From positions 72,172,074 through 72,236,073 of the forward strand of contig NC_057717.1 of the NCBI RefSeq assembly GCF_004010195.1: DNA of 64,000 nt. The letters run 5' to 3'. A program made the translations under genes and the position numbers. Of this stretch, positions 1-64,000 are shown piece by piece. Below the pieces are notes generated by a model. That model searched no databases. It was not told the origin of the DNA and was given only the letters and a program-made list of their open reading frames with translations. This DNA is from Chiloscyllium plagiosum. Taxonomy: Eukaryota. Numbering within the stretch: position 1 is the first letter of the stretch; every line of letters starts with the position of its first letter.

Positions 1-77
1 AGCTGGATTCTTGCAAAATGCTGTTCCAGGTGAATTATGCGCAGAATGAAATAGCAAACTAATTCATCGTGCGTTAG

Positions 78-151
78 GCCTGGCTGTCTCAGTTCGGTGC
101 AATATGAGGTGTTCAATCAGAGAGTCGTGCATCCAAGCCCCATAATAGTCG
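78..151 (+). pseudogene. tRNA-Lys(CTT)-derived relic
   Basis: gcctggctgtctcagttcggt...aatcagagagtcgtgcatccaagccccataatagtcg is colinear with vertebrate Lys-CTT (GCCCGGCTAGCTCAGTCGGT...GTCGTGGGTTCGAGCCCCACGTTGGGCG) and is followed by tttt. Anticodon and B box are mutated. Confidence 0.6.
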
Positions 152-1163
152 TTTTCACTGTTTAATCGAGTCCCAGCTCTTTGTTCCACATGCAGAATTG
201 CAAGCCAACGCTGGTGGAGCGTTCTTGTTGCTTTCGTTGACACATATGTCCTCCTGCTTTGATCACATGTCGGTTTCTGAGTGAAAACTGGCTGCACTTT
301 ACTGGAAGCGCCAGAGACAACTTTATCAGTGCAGCTGAAAATACTATGAATAATGTCCATTTCAAAACGTGAGATTCCACTACATCCGTGCACCAACCAA
401 ACTGTTCAAAGACACAGAACGCGAATGGCCATTTGTTAGTGGTCTGACAGAGACGGCTCAATGTCTCATGGGTCCTGAACAAAAATTAACTGATTCAGAA
501 TGTGCTGGGAACGGAGCTCTCCCTGAACGTTTTGTAATTGTCCTTGTTGTGTGCTCATGTAAGTTTATGTAATGAACAGTTTATTGTCAGTAACGAGGGT
601 GTGGGTGGGGAAGGATTGTAAGGTTTCAGTGTGGGACAGACGTGATCTGATCGAACGGGTAAGTCAAATATTCCCAGAACATGGGAACGCTGATTGGTGC
701 AGGATCACTCCCATCTTCTGTTTCAGAATCAACAAATGAAATTGCTGGAAAATCTCAGCAGGTCCGGTCGCATCTTGAAAATCAAAACCGAATGAGATTT
801 CGGGACTGGTTACACTTCTTTTTCCATCTCCATGTCCCTCTGCCATTCTACAAAACTTCCTTTTTATTGAATATGTCCTGACTTCAAACTTTATATTCAG
901 CTTCACTTTTATTGCTTCCTCTCCAAACATTTTCCCAGCCTCTAAAACTGTATCATGCTTGTTCTATCTCTCACTTTGCCCAGGACTTCCAACTGAACAA
1001 ATAACTCTGTTTCTATTTCCTTAGATATCAGATGGCCAGAGATTGGAAGACATAGGAGGACGGTTACCTCTTTCAGAATATCTCGTCTGCTCCGCCATTT
1101 GATCATGGCTAATATCGTTATTAACCCCATTCTCCAGTCCTCTCCCTGTAACACTTACTCCCC

Positions 1164-1219
1164 GTGAATTTAGGATCCAGTCTTTTTTCCCAGAGTGGGT
1201 CCTAATCCGTCCCAATACC
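1164..1219 (+). pseudogene. 3' two-thirds of a tRNA-Leu(TAG)-derived relic
   Basis: gaatttaggatccagtctttt...gtgggtcctaatccgtcccaatacc resembles GGATTTAGGCTCCAGTCTCTT...GTGGGTTCGAATCCCACCGCTGCC. Confidence 0.45.
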
Positions 1220-2061
1220 CTCCACATGTGTTGGCAGCTGTTACGCCGTGTCTACGTTTCATCAATCTCAGTTTCCGTAATTCAAAGATCGGCAAATACG
1301 ATCTCTACTGAGCAAATCAATCTCCGATGGGGGACAGCTCGATCGGGTCTCTGACCCCACTGTAATCCTGCGGGGGAGGAGTAATCATCTTCATCGCCTA
1401 CGGGAAGAATCGACACTTCAAAAAAAAAACGGACAGAAAGAACGATAGGCTTGTGTGTCAAGATATGTGGAGGTAACTGCTTTCTGACCTGGACAGTACA
1501 CCTTACTCTGTATATCCCCCCCATTCTAGCTGTTGTGGTGAAAGGGAGTACAAGTCCAATGAATTGCCAAATACGCCTTTATTCGATATGTATTCTTCCT
1601 TGTTCTGAATCTGCATGGATGTTTCCAGCACTGATGATCACCATTTCTAAGAGTGCATGCCGCGGGCCCTGATCTTTTCTGGAGAGTAGCAGTATCAGTT
1701 TGTGCGAAAGTGGCCCAGTTCAAAGCTGAGAAGAAACATTGTTGGTCCCTCTTCACGGACGACAGTCTTTCATATCATGATCGATGGGGCTTTATTGCAT
1801 TCTCATCAGCAAACCTTGTTTTGAATTTACTCGCCCAATACTACTCTAGCGGTGAAAAGAAGTATAATCCCGAATACCTGCTGCGTGAATTTCATTTCAA
1901 ATTTCTATTCGCAGTGGTCCTTCATATGTGGCCATGTCTATATCACTGCTGGTCATCCTGTTTAAGAGTGCCGTTACGTATTTTCCTCTGCCTTGGCGCT
2001 GCAGGGAAAATTGTCCGCGCCTTTTCAGCCAATATTTCCTGGATATTTCAAAATGGTATTC

Positions 2062-2301
2062 NNNNNNNNNNNNNNNNNNNNNNNNNNNNNNNNNNNNNNN
2101 NNNNNNNNNNNNNNNNNNNNNNNNNNNNNNNNNNNNNNNNNNNNNNNNNNNNNNNNNNNNNNNNNNNNNNNNNNNNNNNNNNNNNNNNNNNNNNNNNNNN
2201 NNNNNNNNNNNNNNNNNNNNNNNNNNNNNNNNNNNNNNNNNNNNNNNNNNNNNNNNNNNNNNNNNNNNNNNNNNNNNNNNNNNNNNNNNNNNNNNNNNNN
2301 N
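2062..2301. other. assembly gap (N run)
   Basis: Run of N. Confidence 1.
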
Positions 2302-3074
2302 TATCACAGAGTTCCAGGAAAGTATGACAGCGAGGGAGAGGAATGCAAGTCAAGTGCAGCTCTGGTGAAACACCTTCTGTCTAATTCTGTCATCAACAAG
2401 AAACGTCAATGCGACTAAAGCGGGAAACATTTTCACAACTCGAACAATGAGCAATCTCGAACAGTGACCACCTCTTTGACATCTCAGATCGCCTTTGACC
2501 TTCCCTGAATATGTATAGAAACTAATTTTTGTACACCTCAAAGTGAGAAGTGTTTGATTTACCGACAATAAGTGAGTCGCATGTCCTTGATTGCCACATA
2601 GGTTTCCAACTCAGCTTGCAGGCAGGTGGCAATTGCTTGTGGCTCTGCTGGATAACGCACTATTATGGAGAAAGAAAAGGAAAGTTGGAACTCTTATTGC
2701 CTCTGGGTTTCGAATGATCTCGCTACGTGTTCTGCCATTCTCGGATGCCAGTGCTAAACCAGTTTTTCAGTTCATCCGAGCAGCAGGAGAGTCGGCGTGT
2801 CTGGCAGGAGCGGAATTCATCATCTCCAGTGATCACTTTATCTGAGGAGAGAAAATGAACAAAGTTTCACACAGCGACTTTTCAGAATTGCATTCCGTTT
2901 CAGCATGGCCGCAGATGTGGGCAAGCAAATTCAAAGCCAGATTTGCTGATGAGAACAACAAGCACGACTGCTCAGATAGAGCAATTACTTTCCACCGCTT
3001 ATTATGCAGAACTGGTGCAGTTGCTGTGAGTATGCTGCAGGGTATCATCAGGTACATGCTCTTGGGTTTCCGAT

Positions 3075-3156
3075 TTTGGCGTGGCTGAGCAATCTGAGAC
3101 TCTGATTTCAGATTCCACTTCTTAAGTAGGCTTGTGTTTGCATCCCTGCGCGGCCA
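3075..3156 (+). pseudogene. tRNA-Leu (AAG/TAG family)-derived relic
   Basis: 82 nt, colinear without gaps with GGTAGCGTGGCCGAGCGGTCTAAGG...AATCCCACCGCTGCCA (cgtggctgagcaatctgag...catccctgcgcggcca). Confidence 0.65.
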
Positions 3157-4008
3157 CGTGTGCTAATGGATTAAGCTGGCAAAGTTTTGTTAAAGTTGAA
3201 CAGAAAGAAAAAAACAGTCATTTCTTCTAACCCGGCTGTGATGTGGCACAGCAGAAAACAACCAACATGTCAGTGCCCACGCTGTTTTCCCCTTCTGCTG
3301 GAGTTGTCACGTCCCCCTCCAGCTCAAAAGGCCACCAGCATAATACGTGACTCAAAAGCAGGCTGCGCCAATCTTTCATATTCCAGGCAATTTGCACTTT
3401 TCACCGTTTTCTCTGAAACTGAATGGAAATATTTATTTCCCTGTTGATGTGAAATTCGGGTTCTACATTGAATCTGCTCGCAGTTTTCTGTTGTTGGTGC
3501 GAAAAGGAGGAATATTGCGATACGAAACTTGGTTACTTTCCCCTAATTTCCTTAATTTCTGTCCTGATGAGAGAGGCTGGTGATTGGCCCTCTCGATCCG
3601 GTAGAGACATCAGACCAATTGTTAACCTCATCTAATCGAGACTGTAATTGGTAATCTTCACTTTTAAAGTTCATTGTTAGTCAGTTCTGATTCATGTTAC
3701 TTGAGCACTTTCCTGTAAGTATTGGTGCACTAAGGCGCCAGTATGTTGAAAGCACCATTTGGAATTGCCTCGCTGCCATTTGTGTGAGCAGCTCATGAAA
3801 ATAGGTTCTCTTTGTCAGTTCTGCTTCTGTTCATGAGTTGTCCGTTTTTGGTTTCGCTCGAGAGCTGCACGGGTAACATGATTTGTGAGGTATTTTCCAC
3901 AGCCAAAATCTCCCAGTGAGAAGTTGGGAATGTGTCGAGAAGAATGGTCATTGGCGGCCTAAGACCAGAAAAACTTGATTCGTTGCTGGTTTCCACCGAG
4001 CCAGTGTG

Positions 4009-4081
4009 TGGGAGTTATCTCAAATTAGAGAGTACTCGCTTTGCATGAGAGAGGTTGCGGGATCGATGCCTGCGTTCTCCA
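4009..4081 (+). pseudogene. tRNA-Ala-derived relic (anticodon loop reads TGC)
   Basis: 73 nt; ...ctcgctttgcatgagagaggttgcgggatcgatgcctgcgttctcca closely matches vertebrate Ala (CTCGCTTAGCATGCGAGAGGTAGCGGGATCGATGCCCGCATTCTCCA). The D arm is damaged. Confidence 0.8.
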
Positions 4082-4090
4082 TCCCCGTTT

Positions 4091-4340
4091 AGGGCGGCAC
4101 CGTGGCTCAGTGGTTAGCAATGCTGCCTCACAGCACCAGTGTTCCACGTTTGGTTCCTGTGTGGGTTTCTTCCCACACTCCAAAGATGTGCAGGGCAGGT
4201 GAATTTGTCATGCTAATTTGCCCATAATGATCATTGCATTAGTTCGAGGGAAATTGGTCTGGGTGGGGTACTCTTTGGAGGGGCGGTGTGGACGAGTTGC
4301 GCGGAAGGGCCTGTTTCCATACTGTAGGGAATCTAATCTA
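4091..4340 (+). mobile_element. HE1-type (V-SINE) tRNA-derived SINE, internally deleted
   Basis: Head gggcggcaccgtggctcagtggttagcaatgctgcctcacagc, core ccaaagatgtgcag, and tail gggcctgtttccatactgtagggaatctaatctaa. Confidence 0.85.
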
Positions 4341-4585
4341 ACCATCTTCCAGAAAACTAGCCCAACGCACTGACCAAGTGATGAGTGCCTGTTCAAACTG
4401 GTGATCGCCACTGCAGCATCTCAGAGGGGCTGAGCCCGTAAATAACCGCTCTATTTGCCAAATTTTGACGTTCATTCTTTTTCAACATTCCTGTCTGTAT
4501 ACAGATCCATATGCCTTTGAAATATTGAGACTGTACCAGACTCCACCACTAAATCTGACAATTCATTCCAAACACGCAAAACTTT

Positions 4586-5085
4586 NNNNNNNNNNNNNNN
4601 NNNNNNNNNNNNNNNNNNNNNNNNNNNNNNNNNNNNNNNNNNNNNNNNNNNNNNNNNNNNNNNNNNNNNNNNNNNNNNNNNNNNNNNNNNNNNNNNNNNN
4701 NNNNNNNNNNNNNNNNNNNNNNNNNNNNNNNNNNNNNNNNNNNNNNNNNNNNNNNNNNNNNNNNNNNNNNNNNNNNNNNNNNNNNNNNNNNNNNNNNNNN
4801 NNNNNNNNNNNNNNNNNNNNNNNNNNNNNNNNNNNNNNNNNNNNNNNNNNNNNNNNNNNNNNNNNNNNNNNNNNNNNNNNNNNNNNNNNNNNNNNNNNNN
4901 NNNNNNNNNNNNNNNNNNNNNNNNNNNNNNNNNNNNNNNNNNNNNNNNNNNNNNNNNNNNNNNNNNNNNNNNNNNNNNNNNNNNNNNNNNNNNNNNNNNN
5001 NNNNNNNNNNNNNNNNNNNNNNNNNNNNNNNNNNNNNNNNNNNNNNNNNNNNNNNNNNNNNNNNNNNNNNNNNNNNNNNNNNNNN
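4586..5085. other. assembly gap (N run)
   Basis: Run of N. Confidence 1.
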
Positions 5086-5477
5086 ATGCATCAAGGACAT
5101 AAAGCATGAAATCTCTTCACTCAGGATATCGCAGAATGCCGTCAGGAAAGGATTTACTCACCAAGTGATGTAAAAAACTGTGATACGAGTTGAATTCAAC
5201 GGCAGTAAATTGTATCAATCCTGCATCATGCCTTTCATGTAATGGAAACTTCAAAGCTTTTACTCTGAAAGGAGTTTAAGCAAATTTTGATCGCAGTCGC
5301 ATAACGAGATATTGGGAGCTGACAAAGTGTTATATCAAAGAGGTGATCAAACAAGGAGGTTTCAAGCAGACGTTTAACCCACAAATCTCTGGTTGCATCA
5401 CAAACCTCGGGTCATGGAGATTGTTCTGTTCGAGGCCATCATATTCTTGTCAGTATAAAAAGAACACATTCGCACAT

Positions 5478-5547
5478 GGATCCGCAGCTCAGTGATTAGA
5501 GCTCTAGTCTTGTTGGCCAGTGGTTATGAAAACTCCCACTTGGGCCT
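5478..5547 (+). pseudogene. tRNA-Thr(TGT)-derived relic
   Basis: ggatccgcagctcagtgattagagctctagtcttgt...tgggcct resembles GGCTCCATAGCTCAGTGGTTAGAGCACTGGTCTTGT...GGGGCCT. The T arm is eroded. Confidence 0.7.
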
Positions 5548-6654
5548 TGCTGCATTTCCTCACATATACTGCAGCAAACATCGGAACGTGCTTTCTCACC
5601 GTTATTCGGAATTATTTCTGATGAAAAAGCGTGAAGTCATTCTCTCCATGGCTAACCTGTTTGAGTTTTGGAATTCCACTTCGGTGTTTCTCCTTCGAGG
5701 AACATGCGGATAACAATCAGCTGATGCGAATAATGCTCCAGTTTGGCAGGAAGAACAACGTGAGACAGTAGAGCCGTAGAGCAAGGGAGAAACAGTGGGG
5801 GAGGAAAAGTACAGGGAAGTGGCCGAATGCTTCTGTTGCTTACATAGCGACAAAACAACTACGGGAATCCAAAGAAAACAGGCAGGTTCTGGAAGAACAC
5901 CGGACGCCAGGCTGCCTCAGGAGGTATATGTTCAGCATGTATCAATGCTTAATGGCTTGGTCCGTCCACCAATGGCACCCTACCGCCGGTTTATCCCTTT
6001 GCTTACGTAAACAGACTCTGGTTTGAAAGTCTAACGTGAAGGAAGAAGAAGCCAAATGGTTAAAAACATTGCAAAGGAAGCCACTGAGGTCCTGGTGGAT
6101 AAAGCCATGAGAAAAGACAAGGCCGGGTTTCATAGGGCGTTGGAAAGAACCAATAGATCACGTGGCGTAAAAAACTCAGTTGTGTCCATATGGAAGTTTT
6201 CCAGATGATGTGAATTTGGTGAGAATAAATAGGAAGGAATTTCCCTCAGGCAAACGAATCTATAACTAGAGATTAGAACCTCAAAACCAGTGATGGATTA
6301 TAAAGAAAAATTTGGAGCAAGGCTTGTTTTGTTTTCATTCTAGTTATTGAAATCGGGTATGGTTCTTTTCAGAGAAAAGTAGTTTCAATACGTAATTCTA
6401 AAATATTTATAAAGGCGAGTACAGGCACACAAAGAATGAATTTAAACGGGACAGAGAGTCTGCGCTGGGGTTGTGTTAAGTGCTCACTCTCTAATTTACT
6501 GAGGTTAATTGAAAATAAATTGTACAACACCTACAACTGAATACGACTAAGGGTGAAAATATCCGATTGTTAGGAACGGTTTTGAAGCTTGATCTAAGTC
6601 AACTTCTATAAATTCTGTTAGAACTGAACTGTTTGTGTTAACTCAGTATTAAAG

Positions 6655-6760
6655 GGAATCTGGTTAGTTCAGTCCGTTGCATAACTGGTTACGATACAAA
6701 GTGATACCAACAGTGTGGGATTGATTCTCGCAACGTCTCAGTTGACCATTCTGATCCTGA
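6655..6760 (+). mobile_element. degenerate tRNA-derived SINE head
   Basis: ggttagttcagt...gtgataccaacagtgtgggattgattc; a related copy lies on the minus strand at ~20890-21080. Confidence 0.4.
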
Positions 6761-7159
6761 TATCCCCACTCACCTAATCCATTAGATGATGGCGAGAATC
6801 GAAGGGAAATTATAGTGTGTTTGTACTTATCTGTCGATATAACGCACTTTTTTTTTCATTTGTTGCGTTGGACATTTCGCTGCAAACACAGAGAAGTGAT
6901 TGAGTCCATTTGCTGCACACTCATCTTCCCCTAAACCATCCAGTGACAAGACTCAAAACATATTCCTGTTTTAATTCTCTAAGCTTCACAGCAGTAATTA
7001 TAAAACAAACTTTATCATTTCGATTCGAGTTTTTCCAACCACATTCAAAATATCCAATGAGATAAATATCATTCTTATTGCATTGTTTACATAACCGGTA
7101 TGAGTATACAGCAATTTCAACAATATGAAACGAGCTCTGCGCATTTTCCACAGTATAAC

Positions 7160-7382
7160 GTAGTTAAAACGTATGGTGCTGGGACAACACAGCAGGCCAT
7201 CCAGCATCCGAGGGGCAGGAGAATCGACGTTTCGCGCATAAGCCCTTCTTCAGGAATTCCTGAACAAGGGCTAATGCCCGAAACGGCGATTCTCCTGCTC
7301 CTCGGATGCTGCCTGGCCTGCTGTGTTTTTCCAGCACCACACTTTTCAACTCTGGTCTCCAGCATCTGCAGTCCTCAGTTTC
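7160..7382. mobile_element. palindromic Penelope-derived insert with hammerhead-like cores
   Basis: Inverted arms around caggaattcctg; ctgaagaagggcttatgc(c/g)cgaaac-type core on both strands; 13-bp TSD tccacagtataac (7147-7159 / 7383-7395). Confidence 0.8.
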
Positions 7383-7619
7383 TCCACAGTATAACACAAT
7401 GCAGGATCAGCATTATGAGAAAGAGAAGCTACTTCAAACGTCACCTCAGTATCTCTATTGAGAGATGAATATTCCCCTGGGGAGTATTTCTGACTGTTCA
7501 TAAGTAACGGAGGCATTTCCCAAGGACAGAAGAATGCATAAATCAGAAGTTAGATTTTTAGAGTAAAAGCTGTTTTATTCATTTTGCGATCCTTCAGGAG
7601 GAGGGGAGCAGTCCCAAGT

Positions 7620-10600
7620 CAGGGTCCACATATACACCAACAACATAGATAAGAAAAGGCATGAAGACGTAAGGCAGAAATTCAGAGAGCGAGAGTGACA
7701 TCTTCGATCCAGATCAAACAGAGCTGTTCTCTCTGATTTGTTACGCATGACACATCGTACAGAGATGAAGAATACGGACAGATGTTTTGAAAATGTGACT
7801 ATCGGGATGGTGCAGGGGGAGGGATTCGGATACCTGGACAATTGTGTCTCTTTCTGGAGTAGGTGGTACCACTACAAATAGGATGGTTTTCACCTGAGCC
7901 ACAGGAGAAACAATATCCTGCGGGGTTGGGGCGGGGATAATTTGCTAATGCTCTTTAGGAAACGAATTCAGCAGCCGAATGTGAACCTGAATTGCAGCTC
8001 AGTTATACACGAGGTTTTGAGTAGTGAGGACATAATTATGTTTTCAAGTTTGCAAGAGTGTACTGGCAAGGATGAAGATGGTTTGAAGGGTGTTTACATC
8101 AACGCTAGGAACATCTGGAATAATGTAGGAGAACTTATAGCATGGGTTGTTAACTGGGATTTCGAAGTTGTGGCCATTTCAGAGACATGAATAGAGCAGT
8201 GAAAGGACTGGGTGTTCCTTGTGCCGCAGTCTCGATTTTTCAGTAAGAGCAAGGAAGGTGATTAAAGAGGGTGAGGTGTGGCATGATGAACCAAGGACAG
8301 TATTACGGTAGCAGAAAGGATATTTGATGAGCACTCTACGGAGTCTACTGAGCTAAAATGGTCGGATGTTCGACTCAGTAAAGGAGACGTCACTGTGAAT
8401 GGAGACTTAAATAGCCGACTGAAACGTTCCAGAGATTTAGAGTAAAAGATTGCAAAGGTGATTCTGGATAGGAGCGAAAATAAACGGGGTAGTTGTTCTG
8501 GGGAACTTTAACTTTCCAAATATTGATTGGAAACGTTATAGTTTGAGTAAATCTGATCGGTGAATTTTTGTCCAATGTGTGCAGGAGGGTTTCTTGACAC
8601 AGCATATAGACAGGCCAACAAGAAGCCGCATTGGATTTGGTACTGGGTAATGATGGTTCGATTTGGAGGAAAGTGAGAACTTTTGTGATAGAAACAGGTT
8701 TATATTGCAGGCCAAGAGGTATTACCTGGAGAAAGGTGGTTAGGCAAGAGTTAGGATGCATAGGATCGAGAAATTAATTGCAGGTGTTGGGTATAACTGA
8801 AATTTGGAGCTTGCTCAGGGACGAGCTACTGCGTGCCCTTGATAAGTATGTATGCCTCATGCACGGAATATGTGGTCGAGTCAGGGAGCAGTGTCTACTG
8901 AAAAAGTTGAATCTCTTGTCAAGAGGGAGAAGGAGGCTGATGTAAAGATGAGATTTTCAGGCTCAGATCTGGTGCTTCAGAATTAAAAACTAGCCAGGAA
9001 GGACCTAAAGAGAGAGCTAAGTCGAGCAAAGAGGGGACATGCGAAGTCTTTGGCTGGCAGGATTGAGGAAACCCCTGAAGCTTTATATTGGCATTTCAGG
9101 AACAAATGAATGACTAGGGTACGATTAGAACCTGTCAAGAACCATAGTGGNNNNNNNNNNNNNNNNNNNNNNNNNNNNNNNNNNNNNNNNNNNNNNNNNN
9201 NNNNNNNNNNNNNNNNNNNNNNNNNNNNNNNNNNNNNNNNNNNNNNNNNNNNNNNNNNNNNNNNNNNNNNNNNNNNNNNNNNNNNNNNNNNNNNNNNNNN
9301 NNNNNNNNNNNNNNNNNNNNNNNNNNNNNNNNNNNNNNNNNNNNNNNNNNNNNNNNNNNNNNNNNNNNNNNNNNNNNNNNNNNNNNNNNNNNNNNNNNNN
9401 NNNNNNNNNNNNNNNNNNNNNNNNNNNNNNNNNNNNNNNNNNNNNNNNNNNNNNNNNNNNNNNNNNNNNNNNNNNNNNNNNNNNNNNNNNNNNNNNNNNN
9501 NNNNNNNNNNNNNNNNNNNNNNNNNNNNNNNNNNNNNNNNNNNNNNNNNNNNNNNNNNNNNNNNNNNNNNNNNNNNNNNNNNNNNNNNNNNNNNNNNNNN
9601 NNNNNNNNNNNNNNNNNNNNNNNNNNNNNNNNNNNNNNNNNNNNNNNNNNNNNNNNNNNNNNNNNNNNNNNNNNNNNNNNNNNNNNNNNNNNNNNNNNNN
9701 NNNNNNNNNNNNNNNNNNNNNNNNNNNNNNNNNNNNNNNNNNNNNNNNNNNNNNNNNNNNNNNNNNNNNNNNNNNNNNNNNNNNNNNNNNNNNNNNNNNN
9801 NNNNNNNNNNNNNNNNNNNNNNNNNNNNNNNNNNNNNNNNNNNNNNNNNNNNGTGCAAATAGGCCTGTCCCTTGGGCTTGATGGGGTTTATCCTAGGATT
9901 CTCTGGGCAGCGTGCGGGGAGATTGCTGAACTTTTATCTATGAACTTTGTGCCGTCTGTGTCTATGTGATTAGCGCGAGAAGACTCAAATTTAGCAAATA
10001 TTGTCCCCTTCTCCAAGATGAGGAATAGAGAAATCTCTGGTAATTGTAGAACAATAAGCCTTTGTTTCGTAGTAGGTAAAGTTTTGGAAAAGGTTATGAG
10101 AGATAGGATATATGATTATCTAATAAGGAAGAAGTTGATTCGGGATAGTCAATTCGATTTTGTGATTTTGTGAAGAATAGTTTGTGCTTCACAAACCTTA
10201 TTGAGCTCATTGATAATGTGAGCTCATAGGTGGATGAGGGTGAAGCGATTTAAATTGTGGATATGGTTTTCACGAAGGCATTGTTAATATTCCCCACGAT
10301 AGGTTATTGCAGAAACTACGCAGGCATAGGATTGATGGTTATTTAGCTGTTTAGATCAGAAAATGGCGAGCTGAAAGACGACAGAGTGGTTAGTTGATGG
10401 GAAATGTTCGTTACGGAGTTCAGAAATTAATGGTGTACCATAAGGTTGTTTTTTGGATCCACTGCAGTTTGTCATTTGTATAAATAACCTGGATTAGGGC
10501 ATGGAATGATGGGTCAGTAAATTTGCCAATGGCACGAAGCTCAATGGAGTTGTCAACTGTGTCAACTGCTGCTGCACTTTGCAGTGGGACATGTACAATG

Positions 10601-11400
10601 TGCAGAGCTGAGCTCAGAGGTGGCAAATAGAGATTAATGTGGGAAAATGTGTGGTCATTCACTTTGGAAGGAACAACAAGAAGAAAGAGTTCTGGGCTAA
10701 AAGTCATATTCTTGCAAGTTTAGGTGAGCAGAGAGATTTCGGTGCTAATGTGCATAAAACTCTGAAAGTTACCACCCATGTTGATAGGTTTATTTGGAAG
10801 GAGCACGTTGTGTTAGATTTATTGGGAGAGGGATTGAGTTTCACAGCCATGAGGTCTTGTTGCACTCCAGAAATTCTCTGGTGTGGCCGCACTTGTAAAG
10901 TTGTGTACAGTTCCGGTCGCCACATCATAAGACGGATGTGCAAGCATTGGAAAGGGTGCAGAGGAGATTTACGACGATGCTGTCTTGTATGGAGGGAACG
11001 TCTTGCGAGGAAAGACTGAGGGACTTGAGGTTGTTTACGACAGAGATGAGATGTTTTTAATGTGATTTAATAGAGACATACAAGATGATCAGACGTTTGG
11101 TTCAGGTGGACAGTGAAGGACTTTATTCTTCAAATAGCAATGGTTGGCACAAAGGCACACAGTGTAAAGTTGAGACTGATAGATGCCGAGATAGGTTCTT
11201 TTCTCAATGAGTAGGAAAGGTGCAGAACGCCTTGCAGTCAACAGTAGTAGACTCATCAACTTTCAGGGCTTTTAAATGATCAGGGGATAATCTTTTGAGC
11301 TACAACGATGAAATGTCGTTAAGCTGGACTTCTGACTAATATCGCAGGCTGTTTGCAACATCAAGGGCCAAAGACCCTTTATGGCACAGTAATATTCTGT
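7620..11400 (+). mobile_element. CR1/HER1-type LINE, degenerate (ORF1 end, APE endonuclease, RT, 3' tail)
   Basis: LKGVYINARNIW...EVVAISET endonuclease motif at ~8080; RT and C-terminal remnants (KCVVIHFGRNN) at 9860-11270; many stops and frameshifts; spans gap 9151-9851. Confidence 0.9.
9151..9851. other. assembly gap (N run)
   Basis: Run of N. Confidence 1.
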
Positions 11401-11458
11401 CCTCGAACTGTTCTTCAGCCTGATGTTGCAATCATCCCTAGTCACTATCAGTGAAATG

Positions 11459-11554
11459 AGCGCCTGGCGAGGATCAATCTCGCAACTTCGGCAGCTCACA
11501 AACTTCTAATCTGTTATAGGAGCACGGCAACCTGATCAATTGCCTCACTGGATC
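11459..11554 (-). pseudogene. intron-containing tRNA-Ile(TAT)-derived relic
   Basis: Reverse complement gatccagtgaggcaattgatcagg...ctata[~20-nt intron]ctgccgaagttgcgagattgatcctcgccaggcgct matches GCTCCAGTGGCGCAATCGG...TTATA-intron-ATGCCGAGGTTGTGAGTTCGATCCTCACCTGGAGCA. Confidence 0.75.
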
Positions 11555-12004
11555 ACGGTTCCTGATCTTGCCACTGAGGCCACGAATCCAATTACTCATT
11601 TTTTTTTGCTGTGGATCTGAAATAAAAACCAGCTTAGAGGGGATTGTACTGAGAATGGATCATCGATCATGTCGCATCATGTGCAGAAAAAAGACAGATA
11701 AAAATGTGGCGAAAAACAGATGTTACTGAATATAAGTTTACCGTGCCTTCCTGCGTTGATCACGGGCAATTTAACATCGCCAATGTAATGGGATTTTCCT
11801 TCCATCAGTTTCAACTCGTCACAGAATTCGATTCACTGACACTTCTCCAAGTACCTTTGGACAGTTCATACGACACCACAATGACCCACATTGCACACAA
11901 CGTCAACAATCTTCAGCATTACTACATCGAACAGCACGTGGCATGGTTTGCATAAATACTAGAGATGGAGCAACGTTATGCAGGGGCAAATTGAATTTCA
12001 GTGT

Positions 12005-12195
12005 AGATTAGATTACATCCCCCTACAGTGTGAAAACAGGCCCTTCGGCCCAACCAGTCCACACCTCCGAAGAGTAACCCGACCAGACCCATTTCCCTTT
12101 GACTGATGCACCTAACACTGCAGGCAATTTTGCGTGACCAATTAACCTGACCTGCTCATTTTTGGATTGAGGGAGGAAACCGAAGTACCCAGAGC
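12005..12195 (-). mobile_element. HE1-type SINE, 3' part
   Basis: tagattagattac...acaggcccttcggccc...gggaggaaaccgaagtaccc is the reverse complement of the HE1 tail and core. Confidence 0.8.
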
Positions 12196-12329
12196 CTCAG
12201 CCTGGCTCGTTTACCTTCACAATGGGAATGGTCCAGCCATTGCCATTCTTATCATCTCCCCTGAACATCATCTCCTGCAATCAGACGCTTCCTGCAGCCT
12301 ACAATGGAAAAACGTTCTCTGAAGAAAAG

Positions 12330-12830
12330 CCAAAATATCTGAACAAAATCATTAGCTCTTGGACGTCTGTAGAGAGGAAGAAGAGTTAATGTTTCGAGTC
12401 CAATGATCCGTCTTTGGAACTAATGGGACGTGCGGGTGGGTAAAAAATGTGGAAGATGGCGGACGGGTTCTGAAATGATTGAACTCGCTGCTGGGTCCTG
12501 AAGTCTGTATAGTCTGTCAGAAAATGAGATGCAATTCTTCCAGCTTGTGCTGTGCCTTGAAGTATCCCTGCAGCAGACCGGAGTCTGAAATCGTGCCTTC
12601 GGAACACAGTGCAACGTTGAAGTGACAGGAGACTGGGAAGATCAGGATAACTTTTGGCAGTTCCATACAGAACGTAGGTGATCTCAGCTTTGTCACTGAC
12701 TCTGTTTTTCACTCCCCATTGTGGAGCGATAACATTCTGAGGAGGAAATACAGTTGCCTGGATTGAATGAAATGCAGGAAAAGCACTGAAAGGGATGTAA
12801 GGGAAGTTACACAGTGAGGAGAGTTATCGT
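12330..12830 (-). mobile_element. degenerate Penelope-like (GIY-YIG) fragment
   Basis: Similar in layout to the fragments at 41270-41960 and 63360-64000. Confidence 0.45.
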
Positions 12831-12855
12831 AACCCAGCAGGTCTTATTGATTCTA

Positions 12856-13350
12856 ACATAGAATATCTCAGCACAGTGCAGGCCCTTCGGCCCTCGATCT
12901 TGCACTGACCTGTGAATAAAAATGCAATGCCCATCTAACCTTCACCGTTACATTATTATCCATATGTATGTCCAATGCACATTGAAATGCCCATATACTC
13001 AGCGAGTCTAGGACTGTTGCAGGCAGGCTAATCCACACCAGTACAGTTATCTGTCCTAAATCAATCGCCATTCAATTTAATGCTATGCCTCTTCGTGTTG
13101 GCCTTCACCGTCCGAGTAAAAAGGCTCTCACTGTCCACTCTATCTAACCTTCTGATAATCGTATAAGTCTCGATTAAATCACCTGTCAACCTTCTTCTCT
13201 CCGACCAAAACAACCTCAGTCTCGCTAGACTTTGCTCGTTAAACCTTCGATTCACACCAGTCAACATCCTAGTAAACCTCCTTTGAACCCTTTCCAGACC
13301 TTTCACATCAAACCATAATTCAGTGACTAAAACTGCATGCAATACTCCAG
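12856..13350 (-). mobile_element. CR1/HER1 LINE 3' end
   Basis: ORF 13061-13342 gives LERVQRRFTRML...LFWSERRRLTGDLIETYTIIRRLDRVD; tail aacatagaa...aggcccttcggccc. Confidence 0.9.
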
Positions 13351-13924
13351 ATGGAGCCCTACCAGGTGCTCAAGCCACACCTTATGTGATTTTATGGAAT
13401 GGCGTTGTATGGGCAGTTGCTGGGATGCAAGGAATTCTGGACCAGTGGTTCGCGAGAGAAAATGTCCTGCATTGTGGTGGCAAAGTGTGTAATTCAGTGA
13501 GCTTGGATATTGGTGAAAGTGGAACAGAATGCATACCTTCCACCGCTTCCTGCTTCCATTAAGCATTTTAATTCGGAACATATCTATCAACTGGCTTGCA
13601 TTTCAACACGGGCACACGGTACGGCTTGCAGAATAAATGTGTTTTCACTTTCACTGACACTGTGTCTCTCTGGGATCTGCAGTCCTTCCCCACGCTGACT
13701 CATACAGCACCGTCCTTCCTGAATCATATCCCATCGATGATGGAAGCAGATGTTTAAGTAACCTCAGCTTGGGAATGAAATGAACAATTTACAATTCCTA
13801 AACTTGTTTCATTTGTTCATTTGGCTAAAGCTAGAATCTTGTGTGAAGATCTGCAAGTCACATTTTCCGATGGGTGTTAAAAACTGAAAAAAAATATACA
13901 AACGACAAAACCTCGGAGGGAAAG

Positions 13925-14410
13925 AACTGATAGAGACCCTACAGTGCAGACAAAGGCCGTTCGGCTCATTGAATCTGCACATTGATTCCGAATAGCTTCA
14001 CACTCCCCTACCCTTTCTTTCCAACACGCCACTTACCAAGCAACTAGAAAAATAGAATTTACTAGAAATGCTCAGCCGATCTGACAGCATCAGTGGAGAC
14101 AAATCAGTCAACGCTTCAGTCAAGAACTGTTCTGTGGAAGGTTCACTCGAGTCGAAATGTTAACTCCGAATTTTCTGGTGCTTTAATTCATATTTTTGTA
14201 TCTGATTTACAGTACTTTCATCTCTTTCGTGTTTTATTTACCATCTACCTAACGTGCTCATCACTGGACTCTTTGAAGAAACCTCAAGAGCCAAAGGAAA
14301 CCCATGCGGGATAATGTGCAAACTCCACATTATCAATCACAGGCCGTTCAGGTTAAAATAAAAACTTGTTTCCTGGCGCCGACAGACAACAGTTTTAACC
14401 ACAGAGTTGC
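13925..14410 (-). mobile_element. degenerate HE1-type SINE split by another insert
   Basis: Tail at ~13930-14040 and head/core (tgtgcaaactccaca...taaccacagag) at ~14240-14410. Confidence 0.5.
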
Positions 14411-14426
14411 CTGAAAAGGCAAGCAC

Positions 14427-14498
14427 TTTTCTCGTTGGGTAACTGAATCTCGGATTGACGCGGTGATAGGCAGACTGACTACCCGGGGCTACTGTGAA
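14427..14498 (-). pseudogene. tRNA-Asp/Glu-like relic
   Basis: Reverse complement tgcctatcaccgcgtcaatccgagattcagttacccaacgagaaa resembles CGCCTGTCACGCGGGAGACCGGGGTTCGATTCCCCGACGGGGAG. It is followed by the same LINE-derived flank as the Glu relics at 29.0 and 32.2 kb. Confidence 0.45.
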
Positions 14499-15094
14499 AA
14501 AAGGAAGCCCTCTCAGCCTCTATGTCGGGCCTGGGCAATAACAAATATTTCACTATCCCAATTCCTTTAAAACCACTGACCCGATAGCTATGTGATGGCT
14601 GAAGAAATTCACACCTGAATAGTTCTTCAAGTGATGAGGGTTTCTGACCCTTACTGCGAGTTCAAGATTCCAAACACGCGATGGCTGAAATGGTGGGTTT
14701 ATTTCCCCAAATCACATACTCAAATCTTTCTGCCTCTTAAATCTCAGCATCCCTGATGATGTACATCTTCATCAAGGGGAAACATTTCTTTTACTTTATC
14801 CTGTCCATATCCCTCGTTACTTTATACATCTCAATCTTATCTCCTTTCAATTCCCTCTACGATAAAAAAAAGCCCAAACTTTCTTTATAACTGAAACTCC
14901 TCAGCCCAGACAATATCCTGGTAAATTTCTTCTAAACGGTTTCCAGTGCTATCACATCTCCTTTGCAACGTTAATTGCAGACAGCACACAATGGTCCAGA
15001 TGGAGCCGAATGAACAAATCAAACAAATGATCAGAAAGTCACTTACACTTTTCCACCAAACTCGCTTTTGCTTAATAATATCTTGTGTCCTTTT

Positions 15095-15285
15095 CATAGA
15101 ACCTTGAAACTTGTACAGTGTGTAAACAGGCCGTTCAGTTCAACAAGTCCACACTGACCCTTCGAAGAGGAACTCAAGTAGACCTATTCTCCTTTACTTT
15201 TATTGTATATTTACCACGAACTGATGCGCCTAACTTACACATGCCTGAACACGATGCGAAATTTAGCATGGCCAATTCACCTAAA
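15095..15285 (-). mobile_element. HE1-type SINE, 3' part
   Basis: acagtgtgtaaacaggccgttcag...aatttagcatggccaattcacctaa. Confidence 0.75.
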
Positions 15286-15821
15286 TCTTCTCGTCTCCTG
15301 ATACTCGTGTTCCACGATTTTCCTCAACATCTCTCTAAACTGTGCAGTTTCTGCATACTTTGTAGCCAGAACATTTGAAAGAATTTAATTATGTTTGGAA
15401 TTAATTGTGGCAATTCTTAATATACTGATTAATGTTTCCGATCGATGAATGTAACCGAGACATCAGAGTCAACCGAAAGACGCTGTCAGAGGTGGGAAAG
15501 ATAGAATAGTCTTGCACGCTGCTCTTGTGCACATTATCAATTTCAAACCAACCCAATCTCTGCAATCACAGGGAGTGAAAAGGAAACAATTAAACAGAGC
15601 ACCGTTTCAAATCTGTGAATCTTTAGAAACTCTGTGGGAGGGGAATGAAGGGAGACCTGACCGACTGAGCAGAGACTGTCAAGGGACATTCCCCTTCTGG
15701 AAGGAACAGGGACATGAACTCTGATATTCTCGAGGCATGAACTGAGCTGAGACATTGAAAGGATCCCCATCAGTTCTGCTCCCCTCTCGCTGTTATCACT
15801 GTCAGTAACAATAAAACCTGA

Positions 15822-15993
15822 TTTCCTGACCAGGCACCCAACTCTGGCCGACGTGAAGAAAACACCGACTCTAAACTATTGATGAAGGGCTTTTGCCCGA
15901 AACGTCAATTTTGCCTGTGCTCAGATGCTGCCTGAACTGCTGTGCTCTTCCAGCGGCACTAATCCAGAATCTAAACCATTACACCACCTGTGC
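15822..15993 (-). pseudogene. tRNA-Glu-derived relic interrupted by a Penelope-derived insert
   Basis: With 15881-15980 removed, the reverse complement reads cacaggtggtgtaatagtttagagtcggtgttttcttcacgtcggccagagttgggtgcctggtcaggaaa, resembling TCCCTGGTGGTCTAGTGGCTAGGATTCGGCGCTTTCACCGCCGCGGCCCGGGTTCGATTCCCGGTCAGGGAA. Confidence 0.6.
15881..15969 (+). mobile_element. short Penelope-derived insert with hammerhead-like core
   Basis: tgatgaagggcttttgcccgaaacgtc; TSD tctaaac(t/c)att at 15870-15880 / 15970-15980. Confidence 0.75.
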
Positions 15994-16706
15994 TGCCTCA
16001 TGAGTTGTTGGACAGCTTCTTAATGCCAAAGCATATGGTGTTTTATTTATCAGGACATAAGTTTGAGCAAGTCACCAACTGTTTACAGAACGGAAAGAGG
16101 CCCATCATACAAGTTTTCAGCACTTGGCCTGTCCCCTTGTTTTCTCAGATTTTTCAAGCACTAGTCAAATGCTATTATCCAGTCACGTTTTACAATGAAT
16201 GTGACTGAAGGTTAAGATGGGCAACCTGTGTTCATACCCCCTCGGTGAGTGGAACCCCATTTCCACAACAGAGGGAAACACACAGTCACATTCTGGCGGA
16301 GTGACTGAGGTCTCAGGAGAGATCAACCAGAAGGAAGGATTTCACCCAAATGGCTTATTTTGTCTCATTTCAGATTTCAACAACAGAGTCTGGTTACAGC
16401 ACAGAAAGGAAGCATTCAGCCATTCCCGTGTCCATGTTCCTCCCCTATCTAAGCATTGAGCGACGGAGGCAGTGTGCTCTGAAAGAAGGATTCTCACTCA
16501 TTAGAAACTGCAACATAATAGATGATTGGAACAAAACCAAGACAGAACTGAAGGCATCTGTGCAGAAGGATGAGAGAATATAATGCCGAATCAGACAGTG
16601 TCCAGGGTGAAAGAAACAGAGACTGTCCCAGGAAGTCTCGTCATTTGGTTTCCGTGCTCTCACAGCCATGGCCTGCAAACCGTTAGCATTTATAGTTACC
16701 AATATG

Positions 16707-16936
16707 GGGAGAAAGTGGGGTCTGCAGATGCTGGAGATCAGAGCTGAAAATGTGTTGCTGGAAAAGCGCAGCAGGTCAGGCAGCATCCGGGGAATAGGAG
16801 AATCGACGTTTCGGGCATAAGCCCTTCTTCAGGAAGGGCCCGATTCCTGAAGAATGGCTTATGCCCGAAACGTCGATTCTCCTGTTCCCTGGATGCTGCC
16901 TGACCTGCTGCGCTTTTCCAGGAACACATTTTCAGC
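16707..16936. mobile_element. palindromic Penelope-derived insert with two hammerhead-like cores
   Basis: Near-perfect inverted arms; perfect 14-bp TSD tagttaccaatatg (16693-16706 / 16937-16950). Confidence 0.85.
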
Positions 16937-18049
16937 TAGTTACCAATATGAAATGCTGCCTTCGCCTTAATATACAATTATGACCTGAACATACGCACAT
17001 AAATTGTGAAATTGATCTGATGTTTTAAATTCCATATTTAGGTAGAAAGAGTAACATGCAAACTCCTAGATTATCATTAAAATCCAATATTAAAGCCAGT
17101 TAGTGTTTTCATAAAACTGCAAATGCAGAGGTAGAGCGGGGAGTTGCATAACTGAAGGAGGCGACTGCTCCTGCTTTCGACCCATAACTTTTCATCCCTT
17201 TCTCCCCAAGAACAAGTGCAGAATAAAAATACTGGCAATCTGACATATATTTAAAAAAAAACAGAAAACGCTGGAAATATTCAACTTGTCTGGCAGCTTC
17301 TGAAAGTGTGGTCGAGGTCAACGCCATCACAACCTGATTATCTTTACATTTTATTCATGATAACTAATGCCCAAGTCACAACTCATTCAGACACGTTTCC
17401 TCATCTTTAAAACTGATGCACGCTTTTAGTTTGCCATGAGAAACGTTTTTTCAATTAATTCGGTACTAACAGGACAACCGTTTAAAGCTGTATGAAAGAT
17501 GTGACAAACGGTCAAACCAGACAAAATGAGGTGTCGCGTGAAGAAATATGTGTTTCAGTCAGGAAAGCTAAAATAAAATTGTTCATAGAAAATTGTGAAC
17601 TGGCTGCCGATGTTTTTGATGAGGTAAGAAGAAGTCTTGATGATGATAATCCAAAACGATCAGATAAATGTCGATTGGGGAAAAATGGCAAAAGTTCTGT
17701 GAGCCCGCTGTCCATGAAACCTGGGGAAAAAGGAATATAAGGGCAAGTAGCAATATTGATCATACATCGGCTGCGTGATGGCTTGCTGATGAAGGCTGCC
17801 ATCCTGAAATTCAATTTTCATGCGCCTCGGATGCCGTATGACCTGCTGTGCATTTTGAGCACCACTCCAATGCTGAATCTGATCTCCAGCGTCCGCAGTC
17901 CTCACTTTCGCCTGCAGGAAAGGGAACAGAGTCATCATTAAAAATTGTATTTTGAATTGGAAGAATCTTTCAAGCGAAGTTTGATTGAGCATTGATGTGT
18001 TGAAGTTCTAGATAGCTTAATTTAGCCCAACAGCATTGTCTGATTTGTT

Positions 18050-18270
18050 AGGGCTCCCAGCGCGCCCAGGGGTTTCTCTGATTGTTTGGAGGACCAGTGC
18101 CTCCAGCTTGGTCTTGTAGGGCCGCCTCTTCTTCGCATTATACGTCAACAGTTGGGATTGGTCCTGCAGCATGCATAGGTTTAACATGAACTGTGAGCAT
18201 GCTCGCGGTGAGTGATCACTGGAACGAAATGTTGTTGTCTCCAATCGACAGTCGGTGAGTGAGGGCTAAA
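18050..18270 (+). promoter_or_regulatory. possible decayed Pol II promoter / first-exon region
   Basis: Locally CpG-richer; CCAAT-type motifs (gattgg, ccaatc), tacgtca, gcatgc, and two ggtgagt donor-like sites. Confidence 0.25.
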
Positions 18271-19134
18271 GGGGAGGAAAGCGCCAGATGCTATAGCCCA
18301 GTTAGAGGTTTCATGTTTGGTCATTATATGATTCTTGACCCAAACATAGTGCATCTGGGGCCGCGACTTAAGTCACAGAGAGCCTGAGCTTCTTCCCCGA
18401 AACAGGCCCCAGTCAGCGCTCGCTATTCCTGGCTCAGTATTATTTTGTTTTGGTTTTTTTATGAGTTTATCAGGTCACTGTTGGTTTATCTCTCTTTAGT
18501 GTGAATAGAGCTGAAAATAAATGATATTGTTTTAAATCATTGTTGTGCTCCATGATTGTCTGGTGTTTTTCGGAGATGCTCGGGTGTGTATTAGTGACTG
18601 AAATTGATGGGAAAGTATACCCCATCAATATCTCTACCCCTTACCTTGCTGTAAATGTGACAGAGACGGAAAGAATGGAGCAGGAAGTGGAGGGACAGGA
18701 TTCCTGAGCAGGCTCGCGGGTCACGGGGTAATTCGAATTTGGGGTCTTTCGTTACCAATCCCAACACCAAAAAAAGACCCATTATTTTACTCACTGTTCC
18801 CCTTCCCCACCCCACCCTACCGCTCCCTACACCCAGTATCAGCAACGTTTTAAAGACGTTTACTTATTTCATACATACTCTTTCGCTTTTGTCAGAACAT
18901 TCAGTAATTTGTGAACTGGATTGAAATTTAGAGACAGAGCAGCCAGTGTACGAATATCAAAAATCACTTTGCACCTCCTCGAAACTGCCGAAGTTGTGTG
19001 CAAAAAATACTCCCCGATTGCTGTTTGGTCAGGATTTACAGGAATTTTTGTAATCCAGATAATGTGTTACTGATATCTGTGTCAGTTCAAAACAATTGGT
19101 TTTGATATCCCACGTTTAACAGAATGGTAATTTG

Positions 19135-20800
19135 AAAAATCAGAACAGGACTGGCTTGTTGTGATGTTTGATCTTTTTCCATAATTCAATGTGATCTTGG
19201 CTGGTCATTTCGCACAGTAACCTGCTACCTCTCTAGACATGTACCTTATGATCCTTCTTACCCTCAATATTATAGACATCTTCACCTTGTAAACGTTCTG
19301 GCTTTCATTACTTTCTGTGGCAGCAAATTCCACAGAGTAACCAGTCTTTGATTAAAAAATAAAATCCTCATCTCAGTCTTAAATGGACTACCCCATATTC
19401 TTGGAAGTGACGCCACCTTTCCACCCCTTACGTTATTGAAAGCATCCTTTCTGCATTTACCTTGTTCGTACCTTCTGGAATTTTATTCGTTTCTGTGACA
19501 TCCTACTTCATCATTCTAAACTTGAGTGATTTTCATCCTCACGAATCCATTCTTTCCTTATACATCAGTCCTGCCATCCCATGAATCAGTCTGGTAAACC
19601 TTTGTTGTGCAGACTCCGTATGGAGAATATCTTTATCATGTCAGGATTCCAAAACTGCACACAACACTCTAGGTTGTGGTCTCAACAAGACCCTGCACAA
19701 TTTCAGCAAGTCATCTCTGCTCTGTGTTCAAATCCTCACAGTCCAAAGGCTAACACACTGTTGTCTTCCTCACCTGCTGCTGCGCTTGCATGCTTACGTT
19801 CAATGATTTGTGTACAAGAAGACGAGATCTGTTTTCCTATTTTAGTTTCGTAAATTTATGCTGGCTCTCTCCAATCCAGTTACTGTTTTCCAGAGTCGCG
19901 CTAACTTCTCTGTTATTCCATGTTTTCTCACTACTTCCTTTTGTAAATAGTCGGGTCACATTATCTGACCTCCTATCCATAGATAACGTTTCAGAGTCGC
20001 TAGAATATTGAAATATGACAATTAATTTGCTCTACTTATACTCCACACTCTCGTTACACAACGCATTCCCGGCATTTAGGTTGAATTTAAGTACACGGTT
20101 GTTTGATTCACAGTTGATGGAATTTATTATCTTTTAATCACATCAATTTCCACAACATCTTCCTGATAATAATGATTTCCTTCAGTTCCTCCCTTTCTTT
20201 TTCTTCCCAGCACTTTAGGAATATTACTTGTGTCATCATTTGTGATGATAGAACCTATATACATGTTTGTTTGGTATGCCATATATTTATCCCACATTAT
20301 AATATCCTCTGTTTCTCATTGTAAGGGATTTATTTCCAATAATCGTTTCTTTTTCTCACTTCATATACTTTCAGGAGCTTTAACAATTCATTATTTGTTT
20401 CTCTGAAGCTTACATTTAAACGAATTTTTCGCTCTGCATTAATATTTCGTGGTCTTGTGCTGAAACTGGAACTGCCCTCAGTCTTAATGTTTGCTGCTAT
20501 TGTCAGCCACTTTGTAAGCCTCTTCCTTGAGTGCAGTACTATGCCCTAATATCCCATGTAGGTCATGACATGGCCACGGTTCCCATTTTCTTTTTGTCGG
20601 ACATGAGTGTGAATCAGTTGCAGTTCCTGCAAATGCTTTCCAAGTGCTGTCAACACTTTAATGTCTGTTCCCAACTTGTACCCTGCTCATGCTTCATATC
20701 AGTGTCATTTCTTCTAATTAGATTTCAGTTCATATCTAGACAGCTGTATCATTCTCCACCTTCATGAAGAGTTATCTCACTGTGTTCTTCACTCTTCCAT
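19135..20800 (-). mobile_element. highly degenerate CR1/L2-type LINE fragment
   Basis: Reverse-strand ORF2 C-terminal and 3' UTR-like sequence (aaattccacagagtaacc, ccaaaactgcacacaacactctaggttgtggtctc). Confidence 0.65.
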
Positions 20801-21244
20801 TACGGAACACATACAGATAGATTGAAAATTATTCCTTGTCATTTATACAAATAAAGCTTTGAAATCAAAGTTGCCATATTCCCAAGCCTGCTCTCTCATT
20901 ACAGAGACAGAGTGATCACGCGAGTTGAAAGATGATGCTTTAACTTGAGAGTCACTGTGCCTCCGGCAAGGCACAAAATTGAGAATGCGGGAACTTCATG
21001 GAGCCAGTACAAGTAAATTACACACGCTGTTGCTGTCATTCTTCATCGCAATCTAGTCGCCCAGCCAAATAAGCTAGCCCACCAATTGCCAGTAAACAGT
21101 ACGAAATGGAGCATGCTCTGTCTCCCATTTGTGTCCTTAATATCTCGACCCAGAAAACCATCTCATACATACACCTTCATAGCATTGTTACGGATCTGAT
21201 TTGCTCAATCTCCGGGCAGATTGAAGTCGCATGCAATAACTATA

Positions 21245-21740
21245 AAGCCACAAGCTAAAGGAGCAGAATTCGGCTATTCTACCCATCGAGATCTCTGCAA
21301 CATAGGTCTTGGTTGATGTGTTTCCTAACCTCATTCTTCTGCTTTCTGCCATCTTCTGCAACTGTTGTTCCCGTCATCAATCAGCGATATATCAGTGTCT
21401 GTCTTGAATATTCTCAATAACATTTAGCGCCACATCCCTCTCTGGCAAGGAGTTCCAAAGAATCACTACCCTCTGGCTAAAGCATCTCACTTCAAAATGC
21501 TCATCCTTTTTTCTATGAGGCTGGGCCTCGGATCATAATCTCTCTTACCCGTTGAAAAACCTTTCCACAGCCACTTTAGTAACGACTCTCTGTATTGTAT
21601 AAGTTTCAATCAAAGTTTTAAACTCCATCAAATACAGACCCCGAGTATTCAACTGCTCCGTTTTATGGCAAGCCCTTTTCCTCCCAAGATCATTCTTATA
21701 AACCTTCTTTGTACCCCCTCCAGTGCCAGCACATTCCTTG
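21245..21740 (-). mobile_element. CR1/L2 LINE 3' fragment
   Basis: ggagcagaattcggctattc tail; gagttccaaagaatcactaccctctgg. Confidence 0.65.
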
Positions 21741-22260
21741 GAATATTGTGCACAGTTCTGGTTTCCTTGTTATGAGAAGGATTTCATAAATTGGAGAGGG
21801 TTCCGAAAGTATTTACCAGTATGATGTCATGAAAGGAGGTCTTCTGTTGTGAAAATAGGCTGCTATATTTTTTCATTGGAGCAGATGACTTCAAGATTTG
21901 ACCTGATTAAGATTTGTCAAATCACAAGGAGCATAAATAAGATTAATATCAAATGTGAGGGAGATCGTAACTAGGGGTACAATTTTGAGGGACAAGAAGG
22001 AAGATTTGTAAAGGACATGAGGGGCAGCTTTGTTTTGGCACTCTGGTCAGTGTGTGCAGTGAACCGCTAGAGGAAGTGATGGATGCAGGTACAGTTAAAT
22101 TGTTTCAAATTCTCTTGGATAAGTACCTGATTAGGAATGTACTTGAGGTATATGGGCTAAATGCAGGCAGGCTGATCTATTTTAATTTGACAATATATTT
22201 TGCATGGTATATATGGAGTGAATGGTCTGTTAAAGTGCTGTTTGACTCTGACTCTACCCT
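21741..22260 (+). mobile_element. CR1 LINE 3' fragment
   Basis: EYCAQFWFPCYEKD-like coding remnant followed by a 3' tail with tgactc repeats. Confidence 0.7.
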
Positions 22261-22366
22261 TACATATCAGGCCTAACTTGCAATGTTCCAAAGGCGGTCT
22301 GACCACAGCCAGAAAAACGCTCAACTGGATATATCCGCTCTTGTATTCGAGGCCCCTTGATATAAA

Positions 22367-22866
22367 NNNNNNNNNNNNNNNNNNNNNNNNNNNNNNNNNN
22401 NNNNNNNNNNNNNNNNNNNNNNNNNNNNNNNNNNNNNNNNNNNNNNNNNNNNNNNNNNNNNNNNNNNNNNNNNNNNNNNNNNNNNNNNNNNNNNNNNNNN
22501 NNNNNNNNNNNNNNNNNNNNNNNNNNNNNNNNNNNNNNNNNNNNNNNNNNNNNNNNNNNNNNNNNNNNNNNNNNNNNNNNNNNNNNNNNNNNNNNNNNNN
22601 NNNNNNNNNNNNNNNNNNNNNNNNNNNNNNNNNNNNNNNNNNNNNNNNNNNNNNNNNNNNNNNNNNNNNNNNNNNNNNNNNNNNNNNNNNNNNNNNNNNN
22701 NNNNNNNNNNNNNNNNNNNNNNNNNNNNNNNNNNNNNNNNNNNNNNNNNNNNNNNNNNNNNNNNNNNNNNNNNNNNNNNNNNNNNNNNNNNNNNNNNNNN
22801 NNNNNNNNNNNNNNNNNNNNNNNNNNNNNNNNNNNNNNNNNNNNNNNNNNNNNNNNNNNNNNNNNN
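22367..22866. other. assembly gap (N run)
   Basis: Run of N. Confidence 1.
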
Positions 22867-23049
22867 AAGCAAAATAAATGTTAGTGTGAGAGCTGCTGGA
22901 TTGCGCTGCTGGATCTGATCATTACCACAATCACATGTTCCCCACATGTCGATAGTTGAAATGACCATCAAACGAGACGATGAGAAATCAGTGAAGGGAC
23001 AAAAAAAATCAGTGAAATTACTGGAAGAGTGCCACAGACTCCCGAACAC

Positions 23050-23470
23050 CGTAGGGGTATAGAGGAGCTAATACGCAGTCAATCTCGCAATAATGATAAA
23101 ATAATAGGGCCGTAATAGAAGGGATTTTTCACAACTCCAATTTAATTTGTCACTGTAATGCAAGATGATTTTTCAAGTGATTTCAAGAGCACTGTTTTGG
23201 TCAGTCATGGCAAGACCAACAAGAGGGGCACAATTGTGGAGCTAGGTTTAAGAAATTAAGCTGGGCAGTAGGAGGAATGGCAGTGGGATCGCATCGTTGT
23301 GTCAGAGATCATAACCCAGTCAGCTTTGCCATCGTACTGAAAACAACCTAATGTGTATGTTGATTTTACCAATGCTTTTGATGGTGTCCCACATGGCAAA
23401 CTGTTTAACAGGTAGAAGTTCGTGGCATTAATGGAACGTGACAAATGAGGTAACATTACTAGCTTAGTAG
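23050..23470 (+). mobile_element. internally deleted CR1 endonuclease/RT fragment
   Basis: gattttaccaatgcttttgatggtgtcccacatggcaaactg encodes DFTNAFDGVPHGKL, an RT motif. Confidence 0.55.
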
Positions 23471-24787
23471 CAGGAAATAAAGAGGATTTGGTGACAGGTA
23501 ATCTCTGGTCCATGTGAATAAAGGCTCTAACATGAGGATCGATCTCACGAACACGCGATTGAAATGGATCACGAGTATTAAGGTCCCGATGGTGGGAGGG
23601 GACACGTTTACCCAGAAACGCTGACAGCATTAGCACAGTCACAGCAGTGTCAATATTAGAGTTAGATTATGGAATGCCTCAGTAAAATGGGAGGAGCGAC
23701 GTAAAGGAGGATTATTGACCGTGGGAGGGAGAGAAATTTCCGAGAATGGGTGGGTTGGAATTCAGAAGTGTGATATTCCGCAAAAGTAACCAATTCTGCG
23801 GAATACCACATAGTCCCAGTGAACAGGCCCAAAATCAGAGAAAGTGAATGGCGCAGCAGTGAAGATCAAACTGGAAATGTGGATGGGGATGAGCTTGCTT
23901 TGGTGGTATAAAGGTGCATGAAATGCTGGGACTGGGAGCTCCAACCTCACTTGAGTACCTCCTATAACATGGAGCAGGGACAGTGGGACATCAGACTGCG
24001 AGCTCCAATTCACATGGATCATATTCTGTTGGCATGAAGCTTTGTGCATTGCGAGATCAGGCTGGAAGTTCCAATCTCTCCTGGAGCAGCTTTTATTGAT
24101 AACGAGCAGGAAGCAATGAGACATCAAGCTGAGGAAAATGTTATTTTGTTATTTTATTCTGAACTAAAGTAGTTTTTAGCAGGACCCAGTTTTATAGTTT
24201 GAGTCAGTATCTGTCCCAGGGAAATCTCTCAATAGTAAGGGAAAATGCTGCAAAGGTTACGACGTAGAGGAGAATCTATGGAGAGAGAAACTGAGGTAAT
24301 GTTTTCTCTTTCTGACTTTTATCATATGACTGACTGCAATACGGTTCAATTGCAGCAAGCGATTTTCAGCTCGTGTCATGTTATTAAATTTCCTGAAAGC
24401 CCACCCAAGTCATTAAAGTAATCTAAACGTCCAAACATTAATGGAAAATATGATGTTGCGATATGCTCGAGTTTATCTTGATTTATGGAGGAAAAACAGG
24501 AAACTGATGTTGAAATGTACAAGATCAGCGGTTATCCCATTCAATGGCTGAACAGACAGAGGGTGAATTGAAGCTTCGTGAGGACAAATATGTTTTCTTT
24601 GTGAAACTCGCTGATTCACAAACTGAGGACTGTCGAACTGAAGTAGTGATGATGATTTTCTTTTCTGCTTGTTAAAGTTTTGAACATGACTGCTACTTTT
24701 CATGTCCATGGTAACATCAAACAGTTTGATTCCCTCCCACGTTTGTTAAGTCTGCGTTACTTTGCAGATAGCGGCAGAAAATGACAA

Positions 24788-24859
24788 TATTGTAAGTCAA
24801 ATTCTAGCTGATCGTTCTGCTGCCGCAACACAAAGCACTAACCACTGCACGATATCGGC
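24788..24859 (-). pseudogene. tRNA-His(GTG)-derived relic
   Basis: Reverse complement gccgatatcgtgcagtggttagtgctttgtgttgcggcagcag resembles GCCGTGATCGTATAGTGGTTAGTACTCTGCGTTGTGGCCGCAG. Confidence 0.75.
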
Positions 24860-25293
24860 ACCACATGGAATAGCATGATGCGAAAAGCAGTAAAGATAGT
24901 GCGAGAGGATATCTTAGGAACAAAACCACGTGAACAACTGGAATATTTGACAGACAGTGACTGAGGCAGGCGAACTCAGGTTGGACTGAAACTTTAACTT
25001 CGGTATCTCCAGAGTTGGTGGAGATTTCATCAGTGAGTTTGATGAAGGCTAAGATTGATGTACTTCTCCAGAAGATGAGAGCATCAGGGGATAGTGCAGG
25101 GTATTGGTGGAATGTATTTCCACAAAAAATGTAGTTTACCATTGGTTACCTCACCAATTTCCTCAGACAAGGAAGTGACCACTGCTGTGGAATATCATAT
25201 AGTCCCAGTTCCCCGGCCTGGAATCAGAGAAACTCGTGGTGCAGCAGCGAAGAACAAACAGGAAATGCGGATGTGGATGAGCCAGTGGATGTG

Positions 25294-25389
25294 GCTTCAG
25301 TGATGAAATTAGTAATTGCGAAGTATTTCTCTGAAAGTGTAATGTTAAATGAAATGCTGTGGCTGGGAGCTCCAACTGCACCTGCAGCA
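25294..25389 (+). pseudogene. intron-containing tRNA-Ile(TAT)-derived relic
   Basis: gcttcagtgatgaaattagtaattgcgaagtattt...atgctgtggctgggagctccaactgcacctgcagca; 96 nt, consistent with a retained intron. Confidence 0.55.
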
Positions 25390-25929
25390 ACTTCCATTGA
25401 CAGGAATCAGGGATCATTGGGACATCAAGCTGGTAGATCCAATCTCACCAGGAGCAGCTTCTATTGACGCCTACACAGAGAGAAACGGAGGTCATGTTTT
25501 TGCCCTCTGACTTTTCTCATATGCCTAACTCTGCTCTGAGTTAAAATGCAGGAAGAGATTTTTTTGCTCATTTCATATTATACAATTTCTTGCAGCCTCG
25601 CACAGGTCGTTAAGTATTCTCGACCTTCGAAAGTTAGCGGGAATACGATGATATGATGAGGCACTAGATTGCCACGGGTGATGGAGCAAAAGCGGGAAAG
25701 TGAATTTGAACGTCATCAGATGAGTGGAAATCACATTGAATGGCTGACTAGACACAGGGTGAATGGAAGCTTCATGAAGACGACTGTGTTTTCGTTACAA
25801 AACATCCCGCTGCACAACGAGTGGATCATTGGAATGAAGCAGTAACAGTGATTATCTTTCCTGGTTGTTCAAATTGTGAACATGAGTACGATTGCTCATG
25901 TCTGCAGCATGCCAACCTCAAGCACCCGT

Positions 25930-26002
25930 GAGCACAGTGTCACAATCAATAATGCGCTTGATTACCGTCCAGAGATCGTAGTTTAGTTTTCGACTTGATT
26001 CA
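25930..26002 (+). pseudogene. tRNA-Arg(ACG)-derived relic
   Basis: cagtgtcacaatcaataatgcgcttgattaccgtccagagatc; same position in the unit as the copies at 28504 and 31456. Confidence 0.55.
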
Positions 26003-26572
26003 AGAGCTAGGCTGGCAGGCTTCAAATCCCCATGCAAGCTAATCTTCCGCACTGTTCCAAAACCGAACTGAGGTTTGAATTCTTAACCTGCAGGAGCGAA
26101 GGTCATTCAGGAAATGTCCCCAAGAACATTAGAGTCAATGTCCCAATTTCATCACAAGAGAGGATGCTGAAAGCACACGTTGCTCAAGGGTACCTTTCAA
26201 TTTTCCAAACCCACCACAGAACCATACCCACAAGAGGATTACTTGGAAAACAGCGACTGAGATGTGGGAACTCAGATCTAATTGAATGTTTAACTTCAAT
26301 GTCCCTCGAGACTGTGGAGATTACAACACTGCATTTGTAGAAGACTAAGATTGATAGATTTTGTTTACAAGACTTCAAAAAGTCATGGGATGTTGCAGGG
26401 TTTTGTTGAAATGAATTTCTCAATAATAATGTCGGATAACATCGGTTACTTCACCAAATTCCTCACTCAATCACGGCTGTGGAATGTCACATAATCACAC
26501 TTCCAAAGGGTTAGAGTCAGAGAAATTGAGTGCCGTATTGGAAATGAGGATAACAATGAGCGCGAAGATGTG

Positions 26573-26659
26573 GCTGCAGTGATGAAATCTATGAGTGCAA
26601 TGTCCTTCTCTAATAATAGAAAAGTGCATGAAATGTGAGCTGCATCTTCACCTGGAGCA
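26573..26659 (+). pseudogene. intron-containing tRNA-Ile(TAT)-derived relic
   Basis: gctgcagtgatgaaatc...tgtgagctgcatcttcacctggagca; the end matches CTCACCTGGAGCA. Confidence 0.55.
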
Positions 26660-26930
26660 GCTTCTATTGACATGGAGCAGGGAACATTGGCACATTAGAC
26701 TAGGGGAAAAGGTACTCAGCTATTAAAATCTTAAGTGAAGTAGTTTTGTGGCAGGACACATGTTTGCAGATTGAGGGAGTATCTGTCAGAGGGAACAATC
26801 TCAATAACAAAGAAAACTTCTGCAAAGATTCAGCTCTTGCAGGAGCAACTGTGCAGAGAGAAGCAGAAGTAATGTTTGCCCTATCTGACCGTTACTCTCT
26901 GGCAGACTCTACGCTGGGTTACATTGGAGA

Positions 26931-28281
26931 ACAGTCCTCCAACCACAGATATGTATATGCATCAGTCTTTCTAACAAAATTGACTTTGTGGTAGTCCACA
27001 CATAACTGTTGAACCTTATCTGGCTTTGGCACCATGATACTGCGTGAACTTTAATTAATTGAAACTCACGGCGATTGTGCCATCCTCGAGCATACTTATG
27101 AACTTATACCAACTTTAGAGGATTATGCTCACAAGGATGTTACGAAATCAGAACAGCATCTCCTAGATTTGCATCATCTATAATTCGGTTAGTAATTCAC
27201 AGTTTATTTTTGCATATCTCCACATGCAAGAGTAATAACTCTTTTAGGTCATTTTGATTTTTTTCTGGAAGATAATTGAATAGTTATACCAATTGTTGAC
27301 AACTGTTGCATTGTCCAATTTTATTTCAGAAACGTCCAATGCAGAATCCCCTGCCATTGGTTCTTCCCACTGAGTTGTCGTCAGTAACACATTCTCCTCT
27401 TGCGTTATTTTCTCTGCCCAAATACCTTTGCAGCATATTCACATGACACACTTTGTCAGCTTTCTTCATGCCTCGAGTCCCTATCAAGTAGATAATCTCA
27501 CTCAATTTCCTCTCAATTTGATAAAGTCTGCTAAACCTTGCTTTAAAGGTTCAACTATTACTGAACTTTAGAGAAATACATTATTCCCAGTGGCAAAATT
27601 GTGAATTTTTGATGTCTCAGTAACCTCCTGCTTCACCATATGCTGCGATAATTTTAAATGCTGTCTCGCCAACTTCCAAGCATTATTTCATCGAATTCAA
27701 AAATTTTACACATCGTCCAATTGCGTAGTCTTTGAAATCTGATTATTAATTTCTCCTTAATCAATTTTATTGGCCCTCCTACTATATGCCCAAAATTCGT
27801 TTTATATGGACATAATTTGGTGAATTCGTTTGGTACATCTCTGATCGCAAACAGCACAAATGCAACTCCCTTATGGAAATCATCTGGCTACTCTTTACCA
27901 TAAAACCTCAACATAGTTTTTAATATTTGACGTCACCTTTCTGGTGTTCCCTGCGATTCTGAATGGTACACAGTAGAATATGAATTGTTTTAGACTCAAG
28001 CTATCCATATACTCCTTGAAAAGTTTGGATGTGAAGTTTGACCCTTGATGTAATTGTATATCTGATGGTCGTCTTAATCTAGTTACAAAAAAAGTGTAAT
28101 TATTCCACAATCCTTTTTGGTGCAATATTGCAAAATTGAACAACTTTTGGAAATGTCGTCTCATTAATGTTAATAAGTGCTTATTCCCACCTTTATTGGA
28201 AGTAGGGAACCTACACAATGAATGAAGACACTTAAGAAAGATTCCTCGAACGCTGGAAAAGGTATTAAAGGTACAGGCTTT
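26931..28281 (-). repeat. ~99% identical 1351-bp copy of Gypsy integrase-RT segment 33696-35046
   Basis: Direct repeat at offset 6765 with about a dozen substitutions; no LTR and no TSD. Confidence 0.95.
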
Positions 28282-28503
28282 CAACAGTGATCCCATTGAA
28301 TGGCTGAGCAGACAGAGGGTGAGTGGAAGCTTCATGAGGCGATATGTGCTTTCTTTGGAAAACTCGCCACTTCGCAAATTTTGGAACAGTGGACTGAAGC
28401 AGTAAAAGTGATTATCTTTTATTGATTTTTCAACTTGTGAACATGTAATCTATTGCTCAAGTCAGTGCTAACATCACAACTCTGAAGAGTAAGCTCCTGC
28501 CTG

Positions 28504-28570
28504 GGGTCAGTGGCGCAATCGATAACACGCCTGACTACAGCGATTATATGTTCGAATCTTACCTGGCTCA
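28504..28570 (+). pseudogene. tRNA-Arg(ACG)-derived relic with A/B boxes largely kept
   Basis: gggtcagtggcgcaatcgataacacgcctgactacagc...gttcgaatcttacctggctca versus GGGCCAGTGGCGCAATGGATAACGCGTCTGACTACGG...GTTCGACTCCTGGCTGGCTCG; short deletion in the anticodon 3' stem. Confidence 0.85.
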
Positions 28571-29007
28571 CAGGCTGTGCTGAGGTTACCATGCTCTTCA
28601 GTCGTTCTGAGGCTGAACTGCGGTTTCAAATCCTGAACTGCAGGAGTAAGATCTCTTTTATTAAATGGGAAGCTGAAGTAGTCGCACACGCTGCTCTTCG
28701 CACCTTTCAACTTTCCAAACCCACCTCCGGTTCACTGCGGCAACTGGGCCTTGCAAGGAAAGGATAGAGAACCAAGTATCAGCTCTGACAATCTTGAGAA
28801 ACTGTTTGGGAAGCGGAATCAGAGAAGGATAGAGTGTGAACTTTCTGACTGAGCAGAGATTGCTGAGGCACAATCCCCTTCTTTAAGAGGCCGTGACACT
28901 GACTCTCATGTCTCGAGGTCATTAATTGATCTGAGGTATGAAAAGCACTCCCATTGCAGGTGCTCTGCATTTGCTGATGTCGCTCTCAGGATCAAAACAA
29001 ACCCCGA

Positions 29008-29080
29008 GTCCCGGACTGAGAATCAAAACCAGGTCACAGCGAAGAAAGTGAAAAAAATGGAACCGTTCGCCCACCAGAAA
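29008..29080 (-). pseudogene. tRNA-Glu-derived relic
   Basis: Reverse complement tttctggtgggcgaacggtt...cgctgtgacctggttttgattctcagtccgggac. Confidence 0.6.
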
Positions 29081-30134
29081 CAGCTATACGAATCACACTC
29101 ATGCGTGGAGTTACAGCCCTCAAGCTCGTTGTACGTGTTCTTCTCAAAAGAAATCGCTTGACGATCTTTATTCGTTTTCCATCACTTGGCGTTGTATGCA
29201 TGAGCATCTCAAAATCACATCCGAGTACTTCTTAAGGTTATTTGTGTACAATTCTGTGAACACTTGTGGACAGTGAACTCTAGATTCAACGATCTGCTGC
29301 CTGATGAACTTTTTCTGTGTATCTTCCCAACCCTTTCTCCAACTTACTTTAAATCTACGCCAACTGTTGATCGGTCAAGACGTACCATTTCTTTCAGTCT
29401 GCATCGTCCACGTCCCTCATTATTTAGTGCATATCAAACATGTCACCTCATATTCTCCACTGTTTTAAAAAAGAAAAACCCCAGCCAAACCAATCTCTCC
29501 TCATAACGTAAACTCTTCAACGAGAAGATCGCTTGGTAAATCTCTTCTACACGTTTTCCAATGCTATCACATGCTTGCTATAATGTGAATTGCAGAACAG
29601 CATGCAATATTCTCGGGGGAGCAGAATGAACAAATGAGATAAATGAATGGAGAAAGGCACAGAAACTTCCCTTTTCCAATAAAGCATCTTTTGCTCAATA
29701 CGACGCTCTGTATTTTTTCTGAGGCCATGCTCCAAAATATCTGTTGTCCGTGTCAGTATGAGCTGCTACACGAGGATTAATGTCAGAACTACTGCATCTA
29801 AATGGAATGAATTGCTTGAAAGTCCCGATCGTGGGATTGGGCCACTTTCAACCAAAACAGCAGCACAGACGGAACAGTGTCCGTGGAGTGTTATATTGTG
29901 CAATACCTCAGTGAAATGGGAGGATGGACTTGTAGGAGAGTTAGTGCTTGTGGGAAGGAGGTAAATCTGCGATAACGGATGGTTATGATTTGAAACACAA
30001 AAATGTGAGAGAGCAGGTGCTTGAAGAAGTACATTTATCACCACCAAAAGTATTTTCATGTAAAAAAAAGATTGTTTTGTTTCCCGCATTTGCTAAGCAC
30101 ATATTACATGGATTAAAATGGGAAGAATGCCGAC

Positions 30135-30206
30135 TGCTGTCACTGCGATTCGAGCAGAACGTGCTGTGGCCACAATGCCAAGGATGAACCATTTCATGAT
30201 CCCGGC
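30135..30206 (-). pseudogene. tRNA-His(GTG)-derived relic
   Basis: 72 nt; reverse complement gccgggatcatgaaatggtt...ttgtggccacagca...ctcgaatcgcagtgacagca; GTG anticodon kept. Confidence 0.75.
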
Positions 30207-30628
30207 GCTGCATGGGAAAGCACGAACGAAAAAGCAATACGGATCATGGTAGAGGTTATATCAGGAACAGAACCACATGCACAAAGGAACACTGGCCAAA
30301 CAGTTACTTAGATGTGGGAACTCAGGTTAAACTTTAATGTCCCGAGAAACTGTAGAGATTCCAATACTGAGTTTGTAGAAGACTAAGTTTACTCGATTTC
30401 AACAAAACTTCGAAGAGTCATGGGAGACAGTGGGGTATTGTTGAAATGTATTTGTCAATAACAACGTAGTTTAACATCGGTTACTTCAACAATTTACTCA
30501 CTCATTCACGTAATCATTGCTGTGGAATATCATATAATTCCAATTACCAGGAGTGGAGTCAGATAAATTGAATCGCACCGCCGTGAAAACAAAGTGGAAA
30601 TTGAGATGGCGATGAGCGCGAGGGTATG

Positions 30629-30724
30629 GCTGCAGTCATGCAGTTGGTGAACAGTGTGTCGTTCTCTGATGGTGCAGAGGCGCGTGAAATATCGAGGCTA
30701 AAATCTCAAACCTCACCTAGAGCA
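30629..30724 (+). pseudogene. intron-containing tRNA-Ile(TAT)-derived relic
   Basis: gctgcagtcatgcagttggt...cgaggct...cctcacctagagca; 96 nt. Confidence 0.55.
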
Positions 30725-31455
30725 GATTCTCTTGCCGTGCATGAAGAAGCATTGGGACATCAGGCTGGGATCTCCAATCTCACCTGGATCAGTTCTATGC
30801 ACGTGTAGCAGAGAGCCTTGGGGAACCTAGCTGTGAGCTCCATCTTCTCCTGGAAGAGCTTCTATTGGCATGGAGCAGGGAATATTGGGACATCGGCTGG
30901 GGAAAGGATAGTCAGCTGTTTTAATCTTAAGTGAAGTAGATTTCAGCAGGATACATGTTTGTGCATGGAGAGAATATTTCATATACAAAGAAGTATTCTG
31001 CAAATATTCAACTCGAGGAGGAGCATCTGTGCACAGAGAAGCAGAGGATATGTTTATGTTATCTGACCAACCTGATATGGCTGACTCTGCACTGGATTAA
31101 TTTGCATACTCACACATGTCGTTAAAGTAATCGAGATTTCCGGCAAAATTCTGGGATATGCAATGTGGTGATCAGGCTCAATTTCACGTCAGTTATAGTG
31201 GAGAAGCAAGAATTTGGATTTAAAATGCATCAGATCAGCACTGATCCCATTGAATGTCTGAGGTGCAAAGGGTGAATGGAAGATACATGAGGGTATATGT
31301 GATTTCTTTGGGAAATTCGCTGCTTCGCAAGGTGATGAGCATTGGACTGAGGCAGTGACAATGATAATCTTTATTGGTTTTTCAACGTGGGAAAATGACT
31401 GCTATTACTCATGTCCGTTTTAACAGCACAGCTCTGAAAGCTGTAACCGCGCATA

Positions 31456-31528
31456 GGGACAGTAGTGCATTGGGTAACGCGCCTGACCACGGGGTAGGAG
31501 ATTGCCGGATTGGCTCATACCTGGCTCG
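31456..31528 (+). pseudogene. tRNA-Arg(ACG)-derived relic
   Basis: 73 nt; gggacagtagtgcattgggtaacgcgcctgaccacgg...ctggctcg. ACG anticodon kept, B box lost. Confidence 0.8.
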
Positions 31529-31981
31529 AGAGAAGCACGCACTTCTACACACCTTTGCACATACAAACTTTCTGGTTGTTCTGAAGCCGAAATAAGGTTT
31601 GAGATCCTTCTCTGAAGGAACGAGTATGACTTCGTGAAATATCTCCGAGAACATGAGAGTCACTGTTCCACTGTCAGCACAGGAGAGGAAGCTGAAATAT
31701 TCGCATACGTTATTCATGGTTACATTTCCATTTCACAAACCCACTTATCCAATCACAGTGACTCGCCGGAATGGTAAGGAAAAAAATCTAAATCGCTCAT
31801 TCACAGCTTTGATAATCTTTGGAAACTTTTGGAACAGTGGAATTAGAGGAGAATGAAGGGTTAACTGTCCAACTGAGCAGGGACTGTCGAGGAACATTCT
31901 CCTTCTTTCAGAGGCTGGCAAAATGAGTCTAATATTGATGGGGACATTAATTGATCCGAGGCATTGGAAGTGCTCCCGTCA

Positions 31982-32165
31982 GGATGTAGGTTTGCTCGCT
32001 GAGCTGTAGGTTTGATATCCAGAGGTTTCATCACCTGGCTCGGTAACATCATCAGTGGCGACCTCCAAGAGAAGCGAAGCTGTTGTCTCCTGCTTCCTGG
32101 ATATAAAACCTACAGCTCAGCGAGCAAACATACACCCTAAACGTGACCTGAGCTACAAACCTTGC
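31982..32165 (-). mobile_element. Penelope-derived insert with inverted ends and hammerhead-like core
   Basis: Inverted repeat 31982-32022 / 32097-32137; minus strand CTGATGA-tgttacc-gagcca-ggtgat-GAAAC; TSD agt(g/a)ctcccgtca (31969-31981 / 32166-32178). Confidence 0.8.
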
Positions 32166-32241
32166 AGTACTCCCGTCACAGATGCTTCGCTGTTGCACAG
32201 CTGTTGTCCCTGTCAGGAACGTAAAGAGAAAAAAATCCTTA

Positions 32242-32317
32242 TTCCCCTGCTGGGTATCAAACCCAGACCACGGCAGAAAAAAAACAGCTTATTCCTAACC
32301 ACTGGAACCAGAGATGA
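32242..32317 (-). pseudogene. tRNA-Glu-derived relic with downstream T-run
   Basis: Reverse complement ...tggttccagtggttaggaat...gccgtggtctgggtttgatacccagcaggggaa, then a T7 run resembling a Pol III terminator. Confidence 0.7.
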
Positions 32318-32677
32318 TTAGCGCATAGTACTGCACTCAAGACTAACTTCACCCCATTTTCCATCACTTGGCTTTCTCTGTTTTAGCGTCACAAATTCAG
32401 AATGAAATATTTCTGAAGGTTATGTGGGTGTCTACCTCTGTTTTCCGTACAGAGAGTGAGTTACAGAGTCTCCCACTCGCTGACTGATAAAGTTTTCCTG
32501 TATAACTATTCAATTCTTTCTGCCTCTTGTCTAAAATCTACCAACACTGGTGATCGATCTGGAGAAAACGTTTTCTTCAATCTGTAATTCCATGGTTCTC
32601 GTTAATTTGTACATCTGAATCAAATCTATGACTCTATGTCTCCTCACAATCAACTTTGCTCTGAGAAAAACAATTCC

Positions 32678-35600
32678 CGTTTTGGCGAGGCCAGACCATT
32701 CAAATCATTCTTAGGTCGGCAGTCCAGAGCGGAACTTCGCAATTTGTTTCGTTACATGTACAGTGAAATTTATTCGGAATAGGTTAGCTAGGTTGACTTC
32801 CAGGTTTTCAAACAGACAAAAAATTATTCACGTAATTACGGAATTAGAAACAACGACCAAAATATAGAATGCAGACAGACCTCAGCTGTCCGAACTCGAC
32901 TTAATTATTCTTTTTCAAAAATACTCAGCAGTCCCGATAATTAAACGCCATAAACACAGAGTAAAAATGAAAGGGGGGTTTCCAGGTCGAAATTAGAGAG
33001 GCAAATGAAGAGAGACATCCACATCACTGGTATCGATGGGCACATTGAAAGTCTTCGTGAAATTTGATATAGCTGATACTTTGGCAATGGTTCGCACAGC
33101 ATTTAGGCTGTCAATTACGTTCTGAAATTCTTGTGTTCACTGAAACTTCTTGCTTGTTTTAAAAATTCGTGGCGTGGAGCAGTCCCACTGCACACATTCA
33201 GCACAATCTTTCCGTAAAAGCCACTCAATCCGGGGAACTATAGCAATTATCTTTTCGTCAACGGTGTGAAATAGTCCCCTGTAACTTTCGTTTTCGCGTC
33301 CCCTGAGGCTATCTGTCCGTGTTCAATAACATGACCCAGGAACGTGACTTGGGCTTTGGCAAATTCACTCTCAGCTAGGTTTAGCAGACAGTATGACTTC
33401 CGCATTCGATCAAACAAGTCTGATAAATGATTCAAATGTTCAATCCATGAGTGACTGAAATTCACCACGCACAATATACCCCATGCAGTTGAGTATTCTG
33501 GCAATCACCTTGTTAATTAGTTTCTGAAATGTGGCTGAAGTATTTTTCGTATAAATGGCATTAATTAAACTGCGGAAGTCCAGTTGTCGTAACAAAAGCT
33601 GAATTTGCCTTTAATATTTCTGACAAAGTTCACTGCCAGTAACGTTTGAGCAAGCCCGACTTAGAAATGTAAGTTGATCGTCCCATCTTTTCCACACAGT
33701 CCTCCAACCACAGAAATGTATATGCATCAGTCTTTCTAACAAAATTGACTTTGTGGTAGTCCACACATAACTGTTGAACCTTATCTGGCTTTGGAACCAT
33801 GATACTGCGTGAACTTTAATTAATTGAAACTCACTGCGATTGTGCCATCCTCGAGCATACTTATGAACTTATACCAACTTTAGAGGATTATGCTCACAAC
33901 GATGTTACGAAATCAGAACAGCATCTCCTAGATTTGCATCATCTTTAATTCGGTTAGTAATTCACAGTTTATTTTTGCATATCTCCGCATGCAAGAGTAA
34001 TAACTCTTTTAGGTCATTTTGATTTTCTTCTGGAAGATAATTGAATAGTTATACCAATTGTTGACAACTGTTGCATTGTCCAATTTTATTTCAGAAACGT
34101 CCAATGCAGAATCCCCTGCCATTGGTTCTTCCCACTGTGTTGTCGTCAGTAACACATTCTCCTCTTGCGTTATTTTCTCTGCCCAAATACCTTTGCAGCA
34201 TATTCACATGACACACTTTGTCAGCTTTCTTCATGCCTCGAGTCCCTATCAAGTAGATAATCTCACTCAATTTCCTCTCAATTTGATAAAGTCTGCTAAA
34301 CCTTGCTTTAAAGGTTCAACTATTACTGAACGTTAGACAAATACATTATTCCCAGTGGCAAAATTGTGAATTTTTGATTTCTCAGTAACTTCCTGCTTCA
34401 CCATATGCTGCGATAATTTTAAATGCTGTCTCGCCAACTTCCAAGCATTATTTCATCGAATTCAAAAATTTTACACATCGTCCAATTGCGTGGTCTTTGA
34501 AATCTGATTATTAATTTCTCCTTAATCAATTTTATTGGCCCTCCTACTATATGCCCAAAATTCGTTTTATATGGACATAATTTGGTGAATTCGTTTGGTA
34601 CATCTCTGATCGCAAACAGCACAAATGCAACTCCCTTATGGAAATCATCTGGCTACTCTTTACCATAAAACCTCAACATAGTTTTTAATATTTGACGTCA
34701 CCTTTCTGGTGTTCCCTGCGATTCTGAATGGTACACAGTAGAATATGAATTGTTTTAGACTCAAGCTATCCATATACTCCTTGAAAAGTTTGGATGTGAA
34801 GTTTGACCCTTGATGTAATTGTATATCTGATGGTCGTCTTAATCTAGTTACAAAAAAAGTGTAATTATTCCACAATCCTTTTTGGTGCAATATTGCAAAA
34901 TTGAACAACTTTTGGAAATGTCGTCTCATTAATGTTAATAAGTGCTTATTCCCACCTTTATTGGAAGTAGGGAACCTACACAATGAATGAAGACACTTAA
35001 GAAAGATTCCTCGAACGCTGGAAAAGGTATTAAAGGTACAGGCTTTATTATTGCGCATTGTTGTTCCGATTAGTTAAAATGTACGACACGTCTGGCAAAA
35101 TTAAACTACATTCTTGTGCAGTCCAGGCCAGTAAAAATGTCTTTGCATTTTAGTCTATGTTTTCCTCACGACTAAATGCCCTCCAATTTGAAGCACATGC
35201 GGCACTCTGAGCACCACTTTTCCATACCCTACTGGAAAAATAATTCCTGTCCATTTCAAAACTGATTGAATATGTGATGGTCTCCATTTCCTCATTAATA
35301 AGTAATTTATTAAGTAATATCACACAGGGATGCATTCACTCTCCTTCCATGTATATGTCTTCTGATAGAACAGCTTTAACTCTTCATCTTCTGCTGTAAC
35401 TCAGTCGCATTTCAGAGATAAAGATACTTGCATTTTTAACATTTGGCCCTGCTGTGTCCCACTCAACTAATCAAAATATTTTGTAAACATATTTCAGCTT
35501 CCTGATTTGTGCCTTTTGATTTCTCTTGCCTCAGGTAGTGACCCTGTGATCTCGTTAAGACACAATCTGGGAACGTTCATTGATAAACGGCCTGCATTGC

Positions 35601-37526
35601 TTCACTTGCCTGTATCTCCACTGGCTTTTCAACCAGAGTAGGCAGCACGCTTTCCGGTGAATAAGCTATATCATTTGCAAGCACAAATTGTATTCCTGGA
35701 GATGAGAGTTTGTCCAGAACTCACACCACAAAGCCTCCGCTCTTTTCTGCACACTCTAGTCTAACTTTACATAATTAAGCAATTTTTCGTCTCACCATGA
35801 ATTCCCATAACACAGCACCTTTTCTGAGAATAGTACTTCAGGAGTGCATATTTCCCCAGACATCAGCACCACAGACTGTGAGGATGCTGTGTGCATAAAG
35901 ATTGTTACCTCTCTACCTGCTACTACTGGCCAATGTAAATAAACTTTACCTTTGCAGGTATATTTTAAAAGCAGATCTCGATCTCCCTCCTTATCAACCT
36001 CGGATCAGCTTGTGTTCTCTGATGCAGCATTCTAGCTTCCACTGTGTGTTCTGTTACCATGCCAGCAAAACATCCAGGCTTGTTTTGTTTTCCTCCATAT
36101 GGCTTTTCAGTGCTTTCTCTCGTACTACAACACTGTGATTTCATTTGGACTACTTTATTGCAAGGAAAACCCCAGATCCCGTTCCCTTCCAGGGTTTCCG
36201 ATTTACCCTGTGATAAGTTATCCTTATGATCTTCACTGAGATTTTACTTTCCCTTTCCAGATGAGGATTTCTGTTTGCCACAATTTCTATCTCTCTCAGA
36301 GACTTAAAATGCTTCTGGAAACCAATCCGTGTTTTATGGACCAGTTCATTATAATCAGCCATTTAACATTATGCTCTTCCAAACGAAGCTTACCTTCAGA
36401 CTTTATCTTCAGCACTTTAACGTGAATTCCTTTAATAATTGTCAATTTTGAAGTTCAAACTCTGTCTCCCTTTCTCTGTGCTCTACTGCTCTCGCTTCTT
36501 CCTTCTCTCTGCTTCGAATCGTAACTCAAACTGATTCAAATCTGGGGTCCTTTCCTTATCTCTCGCGTCTGACTCAAGCTGATTCATTTTCAAATAGTTT
36601 TTATCCATCTGTACAGATTCTCATGGATTTTCCAGCTGAGTTAAATGTTGAGCTACTGCGGGAATGATCTCTCCTTTAGTGACATAAAGAGGCAAATACA
36701 ACCCCAGCTTCTCTGCTAATTCCAGAAGTCTGGCCTGATCCTTTTTTTTTTGTAAAACTACTAACTTTACCTCGTCCACAGCCAGACAACTCTTGGTAAC
36801 TAAATGAGACTTTGCTTTCCCAAGCATTGTCTTCTGCCAGCCAAATCAACACCCGAAAGGGAGACGCTAGCACCCAGCACTTGCTCTTTTAATCTATCAA
36901 CTACCTCCCAATTTGTTATGGACGAGGCTAAACCACTCAACACACTATGAAGCAGGCAACCCACACCAGAACATTATAATTTGTTTCATTAGGTGTACCC
37001 TGAAAATTGTTCGAGCAACCAAGTTAGGTTGACCAAATATTATTCACAAAATGACGGATTGAAAAACAAAGAACAGAATATAGAATACCCACAGAACCTA
37101 GTCTATCCAAACTCGGCTTATTAAGCTGTTCTGAAAACACACAACTCTCTCAAAAAACAAGCACGTTAAACACAGTAAAAACGAAACAGAGGCTTACAGG
37201 TCGAAATTAGAAGGGCAGTAGGATTGATTTTTTTAGTTAGCGCACCACTGCTGCACTAACTAAAAACCGGAATTCAGCTTTCCATAATGACTATAGTTCT
37301 ATCATTATGCAATTTATTTCTAAAGCATAAAATTTCAGCCTAAAGCCTCACCTGTTGACGAAAAAACAAAAGGCCTCACAGCGAAAACTTTCATCTCTGT
37401 ACCACTTCATACGATTCGGAGCCTGAACTGATTTACAACGCCTGTGATAAAAAGAAATCAAGATACAGTATCCTTGAGAAAAAGTAGAGCTCCGTTTTTT
37501 TTAAATAAAGAGAACACCCTGTGACA
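32678..37526 (-). mobile_element. Gypsy LTR retrotransposon, Gmr1-like domain order (gag-PR-IN-RT-RH), degenerate
   Basis: Diverged LTRs at 32678-~33005 (partial) and 36914-37526 (TG...CA). gag ~36050-36830 (LLELAEKLGL); integrase ~34300-35150 (QGSNFTSKLFKEYMDSL, LFAIRDVPNE); RT ~33200-33850 (HLNHLSDLFDR...AQVTFLGHVI); RNase H start ~33040, truncated. Confidence 0.85.
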
Positions 37527-37759
37527 GCCAAGTCCGTCCAACCTATCTTCACAACTGAAACTCTTCGAACAGAAAATATCCTGATAAATCTGTTCTGCTA
37601 CGCTTCCAGTGCTATCACATCCCTGCTATAGTAGTAATTGCAGAATGACACACTATACTCCAGCTATAGCCGATTGAGCAAATGATATTAACGACGTGGA
37701 AAGCCACAGAAAGTGGACTTTTCCAATAAAGTGCCTTTTACACAATACTGCATCGTGGA

Positions 37760-38110
37760 GAAAGTGAGGATTGCAGATGATGGAAATCAGAGTCGACAGT
37801 GTGTTGATGGAAAAGCGAGGAGCGGGAGAATTGGCGTTTTTGGCATAAGCCCTTAATCAGGAATGAGGTTTGTGGCCATGAGGGCTGAGAGATAAATGGG
37901 CGGTTTGTGAGTTTTGGGCATGATAGCTGAGTATGGGGGCTGTGCTCAGTTGGAGTCATGCAACTAGAATAATGTGAGGGGAGGGCGAATGTGATAACTG
38001 GTAATCCCATGTGGTATCAAGGTCCCAAGCGGAAGATGAGGCCTTCTTCTTTCAGCCGTCAGGTGGTTAGTGTATAGCAATGGAGCAGTTGCAGGAACTC
38101 CATGCCCTTC
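37760..38110 (-). mobile_element. Penelope-like 3' fragment
   Basis: Homologous to 63360-63790 (LGTLIPHG; tggcataagccc...cagg core). Confidence 0.65.
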
Positions 38111-38402
38111 GCAGATTTGGTGCGGGCGAATAGTGTGCATTACAGATGAGCTTCCAACTGCATGTCCAAATATCATTATGAACCTGGTACGTCTCAGGAA
38201 CAGTTTCTGATTCTACCCCACCTGACGAGAAATTGAGGACTGCAGATGCTGGACATCAGAGCCAGGAAGTGTAGCTCTAGAAAAGCTCAGTGGTTAGGCA
38301 ACATCTGTGGAGCAGGAGTGTCAACGTTTCGAGATTCCTGATGAAGGTCTTATGTTCAATATATCGACTTCCTCATCCATGGATGCTGCATTATCAGGCG
38401 TA

Positions 38403-38800
38403 CATTTCCAGAATCACACTTTTAACTCGACACCACCTCAGCTCATCTGCTTTAGAAAAATAAATGAAGCACCTGTCACCACTCAGTTGATTCTTCTGTC
38501 GCATGCGAGACAAACCGCAACATTCTATTCCCCATGAATCTCAGATCATTCAGATCTCGAAAGAAAAGATTACTGCAGACGCTGAAAATCTGAAAGAAAA
38601 GCATTTCCAGAATCACACTTTTAAATCGACACCACCTCAGCTCATCTGCTTTAGAAAATTAAGTGAAGTACCTGTCACTACTCAGTTGATTCTTCTGTCG
38701 CATGCTAGACAAACTGCAACATTCTGTTCCCCATAAATCTCAGATCACTCAGATCTCTAAAGAAAAGATTACTGCAGACGCTGAAAATCTGAAAAAAAAA
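38403..38800 (+). repeat. 199-bp tandem duplication (2 copies)
   Basis: catttccagaatcacactttta...gctgaaaatctgaaa at 38403 and 38602; roughly 90-95% identical. Confidence 0.95.
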
Positions 38801-39329
38801 GCAATAATTGATGGAGAATTCACGAATCTCTCAGTTCAACTGAATGGTCGAATATTAAACTTGGTGAAGGAAAAGAAAAATCTGCAATTTTATAACGGCT
38901 ACATTCTGTTTCTCAAAATAAAAATGAGTTTCATGAAGTGGACTGTTTTGATCAGGCAATGCACGCTCACCTTGTCATGTGCTGCTGCGAATGCGTGAAT
39001 ATATATTGGCATCGCCACTGCTGAACAGATGAAAAATATTATTTTGCCTTCTGAATCAATTGATGCTCCTGCAGAAAAGTCAATGTGACTCATATCCCAG
39101 CACAGTCAGATCGGTGTGTATTTCAGAGTCCTGCAACATCACATTTAATTTAAAAAATCTTTACTAATTGTTGCTTATAAATATCGCGTTCTCGATTTTA
39201 TACTGCATTAGACAATGATTTACTCACTAACTTACTCAACTGTACATCACTCTATTTTAGTACCCCTAACGTTCCATTCACGATTTACCGACCAAACCAG
39301 TTTCTCGAAGAAAAGTTTTATTTTTAAAA

Positions 39330-40780
39330 CCGAAGATTGAGCTGGACTAATGCCTGTCGGAAATCAAACATCAATCTGTCACTCTCGATACCTTGTTTAG
39401 TGTATCTCAGGGCCTGTCACCTTAAACCCGTGCCCTCTAATTTTGAACTCCACCATCCTGGGCAAAGGATTTAGGCCAGTTGCCTTTCCATGACCCTCGT
39501 GACTTTATAAACGGTGAGAACGTTACGCACTGCCTGTAACATTCCAGCGAAAAAGGTCCTGCCTACCCAGTCTCCACGTATATCTTAAGCCCTCAGGTCC
39601 TAGCAACATCCATGCAAATCATTTGTGCACAGGTTCAATTTTCACAACATCCTTCCTGCAGAAGCTGACTATAAGTGCAAACAGGATTCTAAATGTGATC
39701 TCACCAGCTCCACAGCCACAACATGGCATTTCAACTCGGATAATCGACTTCATGACTAATGACAGAAAGCGTTCCAAGTACTTTCTTCACCAACTTGTCT
39801 AGTTGTGACACCACTTTATCTACTTTTATAATCTTTGCCTGGACTGATAAAGTTTTGGTTGTCTTCTTCACTACTATGTTCTGCTGCCTTCACGGATATG
39901 TGGCCCAACATGCAAGGCCTCTCTGTTCCTCTATTAAGTACTTCGTTGACGAATTACTTCCAGTGTGCACCACATCATATTTTACATGGTTAATTTCAAA
40001 ACCCCATATCTGAATTTGACATTTGACAAATCCATCTCTAACCTCCTCAAACCTACGACCTTCTTCCTTACTGTGAACCACTTTGCCAATATTCGTATCG
40101 TCGGCAGTTCTGCTTATCCTTTCCCCCTAATTTGTTCTATGTACACCATTAAATACCAGCTTCCAGTCGCACTTAGAGCCTTCTATCACCATCCTTTATC
40201 TCCTACCACCACCAAACTACATTTGGATCCAACTTGCCAGGGGACCTTATAACCCTTTTAACTTTTACCCTGTTACCAGTCTCCAGTGTGGTGTCTTGTT
40301 AAGGGATTTGTTGAAATCCACACAAACAACATCAACTTCACTATCCTCGTTAAAACAGCTGATCACTTGCCAAAAAATGTATTTAATCCGGTGTGTTAGG
40401 CATAACATTCTCTAACAATACCGTGATGACTCTCCCTGATGAAACATTGCCTGGAGAAGTGGCAAATAACTCTCTCCTTCAGGGAGTGTTCCAAAAGGTT
40501 GCCTTCAACTGATGTGAGACTCATTCCTGTGTGATTCTTTGGTTTATCTCTCCCAATCATGCTGACAAGTGGAACTGCGTTAGTAATACTGCAGTCCTGT
40601 ATCAAATCAAAGAGGTCAGTAAAACATTGGTCAGAACACCTGTAATTTCGTACCTTGGCTCAGAGGCGAACATAAGATACCAGTCCGTCCTGAATTGGGG
40701 ATATGCCCATTTCAAGCCAGTCAGAACCTCGAGCACTTTCTCAGTAAATTAGTCAAACTGCTTAAGAACCTCTCCATCCC
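39330..40780 (-). mobile_element. degenerate CR1 LINE fragments (3' end and RT)
   Basis: ORF 40396-40605 gives SLTSVEGNLLEHSLKERVICH...IRESHHG. Confidence 0.75.
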
Positions 40781-41269
40781 TCTTCCTGCATTCTGCACCT
40801 TTATCTTACTACAAGTGGACTGTTCACCTACTGAACGAGTAAAATGATTCACTCAATTATCGCATTTACTGACATAACTGTACTGTCACACTGGAGGGAG
40901 GTCATACAGATAGTTAAACTGGTAAACGCTGCATTCAACCTTTGCGGTTATAAAACCTTTTGCTTTGATAGCCAGAGGCAGATTGTTACAGTGAGAAATG
41001 ATTTGAGATTTCTCTAAGTGAAAAACAGTCACTTGATTCCACCTCCTGCAGAGACTCCTATCTGTTCACATCTGACATGAGGGACCCGAACAGAACTGTG
41101 GCACAAATCCCAAGCAAATGATTGCTATATTCATTGACCTACGAAGTTGATGCCAATGGCTCATATTGTAATGATTTCATCAACAGGAGAACATTCCAAG
41201 ATTAACACAGCTCTGTCTGATGTGCAGGGGATCATTACACAAGCACAGTATCAGGGTTCCTCTGTGGCA

Positions 41270-41960
41270 AGAGCAAACGATGCTGGAAAGAGAAATCGGA
41301 GTTAACATTGTCGTTCCAGTTACCCTTTCCTTAGCACTGATGTTTTCCAGGTAATTTTTGGTCCATATTCATAAGCTATGTGGGGGCGCAGTAATTCGGA
41401 GTAAACGAGAGGTGGGGAGAGAGCGGAAAGAGAGAGACTAACAGTTGGACATGGGAATTGATAATGATCTGTTTGGAGGATCAATAAATGTTCATGGAGA
41501 CAGTGAATCACTAACCATAGTTAGTGTGTAAAATCTGGCTATGCTATAACTAGGCCTGGTAGGCGGCCAGGACCTTCGAGATTTCAGGCCTCTAAAATTA
41601 TTGAAATTGATGTGGAGTCCGGAGGATTGCAGGGTCCTCAAGCAGAAAATGGTCTGTTCCTTTTTCAACATGCGCTGACCTATGATGGAACACTGCAGGA
41701 AGCCTGTGACAGAGGCGTTGGCTCGGGAACATGGCTCTGTGCTGAAGAAGTAGTCAACTGGAAGCTCAGGGGCATTTTTGAGGATAGAACGTGGATGTTC
41801 TGAAAAACGGTCATCCAGTCCAGACTTAGTTTCTCAAGATAGTGGAGACCAAAATGCGAGCAGTGAATGTAATAGACTGGATTGTACGAAGTGTAAGGAA
41901 AGTGTTGCTTCATTTGAAAGGTGTATTTGAGAACTTGCATAAGAAGGAAGCAATATAGAA
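41270..41960 (-). mobile_element. degenerate Penelope-like GIY-YIG fragment
   Basis: Minus strand gives NPVYYIHCSHFGLHYLE and RTLQPSGLHI-type motifs. Confidence 0.7.
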
Positions 41961-42019
41961 ATGGACAAGTGAGGAGAAGCAAGAAGCAAAAGCGAAGTAT
42001 GACTTAGGAGTTCCTGTTA

Positions 42020-43830
42020 GAGATGTTGTTAATCATGAGGGTAAGAAAGCGACCATAAAGGCACTATACCTGAATGCTCGTACTGTTCGGAACAAGGCAG
42101 GAGATATAATGGCATAAATCAACACGAACGAATATGATTTAGTAGCCATTGCGGAGACATGGTGACAGCATAGTCAAGACTGGGAGGTAAGTATTCAGGG
42201 TCAAGAGACAAGTTGGAAGAAAAGAAAGGATGGTAATGTAGGTGATGTAATTCTAACATTCAAGGATAACCTCAGACCGGTGCTGATAGATGATATAGGT
42301 TCGATGGAGAATGGGTTTGAATCCATTTTGGAGGAAATAAGAAGTTCGAAGAAGAAAATGTCACGGATAGTCGGAGTCAATCGGCCTCCATTTTTTAACA
42401 CTGGAGAAGGCAGTAAAGAAAAAAATAAATAACGCCTGAAAAAATGCATGGCAATGATCATGCGGTACTTTAATCTCCATGTCAATCGGTCGAAGCAGGT
42501 CAGTCAGGGTTGCCTTGAGGAGGAGAGTGTTGAGTGTATCTGCGATATTCTCTTTGAGTAGTGTGTAATGGCTGGCTATGGTATAACTAGGGCAGGTGGA
42601 TGGGTAGGGGGCCAGGACATGGGAGATTTCAGGCCTCTAAAATTATTGAACTTGATATGGAGTCCGGAAGGTTGCAGGGTCCTCAAGCAGAAAATGGTCT
42701 GTTGTTTTTTCAGGCCAAGAAGGGGAGCAGCCACATTAGATTTGGTACTGGGTAATGAACGTGGCAAGATGGAAGATTTGGAGGTGCGTGAACACTTTGG
42801 TGCTAGTTAGCAAAATTCAGTTATGGTTACTTTAGCTTGTCAAAAGGGCTAGGTATACACTGGAGGGCAAGCGCTGCAGCTGGGGGAAAGACAATTACGA
42901 TGCGATTAGATAACATTATGCATGCACAGATTGGGCAAGGAAACGGCAGGGAACAGGCACAATAGAAATGTGGAGTTTATTCAGGGAGGAGGTTCTGCGT
43001 ATCCTTGATAAGTATGTACCTATCAGACACAGAGGAAGTTGTCAAGCGCAGGAATCATGATTACTAAGGAGATTGAATCTCTTGTTTAGATGTAGAAGGC
43101 TTGTGTCATTATGAGATATAAAGGCTCAGTTAGGGTGATTGAGAGTTACAAGTTAACCAGGAAAGACCTGAAGAGAGACTGAAGACGAGCCAAGAGGGAA
43201 GCTGAGAATTTGTTGGCAGATAGGATAAGGGAAAATCCTAAAGCTTTCTAAAGGCGTGTAAGGGCTTAAAGAATGAATGGAGTAAAATATGACAAATGAA
43301 GAACAGTCGTGGTAAGTAGTGCGTGGAGTCGGAAGCGATAGGGGAACCGCTAAAGCAATATCTTTCGTCAGCATTCATACTGGAAAAAATAATGTTGTCC
43401 TGGAGAATACTGAGAAACAGGTTACTAGACTAGATGGGATTGAAGCTCCCAAGGGCGAGGTGTTACAATATTGGATAATGAGAAAATATATAAATTCCCT
43501 AGGATTTATCTAGGATTCTCTGGGAATCCAAGAATCTGTTTTCCAAACGTTTGGCATTGATGTTTTCATCATCATTGTCTAAAGGTATAGTACCAGAACA
43601 CTAAAGGATCGCAAAAGTCATTCCCTCATTCAAGAAGGCGAGTAGAGACAACCCTGGTAATTATAGACCATTGAACCATCCGCCAGTTGTAGGTAAAGTG
43701 TTGGAAAAGTTTCTAAGTTATAAGATTTATAATCATCTCGACTGTAATGAGTTTATGATGGAAAGTTAAGACGGTTTTGCGAAGGGGAGGTCGTGACTCG
43801 CAAACATTACTGTGCATTTTGAGTAGGTCA
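42020..43830 (+). mobile_element. CR1 LINE ORF2 fragments (endonuclease to RT start)
   Basis: KALYLNARTVRNK...YDLVAIAETW; ATLDLVLGNE; PGNYRP. Confidence 0.85.
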
Positions 43831-43835
43831 TTAAA

Positions 43836-44285
43836 TTGGATGTCGGTTTGCTCGCTGAATTTGAAAGTTCATTTCGAGATGTTTCCTCACCCTAGTAGGT
43901 AACATATTCAGTGGGTCTCCAGGTGAAGCACAGTTCCTGATTTCTGCTTTCTATTTTTATGTTTGAGTTTCTTTGGGTAGGTGATGTCATTTCCGGTGGT
44001 GATGTTATTTCCTCTTCTTCCTTCTCGGGGGTAATCGATGGTATCACACTCGAAATGTATTTTCATTGATGTCTGTTTGGAATGCCATGCTTCGAGGAAT
44101 TCTCGTCCAGGTCTCTGCTTGGCTTGTCCTAGTACGGATGTGTTGTCCCAGTCGAAGTGGTGGACTCCTTATCTGTATGGAAGGATACCAGTGAGAGCGC
44201 GTCATATTGTTTTGTGGCCAGTTGATGCTCATGTATCCTGTTGGCTAGTGTTCTGCATATTTGTCCAATGTAGAGTTTTTTTACA
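43836..44285 (-). mobile_element. Penelope-like element 3' end (GIY-YIG endonuclease plus hammerhead-bearing tail)
   Basis: KLYIGQICRTLANRIHEHQLATKQYDALSLVSFHTDKE; the tail is homologous to the 31982 insert. Confidence 0.85.
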
Positions 44286-44289
44286 GTTA

Positions 44290-44660
44290 GTGCAAAATTA
44301 TGAGGGGCACGGATAGGATAAACAGACAAAGTTTTTTTTCCCTGGGGTCGGCGAGTCCAGAACTAGAGGGCAGAAGTTTGGCTGAGCGGGGAAAGACATA
44401 AAAGAAACCCATGGGCAACTTTTTCACGCAGACGGTGGTACATGTATGGAATGAGCTGCCAGAGGATATGGTGGAGGCTGTTACAATTGCAACATTTAAG
44501 AGGCATTTGGTTGGGCATATGAATACCAAGGGTTTCGCGAGATATGGTCTGCGTGCTGGCAGGTGGAACTAGATTGGTTTGGGATTTTGATCGGCATGGA
44601 CGGGTTGAACCGAAGGGTCTGTTTCCATGCTGTACATTTCTATTACTCTATGATTCTATT
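44290..44660 (+). mobile_element. CR1/HER1 LINE 3' end
   Basis: GNFFTQTVVHVWNELP; tail gggtctgtttccatgctg...tctatgattctat. Confidence 0.85.
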
Positions 44661-44679
44661 GCTCTGTATTTTGTAAATG

Positions 44680-46520
44680 ACATTAGTTTATGCATATAAA
44701 GATCGGTAGCAGAAGTTTCTGTTAAAATGTAAAATGAAAAAGAGTGGCAAAAAGTCAACGTTGGTCCTTTCGTGGTTGAGACAGGTCAATTACTTGTGGG
44801 ATATGAAGAAATAGCCGAGAAGTTGAACAGGCATTTGCATCGGTCTTCACAGCGGAGGACATTAATAACATGCCAGTAATTGACAAAGAGATGAAGGTAG
44901 TTGACGCCCTGGGAACAATCATTATAACGGAAGAGCTAGCGTTAGATTGTTGCAGCTAATTGGCCAATGAATGGATAAGTCTCCAGGCCCTGATGGAATG
45001 CATCGCAGGTTACTAATTGCGTTGGTTGGTTAAAAAATAAGTGCACTGGTGATAATTTTCCAAAATTCGTTGGTCTCTTGGGAAGTCCCAGCCGACTGGA
45101 AAACAAAAATGTGACGCCACTGTTTAAAAAGGGAGGCAGACAAAATGTTCAGATTTATTGAACATTTGCTCAACCTGTGTAGTGTGGAAATTTCTTGAGT
45201 CTATTATCAAAGTTAAAATAGCAGTGCGTCTCGACAGAAATTGGACAGACGCAGCTTGGGTGCATGAAAAGGAGGTCATGCCTGCAAAATCTTTTAGAAT
45301 TCTATGGTGGCATTATGTATAACAGGACCCAGTAATTTGGTTTACCTAGATTTCCAAAATGGCCTTGACAAGGCGCCGCACAGGGGCTGGCAGGAAACAA
45401 ATGCATGCTGTTAAGGGTGAAGTATTAGCATGGATTGAAGATTTATTGCCCAACAGGAAGAAATGAGTTGGGATAAATGAATGCTAATCTGTTGGCCAGC
45501 AACGGTGTGCCTCAGAGATTGGTAATGGGAGCGCAATTACTTACAATTTATATGGATGATTTGGAGTTGGGAGACATGTGTACCGTGTCCAAGGTGTGCA
45601 GTTGACACAAAGATGAGTAGCAGAGCAAAGTGTGCAGAGGACTGTGAAAATTTGCAGAGGAACATTGATATATTGAGAGAATGGGCAATGGTCTGGTGGA
45701 TGGAATACAATGTTAATACATGTAAAATAACTCACTTTTATAGAAATAAAAGTTAAAAAGAAGATTTTTACGGGAATGGTAAAAAGTTGCAACATGCTGC
45801 CACGCAAAGGGAACTGGGTATACTTGTGCATGAAACACAAGGTTGTACTGCAGGTGCAACGAGTTACAAGCAATGGCATATAATTTCGTCTTTAATTGTT
45901 GAAGGGATTGAGTTTAAAAGCAGAGAGGTTATGTTGTAAATAAACAATGTGCCAGTGAATCTCACCCTGTTGTGTTGTGAGCAGTTTTAGGATTCTTACT
46001 TGACAAAGGATATATTGGAATGGAGGCAGAGCAGAGGAGTTTCACGAGATTGATTCCGGAGTTCAAGGTCTTCACTGATGACAGGAGACTAAGTGCATTG
46101 GGATTATATTCAAAATTCAGAAGAATGAGGGCAGATCTTATGGAAACAAAAATAATAAGGGAAAGTGTGAGATAGAAGTAGAGAGCACGCTTCAATTGGC
46201 GTGTGAAACTGGGACAAGAGGGCACAGCCTCAAGATTAGAAGGATCCGACTTATGACGGAATTGTGAAGGAATTTCTTCAACCAGAGCGTTGTTACTCAA
46301 TGGAACTGCTTGCCCAGCGAAGTAGTTGATGCTACATCACTCATTTGTTTTTTTAAAGCTAGGATGATTTTTGTCTGAACAATAAAGGAATTAAAGATTA
46401 TTTCAGAGGGTGGTTAAGTGGATGGATGTCAATGCAAAAATCATACATGATCTTATTGAATGGTGGAGCAGGTTCGAAAGCCCGGACAGAATACTCTTGC
46501 TCCTACTTCTCATGTTCTAT
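44680..46520 (+). mobile_element. CR1/L2-type LINE ORF2 3' half, degenerate
   Basis: DKSPGPDGMH; DCENLQRNIDILREWAMVWWMEYNVNTCKITHF; 3' tail ending ~46520. Confidence 0.85.
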
Positions 46521-47099
46521 GAATGGATGAATGTATGTGTCACATCTTCAGCGATAAAAAGGAAAGCTTCCCTGGGGCTGTGGGGAGTTGTTGAGAGTGA
46601 AGGCAGAGTGCACCACGATTACCCAGGGGGAATTGTACCTGGAGTAGGCGGACAAGGGTGGGGAGAGGAATATATATTTGGTGATAGTATTTCGCCGGAG
46701 GTGGTGGAATTAGTAAAATGTTTCATTGATCACTTGGAGTACCACAGCGCTTCAGGCTCCAGACCAAGTTCTGAAAAAGTGGGATGAGACTGGATAATTG
46801 CTTGATAATGGACATTCGCAAGATGGGCCCGAAATCCTTCTTCCATGCCGTAAAAGTCACAATGTCTTTGAGATACCAAATTCACCAATCATTGTGATCA
46901 CAAGAGCAGGGATTTTCTTGACTCCATAAAGCATGTCTATCTCATTGCCTGCTATTCACGCCACCTTTGATTAGTCACCAGCATTCTCCATTCACAGCAA
47001 TTCAAACTTCTAGCTCGATCGTTATTCACTTCATTGTCCAAATGTTTTTCTCTATCTTTGTGTGCTTTCCGGACCAACTGTTTACTATTTTACAATACA

Positions 47100-47705
47100 G
47101 AGAGCGGCATGGTGTGATAGTTCCTGCTTGTCTGGATGATTGAAGTGTTAAGGAAACAATGCAAAAGCGAAGCACAGCAGATTAGGCAGCATCTGAGTAG
47201 AAAGAGAAATTTAAATCATAACCTTCTTGAGGACCCCTGACTGCAGTTGCAACAATACTGAAAAGCTCAACACCATCCAGAATAGAGCAACTGAATTGAT
47301 CAGCAACACGCAACTAACACAACATCAACAAACATCCATTCCCTCCACAACCAATCATTCAGCCACACAGTCTGTACCATCCACAAGATGCATTCCAGAC
47401 ATTCACCAAAGCTCCTTCACAGTATCTTTGAAACTCACACTACATCTAACTAAAAGGAAAAGAGCAGTAGATCGACAGGAAAGCCCTACAATCCATTTAC
47501 CATTCTGACCTGGAAATATATTGCCGTTCCTCCAGTATTACACGGTCAAATTGTGGATATTACTCCTCAATAATTTGTGTCTCCTGAGAGCACATGGAAA
47601 AGATGGTTCAAGAAGTCAGCTCATCATCACCTTGCCCAATTAATTCAGGAATTAATAATAAATGCTGACCTGTTCTGGAATACTCGCATCCGATGAAGAA
47701 TGAAA
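47100..47705 (+). mobile_element. LINE 3' fragment (L2/CR1 group)
   Basis: EKLNTIQNRATELIS; ends aataaatgctgacc...catccgatgaagaatgaaaa. Confidence 0.6.
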
Positions 47706-47774
47706 ATCATATGCTTTGGTATTTCGAGAAATTCTCTCTTACTGTGGTATTTCTGTTTCTATTTGAGGGGAATC

Positions 47775-48240
47775 AAAGATGAGGATTTGCAGTTGGAAAA
47801 CTGAAACGAAGCATCACGTCAGAATTTGATGGAGTTGGTGTGTTCGATGTAGTATGAAACTCACCGGCCTTTGGAAATGAAAGGAAAAAGCAACATTAGT
47901 AATGGAGTGCAATGATTTATTCTCTGAACTATCGAGACATAATTGGATGGACGCTGGAGAGAAACTTCGGTAATCTTGTGACAATGGAAACGCTTTAATT
48001 ACTTGTCTGACCTGAAATTTCATCAGTGCAACCACATTGAGGAAAAGGCCATTCAACTGTTCTGAGTGTGAAAAGGGATTTGCTCAGTTTTCGAGCATGC
48101 TGACTCAGCAGTTGGTTCATACTGAGGAGAAACCATTTAAATGTCCAGAGTATGGAAAATGCTTTAAAAGTTCTCTCGAACTGCTATACCATAAATGTGT
48201 TCACACTAATAAGAAATCATTCAAGTGTCTCTGTACATCT
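47775..48240 (+). pseudogene. C2H2 zinc-finger gene relic
   Basis: RPFNCSECEKGFAQFSSMLTQQLVHTEEKPFKCPEYGKCFKSSLELLYHKCVHTNKKSFKC: about 2.5 fingers with lost Cys/His ligands, truncated by a microsatellite. Confidence 0.85.
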
Positions 48241-48244
48241 CTCT

Positions 48245-48720
48245 GCATATGTGTGTGTCTCTGAGTATCTGTACGTATTTCCGTCTGTCACTCACACACA
48301 AAGACAGACACAAAACACACACACACACAAACACACACACATAACACACACGCGCGCGCACACACGCACACATACACACACACCAACAAAAGCAAAAGCA
48401 ATGTATCACTTCAAACACAAGAGGAATAGACAGAGATACAGATAGATGAAGACTTAAACCCCAATTGCAATGGTTACAATTCCGAAAACAGCAGAGGGCC
48501 CATTGCACAGAGATTCAGACACATGGATACATAAACAGAGAAACACACACAAATACACACAGAGACACACACGTACTCACAAAGAGACAGCTGGTCCGAC
48601 AGAGATAGATTGGTAGACACACACAGAATCACAGAGACAGGAACGCATGATAATGCACACACCAATCCAGTGAAACACGTGCATAAAGCCACACAGAATG
48701 GATGTGCAGTAACTGACACT
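48245..48720. repeat. (CA/GA)n-rich microsatellite tract
   Basis: Imperfect acac/agac runs. Confidence 0.9.
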
Positions 48721-49009
48721 GCCCTGTGTCTACCATCTGTCGCGCAATCTGTGTCCCTTCAGTTCAATCCCAGTTTTTACAGATGAAATGTCTTTGAGAA
48801 AGTGAACAGTCGTATGATGTCCCTCAGCGTAATATTTGGGAAAAGGTGAATCTAGTTAGAAGTTTATGGTCATTTGTGCAATTAATAGACTTGTACACCA
48901 CATCCGCTTTAACACGGCATGTCCATCTGTGAAATGGATTAATGATGATGGAGAGTAATTATGTTCTCCATAATTCTCCTAATTGATACTCGAACATGAT
49001 TATGTCCAA

Positions 49010-49195
49010 TCGGGCGAGGAAGAAACCAGTCAGTCCCTTGAGTCACTTACACAGCAACAGGATGAGGCCATTCAGCCCCTTGTGTCACTTACACATGAAA
49101 AGAAGAGGCCATTCAGCCCCTTGACACACTAATGCAGGAAAAGGAGGTGGCCATTCTCCCCTCAATGCACTTTCACAAGGACAGAATGAGCGGAT
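49010..49195 (+). repeat. ~40-bp minisatellite (gaggccattcagccccttg core)
   Basis: About 4 imperfect copies; reverse complement of the 60560-60800 array. Confidence 0.8.
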
Positions 49196-50081
49196 TCCTG
49201 ATGAGCGTCTTATGCCTGAAACATCCATTCAGACTGCTCCTCAGGTGCTGTCTGACCTGCTGTGCTTTTCCAGCAATCCACCCTCTACTCTGGTCTACAG
49301 CATCAGCAGTCCTCATTGTTTCCTAATTGATGCTCTAACTTGATGAACAAGTGGAGCAGAGGTTGCAAAGACAGACTTCTCCACATTGTTCCTCCTGGCT
49401 CTGTTGCTCATGATACACACGTGGGACTTTAATGTGGTTTTCTCACGGTGAGGAGGGAAGCCATATGTCATGTGTGAAGTCTCAAGAAGGCATCTTTCTT
49501 CACCGAGAAGAAAGATTGGTGTTCTCTGCGTAGGGCAGAAGCTGGTGTTTCAAAGGAAGGTATTGTGGCTGCTGTTGGGGATTGTGAACAACATGACATT
49601 CAGTACGGGTTCACACGCCGACTGCCCAATAATGTGGGGAGAGTTAAGTTAGGCATGTAAACTATTGGGAAATTCACATTAGACTGATGAAAGGACTCTC
49701 TAAGTTCATATACTGCTGATTTTGTTCATGCTGATCTTGTCGAGTGCACGTCCTCTGCAGTGTAACCTGTATGCCTTACACTGTCCAAGTGTATTTCCAC
49801 CCTATGATCTGCCTGGCCATGATTACTATGATCTGCCTCCACTGCTCATTGGTAAAGTATTTCCCTGTACTGAGGTACATGTGACAATAAACCAAACCAA
49901 TCAATTCTGGGTAAAGTATGGAATTTCTCACCCTTTCAATGTCTCTTTTGGAAATAAGTTATCGCTGCCACTCCTCGTGTTTAGTGTCTCCATTTCTTCA
50001 TCTCTCACAGCTCCACAGATTAAACACTCAGCTTCGACACTCTATCCTCATGATGTCATCACCCGTGTCTGTGGTAAGGAG

Positions 50082-50239
50082 CTGAAAATGTGTTGCTGGA
50101 AAAGCGCAGCAGGTCAGGCAGCATCCAGGGAACAGGAGAATCGACGTTTCTGGCATAAGCCCTTCTTCAGGGCATAAGTCCTTCTTACAGCAACACATTT
50201 TCAGCTCTGATCTCCAGCATCTGCAGACCTACTTTCTCT
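50082..50239. mobile_element. palindromic Penelope-derived insert
   Basis: gctgaaaatgtgttgctg...cagcaacacattttcagc; 14-bp TSD tctgtggtaaggag (50068-50081 / 50240-50253). Confidence 0.85.
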
Positions 50240-50404
50240 TCTGTGGTAAGGAGGTCATTCCTTACAAAGGAGATCAAATCTGTAGAGAGTGTTCCAAATG
50301 CTCTCTCAGCAAGGCTCTACAACAGTAGGAAGATGGCTTCACTTATGTACTCGAATCATCTTACTATGACAGAAAGCATGCCATTGACTGCACCCATTAC
50401 TTAC

Positions 50405-51590
50405 ACAGGGTTTGATTCGGACCAGTCAGCGTAGACTTGTGAGTGGGAGATCATGTTTCGTTAATTTGTTAGAGTTCTTTAATGAAGTGACCAAGAAGAT
50501 TGATGAGGACAGAACGGTAAACGTAGTCTCTATGGATTTCAATAAGGCCTTTGATAAGGTTTCACATGGCAGGATGCTCTGGAAGGTTACATCAAGTGGA
50601 AGTCTGGGGGAACTGGCAAATTGGATACAAAGTTGGCTTGATGGTAGGAAGCAGAGGGTTTAGTCTAAGGATGCTTGTCAGACTGGAGGCGGGGTCTATT
50701 GTTGTTTGTTTTCTATGATTTGGTTGAGAGTGTACAAGGCATGATTAGTAAGTTTGCAGATGACCCTAAAATAAGTGGTATCGTGATCAGTGAGGAAGTT
50801 GATCAGAAATTGCAACAAGACCTTTATCAGGTGGAGAAGTGAACCGAGAAATGGCAAATGGAGTTTAATATAGATGCGTGGGGTCTTGCATTTTGGAACC
50901 TCAAATCAAGATAGGTGTTCCATGGTGAATGGGAGGGCCTTAAAGCATGTAGTGGGCAGAGACTTTGGCGTTCAGGTGCACGGTTCTCTGAGAGTGGCGT
51001 CACAAATAGACAGGGCAGTGACGAAGGCGTTTGGCACACTGGCCTTCGTCAGGCAGGACATTGAGTATGGAAGTTGGGAAGTCATATTGCAGTTACCCAG
51101 GACTGTGGTAAGACCGCACTTGGAGTATTGTGTTCAGTTTTTATCACGTTGTTATAGGGTGGATGTTATGAAATTAGAAAGAGTGCGGGAGAAATTTACA
51201 AAGACGTTTCCATGACCCAATATTCTGAGTTACAGGGAGAAGTTGGATTAGCTAGGACCTTTTTTTTAAGAGTGTAGGAGACCGAGGGTGGACCTTATAG
51301 AGCTGTATTAGGTCATGAGGGGTGAATGCTCTCAATATTTTTCTCAGGTTAAGAGAACCAAGGACTAGAGGGGATCCGTTTAACGTTAAAGGGGAATGAA
51401 TAAACGGGAACCTGAGGAGCCACTTCTTTACATAGAGGGATGGTATGCTGATAAGCTGCCAGCAGATGTTGTTGAGGGGGTACATTAACAACATTTCAAA
51501 AGTATTTGGATAAGTATGTGGATAGGAAAGGACTAGAAGGATATGGGCCAAGTGCAGGGAAATAGGGTAGCGTGGATGGATATATACAAT
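50405..51590 (+). mobile_element. 5'-truncated CR1 LINE (RT and C-terminus)
   Basis: GRSCFVNLLEFFNEVTKKIDE...MDFNKAFDKVSHGR; VRPHLEYCVQF. Confidence 0.92.
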
Positions 51591-51594
51591 GCGG

Positions 51595-53150
51595 AGTCGA
51601 ACCAAACACCCAGAAAAGCTCGCCTCACCTCGTAATCTGTTTAAGTATGAGCGACACAGATCTCTTACATTCCACTATTTAAACAAAAATGAACAGATTA
51701 GTTTCTTAACTTAAAGATTGAACACTTAACCAGAACTGTTCACAAATACAAGCCGCTTTTTTTCTTAACTACTTACTATCTGACTCCAACTCTGTAAAAA
51801 TATGCTGTTCCAAAAATCCACACATGAAACATTACCCCTTGGGCTTCTTGTTCCACCTATGTTTAACTATTGCCAATGTGCTTTACTCTATGTTTTGTAG
51901 CATAGGATCTCCCCTTCTCCCAATTTCTATTCTTCACAGAAGCTAAATTTCATCTCATGCACCAATGCATTTTTACCTGCCATTTCTGCCGTGCTTCACA
52001 CTTCTTGAAATTTCAGTTCATTCACATGAATTCTTACCATCTCTGGAAGTGAGTCTTTAAACTCATCCAGCAGAATAATCGTCCTTAAAGCCTTACAGGT
52101 GTTATCCAATTTTCAGGCCCACACCCCTCTATCAAAATGACTGTGTTTAATTCTTTCAAACTCAACATAACTCTGATCTGGTTACGTCTCTATTGTTTGA
52201 ATAGCTGTCTATATGCTTCTAGTACCAAGTCATAATCACTCCAAAAAGCATGTTTTACATCTGCATAATCTCTTAACACCTCATCTGAAAGCGCTGCACA
52301 TACCTCACAAGTTGTACCTAACAGCTAAGTCTGAACTGGCATTACCCATAAGTTCACTGGACACGCCCAGCCACGTTTTCGAATGATATAAAAAAGGTTT
52401 TGACATTTTTCTCACCGGAATATGGCAAAATATTAATATAGTTTCATACATCCCTGTGTTCTCTCTTCATCTTCATCCTGCTAATTTAGCTTTCTTACCT
52501 AATTCCCAAATTCTGAATTTCAAATTCTCTCTCTCTTTCTTATTCCTCTCTTTCTCTTTCGCTTTCTCTCTCTCTCTTTTTCTGTCTCTTTCCTTACCTT
52601 CTAAATCCAGTTACCACATTTGCAGTTTCAGTTTTTCTAACTCGACTGCAGTTGTCTGTTCCTTTGATGCACAAAGGTGCTTGACCAAATCCATTACAAT
52701 TTCAGCATCCCTTTTGTCCCTGGATAAACCCAATTCTAATGTATTAGTTAATTATAAAAGTATGCCCTTCCTCTGTCTTTCTAAACTTTCTTGGTAAATT
52801 TGGGAATCATCTTCAAACCCCAAAACCTCTTTATTTATGTAAAAGCCATTTCTTTTAATTTAGCCAGCCACAAGTAAGCAAAATTAAACCAATTTTCTCA
52901 CCTGCTTTATTTGAAAACCTAGATCAATAACTGCTAAGTGATGGAATCGGCGGGGACCTTTAGTACCCCAAATGTGTTCAATCAGTCCAAATCCCACACG
53001 ACGAGGTCCTCAAACTGTTATGATCTCGATGTGGAACCCTTCTTTTAAATGAAACCACACACCCAGAAAAGCTCACTTCGCCTGGTAATCTGTTAAAACA
53101 TGAGTGACAGAGAGGTCCTAAATTCCACTAGTAAAAGAAAAGTAACAAGT
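51595..53150 (-). mobile_element. internally deleted Gypsy LTR element (LTR fragments plus gag)
   Basis: Direct repeats acacccagaaaagctc...ttccacta at ~51600-51700 and ~53050-53150. The right LTR starts tgttatg at 53016, next to a tRNA-Pro-like PBS remnant. gag reads LELGLSRDKRDAEIVMDLVKHL...TFFISFENVA on the minus strand. Confidence 0.75.
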
Positions 53151-53157
53151 TATAAGT

Positions 53158-53730
53158 ATGGACGTTAGCTTACTGAGTTTGAAATTTTGTTTTCAGATGT
53201 TTCATCACCTTGACTAGGTAACAATATTGGTGAAAGTCTCCGGTGACGCACTGGTGTCATGTCTTGCCTCTCTATTTTTCGGTTTTGGTTTCTTAAGTTG
53301 GGTGATGTCATTTCCTGAAAACGTGTCGCTGGAAAAGCGCAGCAGATCAGGCAGCATCCAAGGAGCAGGAGAATCGACGTTTCGGGCATGAGCCCTTCTT
53401 CGGGAATCCTTCAACAGATTTCCAGCAACTGATTTTCAGCTCTGATCTCCAGCATCTGCAGTCCTCGCATTCTCCTCAATGATGTCATTTCCTGTTCTTT
53501 ATTTTCAAGGAAAGGTAGATATGATCTAAATTGATGTGTTTATTAATGTACCTCTGGGTAGAATGTCATGCCTCTAAGAACTTTCGTACGTTCCTTGTTT
53601 CGCCTGTCCCAGGATGCGTGCGTTGTTCCAGTCAAAATGGCGTATTTCTTTGTCTGTATGTATGGAAACAAGTGATAGTGGGTCATGTCTTTAGGTGGCC
53701 AGTTGGTGTTCATATATCCTGGTAGCATGA
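53158..53730 (-). mobile_element. Penelope-like GIY-YIG 3' fragment containing a nested palindromic insert (53318-53479)
   Basis: Homologous to 43836-44285; nested element has a 15-bp TSD tgatgtcatttcctg (53303-53317 / 53480-53494). Confidence 0.8.
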
Positions 53731-54329
53731 CAACAGGACAGTTTGAAATGGAGGAAAATAATTTTATGCACACTGTTTAATCAGTGTGTGTTCAGATAAG
53801 TAAGATTGTTCACATGTGTACAGCACAGTCTGAATGAACAACGGAGACACAGTTAGCGAAAAATGATGCACGTGATGTATAAAATTTGTAAAGCATTAAA
53901 ACATTATTTGATTCCCATCTGAAGTGATATGTTCCCCTTCGCTCAACGTCCCCCCTTTTCTGGGATTCCCTACTCCCCTCTCTCATTCTTATCAAGATGT
54001 GTGTTATAAATTCTTGCTTCCAGTATCCTAACTTATTTCAGTTAATCCCCTTTCTACCAAGACTTAAATATATTGGCATGTTGGGTTCTTTCCAAAACGA
54101 ATGTCTGTCATATTATTGGAAATGAAAATTCTGGCATCAGACTCAGCACTTGAACATATTACTCTGTAATACATGCATTATGAAAAGGACCACAGCACAC
54201 AAGAATTGCCAAAACATTGGGGATATATATCTACGTCTTTTGATAATATAGGTTTCTCATTTTCCACATCTCCATATCTATATTCTATCTCTCGTTCTCT
54301 CTTTGTATCTAGTTAAGAAATCCACCAAT

Positions 54330-57300
54330 TACCTCGAGAGCGGGAGTCCTCCATTTTTGTATTTCAACGGCAGGGTGGGAGCTTACACCAGGGGACTGCC
54401 GTAGGCGTTGAGTCGTTGATCTGTGCTTTTACATTTGAAGTCAGAGAGCAGAGGTTTCTGGGAAAGGAGGGACATCTTATTTTTATTTATATTCATCTAT
54501 AAAGTCAGTGTTTTCTCAACCCGAGTTTTTTAGGGCCCCCCACCCAAACCCCTCCTCTAACCCTAAAGACCAGGGACATATCAGGTAGATATCACTTTTT
54601 TACTTTGTGAAAAGCGAACTAGCAGGAATGGCAGTGCAGGGAGTGCAATGTTCTTCCTGCATGATCTTTGATGTGAGGGACTCCTTTAGTGTCCCATCCA
54701 AGTACATCTGCAGGAAGTGCACCCAACTCTCACTCCTCCAAAACTGTTTTAGGGAACTGGAGTGGGAGCTGGATGAACTTCGGATTATTCGGGAGGCAGA
54801 GGCTGTGATATATAAGAGTTACAGGGAAGTATTACTCCTAGGCACGTAAAAACCTGGGAGACTGTTCGAAGGGGGAAAAACAGTCAGTGGAGGGATCCAC
54901 TGTGGTCGTTCCCCTGAAAAACGTGTATACAGATTTAGATACTGTTGAGGGGGACAACTTAGCAGGGGTATGCAGTGTGGCCCAGGTCTCTGGCACAGAG
55001 CCTGTCCCTGTTGCACAGAAGGGAAAGAGGGAAAGTAGGAGAGCGTTAGTCATTGGGGACTCGATAGTTAGAGGTTCAGATTGGTTTGTTGGGAATGAAC
55101 GAGATTCACGGATGGTGTGTTGCCTCCCAGGTGCCAGGGTCTGTAATGTCTTGGATCGTATCTTTGGGGTCCTGAAGGGAGAGGGTGACCAGCCTCATTT
55201 CATGGTCCATGTAGGTACCAACGACATAGATAGAAAGAGCGAAAGGGATATAAGGGCAGGATTTCAGGGAGCTAGGGTGGAAGCTGAGAGCTAGATCAAA
55301 CAGAGTTGTTATCACTGGTTTGTGTTACCCGTGCCACATGATAGTGAGGCAAGGAATAGGGAGAGATATCAGCTGAATACGTGGTTGCAAGGATGGTGCA
55401 GGAGGTATTTTGATAATTGGGGCTCATTCTGGGGAAGGTGGGACCTATACAAACAGGATGGTCTTCATTGAACCAGGGAGTATTAATATCCTGGGTGGGA
55501 AATTTGCTGATGCTTTTCGGTTGGGTTTACACTAGCTCAGCAGGGTGATGGGAATCTGAGGTGTAGTTGCAGTGCACAGGAGGATGAGAGTAGGGAGGAC
55601 AGGGACAGGATTTCACGGTCACAGAAATGTGCTGGCAGACAGCAAATTTGCTTTAAGTGTGTCCACTTCAATGCCTGAAGTATCTGAAATAATGTCGTTG
55701 AGCTTGTAGCATGGGTTGGTACCTGGAACTCCGATATTGTGGCCATTTCGGAGACATGGATAGAGCAGGGTGAGGAATGGATGTTGCAGGTTCCAGTGTT
55801 TAGATCTTTCAGAAAGGACAGACAAGGCTGTAAAAGAGCGGGGGGAGGGGTAAGGGTGGCCTTGTTAGGCAAGGATATTATAACGGTGGCTGAGAGAACT
55901 TTTGACGAGGACTTGTCAACTAAGGTAGTGTGGGCTAAGGTTAGAAACAGGAGAGGAGAGGTCACACTACTTGGAGTTTTTTTGTCAGCCTCTGCAGAGT
56001 TCCAGGGAGGTGGAAGAGAGGATTAGCAATATTATTCTCGGTGGGAGTGAAAGGAAGAGGGTGGTCATTATGCGGGACTTTAAATTCCCCAACATTGACT
56101 GGAAATCTTATAACGCTAGTACATCCGAATGGATCAGCTTTTGTGCAATGTGTACAGTCGGGTTTCCTGACGCAGTATGTCGAAGGGCCGACAAGAGGGG
56201 AGGCCACACTGGATCTGGTGCTTGGTAATGAACCAGTCCAGGTGTTTCATTTAGTTGTAGGTGAGCACTTTGGAAAGAGTGACCATAATTCAGTTACGAT
56301 TAGGTTAGCGATGGAAAGGGATAGGTACATGTCACAGGTCGAGTTATCGATGGGACAAGCACAATTATAATGAGATTAAGCAAGAATTAGGATGCCTAGA
56401 ATGGGGTAGCAAAATGCAGGGGATGCAAACAATGGAAAGGTGGAGCTGGTTTAAAAGAACAAGGAAAGGTAGATATGATCTAAATTGATGTGATTAAGCA
56501 AGAATTAGGATGCCTAGAATGGGGTAGCAAAATGCAGGGGATGCAAACAATGGAAAGGTGGAGCTGGTTTAAAAGAACAGATATTGCATGTCCTTGATAC
56601 ATATGTCCCTGTCAAGGCAGGGAGGAAGTGATAAGGTAAGTGAACCGTGGTTTACTACAGAAATTGCATCTTTTGTTATGCAGAAGAAGGAGACTAATGT
56701 GATGATTCAGATGAGGCGATGGAGAGTTACAGATCAGATAGGAAGAATTTAAAGAGAGAGTTAACAAGAATAAAAAGAGGACACGAGCAGTCTTAAGAAA
56801 ATAGAATAAAAGAGAACCCTACAGCTTTCTATCGGTATGTGAGGAATAAAAGGATGATTAGGGTAGGAATAGGACCAGTCAAAGACAGAAGTGGGAAGTT
56901 GTGTGTGGACCCTGTAGAGATCGGAGAGGTGCTAAACGAACATTTCTAATCAGTTTTCACTCAGGAAAAGGAGAATATTGTAGAGGAGAAAAATGAGGTA
57001 CGATATATTAGACTAGAAAGATCGAGGTCAGTTACGAACGCGTGTTATCAATTGTAGAAGGAATGAAAGTAGAGAAGTCCCCTGGGACGGATAGGATTTA
57101 TCTGAGGATTCTCTGGGAAGCTAGAAAGGAGATAGCAGAGCCTTTGGTTTTGATATTTGAGTCGCCATTGTCCACAGGTTTAGTACCAGATGACTGGAGG
57201 CTGGCAAATGTTGTGCGCTTGTTCAAGACGGGCAGTAGAGATGACTCAGGTGATTATACACAGATGAGCCTTACTTCTGTTGTAGGAAAAGCTTTGGAAA

Positions 57301-59320
57301 GCTTTATAAAAGGTAAGATTCATTATCATCTAGCAAGAAACAATTTGATTTCAGATTATCAATATGGTTTCGTCAAGGGCAGGTTGTGTCTCACAAACCT
57401 CATTGAGTTTTTGAGAGGGTGACTAAGCATGTAGATGAGGCTAGGGCAGTTGACGTGCTATACATGGACTTCAGTAGAACCTTTGATAAGGTTTCACATG
57501 GTAGGCTGTTGGGGGGAATGCAGAGATATGGAATTGAGAGTGATTTAGCAGTTTGGATTAGAAACTGGCTTTCTGAATGTAATGGTGTTTGGAAAATATT
57601 CAGCCTGGAGTCCGGTTACTGGTGGTGTGCCACAAGGATCTGTTTTGGGACCACTGCTGTTTGTCATTTTTATAAATGACTTAGACGTAGTCATAGGTGG
57701 ATAGATTAGTAAATTTCAGATGACACTAAAGTTGGTGGAGTAGTGGACAGTGTGGAAGAATGTTGCAGGTTGCAGGGACGAAGTCCCCTGGGACGGATAG
57801 GATTTATCTGAGGATTCTCTGGGAAGCTAGAAAGGAGATAGCAGAGCCTTTGGTTTTGATATTTGAGTCGCCATTGTCCACAGGTTTAGTACCAGATGAC
57901 TGGAGGCTGGCAAATGTTGTGCGCTTGTTCAAGACGGGCAGTAGAGATGACTCAGGTGATTATACACAGATGAGCCTTACTTCTGTTGTAGGAAAAGCTT
58001 TGGAAAGCTTTATAAAAGGTAAGATTCATTATCATCTAGCAAGAAAAAATTTGATTTCAGATTATCAATATGGTTTCGTCAAGGGCAGGTTGTGTCTCAC
58101 AAACCTCATTGAGTTTTTGAGAGGGTGACTAAGCATGTAGATGAGGCTAGGGCAGTTGACGTGCTATACATGGACTTCAGTAGAACCTTTGATAAGGTTT
58201 CACATGGTAGGCTGTTGGGGGGAATGCAGAGATATGGAATTGAGAGTGATTTAGCAGTTTGGATTAGAAACTGGCTTTCTGAATGTAATGGTGTTTGGAA
58301 AATATTCAGCCTGGAGTCCGGTTACTGGTGGTGTGCCACAAGGATCTGTTTTGGGACCACTGCTGTTTGTCATTTTTATAAATGACTTAGACGCAGTCAT
58401 AGGTGGAGAGATTAGTAAATTTTCAGATGACACTAAAGTTGGTGGAGTAGTGGACAGTGTGGAAGAATGTTGCAGGTTGCAGGGACCTTGATAAACTGCA
58501 GAATTGGGATGAGAAGTGGCAAATAGAGTTCGGTGCAGCTAAATGTGAGGTGATGCACTTTGGGAAGAATAAGCAGGAAGGCAGAGTACTGGCTCAATGT
58601 AAAGATTCTTGGTAGTGTGGATGTGCAGAGGAATCTTGGTGTCCATGTACATCGATCCCTGAGTGTTGCCAACCAGGTGGATAGTGCTGTTAAGAAGACA
58701 TACAGTGTGTTAGGTTTCATTTGTAAATGGATTGAGTTCCGGAACCGCAATATCAAGCTGCAACTATACAAAACACTGGTGCGGCACACTTGGAATATTG
58801 TGTACAACTCTGGTCCCCATATTTCAAGAAGGATGTGGAAGCATTGAAATAGGTGCAGAGGAGATTTATCAGGATATTATCTGGTCTGGAGGGAAGGTCA
58901 TATGAGGGAAAGCTCAGAGACTTGCATCTGTTCTCATTGGAAAGAAGTAGGCTAAGAGGGGATTTGATAGAGATATACAAGATGATCAGAGGATTAGATA
59001 GGGTACACAGTGAAGTCTTTTCCCTCGGATAATGACATCAGTTTGTACGAGGGGGCATAACGACAAATTGAGGGGTGATAGATTTAAGACAGATATCAGA
59101 GGCAGGTTCTTGATGCAGAGTGGTAAGGACGTGGAATGCCCTACCTGCTAATGTAGTCAACTCAGCCACATTAGGGAGATTTACACAATCCTTAGGTAAG
59201 CACATGGATGATGATGGGATAGTGCAGGGGAAAGAGCTGAGAATAGTTCACAGGTCGGCGCAACATTGAAGGCCGAAGGGCCTGTTCTGCACTGTATTGT
59301 TTTTATGTTCTATGTTCTAC
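54330..59320 (+). mobile_element. near full-length CR1/HER1 LINE, inactivated
   Basis: ORF1 ~54628-55535: CSSC...CRKC zinc finger, coiled coil, SGNH esterase (VIGDSIVRG, HVGTND). ORF2: endonuclease (AISETW, ATLDLVLGNE) and RT ([27 protein letters not shown]). (ttctatg)n tail; frameshifts present. Confidence 0.95.
57074..58486 (+). repeat. 706-bp tandem duplication inside CR1 RT
   Basis: 57074-57779 and 57780-58486 differ at about 4 positions. Confidence 0.95.
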
Positions 59321-59321
59321 A

Positions 59322-60460
59322 TACCTTGCCCTGATGTGTCTTGCCATAATGCAACACCTCACATTTATCTAAAATAATCTCCATCTGCCCTTCCTCGGCT
59401 CACCTAATTATGGTCCCATTGTATTCTGAGATATCATTCTTCATTGTCGCCTACACCACCAAATTCGGAATTATCTGCAAACATACTGACCATACTTCAT
59501 ATATTCAAATGCAAATGATTCGTATAAGTGACAAAAGGCAGTGGACCCACGATTGATCTTTGCAGCACGCCACTGGTCAGAGGTCTCCAAGTTTAATGAA
59601 CAAATGTCCACTGTCACGCCCTGTCTCCAATATTCAAGATAATTATGGATCTAAATGGCCAGCTCTCCCTGGATCCCAGGCAGTCTAACCTTGATAACCA
59701 GCCTACCATGTAGAACATTTTGGTTTTCTTACTGAATTCCATAATGAGAACAACCATTGCCCTGCCTTCATCAACTATCTTCATCACTTCCTCAAAAAAA
59801 TCAATCAAGTCAGTGAGACGTGATTTGCAACCTACAAAGCCCTCTTCAGTCCTTGTCTTTCCAAATGCATATACATCCTTTCCCTCAAAATCCCCTCCAA
59901 CAATTTTGTCACCATTGACGTCAGGCTCACCGATCTATAGTTACCTGGAATTTCTTAAATAATAACATCATGTTATCAGCCCTCCAGTCTTTTGTCACCT
60001 CACCTGTGGAAATGAACAACACAAATATATCAGCAAAGGGCTGAGCAATCTTTTTCCTAGCTTCCCACTAACTTCTGAGATACAATTGATTAGGTCCCAG
60101 GGATTTGTTCACCTTTTGTGTGTTTTAAAATGTCCATCACTTCTTGCAATATAGACACTTTTCAAGATATCACTATGTATTTTTTCATTCTCTCGCTCTT
60201 ATAACCTCTGCCGCATTAAATACTGAGGAGAAATACTTGTTTAGTATCCCTCCCATCTCCTGTAGTTCCACACATCGGTAGCCTTATTTATCTTTAAGGG
60301 GCCCCATTCTCTCCCTAGTTAATCTTTTGCCATGAAAGGATTTGTACAATTTCTTCAATGCTTTCGTTAACCCTATTTCTAAAGCCATCTCATGTCCACA
60401 TTTTTTCTGGCCCGATTTCTGAGTTGACTATATACTTACTGTCCTCATACTCCTCTCAGG
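59322..60460 (-). mobile_element. CR1 LINE RT fragment
   Basis: IDFFEEVMKIVDEGRAMVVLIMEFSK. Confidence 0.85.
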
Positions 60461-60559
60461 ATTCACTTTAATGATTACATCAGGTCTTTCCTATTCATAG
60501 CTAATTTAAAACTAATAGTTACTGCATAAAAGACTTGAAACGTTAAATAACCTTTTCTC

Positions 60560-60800
60560 GTCCCTCTGTTATAGGCTCGCGGGGTTAAATGGCCACCTCC
60601 TGCCCCTTTGTAACAGGCTAGAGAAGCTGAATGGCCTCTTCCTGCCCCTCTGTACTAGACTCAAGAGGCTGAATGCCCTCGTCCTATCCCTCTATAACAC
60701 ACTTGAGAGGCTGAATGTCCTCATCCTACCCCTCTATAAAACACATGAGAGGTCAAATGACCTCCTCCTATCCCTGTGCAACAGACCGGAGACATTAAAT
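60560..60800 (+). repeat. ~40-bp minisatellite
   Basis: About 6 copies of ccctctataacacacttgagaggctgaatg(t/g)cctc(a)tcct. Confidence 0.85.
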
Positions 60801-61551
60801 GACACAGCAGCCGGTTAACTGAGATTCATCCCTTCTCAGTTACAGAAACACAAACAACACAATGTGCTCCAGGTGCCCTCTCAGTAACACATCGTACAGC
60901 TGAAGCGACACATCTCTTTGTTTTGAATGATTCTGTCGAAAAAATGTGCATTATTCCAACTTTCCACCTTTTCAAGTTGCAACAGGCTAATATGGGGTGA
61001 ATGGCCTTTTCCTATCCCTCTGTAAGAGGCCCGTAGGGGCAGAATTGCTTCAGCCTGTTCCTGAGCAGCAGTCTCAAGGGTCTGTCTCAAGGTTATGAAA
61101 GGATTTGATATCAGGACACTTAAAACCAGGAGTAGCCTCACACTGGTCAGTAAGTATTGTACTTTGGTTTAAGGTATCTAGAAACTCGCCCACCTGACTT
61201 TACTTATGCAGTCGATCTGTTATTTTTTTAACTGTCTCCTTTCATAAAAAGGGAGGAGCATATATAGACCCCTGCAGTGTTCTGTTTATACTCTCATATA
61301 CAAGAACAAAAAAAGATTAAAAAGATTGAAAGATTTATGCTCCATTCCTCAGTAACACTCATCTATTCCATTCAAACCCAGTAAATATTCCTTTTTATAG
61401 TGATATGAAAAATGATGCAAGGAACTGGCTAAGTGAGCCTGTTTGTTTAGTGACTGTGATTAATGCCAGTCTCCATTGATTCTAATTATGCCAGTGGAGG
61501 GTTTCCATCTTTAGCGATAAATGGGCACCATTCAATGCGTTGTCCCATAGT

Positions 61552-61988
61552 ATGAGCGGGAGAATGACCAACAGCACTAACAGGGATCCACAGCTCCAGA
61601 GAGAGAGGGGGAGGAGATATCAGAATCTGAGAACATCAAACTGGAATGTTCCAACAATGGATCAGAATCTGAAAACATTATACTGGGATGTTCAAACAAT
61701 GGATCAGAATCTGAGAACATTAGACTGGAATGTCCCAACAATGGATCTGAATCGTAGCACATTAGACTGGAATGTTACAACAATGGATCAGAATCTGAGA
61801 GCATTTTACTGGAATTTTCCAAGAATAGATCCGAATCTGAGAACATTAGACTGGAATTTTCCAACAATAGTCAGGAGTTTATCCGATTATGTTTGGTATC
61901 TTTCTGCAATTGATTGGTTGTCATACCATTGCTCTTCTCATTATTCAACATTTTTATTACCCTTTCCTGTTTATCCTTGGTGTCCCTG
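61552..61988 (+). pseudogene. first coding exon of a GPR139/GPR142-like class A GPCR, frameshifted before TM1
   Basis: The +1 frame gives IALLIIQHFYYPFLFILGVP, then a phase-1 donor g|gtaagt at 61988/61989. This matches the YYPxLxxxGVP-x-N start of TM1 in this family. The upstream frame encodes an N-terminal repeat ectodomain. Confidence 0.7.
61620..61870 (+). repeat. 42-bp coding minisatellite, 6 copies (MDQNLRTLDWNVPT)
   Basis: tcagaatctgagaacattagactggaatgttccaacaatgga units; no indels and no stops in frame. Confidence 0.95.
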
Positions 61989-63359
61989 GTAAGTGCCACT
62001 GTCCAGATATTTTTTTCTATAAACCAGTTATGACTTTATAACTGTTATTTCATATAGTCTAAACTTCTTGCCACTATTATTTTTCCTGTTGAATCTCTGA
62101 ATCCAGATATTCACTCTACAGACCACTACTAACTACTTCAATGAACGTGTTTAATTACTGTCTCCCTCTCTGCTCTGGCAGTGTTACTCAAGGGTCTCTA
62201 TGTTGACATGCTCAGTTTCAGCGGAGAAGCACAATGTCTTTGTTATTTAAATATTAAGGGCATGGAGGTGACTGTCTAATGTTCTGGTTAGAAAGTCCAC
62301 TTCCTTCCACTGTTTCCATCCCATCCCTCGTGAATGTCTGTGGTTGAACCAGATAAGTCACAATTGTGAGTGATTCCTTTGACCATGAGCTGATTCCTGT
62401 CACCATGCCCTGACCATTTCTAACTTGAAATACTCACTACTCCAGAATATATCTCACTGGCTTATTACATCTGCTGTTTGAATCTTGTGCTATGAAATAA
62501 AGTCTTAATAAAGCAATTAAACTGCTGCTGACGCTCCGGCTTCAAACCTGCAGAAGCAAATCTGATTCGAAATTACAACAAACTCCCATCCATCTTTCGT
62601 TCATGTGCACCCGGATGTATATTGCTATTGTGACTGGCAATGCCTTTATTTTAACATTCTCAAATGCTTTATCTCATCTGTCCATGAAACTTCTCTCGTT
62701 CACTCGCAGTCGATTATCCAAAAGCCTGCCAGTTGTTCGTATATAAAATAGTTTCCTCCATGTGTATTCTTTCTCAAACACCAAATCTTCCCATTGTGGA
62801 GAGTAATCTGCTGCGAGTATAGTTAGCATATGATAGTAAAGTTTGCAATACTCTCCATGCTGGGCAGATAGTGCAGTTTACTAAGCAATACACTCGCATG
62901 GTCTGCACCGCCCTCCATGCAGGGCTGTCATCTTGTCCCACTTTATGTTGTTTGCGGTGTTCTGTGAAGCAGATTGAGAATTTGATGTGACAGACCATTT
63001 CGGGTGATCTGACAATGCCTTTATTTAATGTTCCCGTTTTTGTAATTTTACTCTCGAAGATCTCAGTTCTCCAATTAGTCCCCCTGCCCTGTATGTTTCC
63101 CGATATTTCCACAACATCAGCAAATTAACTGCCTGTTCCTGTCTGTAATGTGAATCTCTCTCTGTCCCTCTGCATCTTTCCCTGCCCTCGGTTTCTGGCT
63201 CCCTCGTGGATCGATTGCTGGCATTGTCGAGCTCAGAAATAATGAAGTGATGTGTGTCAGGCTGTTGTTCACTTCCCGGTGTGTCCCTATTGATGGTCCA
63301 TGGACAGGGGGGTTTCAGAAGCTTTGAGACACGTGTTTGTCACTTGGTCTGTACCTAGG

Positions 63360-64000
63360 TTTGAGTTGAAAAACGTGGTGCAGGAAAAACACAGCTGGCC
63401 AGGCAGCATCCGAGGAGCAGGAGAATCGACATTTTGGGCATAAACCCTTCTTCAAGAATGAGGCTGGTGTGCCAAGCGGGCTGAGATAAAAGGTTGGGGG
63501 GAGGGAATTTGGGGGAGGGGCGCTGGGAATACGATAGGTGGTGAGGATGATAGGCCGGAGAGGGGGTGGGGCAGAGAGGTCGGCAAGAAGATTGCAGGTC
63601 AAGAGGACGGTGCTGAATCCGACGGTTGGAACTGAGATAAGGTGGGGGGAGGGGAAATGAGGAAGCTGGATAAATCTCCATTCATCCCGTGTGGTTGGAG
63701 GGTTCCTAGGCGGAAGATGAAGCGCTCTTCCTCCAGGCGTCATGTGGCCAGTGTCTGGCGATGGAGGAGGCCAAGGACCTGCATGTCATTGACGGAGTGG
63801 GAGGGGGAGCTAAAGTGTTCCGCAACGGAGCGTTTGGGTTGTTTGCTGCGGGTGTCCCAGAGTTGTTCCCTGAAACGTTCCGCAAGTAGGCGGCCTGTTT
63901 CCCCAATTTAGAGGAGACCACATCAGGTGCAGCGGATACAGTAAATGATGTGTGTGGAGGTGCAGGTGAATTTGTGATGGGAGGCTCCGGATTTGTTGCA
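63360..64000 (-). mobile_element. Penelope-like element 3' portion: GIY-YIG endonuclease, 3' UTR and hammerhead-like core
   Basis: Minus strand gives YCIRCT*CGLL*IGETGRLLAERFREQLWDTR...EEERFIFRLGTLQPHGMN; ttgaagaagggtttatgcccaaaa core at ~63430-63455. Confidence 0.9.

What the first reader, a model, noticed from the sequence alone, without database searches (positions are those of the whole stretch)
23500..37740. Fossil tRNA macrosatellite with a His(-)/Ile-TAT(+)/Arg-ACG(+)/Glu(-) unit
Seen: the order is His 24788, Ile 25294, Arg 25930; Ile 26573, Arg 28504, Glu 29008; His 30135, Ile 30629, Arg 31456, Glu 32242. Spacers are homologous, and a partial unit lies at 23.7-24.7 kb. All genes are broken, and copies are strongly diverged from each other. 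Established: tandem multi-tRNA units exist in vertebrates (the Xenopus 3.18-kb cluster, the human 1q23 macrosatellite). Inference: a chondrichthyan unit of a composition I do not recognise, which stopped homogenising and then decayed and was invaded by TEs. This is the strongest unannotated system in the window.
Basis: partly seen in the sequence, partly recalled or inferred. Interest (0 to 1): 0.7.

Follow-up and report, generated by a model that had tools for sequence, protein, structure and literature searches.

The report
Fossil tRNA array inside mass-copied block
A worn-out tandem set of four kinds of transfer-RNA genes lies inside a long DNA block found at many dozens of places in this animal genome; one arginine gene was likely still working when the main burst of copying happened and has since decayed as fast as the DNA around it, so such copies likely inflate tRNA gene counts.

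Summary
Observation confirmed. No tRNA finder calls anything in the window, but all 10 named sites match an intact own-genome gene of the named isotype best (His-, Ile-TAT+, Arg-ACG+, Glu-), and the sub-units are 62-74% alike. The reading needs revising: this is not a local macrosatellite that died in place. The array is cargo in a block of at least 43 kb, with old TE pieces and a broken zinc-finger exon, listed at 82 places (estimate 75-100), mostly on two large scaffolds and unplaced contigs. Sub-units group by position, not locus, so they diverged before the block spread. In the main family the consensus Arg-ACG of the last unit is intact (69/73, compensatory C27-G43) while seven other relics are 28% off; its copies then decayed neutrally (5.0%, like the flanks). 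A sister family did the same with His. The window's own small family spread with every gene dead. No intact four-gene unit was found. This is tRNA birth-and-death plus segmental duplication, a new variant of known kinds; the scan noted similar dead clusters on other DNA before.

The parts
5102..48243 (.). Minimum extent of the duplicated block shared with copies elsewhere (no single fetched copy spans all of it; 5102 is where the fetched stretch ended)
   Evidence: colinear at 72-86% with copies on C8, C7, C16, C39 and unplaced contigs; 86-94% with local C8:72.4-72.8 Mb copies
11460..11554 (-). Extra Ile-TAT relic upstream of the array
   Evidence: 67% over 95 nt, E 2e-6
14605..15876 (.). Further unit remnant: LINE-tail piece, post-Arg spacer and a truncated Glu relic (15822-15876, - strand)
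   Evidence: 62-65% to 28667-29717; Glu hit E 0.003
16626..16673 (+). Partial Glu relic (weak)
   Evidence: 73% over 48 nt, E 0.001; also seen in other block copies
23500..24719 (+). Unit 1, partial: Ile 3' half (23913-23953) to the Arg 5' flank; its Arg and Glu are deleted here but kept in the main family
24788..24859 (-). His-GTG pseudogene, unit 2
   Evidence: 49/72 to intact gene, z 13.8
25294..25389 (+). Intron-type Ile-TAT pseudogene, unit 2
   Evidence: 61/96, z 11.9
25931..26002 (+). Arg-ACG pseudogene, unit 2
   Evidence: 47/73, z 8.2
26573..26659 (+). Ile-TAT pseudogene, unit 2'
   Evidence: 59/93, z 8.4
26931..28281 (.). Young 1351-bp copy of 33696-35046 replacing about 175 bp of spacer
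   Evidence: 99.0%; absent from sister copies L032, L033; left junction bridged with 0 differences by a contig of run X1, uninserted form in X12
28504..28570 (+). Arg-ACG pseudogene, unit 2' (6-nt deletion)
   Evidence: 56/73, z 15.1
29008..29080 (-). Glu pseudogene (TTC fits slightly better than CTC), unit 2'
   Evidence: 46/72, z 9.2
29175..29701 (.). LINE-like tail piece that is part of the repeat unit
   Evidence: recurs at 32357-32622 + 37499-37748 and 14605-15094 and in unit 1 of the main family; similar to 58793-58989, next to RVT_1 hits
30135..30206 (-). His-GTG pseudogene, unit 3
   Evidence: 51/72, z 15.1
30629..30724 (+). Ile-TAT pseudogene, unit 3
   Evidence: 61/96, z 9.7
31456..31528 (+). 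Arg-ACG pseudogene, unit 3: the position that was still intact in the main family's ancestor
   Evidence: window 56/73, local-family consensus 62/73; main-family consensus 69/73; Rfam tRNA 30-61 bits in other copies
32242..32314 (-). Glu pseudogene, unit 3 (deleted in most other copies)
   Evidence: 51/72, z 11.9; junction 31876-32448 in other copies
32679..37217 (-). Old, broken LTR retroelement inserted in the tail of unit 3 and copied with the block
   Evidence: terminal repeats 67.6% alike; integrase remnants rve, Integrase_H2C2, p58_C in 3 of 25 frames tested
37499..37748 (.). Rest of the unit 3 tail
   Evidence: 71% to 29463-29701
47938..48261 (+). Broken C2H2 zinc-finger exon carried by the block
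   Evidence: zf-H2C2_2 E 2e-9; stops and frame changes in the two copies translated

Best explanation
This is a dead tandem array of a His/Ile-TAT/Arg-ACG/Glu tRNA unit that sits inside a block of at least 43 kb present at 82 or more places in the genome, and it was likely spread as a passenger by DNA-level segmental duplication while one Arg-ACG gene was probably still functional. Steps: (1) a 2.5-3-kb unit was multiplied head to tail (shown; unequal crossing-over inferred); (2) homogenisation stopped, units drifted about 0.5 changes per site apart, genes died and deletions trimmed them (shown); (3) the last unit's Arg-ACG stayed under selection in one lineage (inferred from its intact consensus); (4) the block, with its TE pieces and a dead zinc-finger exon, was copied in tandem, inverted and to distant sites (shown; recombination- or replication-based copying inferred, no junction mechanism shown); (5) the copies have decayed neutrally since (shown for the sampled copies).
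For: Copies are colinear through spacers, LINE pieces, the LTR element and the ZNF exon. In a 35-row tree sub-units group by position with 95-100 support for units 1, 2 and 3, not by locus; window to main family 0.31-0.32, between units 0.48-0.50. Main-family copies are 85-95% alike, 77-82% to the window's family. 82 distinct places in four capped lists, 23 on large scaffolds; estimates 75 (range 39-213), 92, 99. Unit 3 Arg consensus 69/73 against 27.8% difference in seven other relics, p 1.3e-6, with C27-G43 where ordinary genes have T27-A43 and a T5 run about 37 nt downstream. In 17 copies picked by a different part of the block it differs at 49/986 non-CpG sites (5.0%), flanks 3.7-7.4% per copy. 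Ends vary from copy to copy, with head-to-head and head-to-tail joins. Contigs of three coded organisms cover the main-family stretch, two bridge its diagnostic junction.
Against: No junction was resolved to a mechanism; several joins fall in N gaps. The assembly has proven false duplications: 13 identical pieces of the block pasted into LINE gaps, so unplaced counts carry error, though copies 5-15% apart cannot be such pastes. The tRNA part seems higher-copy than the ZNF side (about 80 against about 50), which a pure passenger model does not predict. The His sister family also spread with one intact gene. Function of the Arg gene is inferred from sequence only.
Confidence: 0.78

Rival explanations
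1. The live tRNA gene is the driver: an active Pol III gene acts as the core of the duplicon, seeding breaks or template switches that copy the block, as LCR16a does in primates.
For: Both large families had exactly one intact tRNA gene in the stretch examined when they spread (Arg; His consensus identical to the intact gene, Ile truncated). The tRNA part has about 80 copies against about 50 for the ZNF side. One copy ends about 130 bp after the unit 3 Arg (L028).
Against: The window's family (5 copies seen) spread with all genes dead. The His family was found through its intact His, so it is no independent sample. Most ends lie kilobases from the Arg gene. Retention fractions behind the 80-to-50 ratio were picked as maxima.
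Confidence: 0.12
2. Selection for tRNA dosage (for instance in oocytes or embryos) amplified the block, and many Arg-ACG copies still work.
For: 20 of 20 motif-bearing copies tested pass Rfam's tRNA cut-off, 13 at 50 bits or more; one copy equals the consensus; the duplicon type gives 22 motif hits against 10 for the ordinary Arg-ACG motif (motifs differ in length).
Against: Divergence in the gene equals that of the flanks for Arg and His (39/633 against 1479/27132, p 0.43); differences per copy (mean 4.9, variance 6.9) fit random decay.
Confidence: 0.05
3. The block is a large non-autonomous transposon or a retroposed unit that captured the tRNA fossil.
For: Star-like spread of near-equal-aged copies over tens of megabases and several scaffolds.
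Against: No fixed ends; 5' flanks and intron-type Ile genes are kept; 142 window frames and 18 long frames of copies give no transposase, helicase or polymerase-B family. The one retroposon-like set of copies proved a likely assembly artefact.
Confidence: 0.04
4. One reading: a single local macrosatellite that decayed in place.
For: Tandem units and decay are real.
Against: The same four-unit relic with the same breakpoints stands at many other places.
Confidence: 0.01

Closest known systems
Human 1q23.3 tRNA macrosatellite (PMC4041453; abstract and section 12 read)
   Same: Kilobase tandem unit with several tRNA isotypes on both strands and LINE/LTR pieces inside the unit.
   Different: That unit is 7.3 kb, Leu/Gly/Glu/Gly/Asp, 98% identical, 9-43 copies, expressed and CTCF-bound; this one is 2.5-3 kb, His/Ile/Arg/Glu, 62-74% identical, four units, dead.
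Xenopus laevis 3.18-kb repeat with 8 tRNA genes (seen only as a citation and one passage in PMC1635290; the paper itself is not held)
   Same: Multi-isotype tandem tRNA unit of similar size.
   Different: A live oocyte-type cluster; its gene content could not be compared here.
Birth-and-death turnover and anticodon remolding of tRNA genes (PMC4981973; passages)
   Same: Rapid copying followed by pseudogenisation; the shared 5' flank carries ACG here and TCG in intact relatives, an isoacceptor switch.
   Different: Their model treats single-gene duplications and, by its own words, neglects multi-gene tandem duplication; here whole multi-gene blocks were copied.
Primate core duplicons, LCR16a/NPIP (PMC7419210; abstract only)
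   Same: Serial interspersed, largely intrachromosomal duplication with variable flanks.
   Different: No intact protein gene or positive selection found; the only intact gene was a tRNA, and it decays neutrally.
Zebrafish Chr4R tRNA/zinc-finger region (PMC11075544; passages) and notothenioid tRNA-TE unit (PMC12527291; passages)
   Same: tRNA genes, C2H2 zinc-finger genes and TEs expand together in an unstable region.
   Different: Those are described through detectable genes; here almost everything is fossil.
Abundant tRNA loci in sharks (bioRxiv 10.1101/2025.06.08.657570; passages; supplements closed)
   Same: Reports many, clustered tRNA loci in shark genomes at tRNAscan-SE score 50 or more.
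   Different: The passages read do not describe units, duplicated blocks or neutral decay; this finding offers a source for part of that excess.

Membership tests
tRNA macrosatellite (1q23.3 type) | Head-to-tail kilobase units with several tRNA genes | tested here: met
tRNA macrosatellite (1q23.3 type) | Near-identical units (98%) kept by homogenisation | tested here: not met
   62-74%; units group by position
tRNA macrosatellite (1q23.3 type) | Many units per array with intact genes | tested here: not met
   four units plus remnants, 0 genes called
tRNA macrosatellite (1q23.3 type) | Copy-number variation, CTCF and Pol III binding | not testable with these tools
   no population or ChIP data
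Segmental duplication (definition recalled: over 1 kb, about 90% identity or more) | Long colinear copies at high identity | tested here: met
   86-94% within the window's family, 85-95% within the main family; 77-82% between them, an older layer
Segmental duplication | DNA-level copying: flanks, introns and nested TEs carried, ends variable | tested here: met
Core duplicon (LCR16a type) | A core shared by more copies than its flanks | tested here: inconclusive
   about 80 against about 50, two probes only
Core duplicon (LCR16a type) | Transcribed gene with kept reading frame under selection | tested here: not met
   ZNF exon broken; tRNA copies neutral
Core duplicon (LCR16a type) | Independent expansion in several lineages | not testable with these tools
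   no other animal assembly is searchable; contigs show presence only
DNA transposon or SINE | Fixed ends, terminal repeats or tails; no shared 5' flank for a SINE | tested here: not met
DNA transposon or SINE | Known repeat-library consensus | not testable with these tools
   no Dfam or Repbase here; Rfam gives only tRNA
Functional tRNA-Arg(ACG) gene (unit 3, main-family ancestor) | Full cloverleaf, internal boxes, downstream T run | tested here: met
   ARAGORN call on the consensus; 20 of 20 pairs standard in the commonest form, rows chosen by likeness; T5 run
Functional tRNA-Arg(ACG) gene (present copies) | Conserved above flanks | tested here: not met
   5.0% against 3.7-7.4%
Functional tRNA-Arg(ACG) gene (present copies) | Transcribed and processed | not testable with these tools
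   no small-RNA run offered

The most novel reading that the evidence does not exclude
A single active tRNA gene works as the core of a duplicon: in this genome several sister block families each burst from a master that kept exactly one live tRNA gene (Arg-ACG here, His-GTG in a sister, others likely), the Pol III gene promoting serial long-range duplication without any selection on the copies, and this process makes much of the excess of tRNA loci reported for sharks.
Probability: 0.12. Interest if true: 0.75.

Novelty: new variant of a known kind. Interest (0 to 1): 0.4.

Why it matters
It shows, with a datable series of layers, how an old multi-gene tRNA array dies gene by gene and is then multiplied as block cargo. 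Practical point: dozens of near-intact but neutrally decaying Arg-ACG and His-GTG copies pass tRNA finders, so tRNA counts, tRNA adaptation indices and the reported tRNA excess of sharks may be inflated by passengers. The private C27-G43 pair makes expression and Pol III binding of the family directly testable. If live tRNA genes turn out to seed the duplications, it would be a non-coding counterpart of primate core duplicons.

Tried and rejected
Lowered ARAGORN thresholds gave 30 mostly spurious calls in the window and hit only 1 of the 10 sites; intron mode was noise. A consensus of all copies did not restore His, Ile or Glu. Live four-gene unit: looked at flanks of 30 top Rfam tRNA loci, 20 of 68 His-motif hits (plus 4 more contigs), 5 of 5 Ile-TAT, 19 of 19 Glu and 10 of 10 ordinary Arg-ACG motif hits; none shows two intact genes of the unit in this order; most flanks were only 1.5 kb, so this is no proof of absence. 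NLR driver: the NACHT hit at 19530 (E 2e-4, below cut-off) lies on LINE-like DNA and was dropped. GPCR driver: one intact-looking 7tm_1 frame beside one copy and one broken copy among the loci then held; not a regular part of the block. New retroposon: 13 hits on 12 scaffolds looked like a young block-LINE chimera, but the block part differs at 11 of 13,509 sites and the LINE tail at 124 of 5,739, 7 of 13 follow an N gap, and 9 of the 12 compared with L328 have the same LINE upstream, as L328 itself does: rejected as a likely gap-filling artefact. Expression: no RNA holder listed; one poly(A) single-cell run gave depth under 4 over the unit; neither is evidence. Summed contig depths were not used as copy numbers. 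Literature: ten searches found no description of this unit; the library lacks most subscription papers; no supplements were read, and the per-anticodon tables of the shark preprint may bear on the count claim. The human 1q21/1p36 tRNA-U1 duplications are a recalled analogue only (one search found nothing).

Full report
Observation. ARAGORN and Rfam see no tRNA in the window. Self-comparison shows four homologous sub-units between 23.5 and 32.6 kb at 62-74% identity. I took 19 intact tRNA genes from the same genome and aligned them to the named sites: 10 of 10 match the named isotype best, z 8.2-15.1, at 63-77% identity. The library lacked ten isotypes. The Ile relics keep an intron-length insert but not the anticodon; Glu-TTC beats Glu-CTC by one base. 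Three more relics lie at 11.5-16.7 kb.

The array is cargo. A 901-bp probe gave 834 first-look candidates, 40 scored. Stretches fetched around them are colinear with the window through spacers, LINE pieces, the LTR element and a broken zinc-finger exon, from 5.1 to 48.2 kb. Four capped lists give 82 distinct places, 23 on large scaffolds (C8 14, C7 7, C16 1, C5 1); short contigs may split one copy in two. An exact 17-letter motif has 22 hits, 21 in main-family flanks; 5 of 17 independently picked copies carry it, giving about 75 copies (39-213); recapture estimates are 92 and 99. Copies join head to tail and head to head, with different ends and internal deletions. That the genome is a shark's is inferred from earlier scan notes, not tested.

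Order of events. In a tree of 35 rows (hits of at least 400 bp from the window and 26 chosen loci; shorter hits left out) units 1, 2 and 3 each form one supported group across loci; units are about 0.5 apart, the window's family and the main family 0.31, main-family end branches 0.01-0.08. So the array stopped homogenising long before the block spread. The shared ancestor had at least four units; the window lost unit 1's Arg and Glu, the main family lost the piece between two Arg genes and unit 3's Glu. A LINE-tail piece recurs in each full unit and was part of the repeat. Contigs of three coded organisms cover the main-family stretch and two of them bridge its diagnostic junction, so the burst likely predates their split. 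The 1351-bp insert is young and real.

One late survivor. In the main-family consensus seven relics differ from intact genes at 27.8% of sites; unit 3's Arg-ACG differs at 4 of 73 (p 1.3e-6). Two of the four are a compensatory C27-G43 pair (rows of that alignment were chosen by likeness, so its pairing score is biased). It was therefore likely working up to the burst. Since then it has decayed like its flanks: 49 of 986 non-CpG sites in 17 copies (five copies of other lineages and three without the gene were set aside). In the window's own family, 5 copies seen, this gene was already dead (62/73, damaged T loop).

Sister families. Near-intact His-GTG genes sit in flanks 58-75% like the unit's, beside a truncated Ile; their consensus equals the intact gene and they too decay neutrally (39/633 against 1479/27132, p 0.43; 16 rows, motif sites excluded). 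Intact Arg-TCG genes share about 170 bp of 5' flank with the fossil Arg-ACG, and intact Glu, Ser and Asn genes sit next to other spacer modules in other orders. No locus examined holds the four-gene unit alive.

Mechanism and rivals. Best reading (0.78): tandem array, gene-by-gene death, then segmental duplication as a passenger in a tRNA/zinc-finger-rich unstable region, then neutral decay; the copying mechanism itself is inferred. The boldest rival (0.12) makes the live tRNA gene the driver: both large families had one intact gene, and the tRNA part has more copies (87 motif hits, less 13 artefacts and 8 from other lineages, at 16/20 retention: about 80) than the zinc-finger side (34 hits at 11/16: about 50); most unplaced hits were not checked. 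Against it: the window's family spread dead, the His family was ascertained by its gene, and ends lie far from the gene. Dosage selection and a transposon are poorly supported.

A trap. Thirteen placed hits looked like a new retroposon but are likely one sequence pasted into LINE gaps by the assembler. The LINE is called CR1-type from recall only.

Comparison. It works like the dead remnant of a 1q23.3- or Xenopus-type tRNA repeat but fails membership (identity, unit number, intact genes). It meets the tests for segmental duplication and not those for a core duplicon with a selected gene. tRNA turnover is known, as is tRNA/zinc-finger/TE co-expansion in fishes and a tRNA excess in sharks. Ten searches found no account of this unit. 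Two earlier scan notes report dead, duplicated tRNA clusters on other DNA of this genome; none matches this sequence. Verdict: real, a new variant of known kinds, interest 0.4; its value is the clean dating of one survivor and the warning for tRNA counts, since 13 of 20 motif-bearing copies score 50 bits or more on Rfam's model (not a tRNAscan-SE score).

Noticed in passing
L313-L315, L317, L318, L321-L325, L327-L329 (G000 C1, C4, C6, C7, C10, C13, C16, C17, C23, C36, C38, C39): An identical 0.9-1.2-kb piece of the block is joined to the 3' end of a young LINE at 13 unrelated places, mostly after N gaps or inside the same LINE: likely gap-filling artefacts that can mimic a new retroposon elsewhere in this assembly.
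   Followed up: yes
L070, L076-L078, L091, L095, L098: Intact Arg-TCG genes are built on the Arg-ACG body and share its 5' flank with the fossil; two loci (L079, L098) carry a TTG anticodon on the same body.
   Followed up: partly
L171-L181, L185, L234-L242, L250-L253: Sister duplicated family with near-intact His-GTG and truncated Ile, some as 1.3-1.5-kb tandem units; 68 exact motif hits in the genome.
   Followed up: partly
L278, L280 (G000 C38400, C55257): A separate tandem Arg-ACG array of about 1.2-kb period whose genes carry a compensatory T5-A68 pair.
   Followed up: no
window 23930-24130, 25361-25467, 30695-30900: The 3' half of the Ile gene plus trailer is repeated as a roughly 65-bp mini-array behind each Ile relic, in varying number between copies.
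   Followed up: no
G000:C8:72142074-72172073 (L217-L219), just upstream of the window: More tRNA relics (Ser at 94%, Glu, Ser, Ser, Leu), of the Arg-TCG/Glu/Ser module type.
   Followed up: no
L137:3598-4551; L223:2492-3398: A 318-codon rhodopsin-family GPCR frame beside one block copy and a broken relative near a local copy.
   Followed up: partly
window 57074-58486: A 707-bp tandem duplication at 99.4% inside a LINE, recent or an assembly effect.
   Followed up: no
window 18200-18750: CpG-rich stretch inside the block that could be the promoter and first exon of the zinc-finger gene, which would put the tRNA array in its intron (seen, untested).
   Followed up: no
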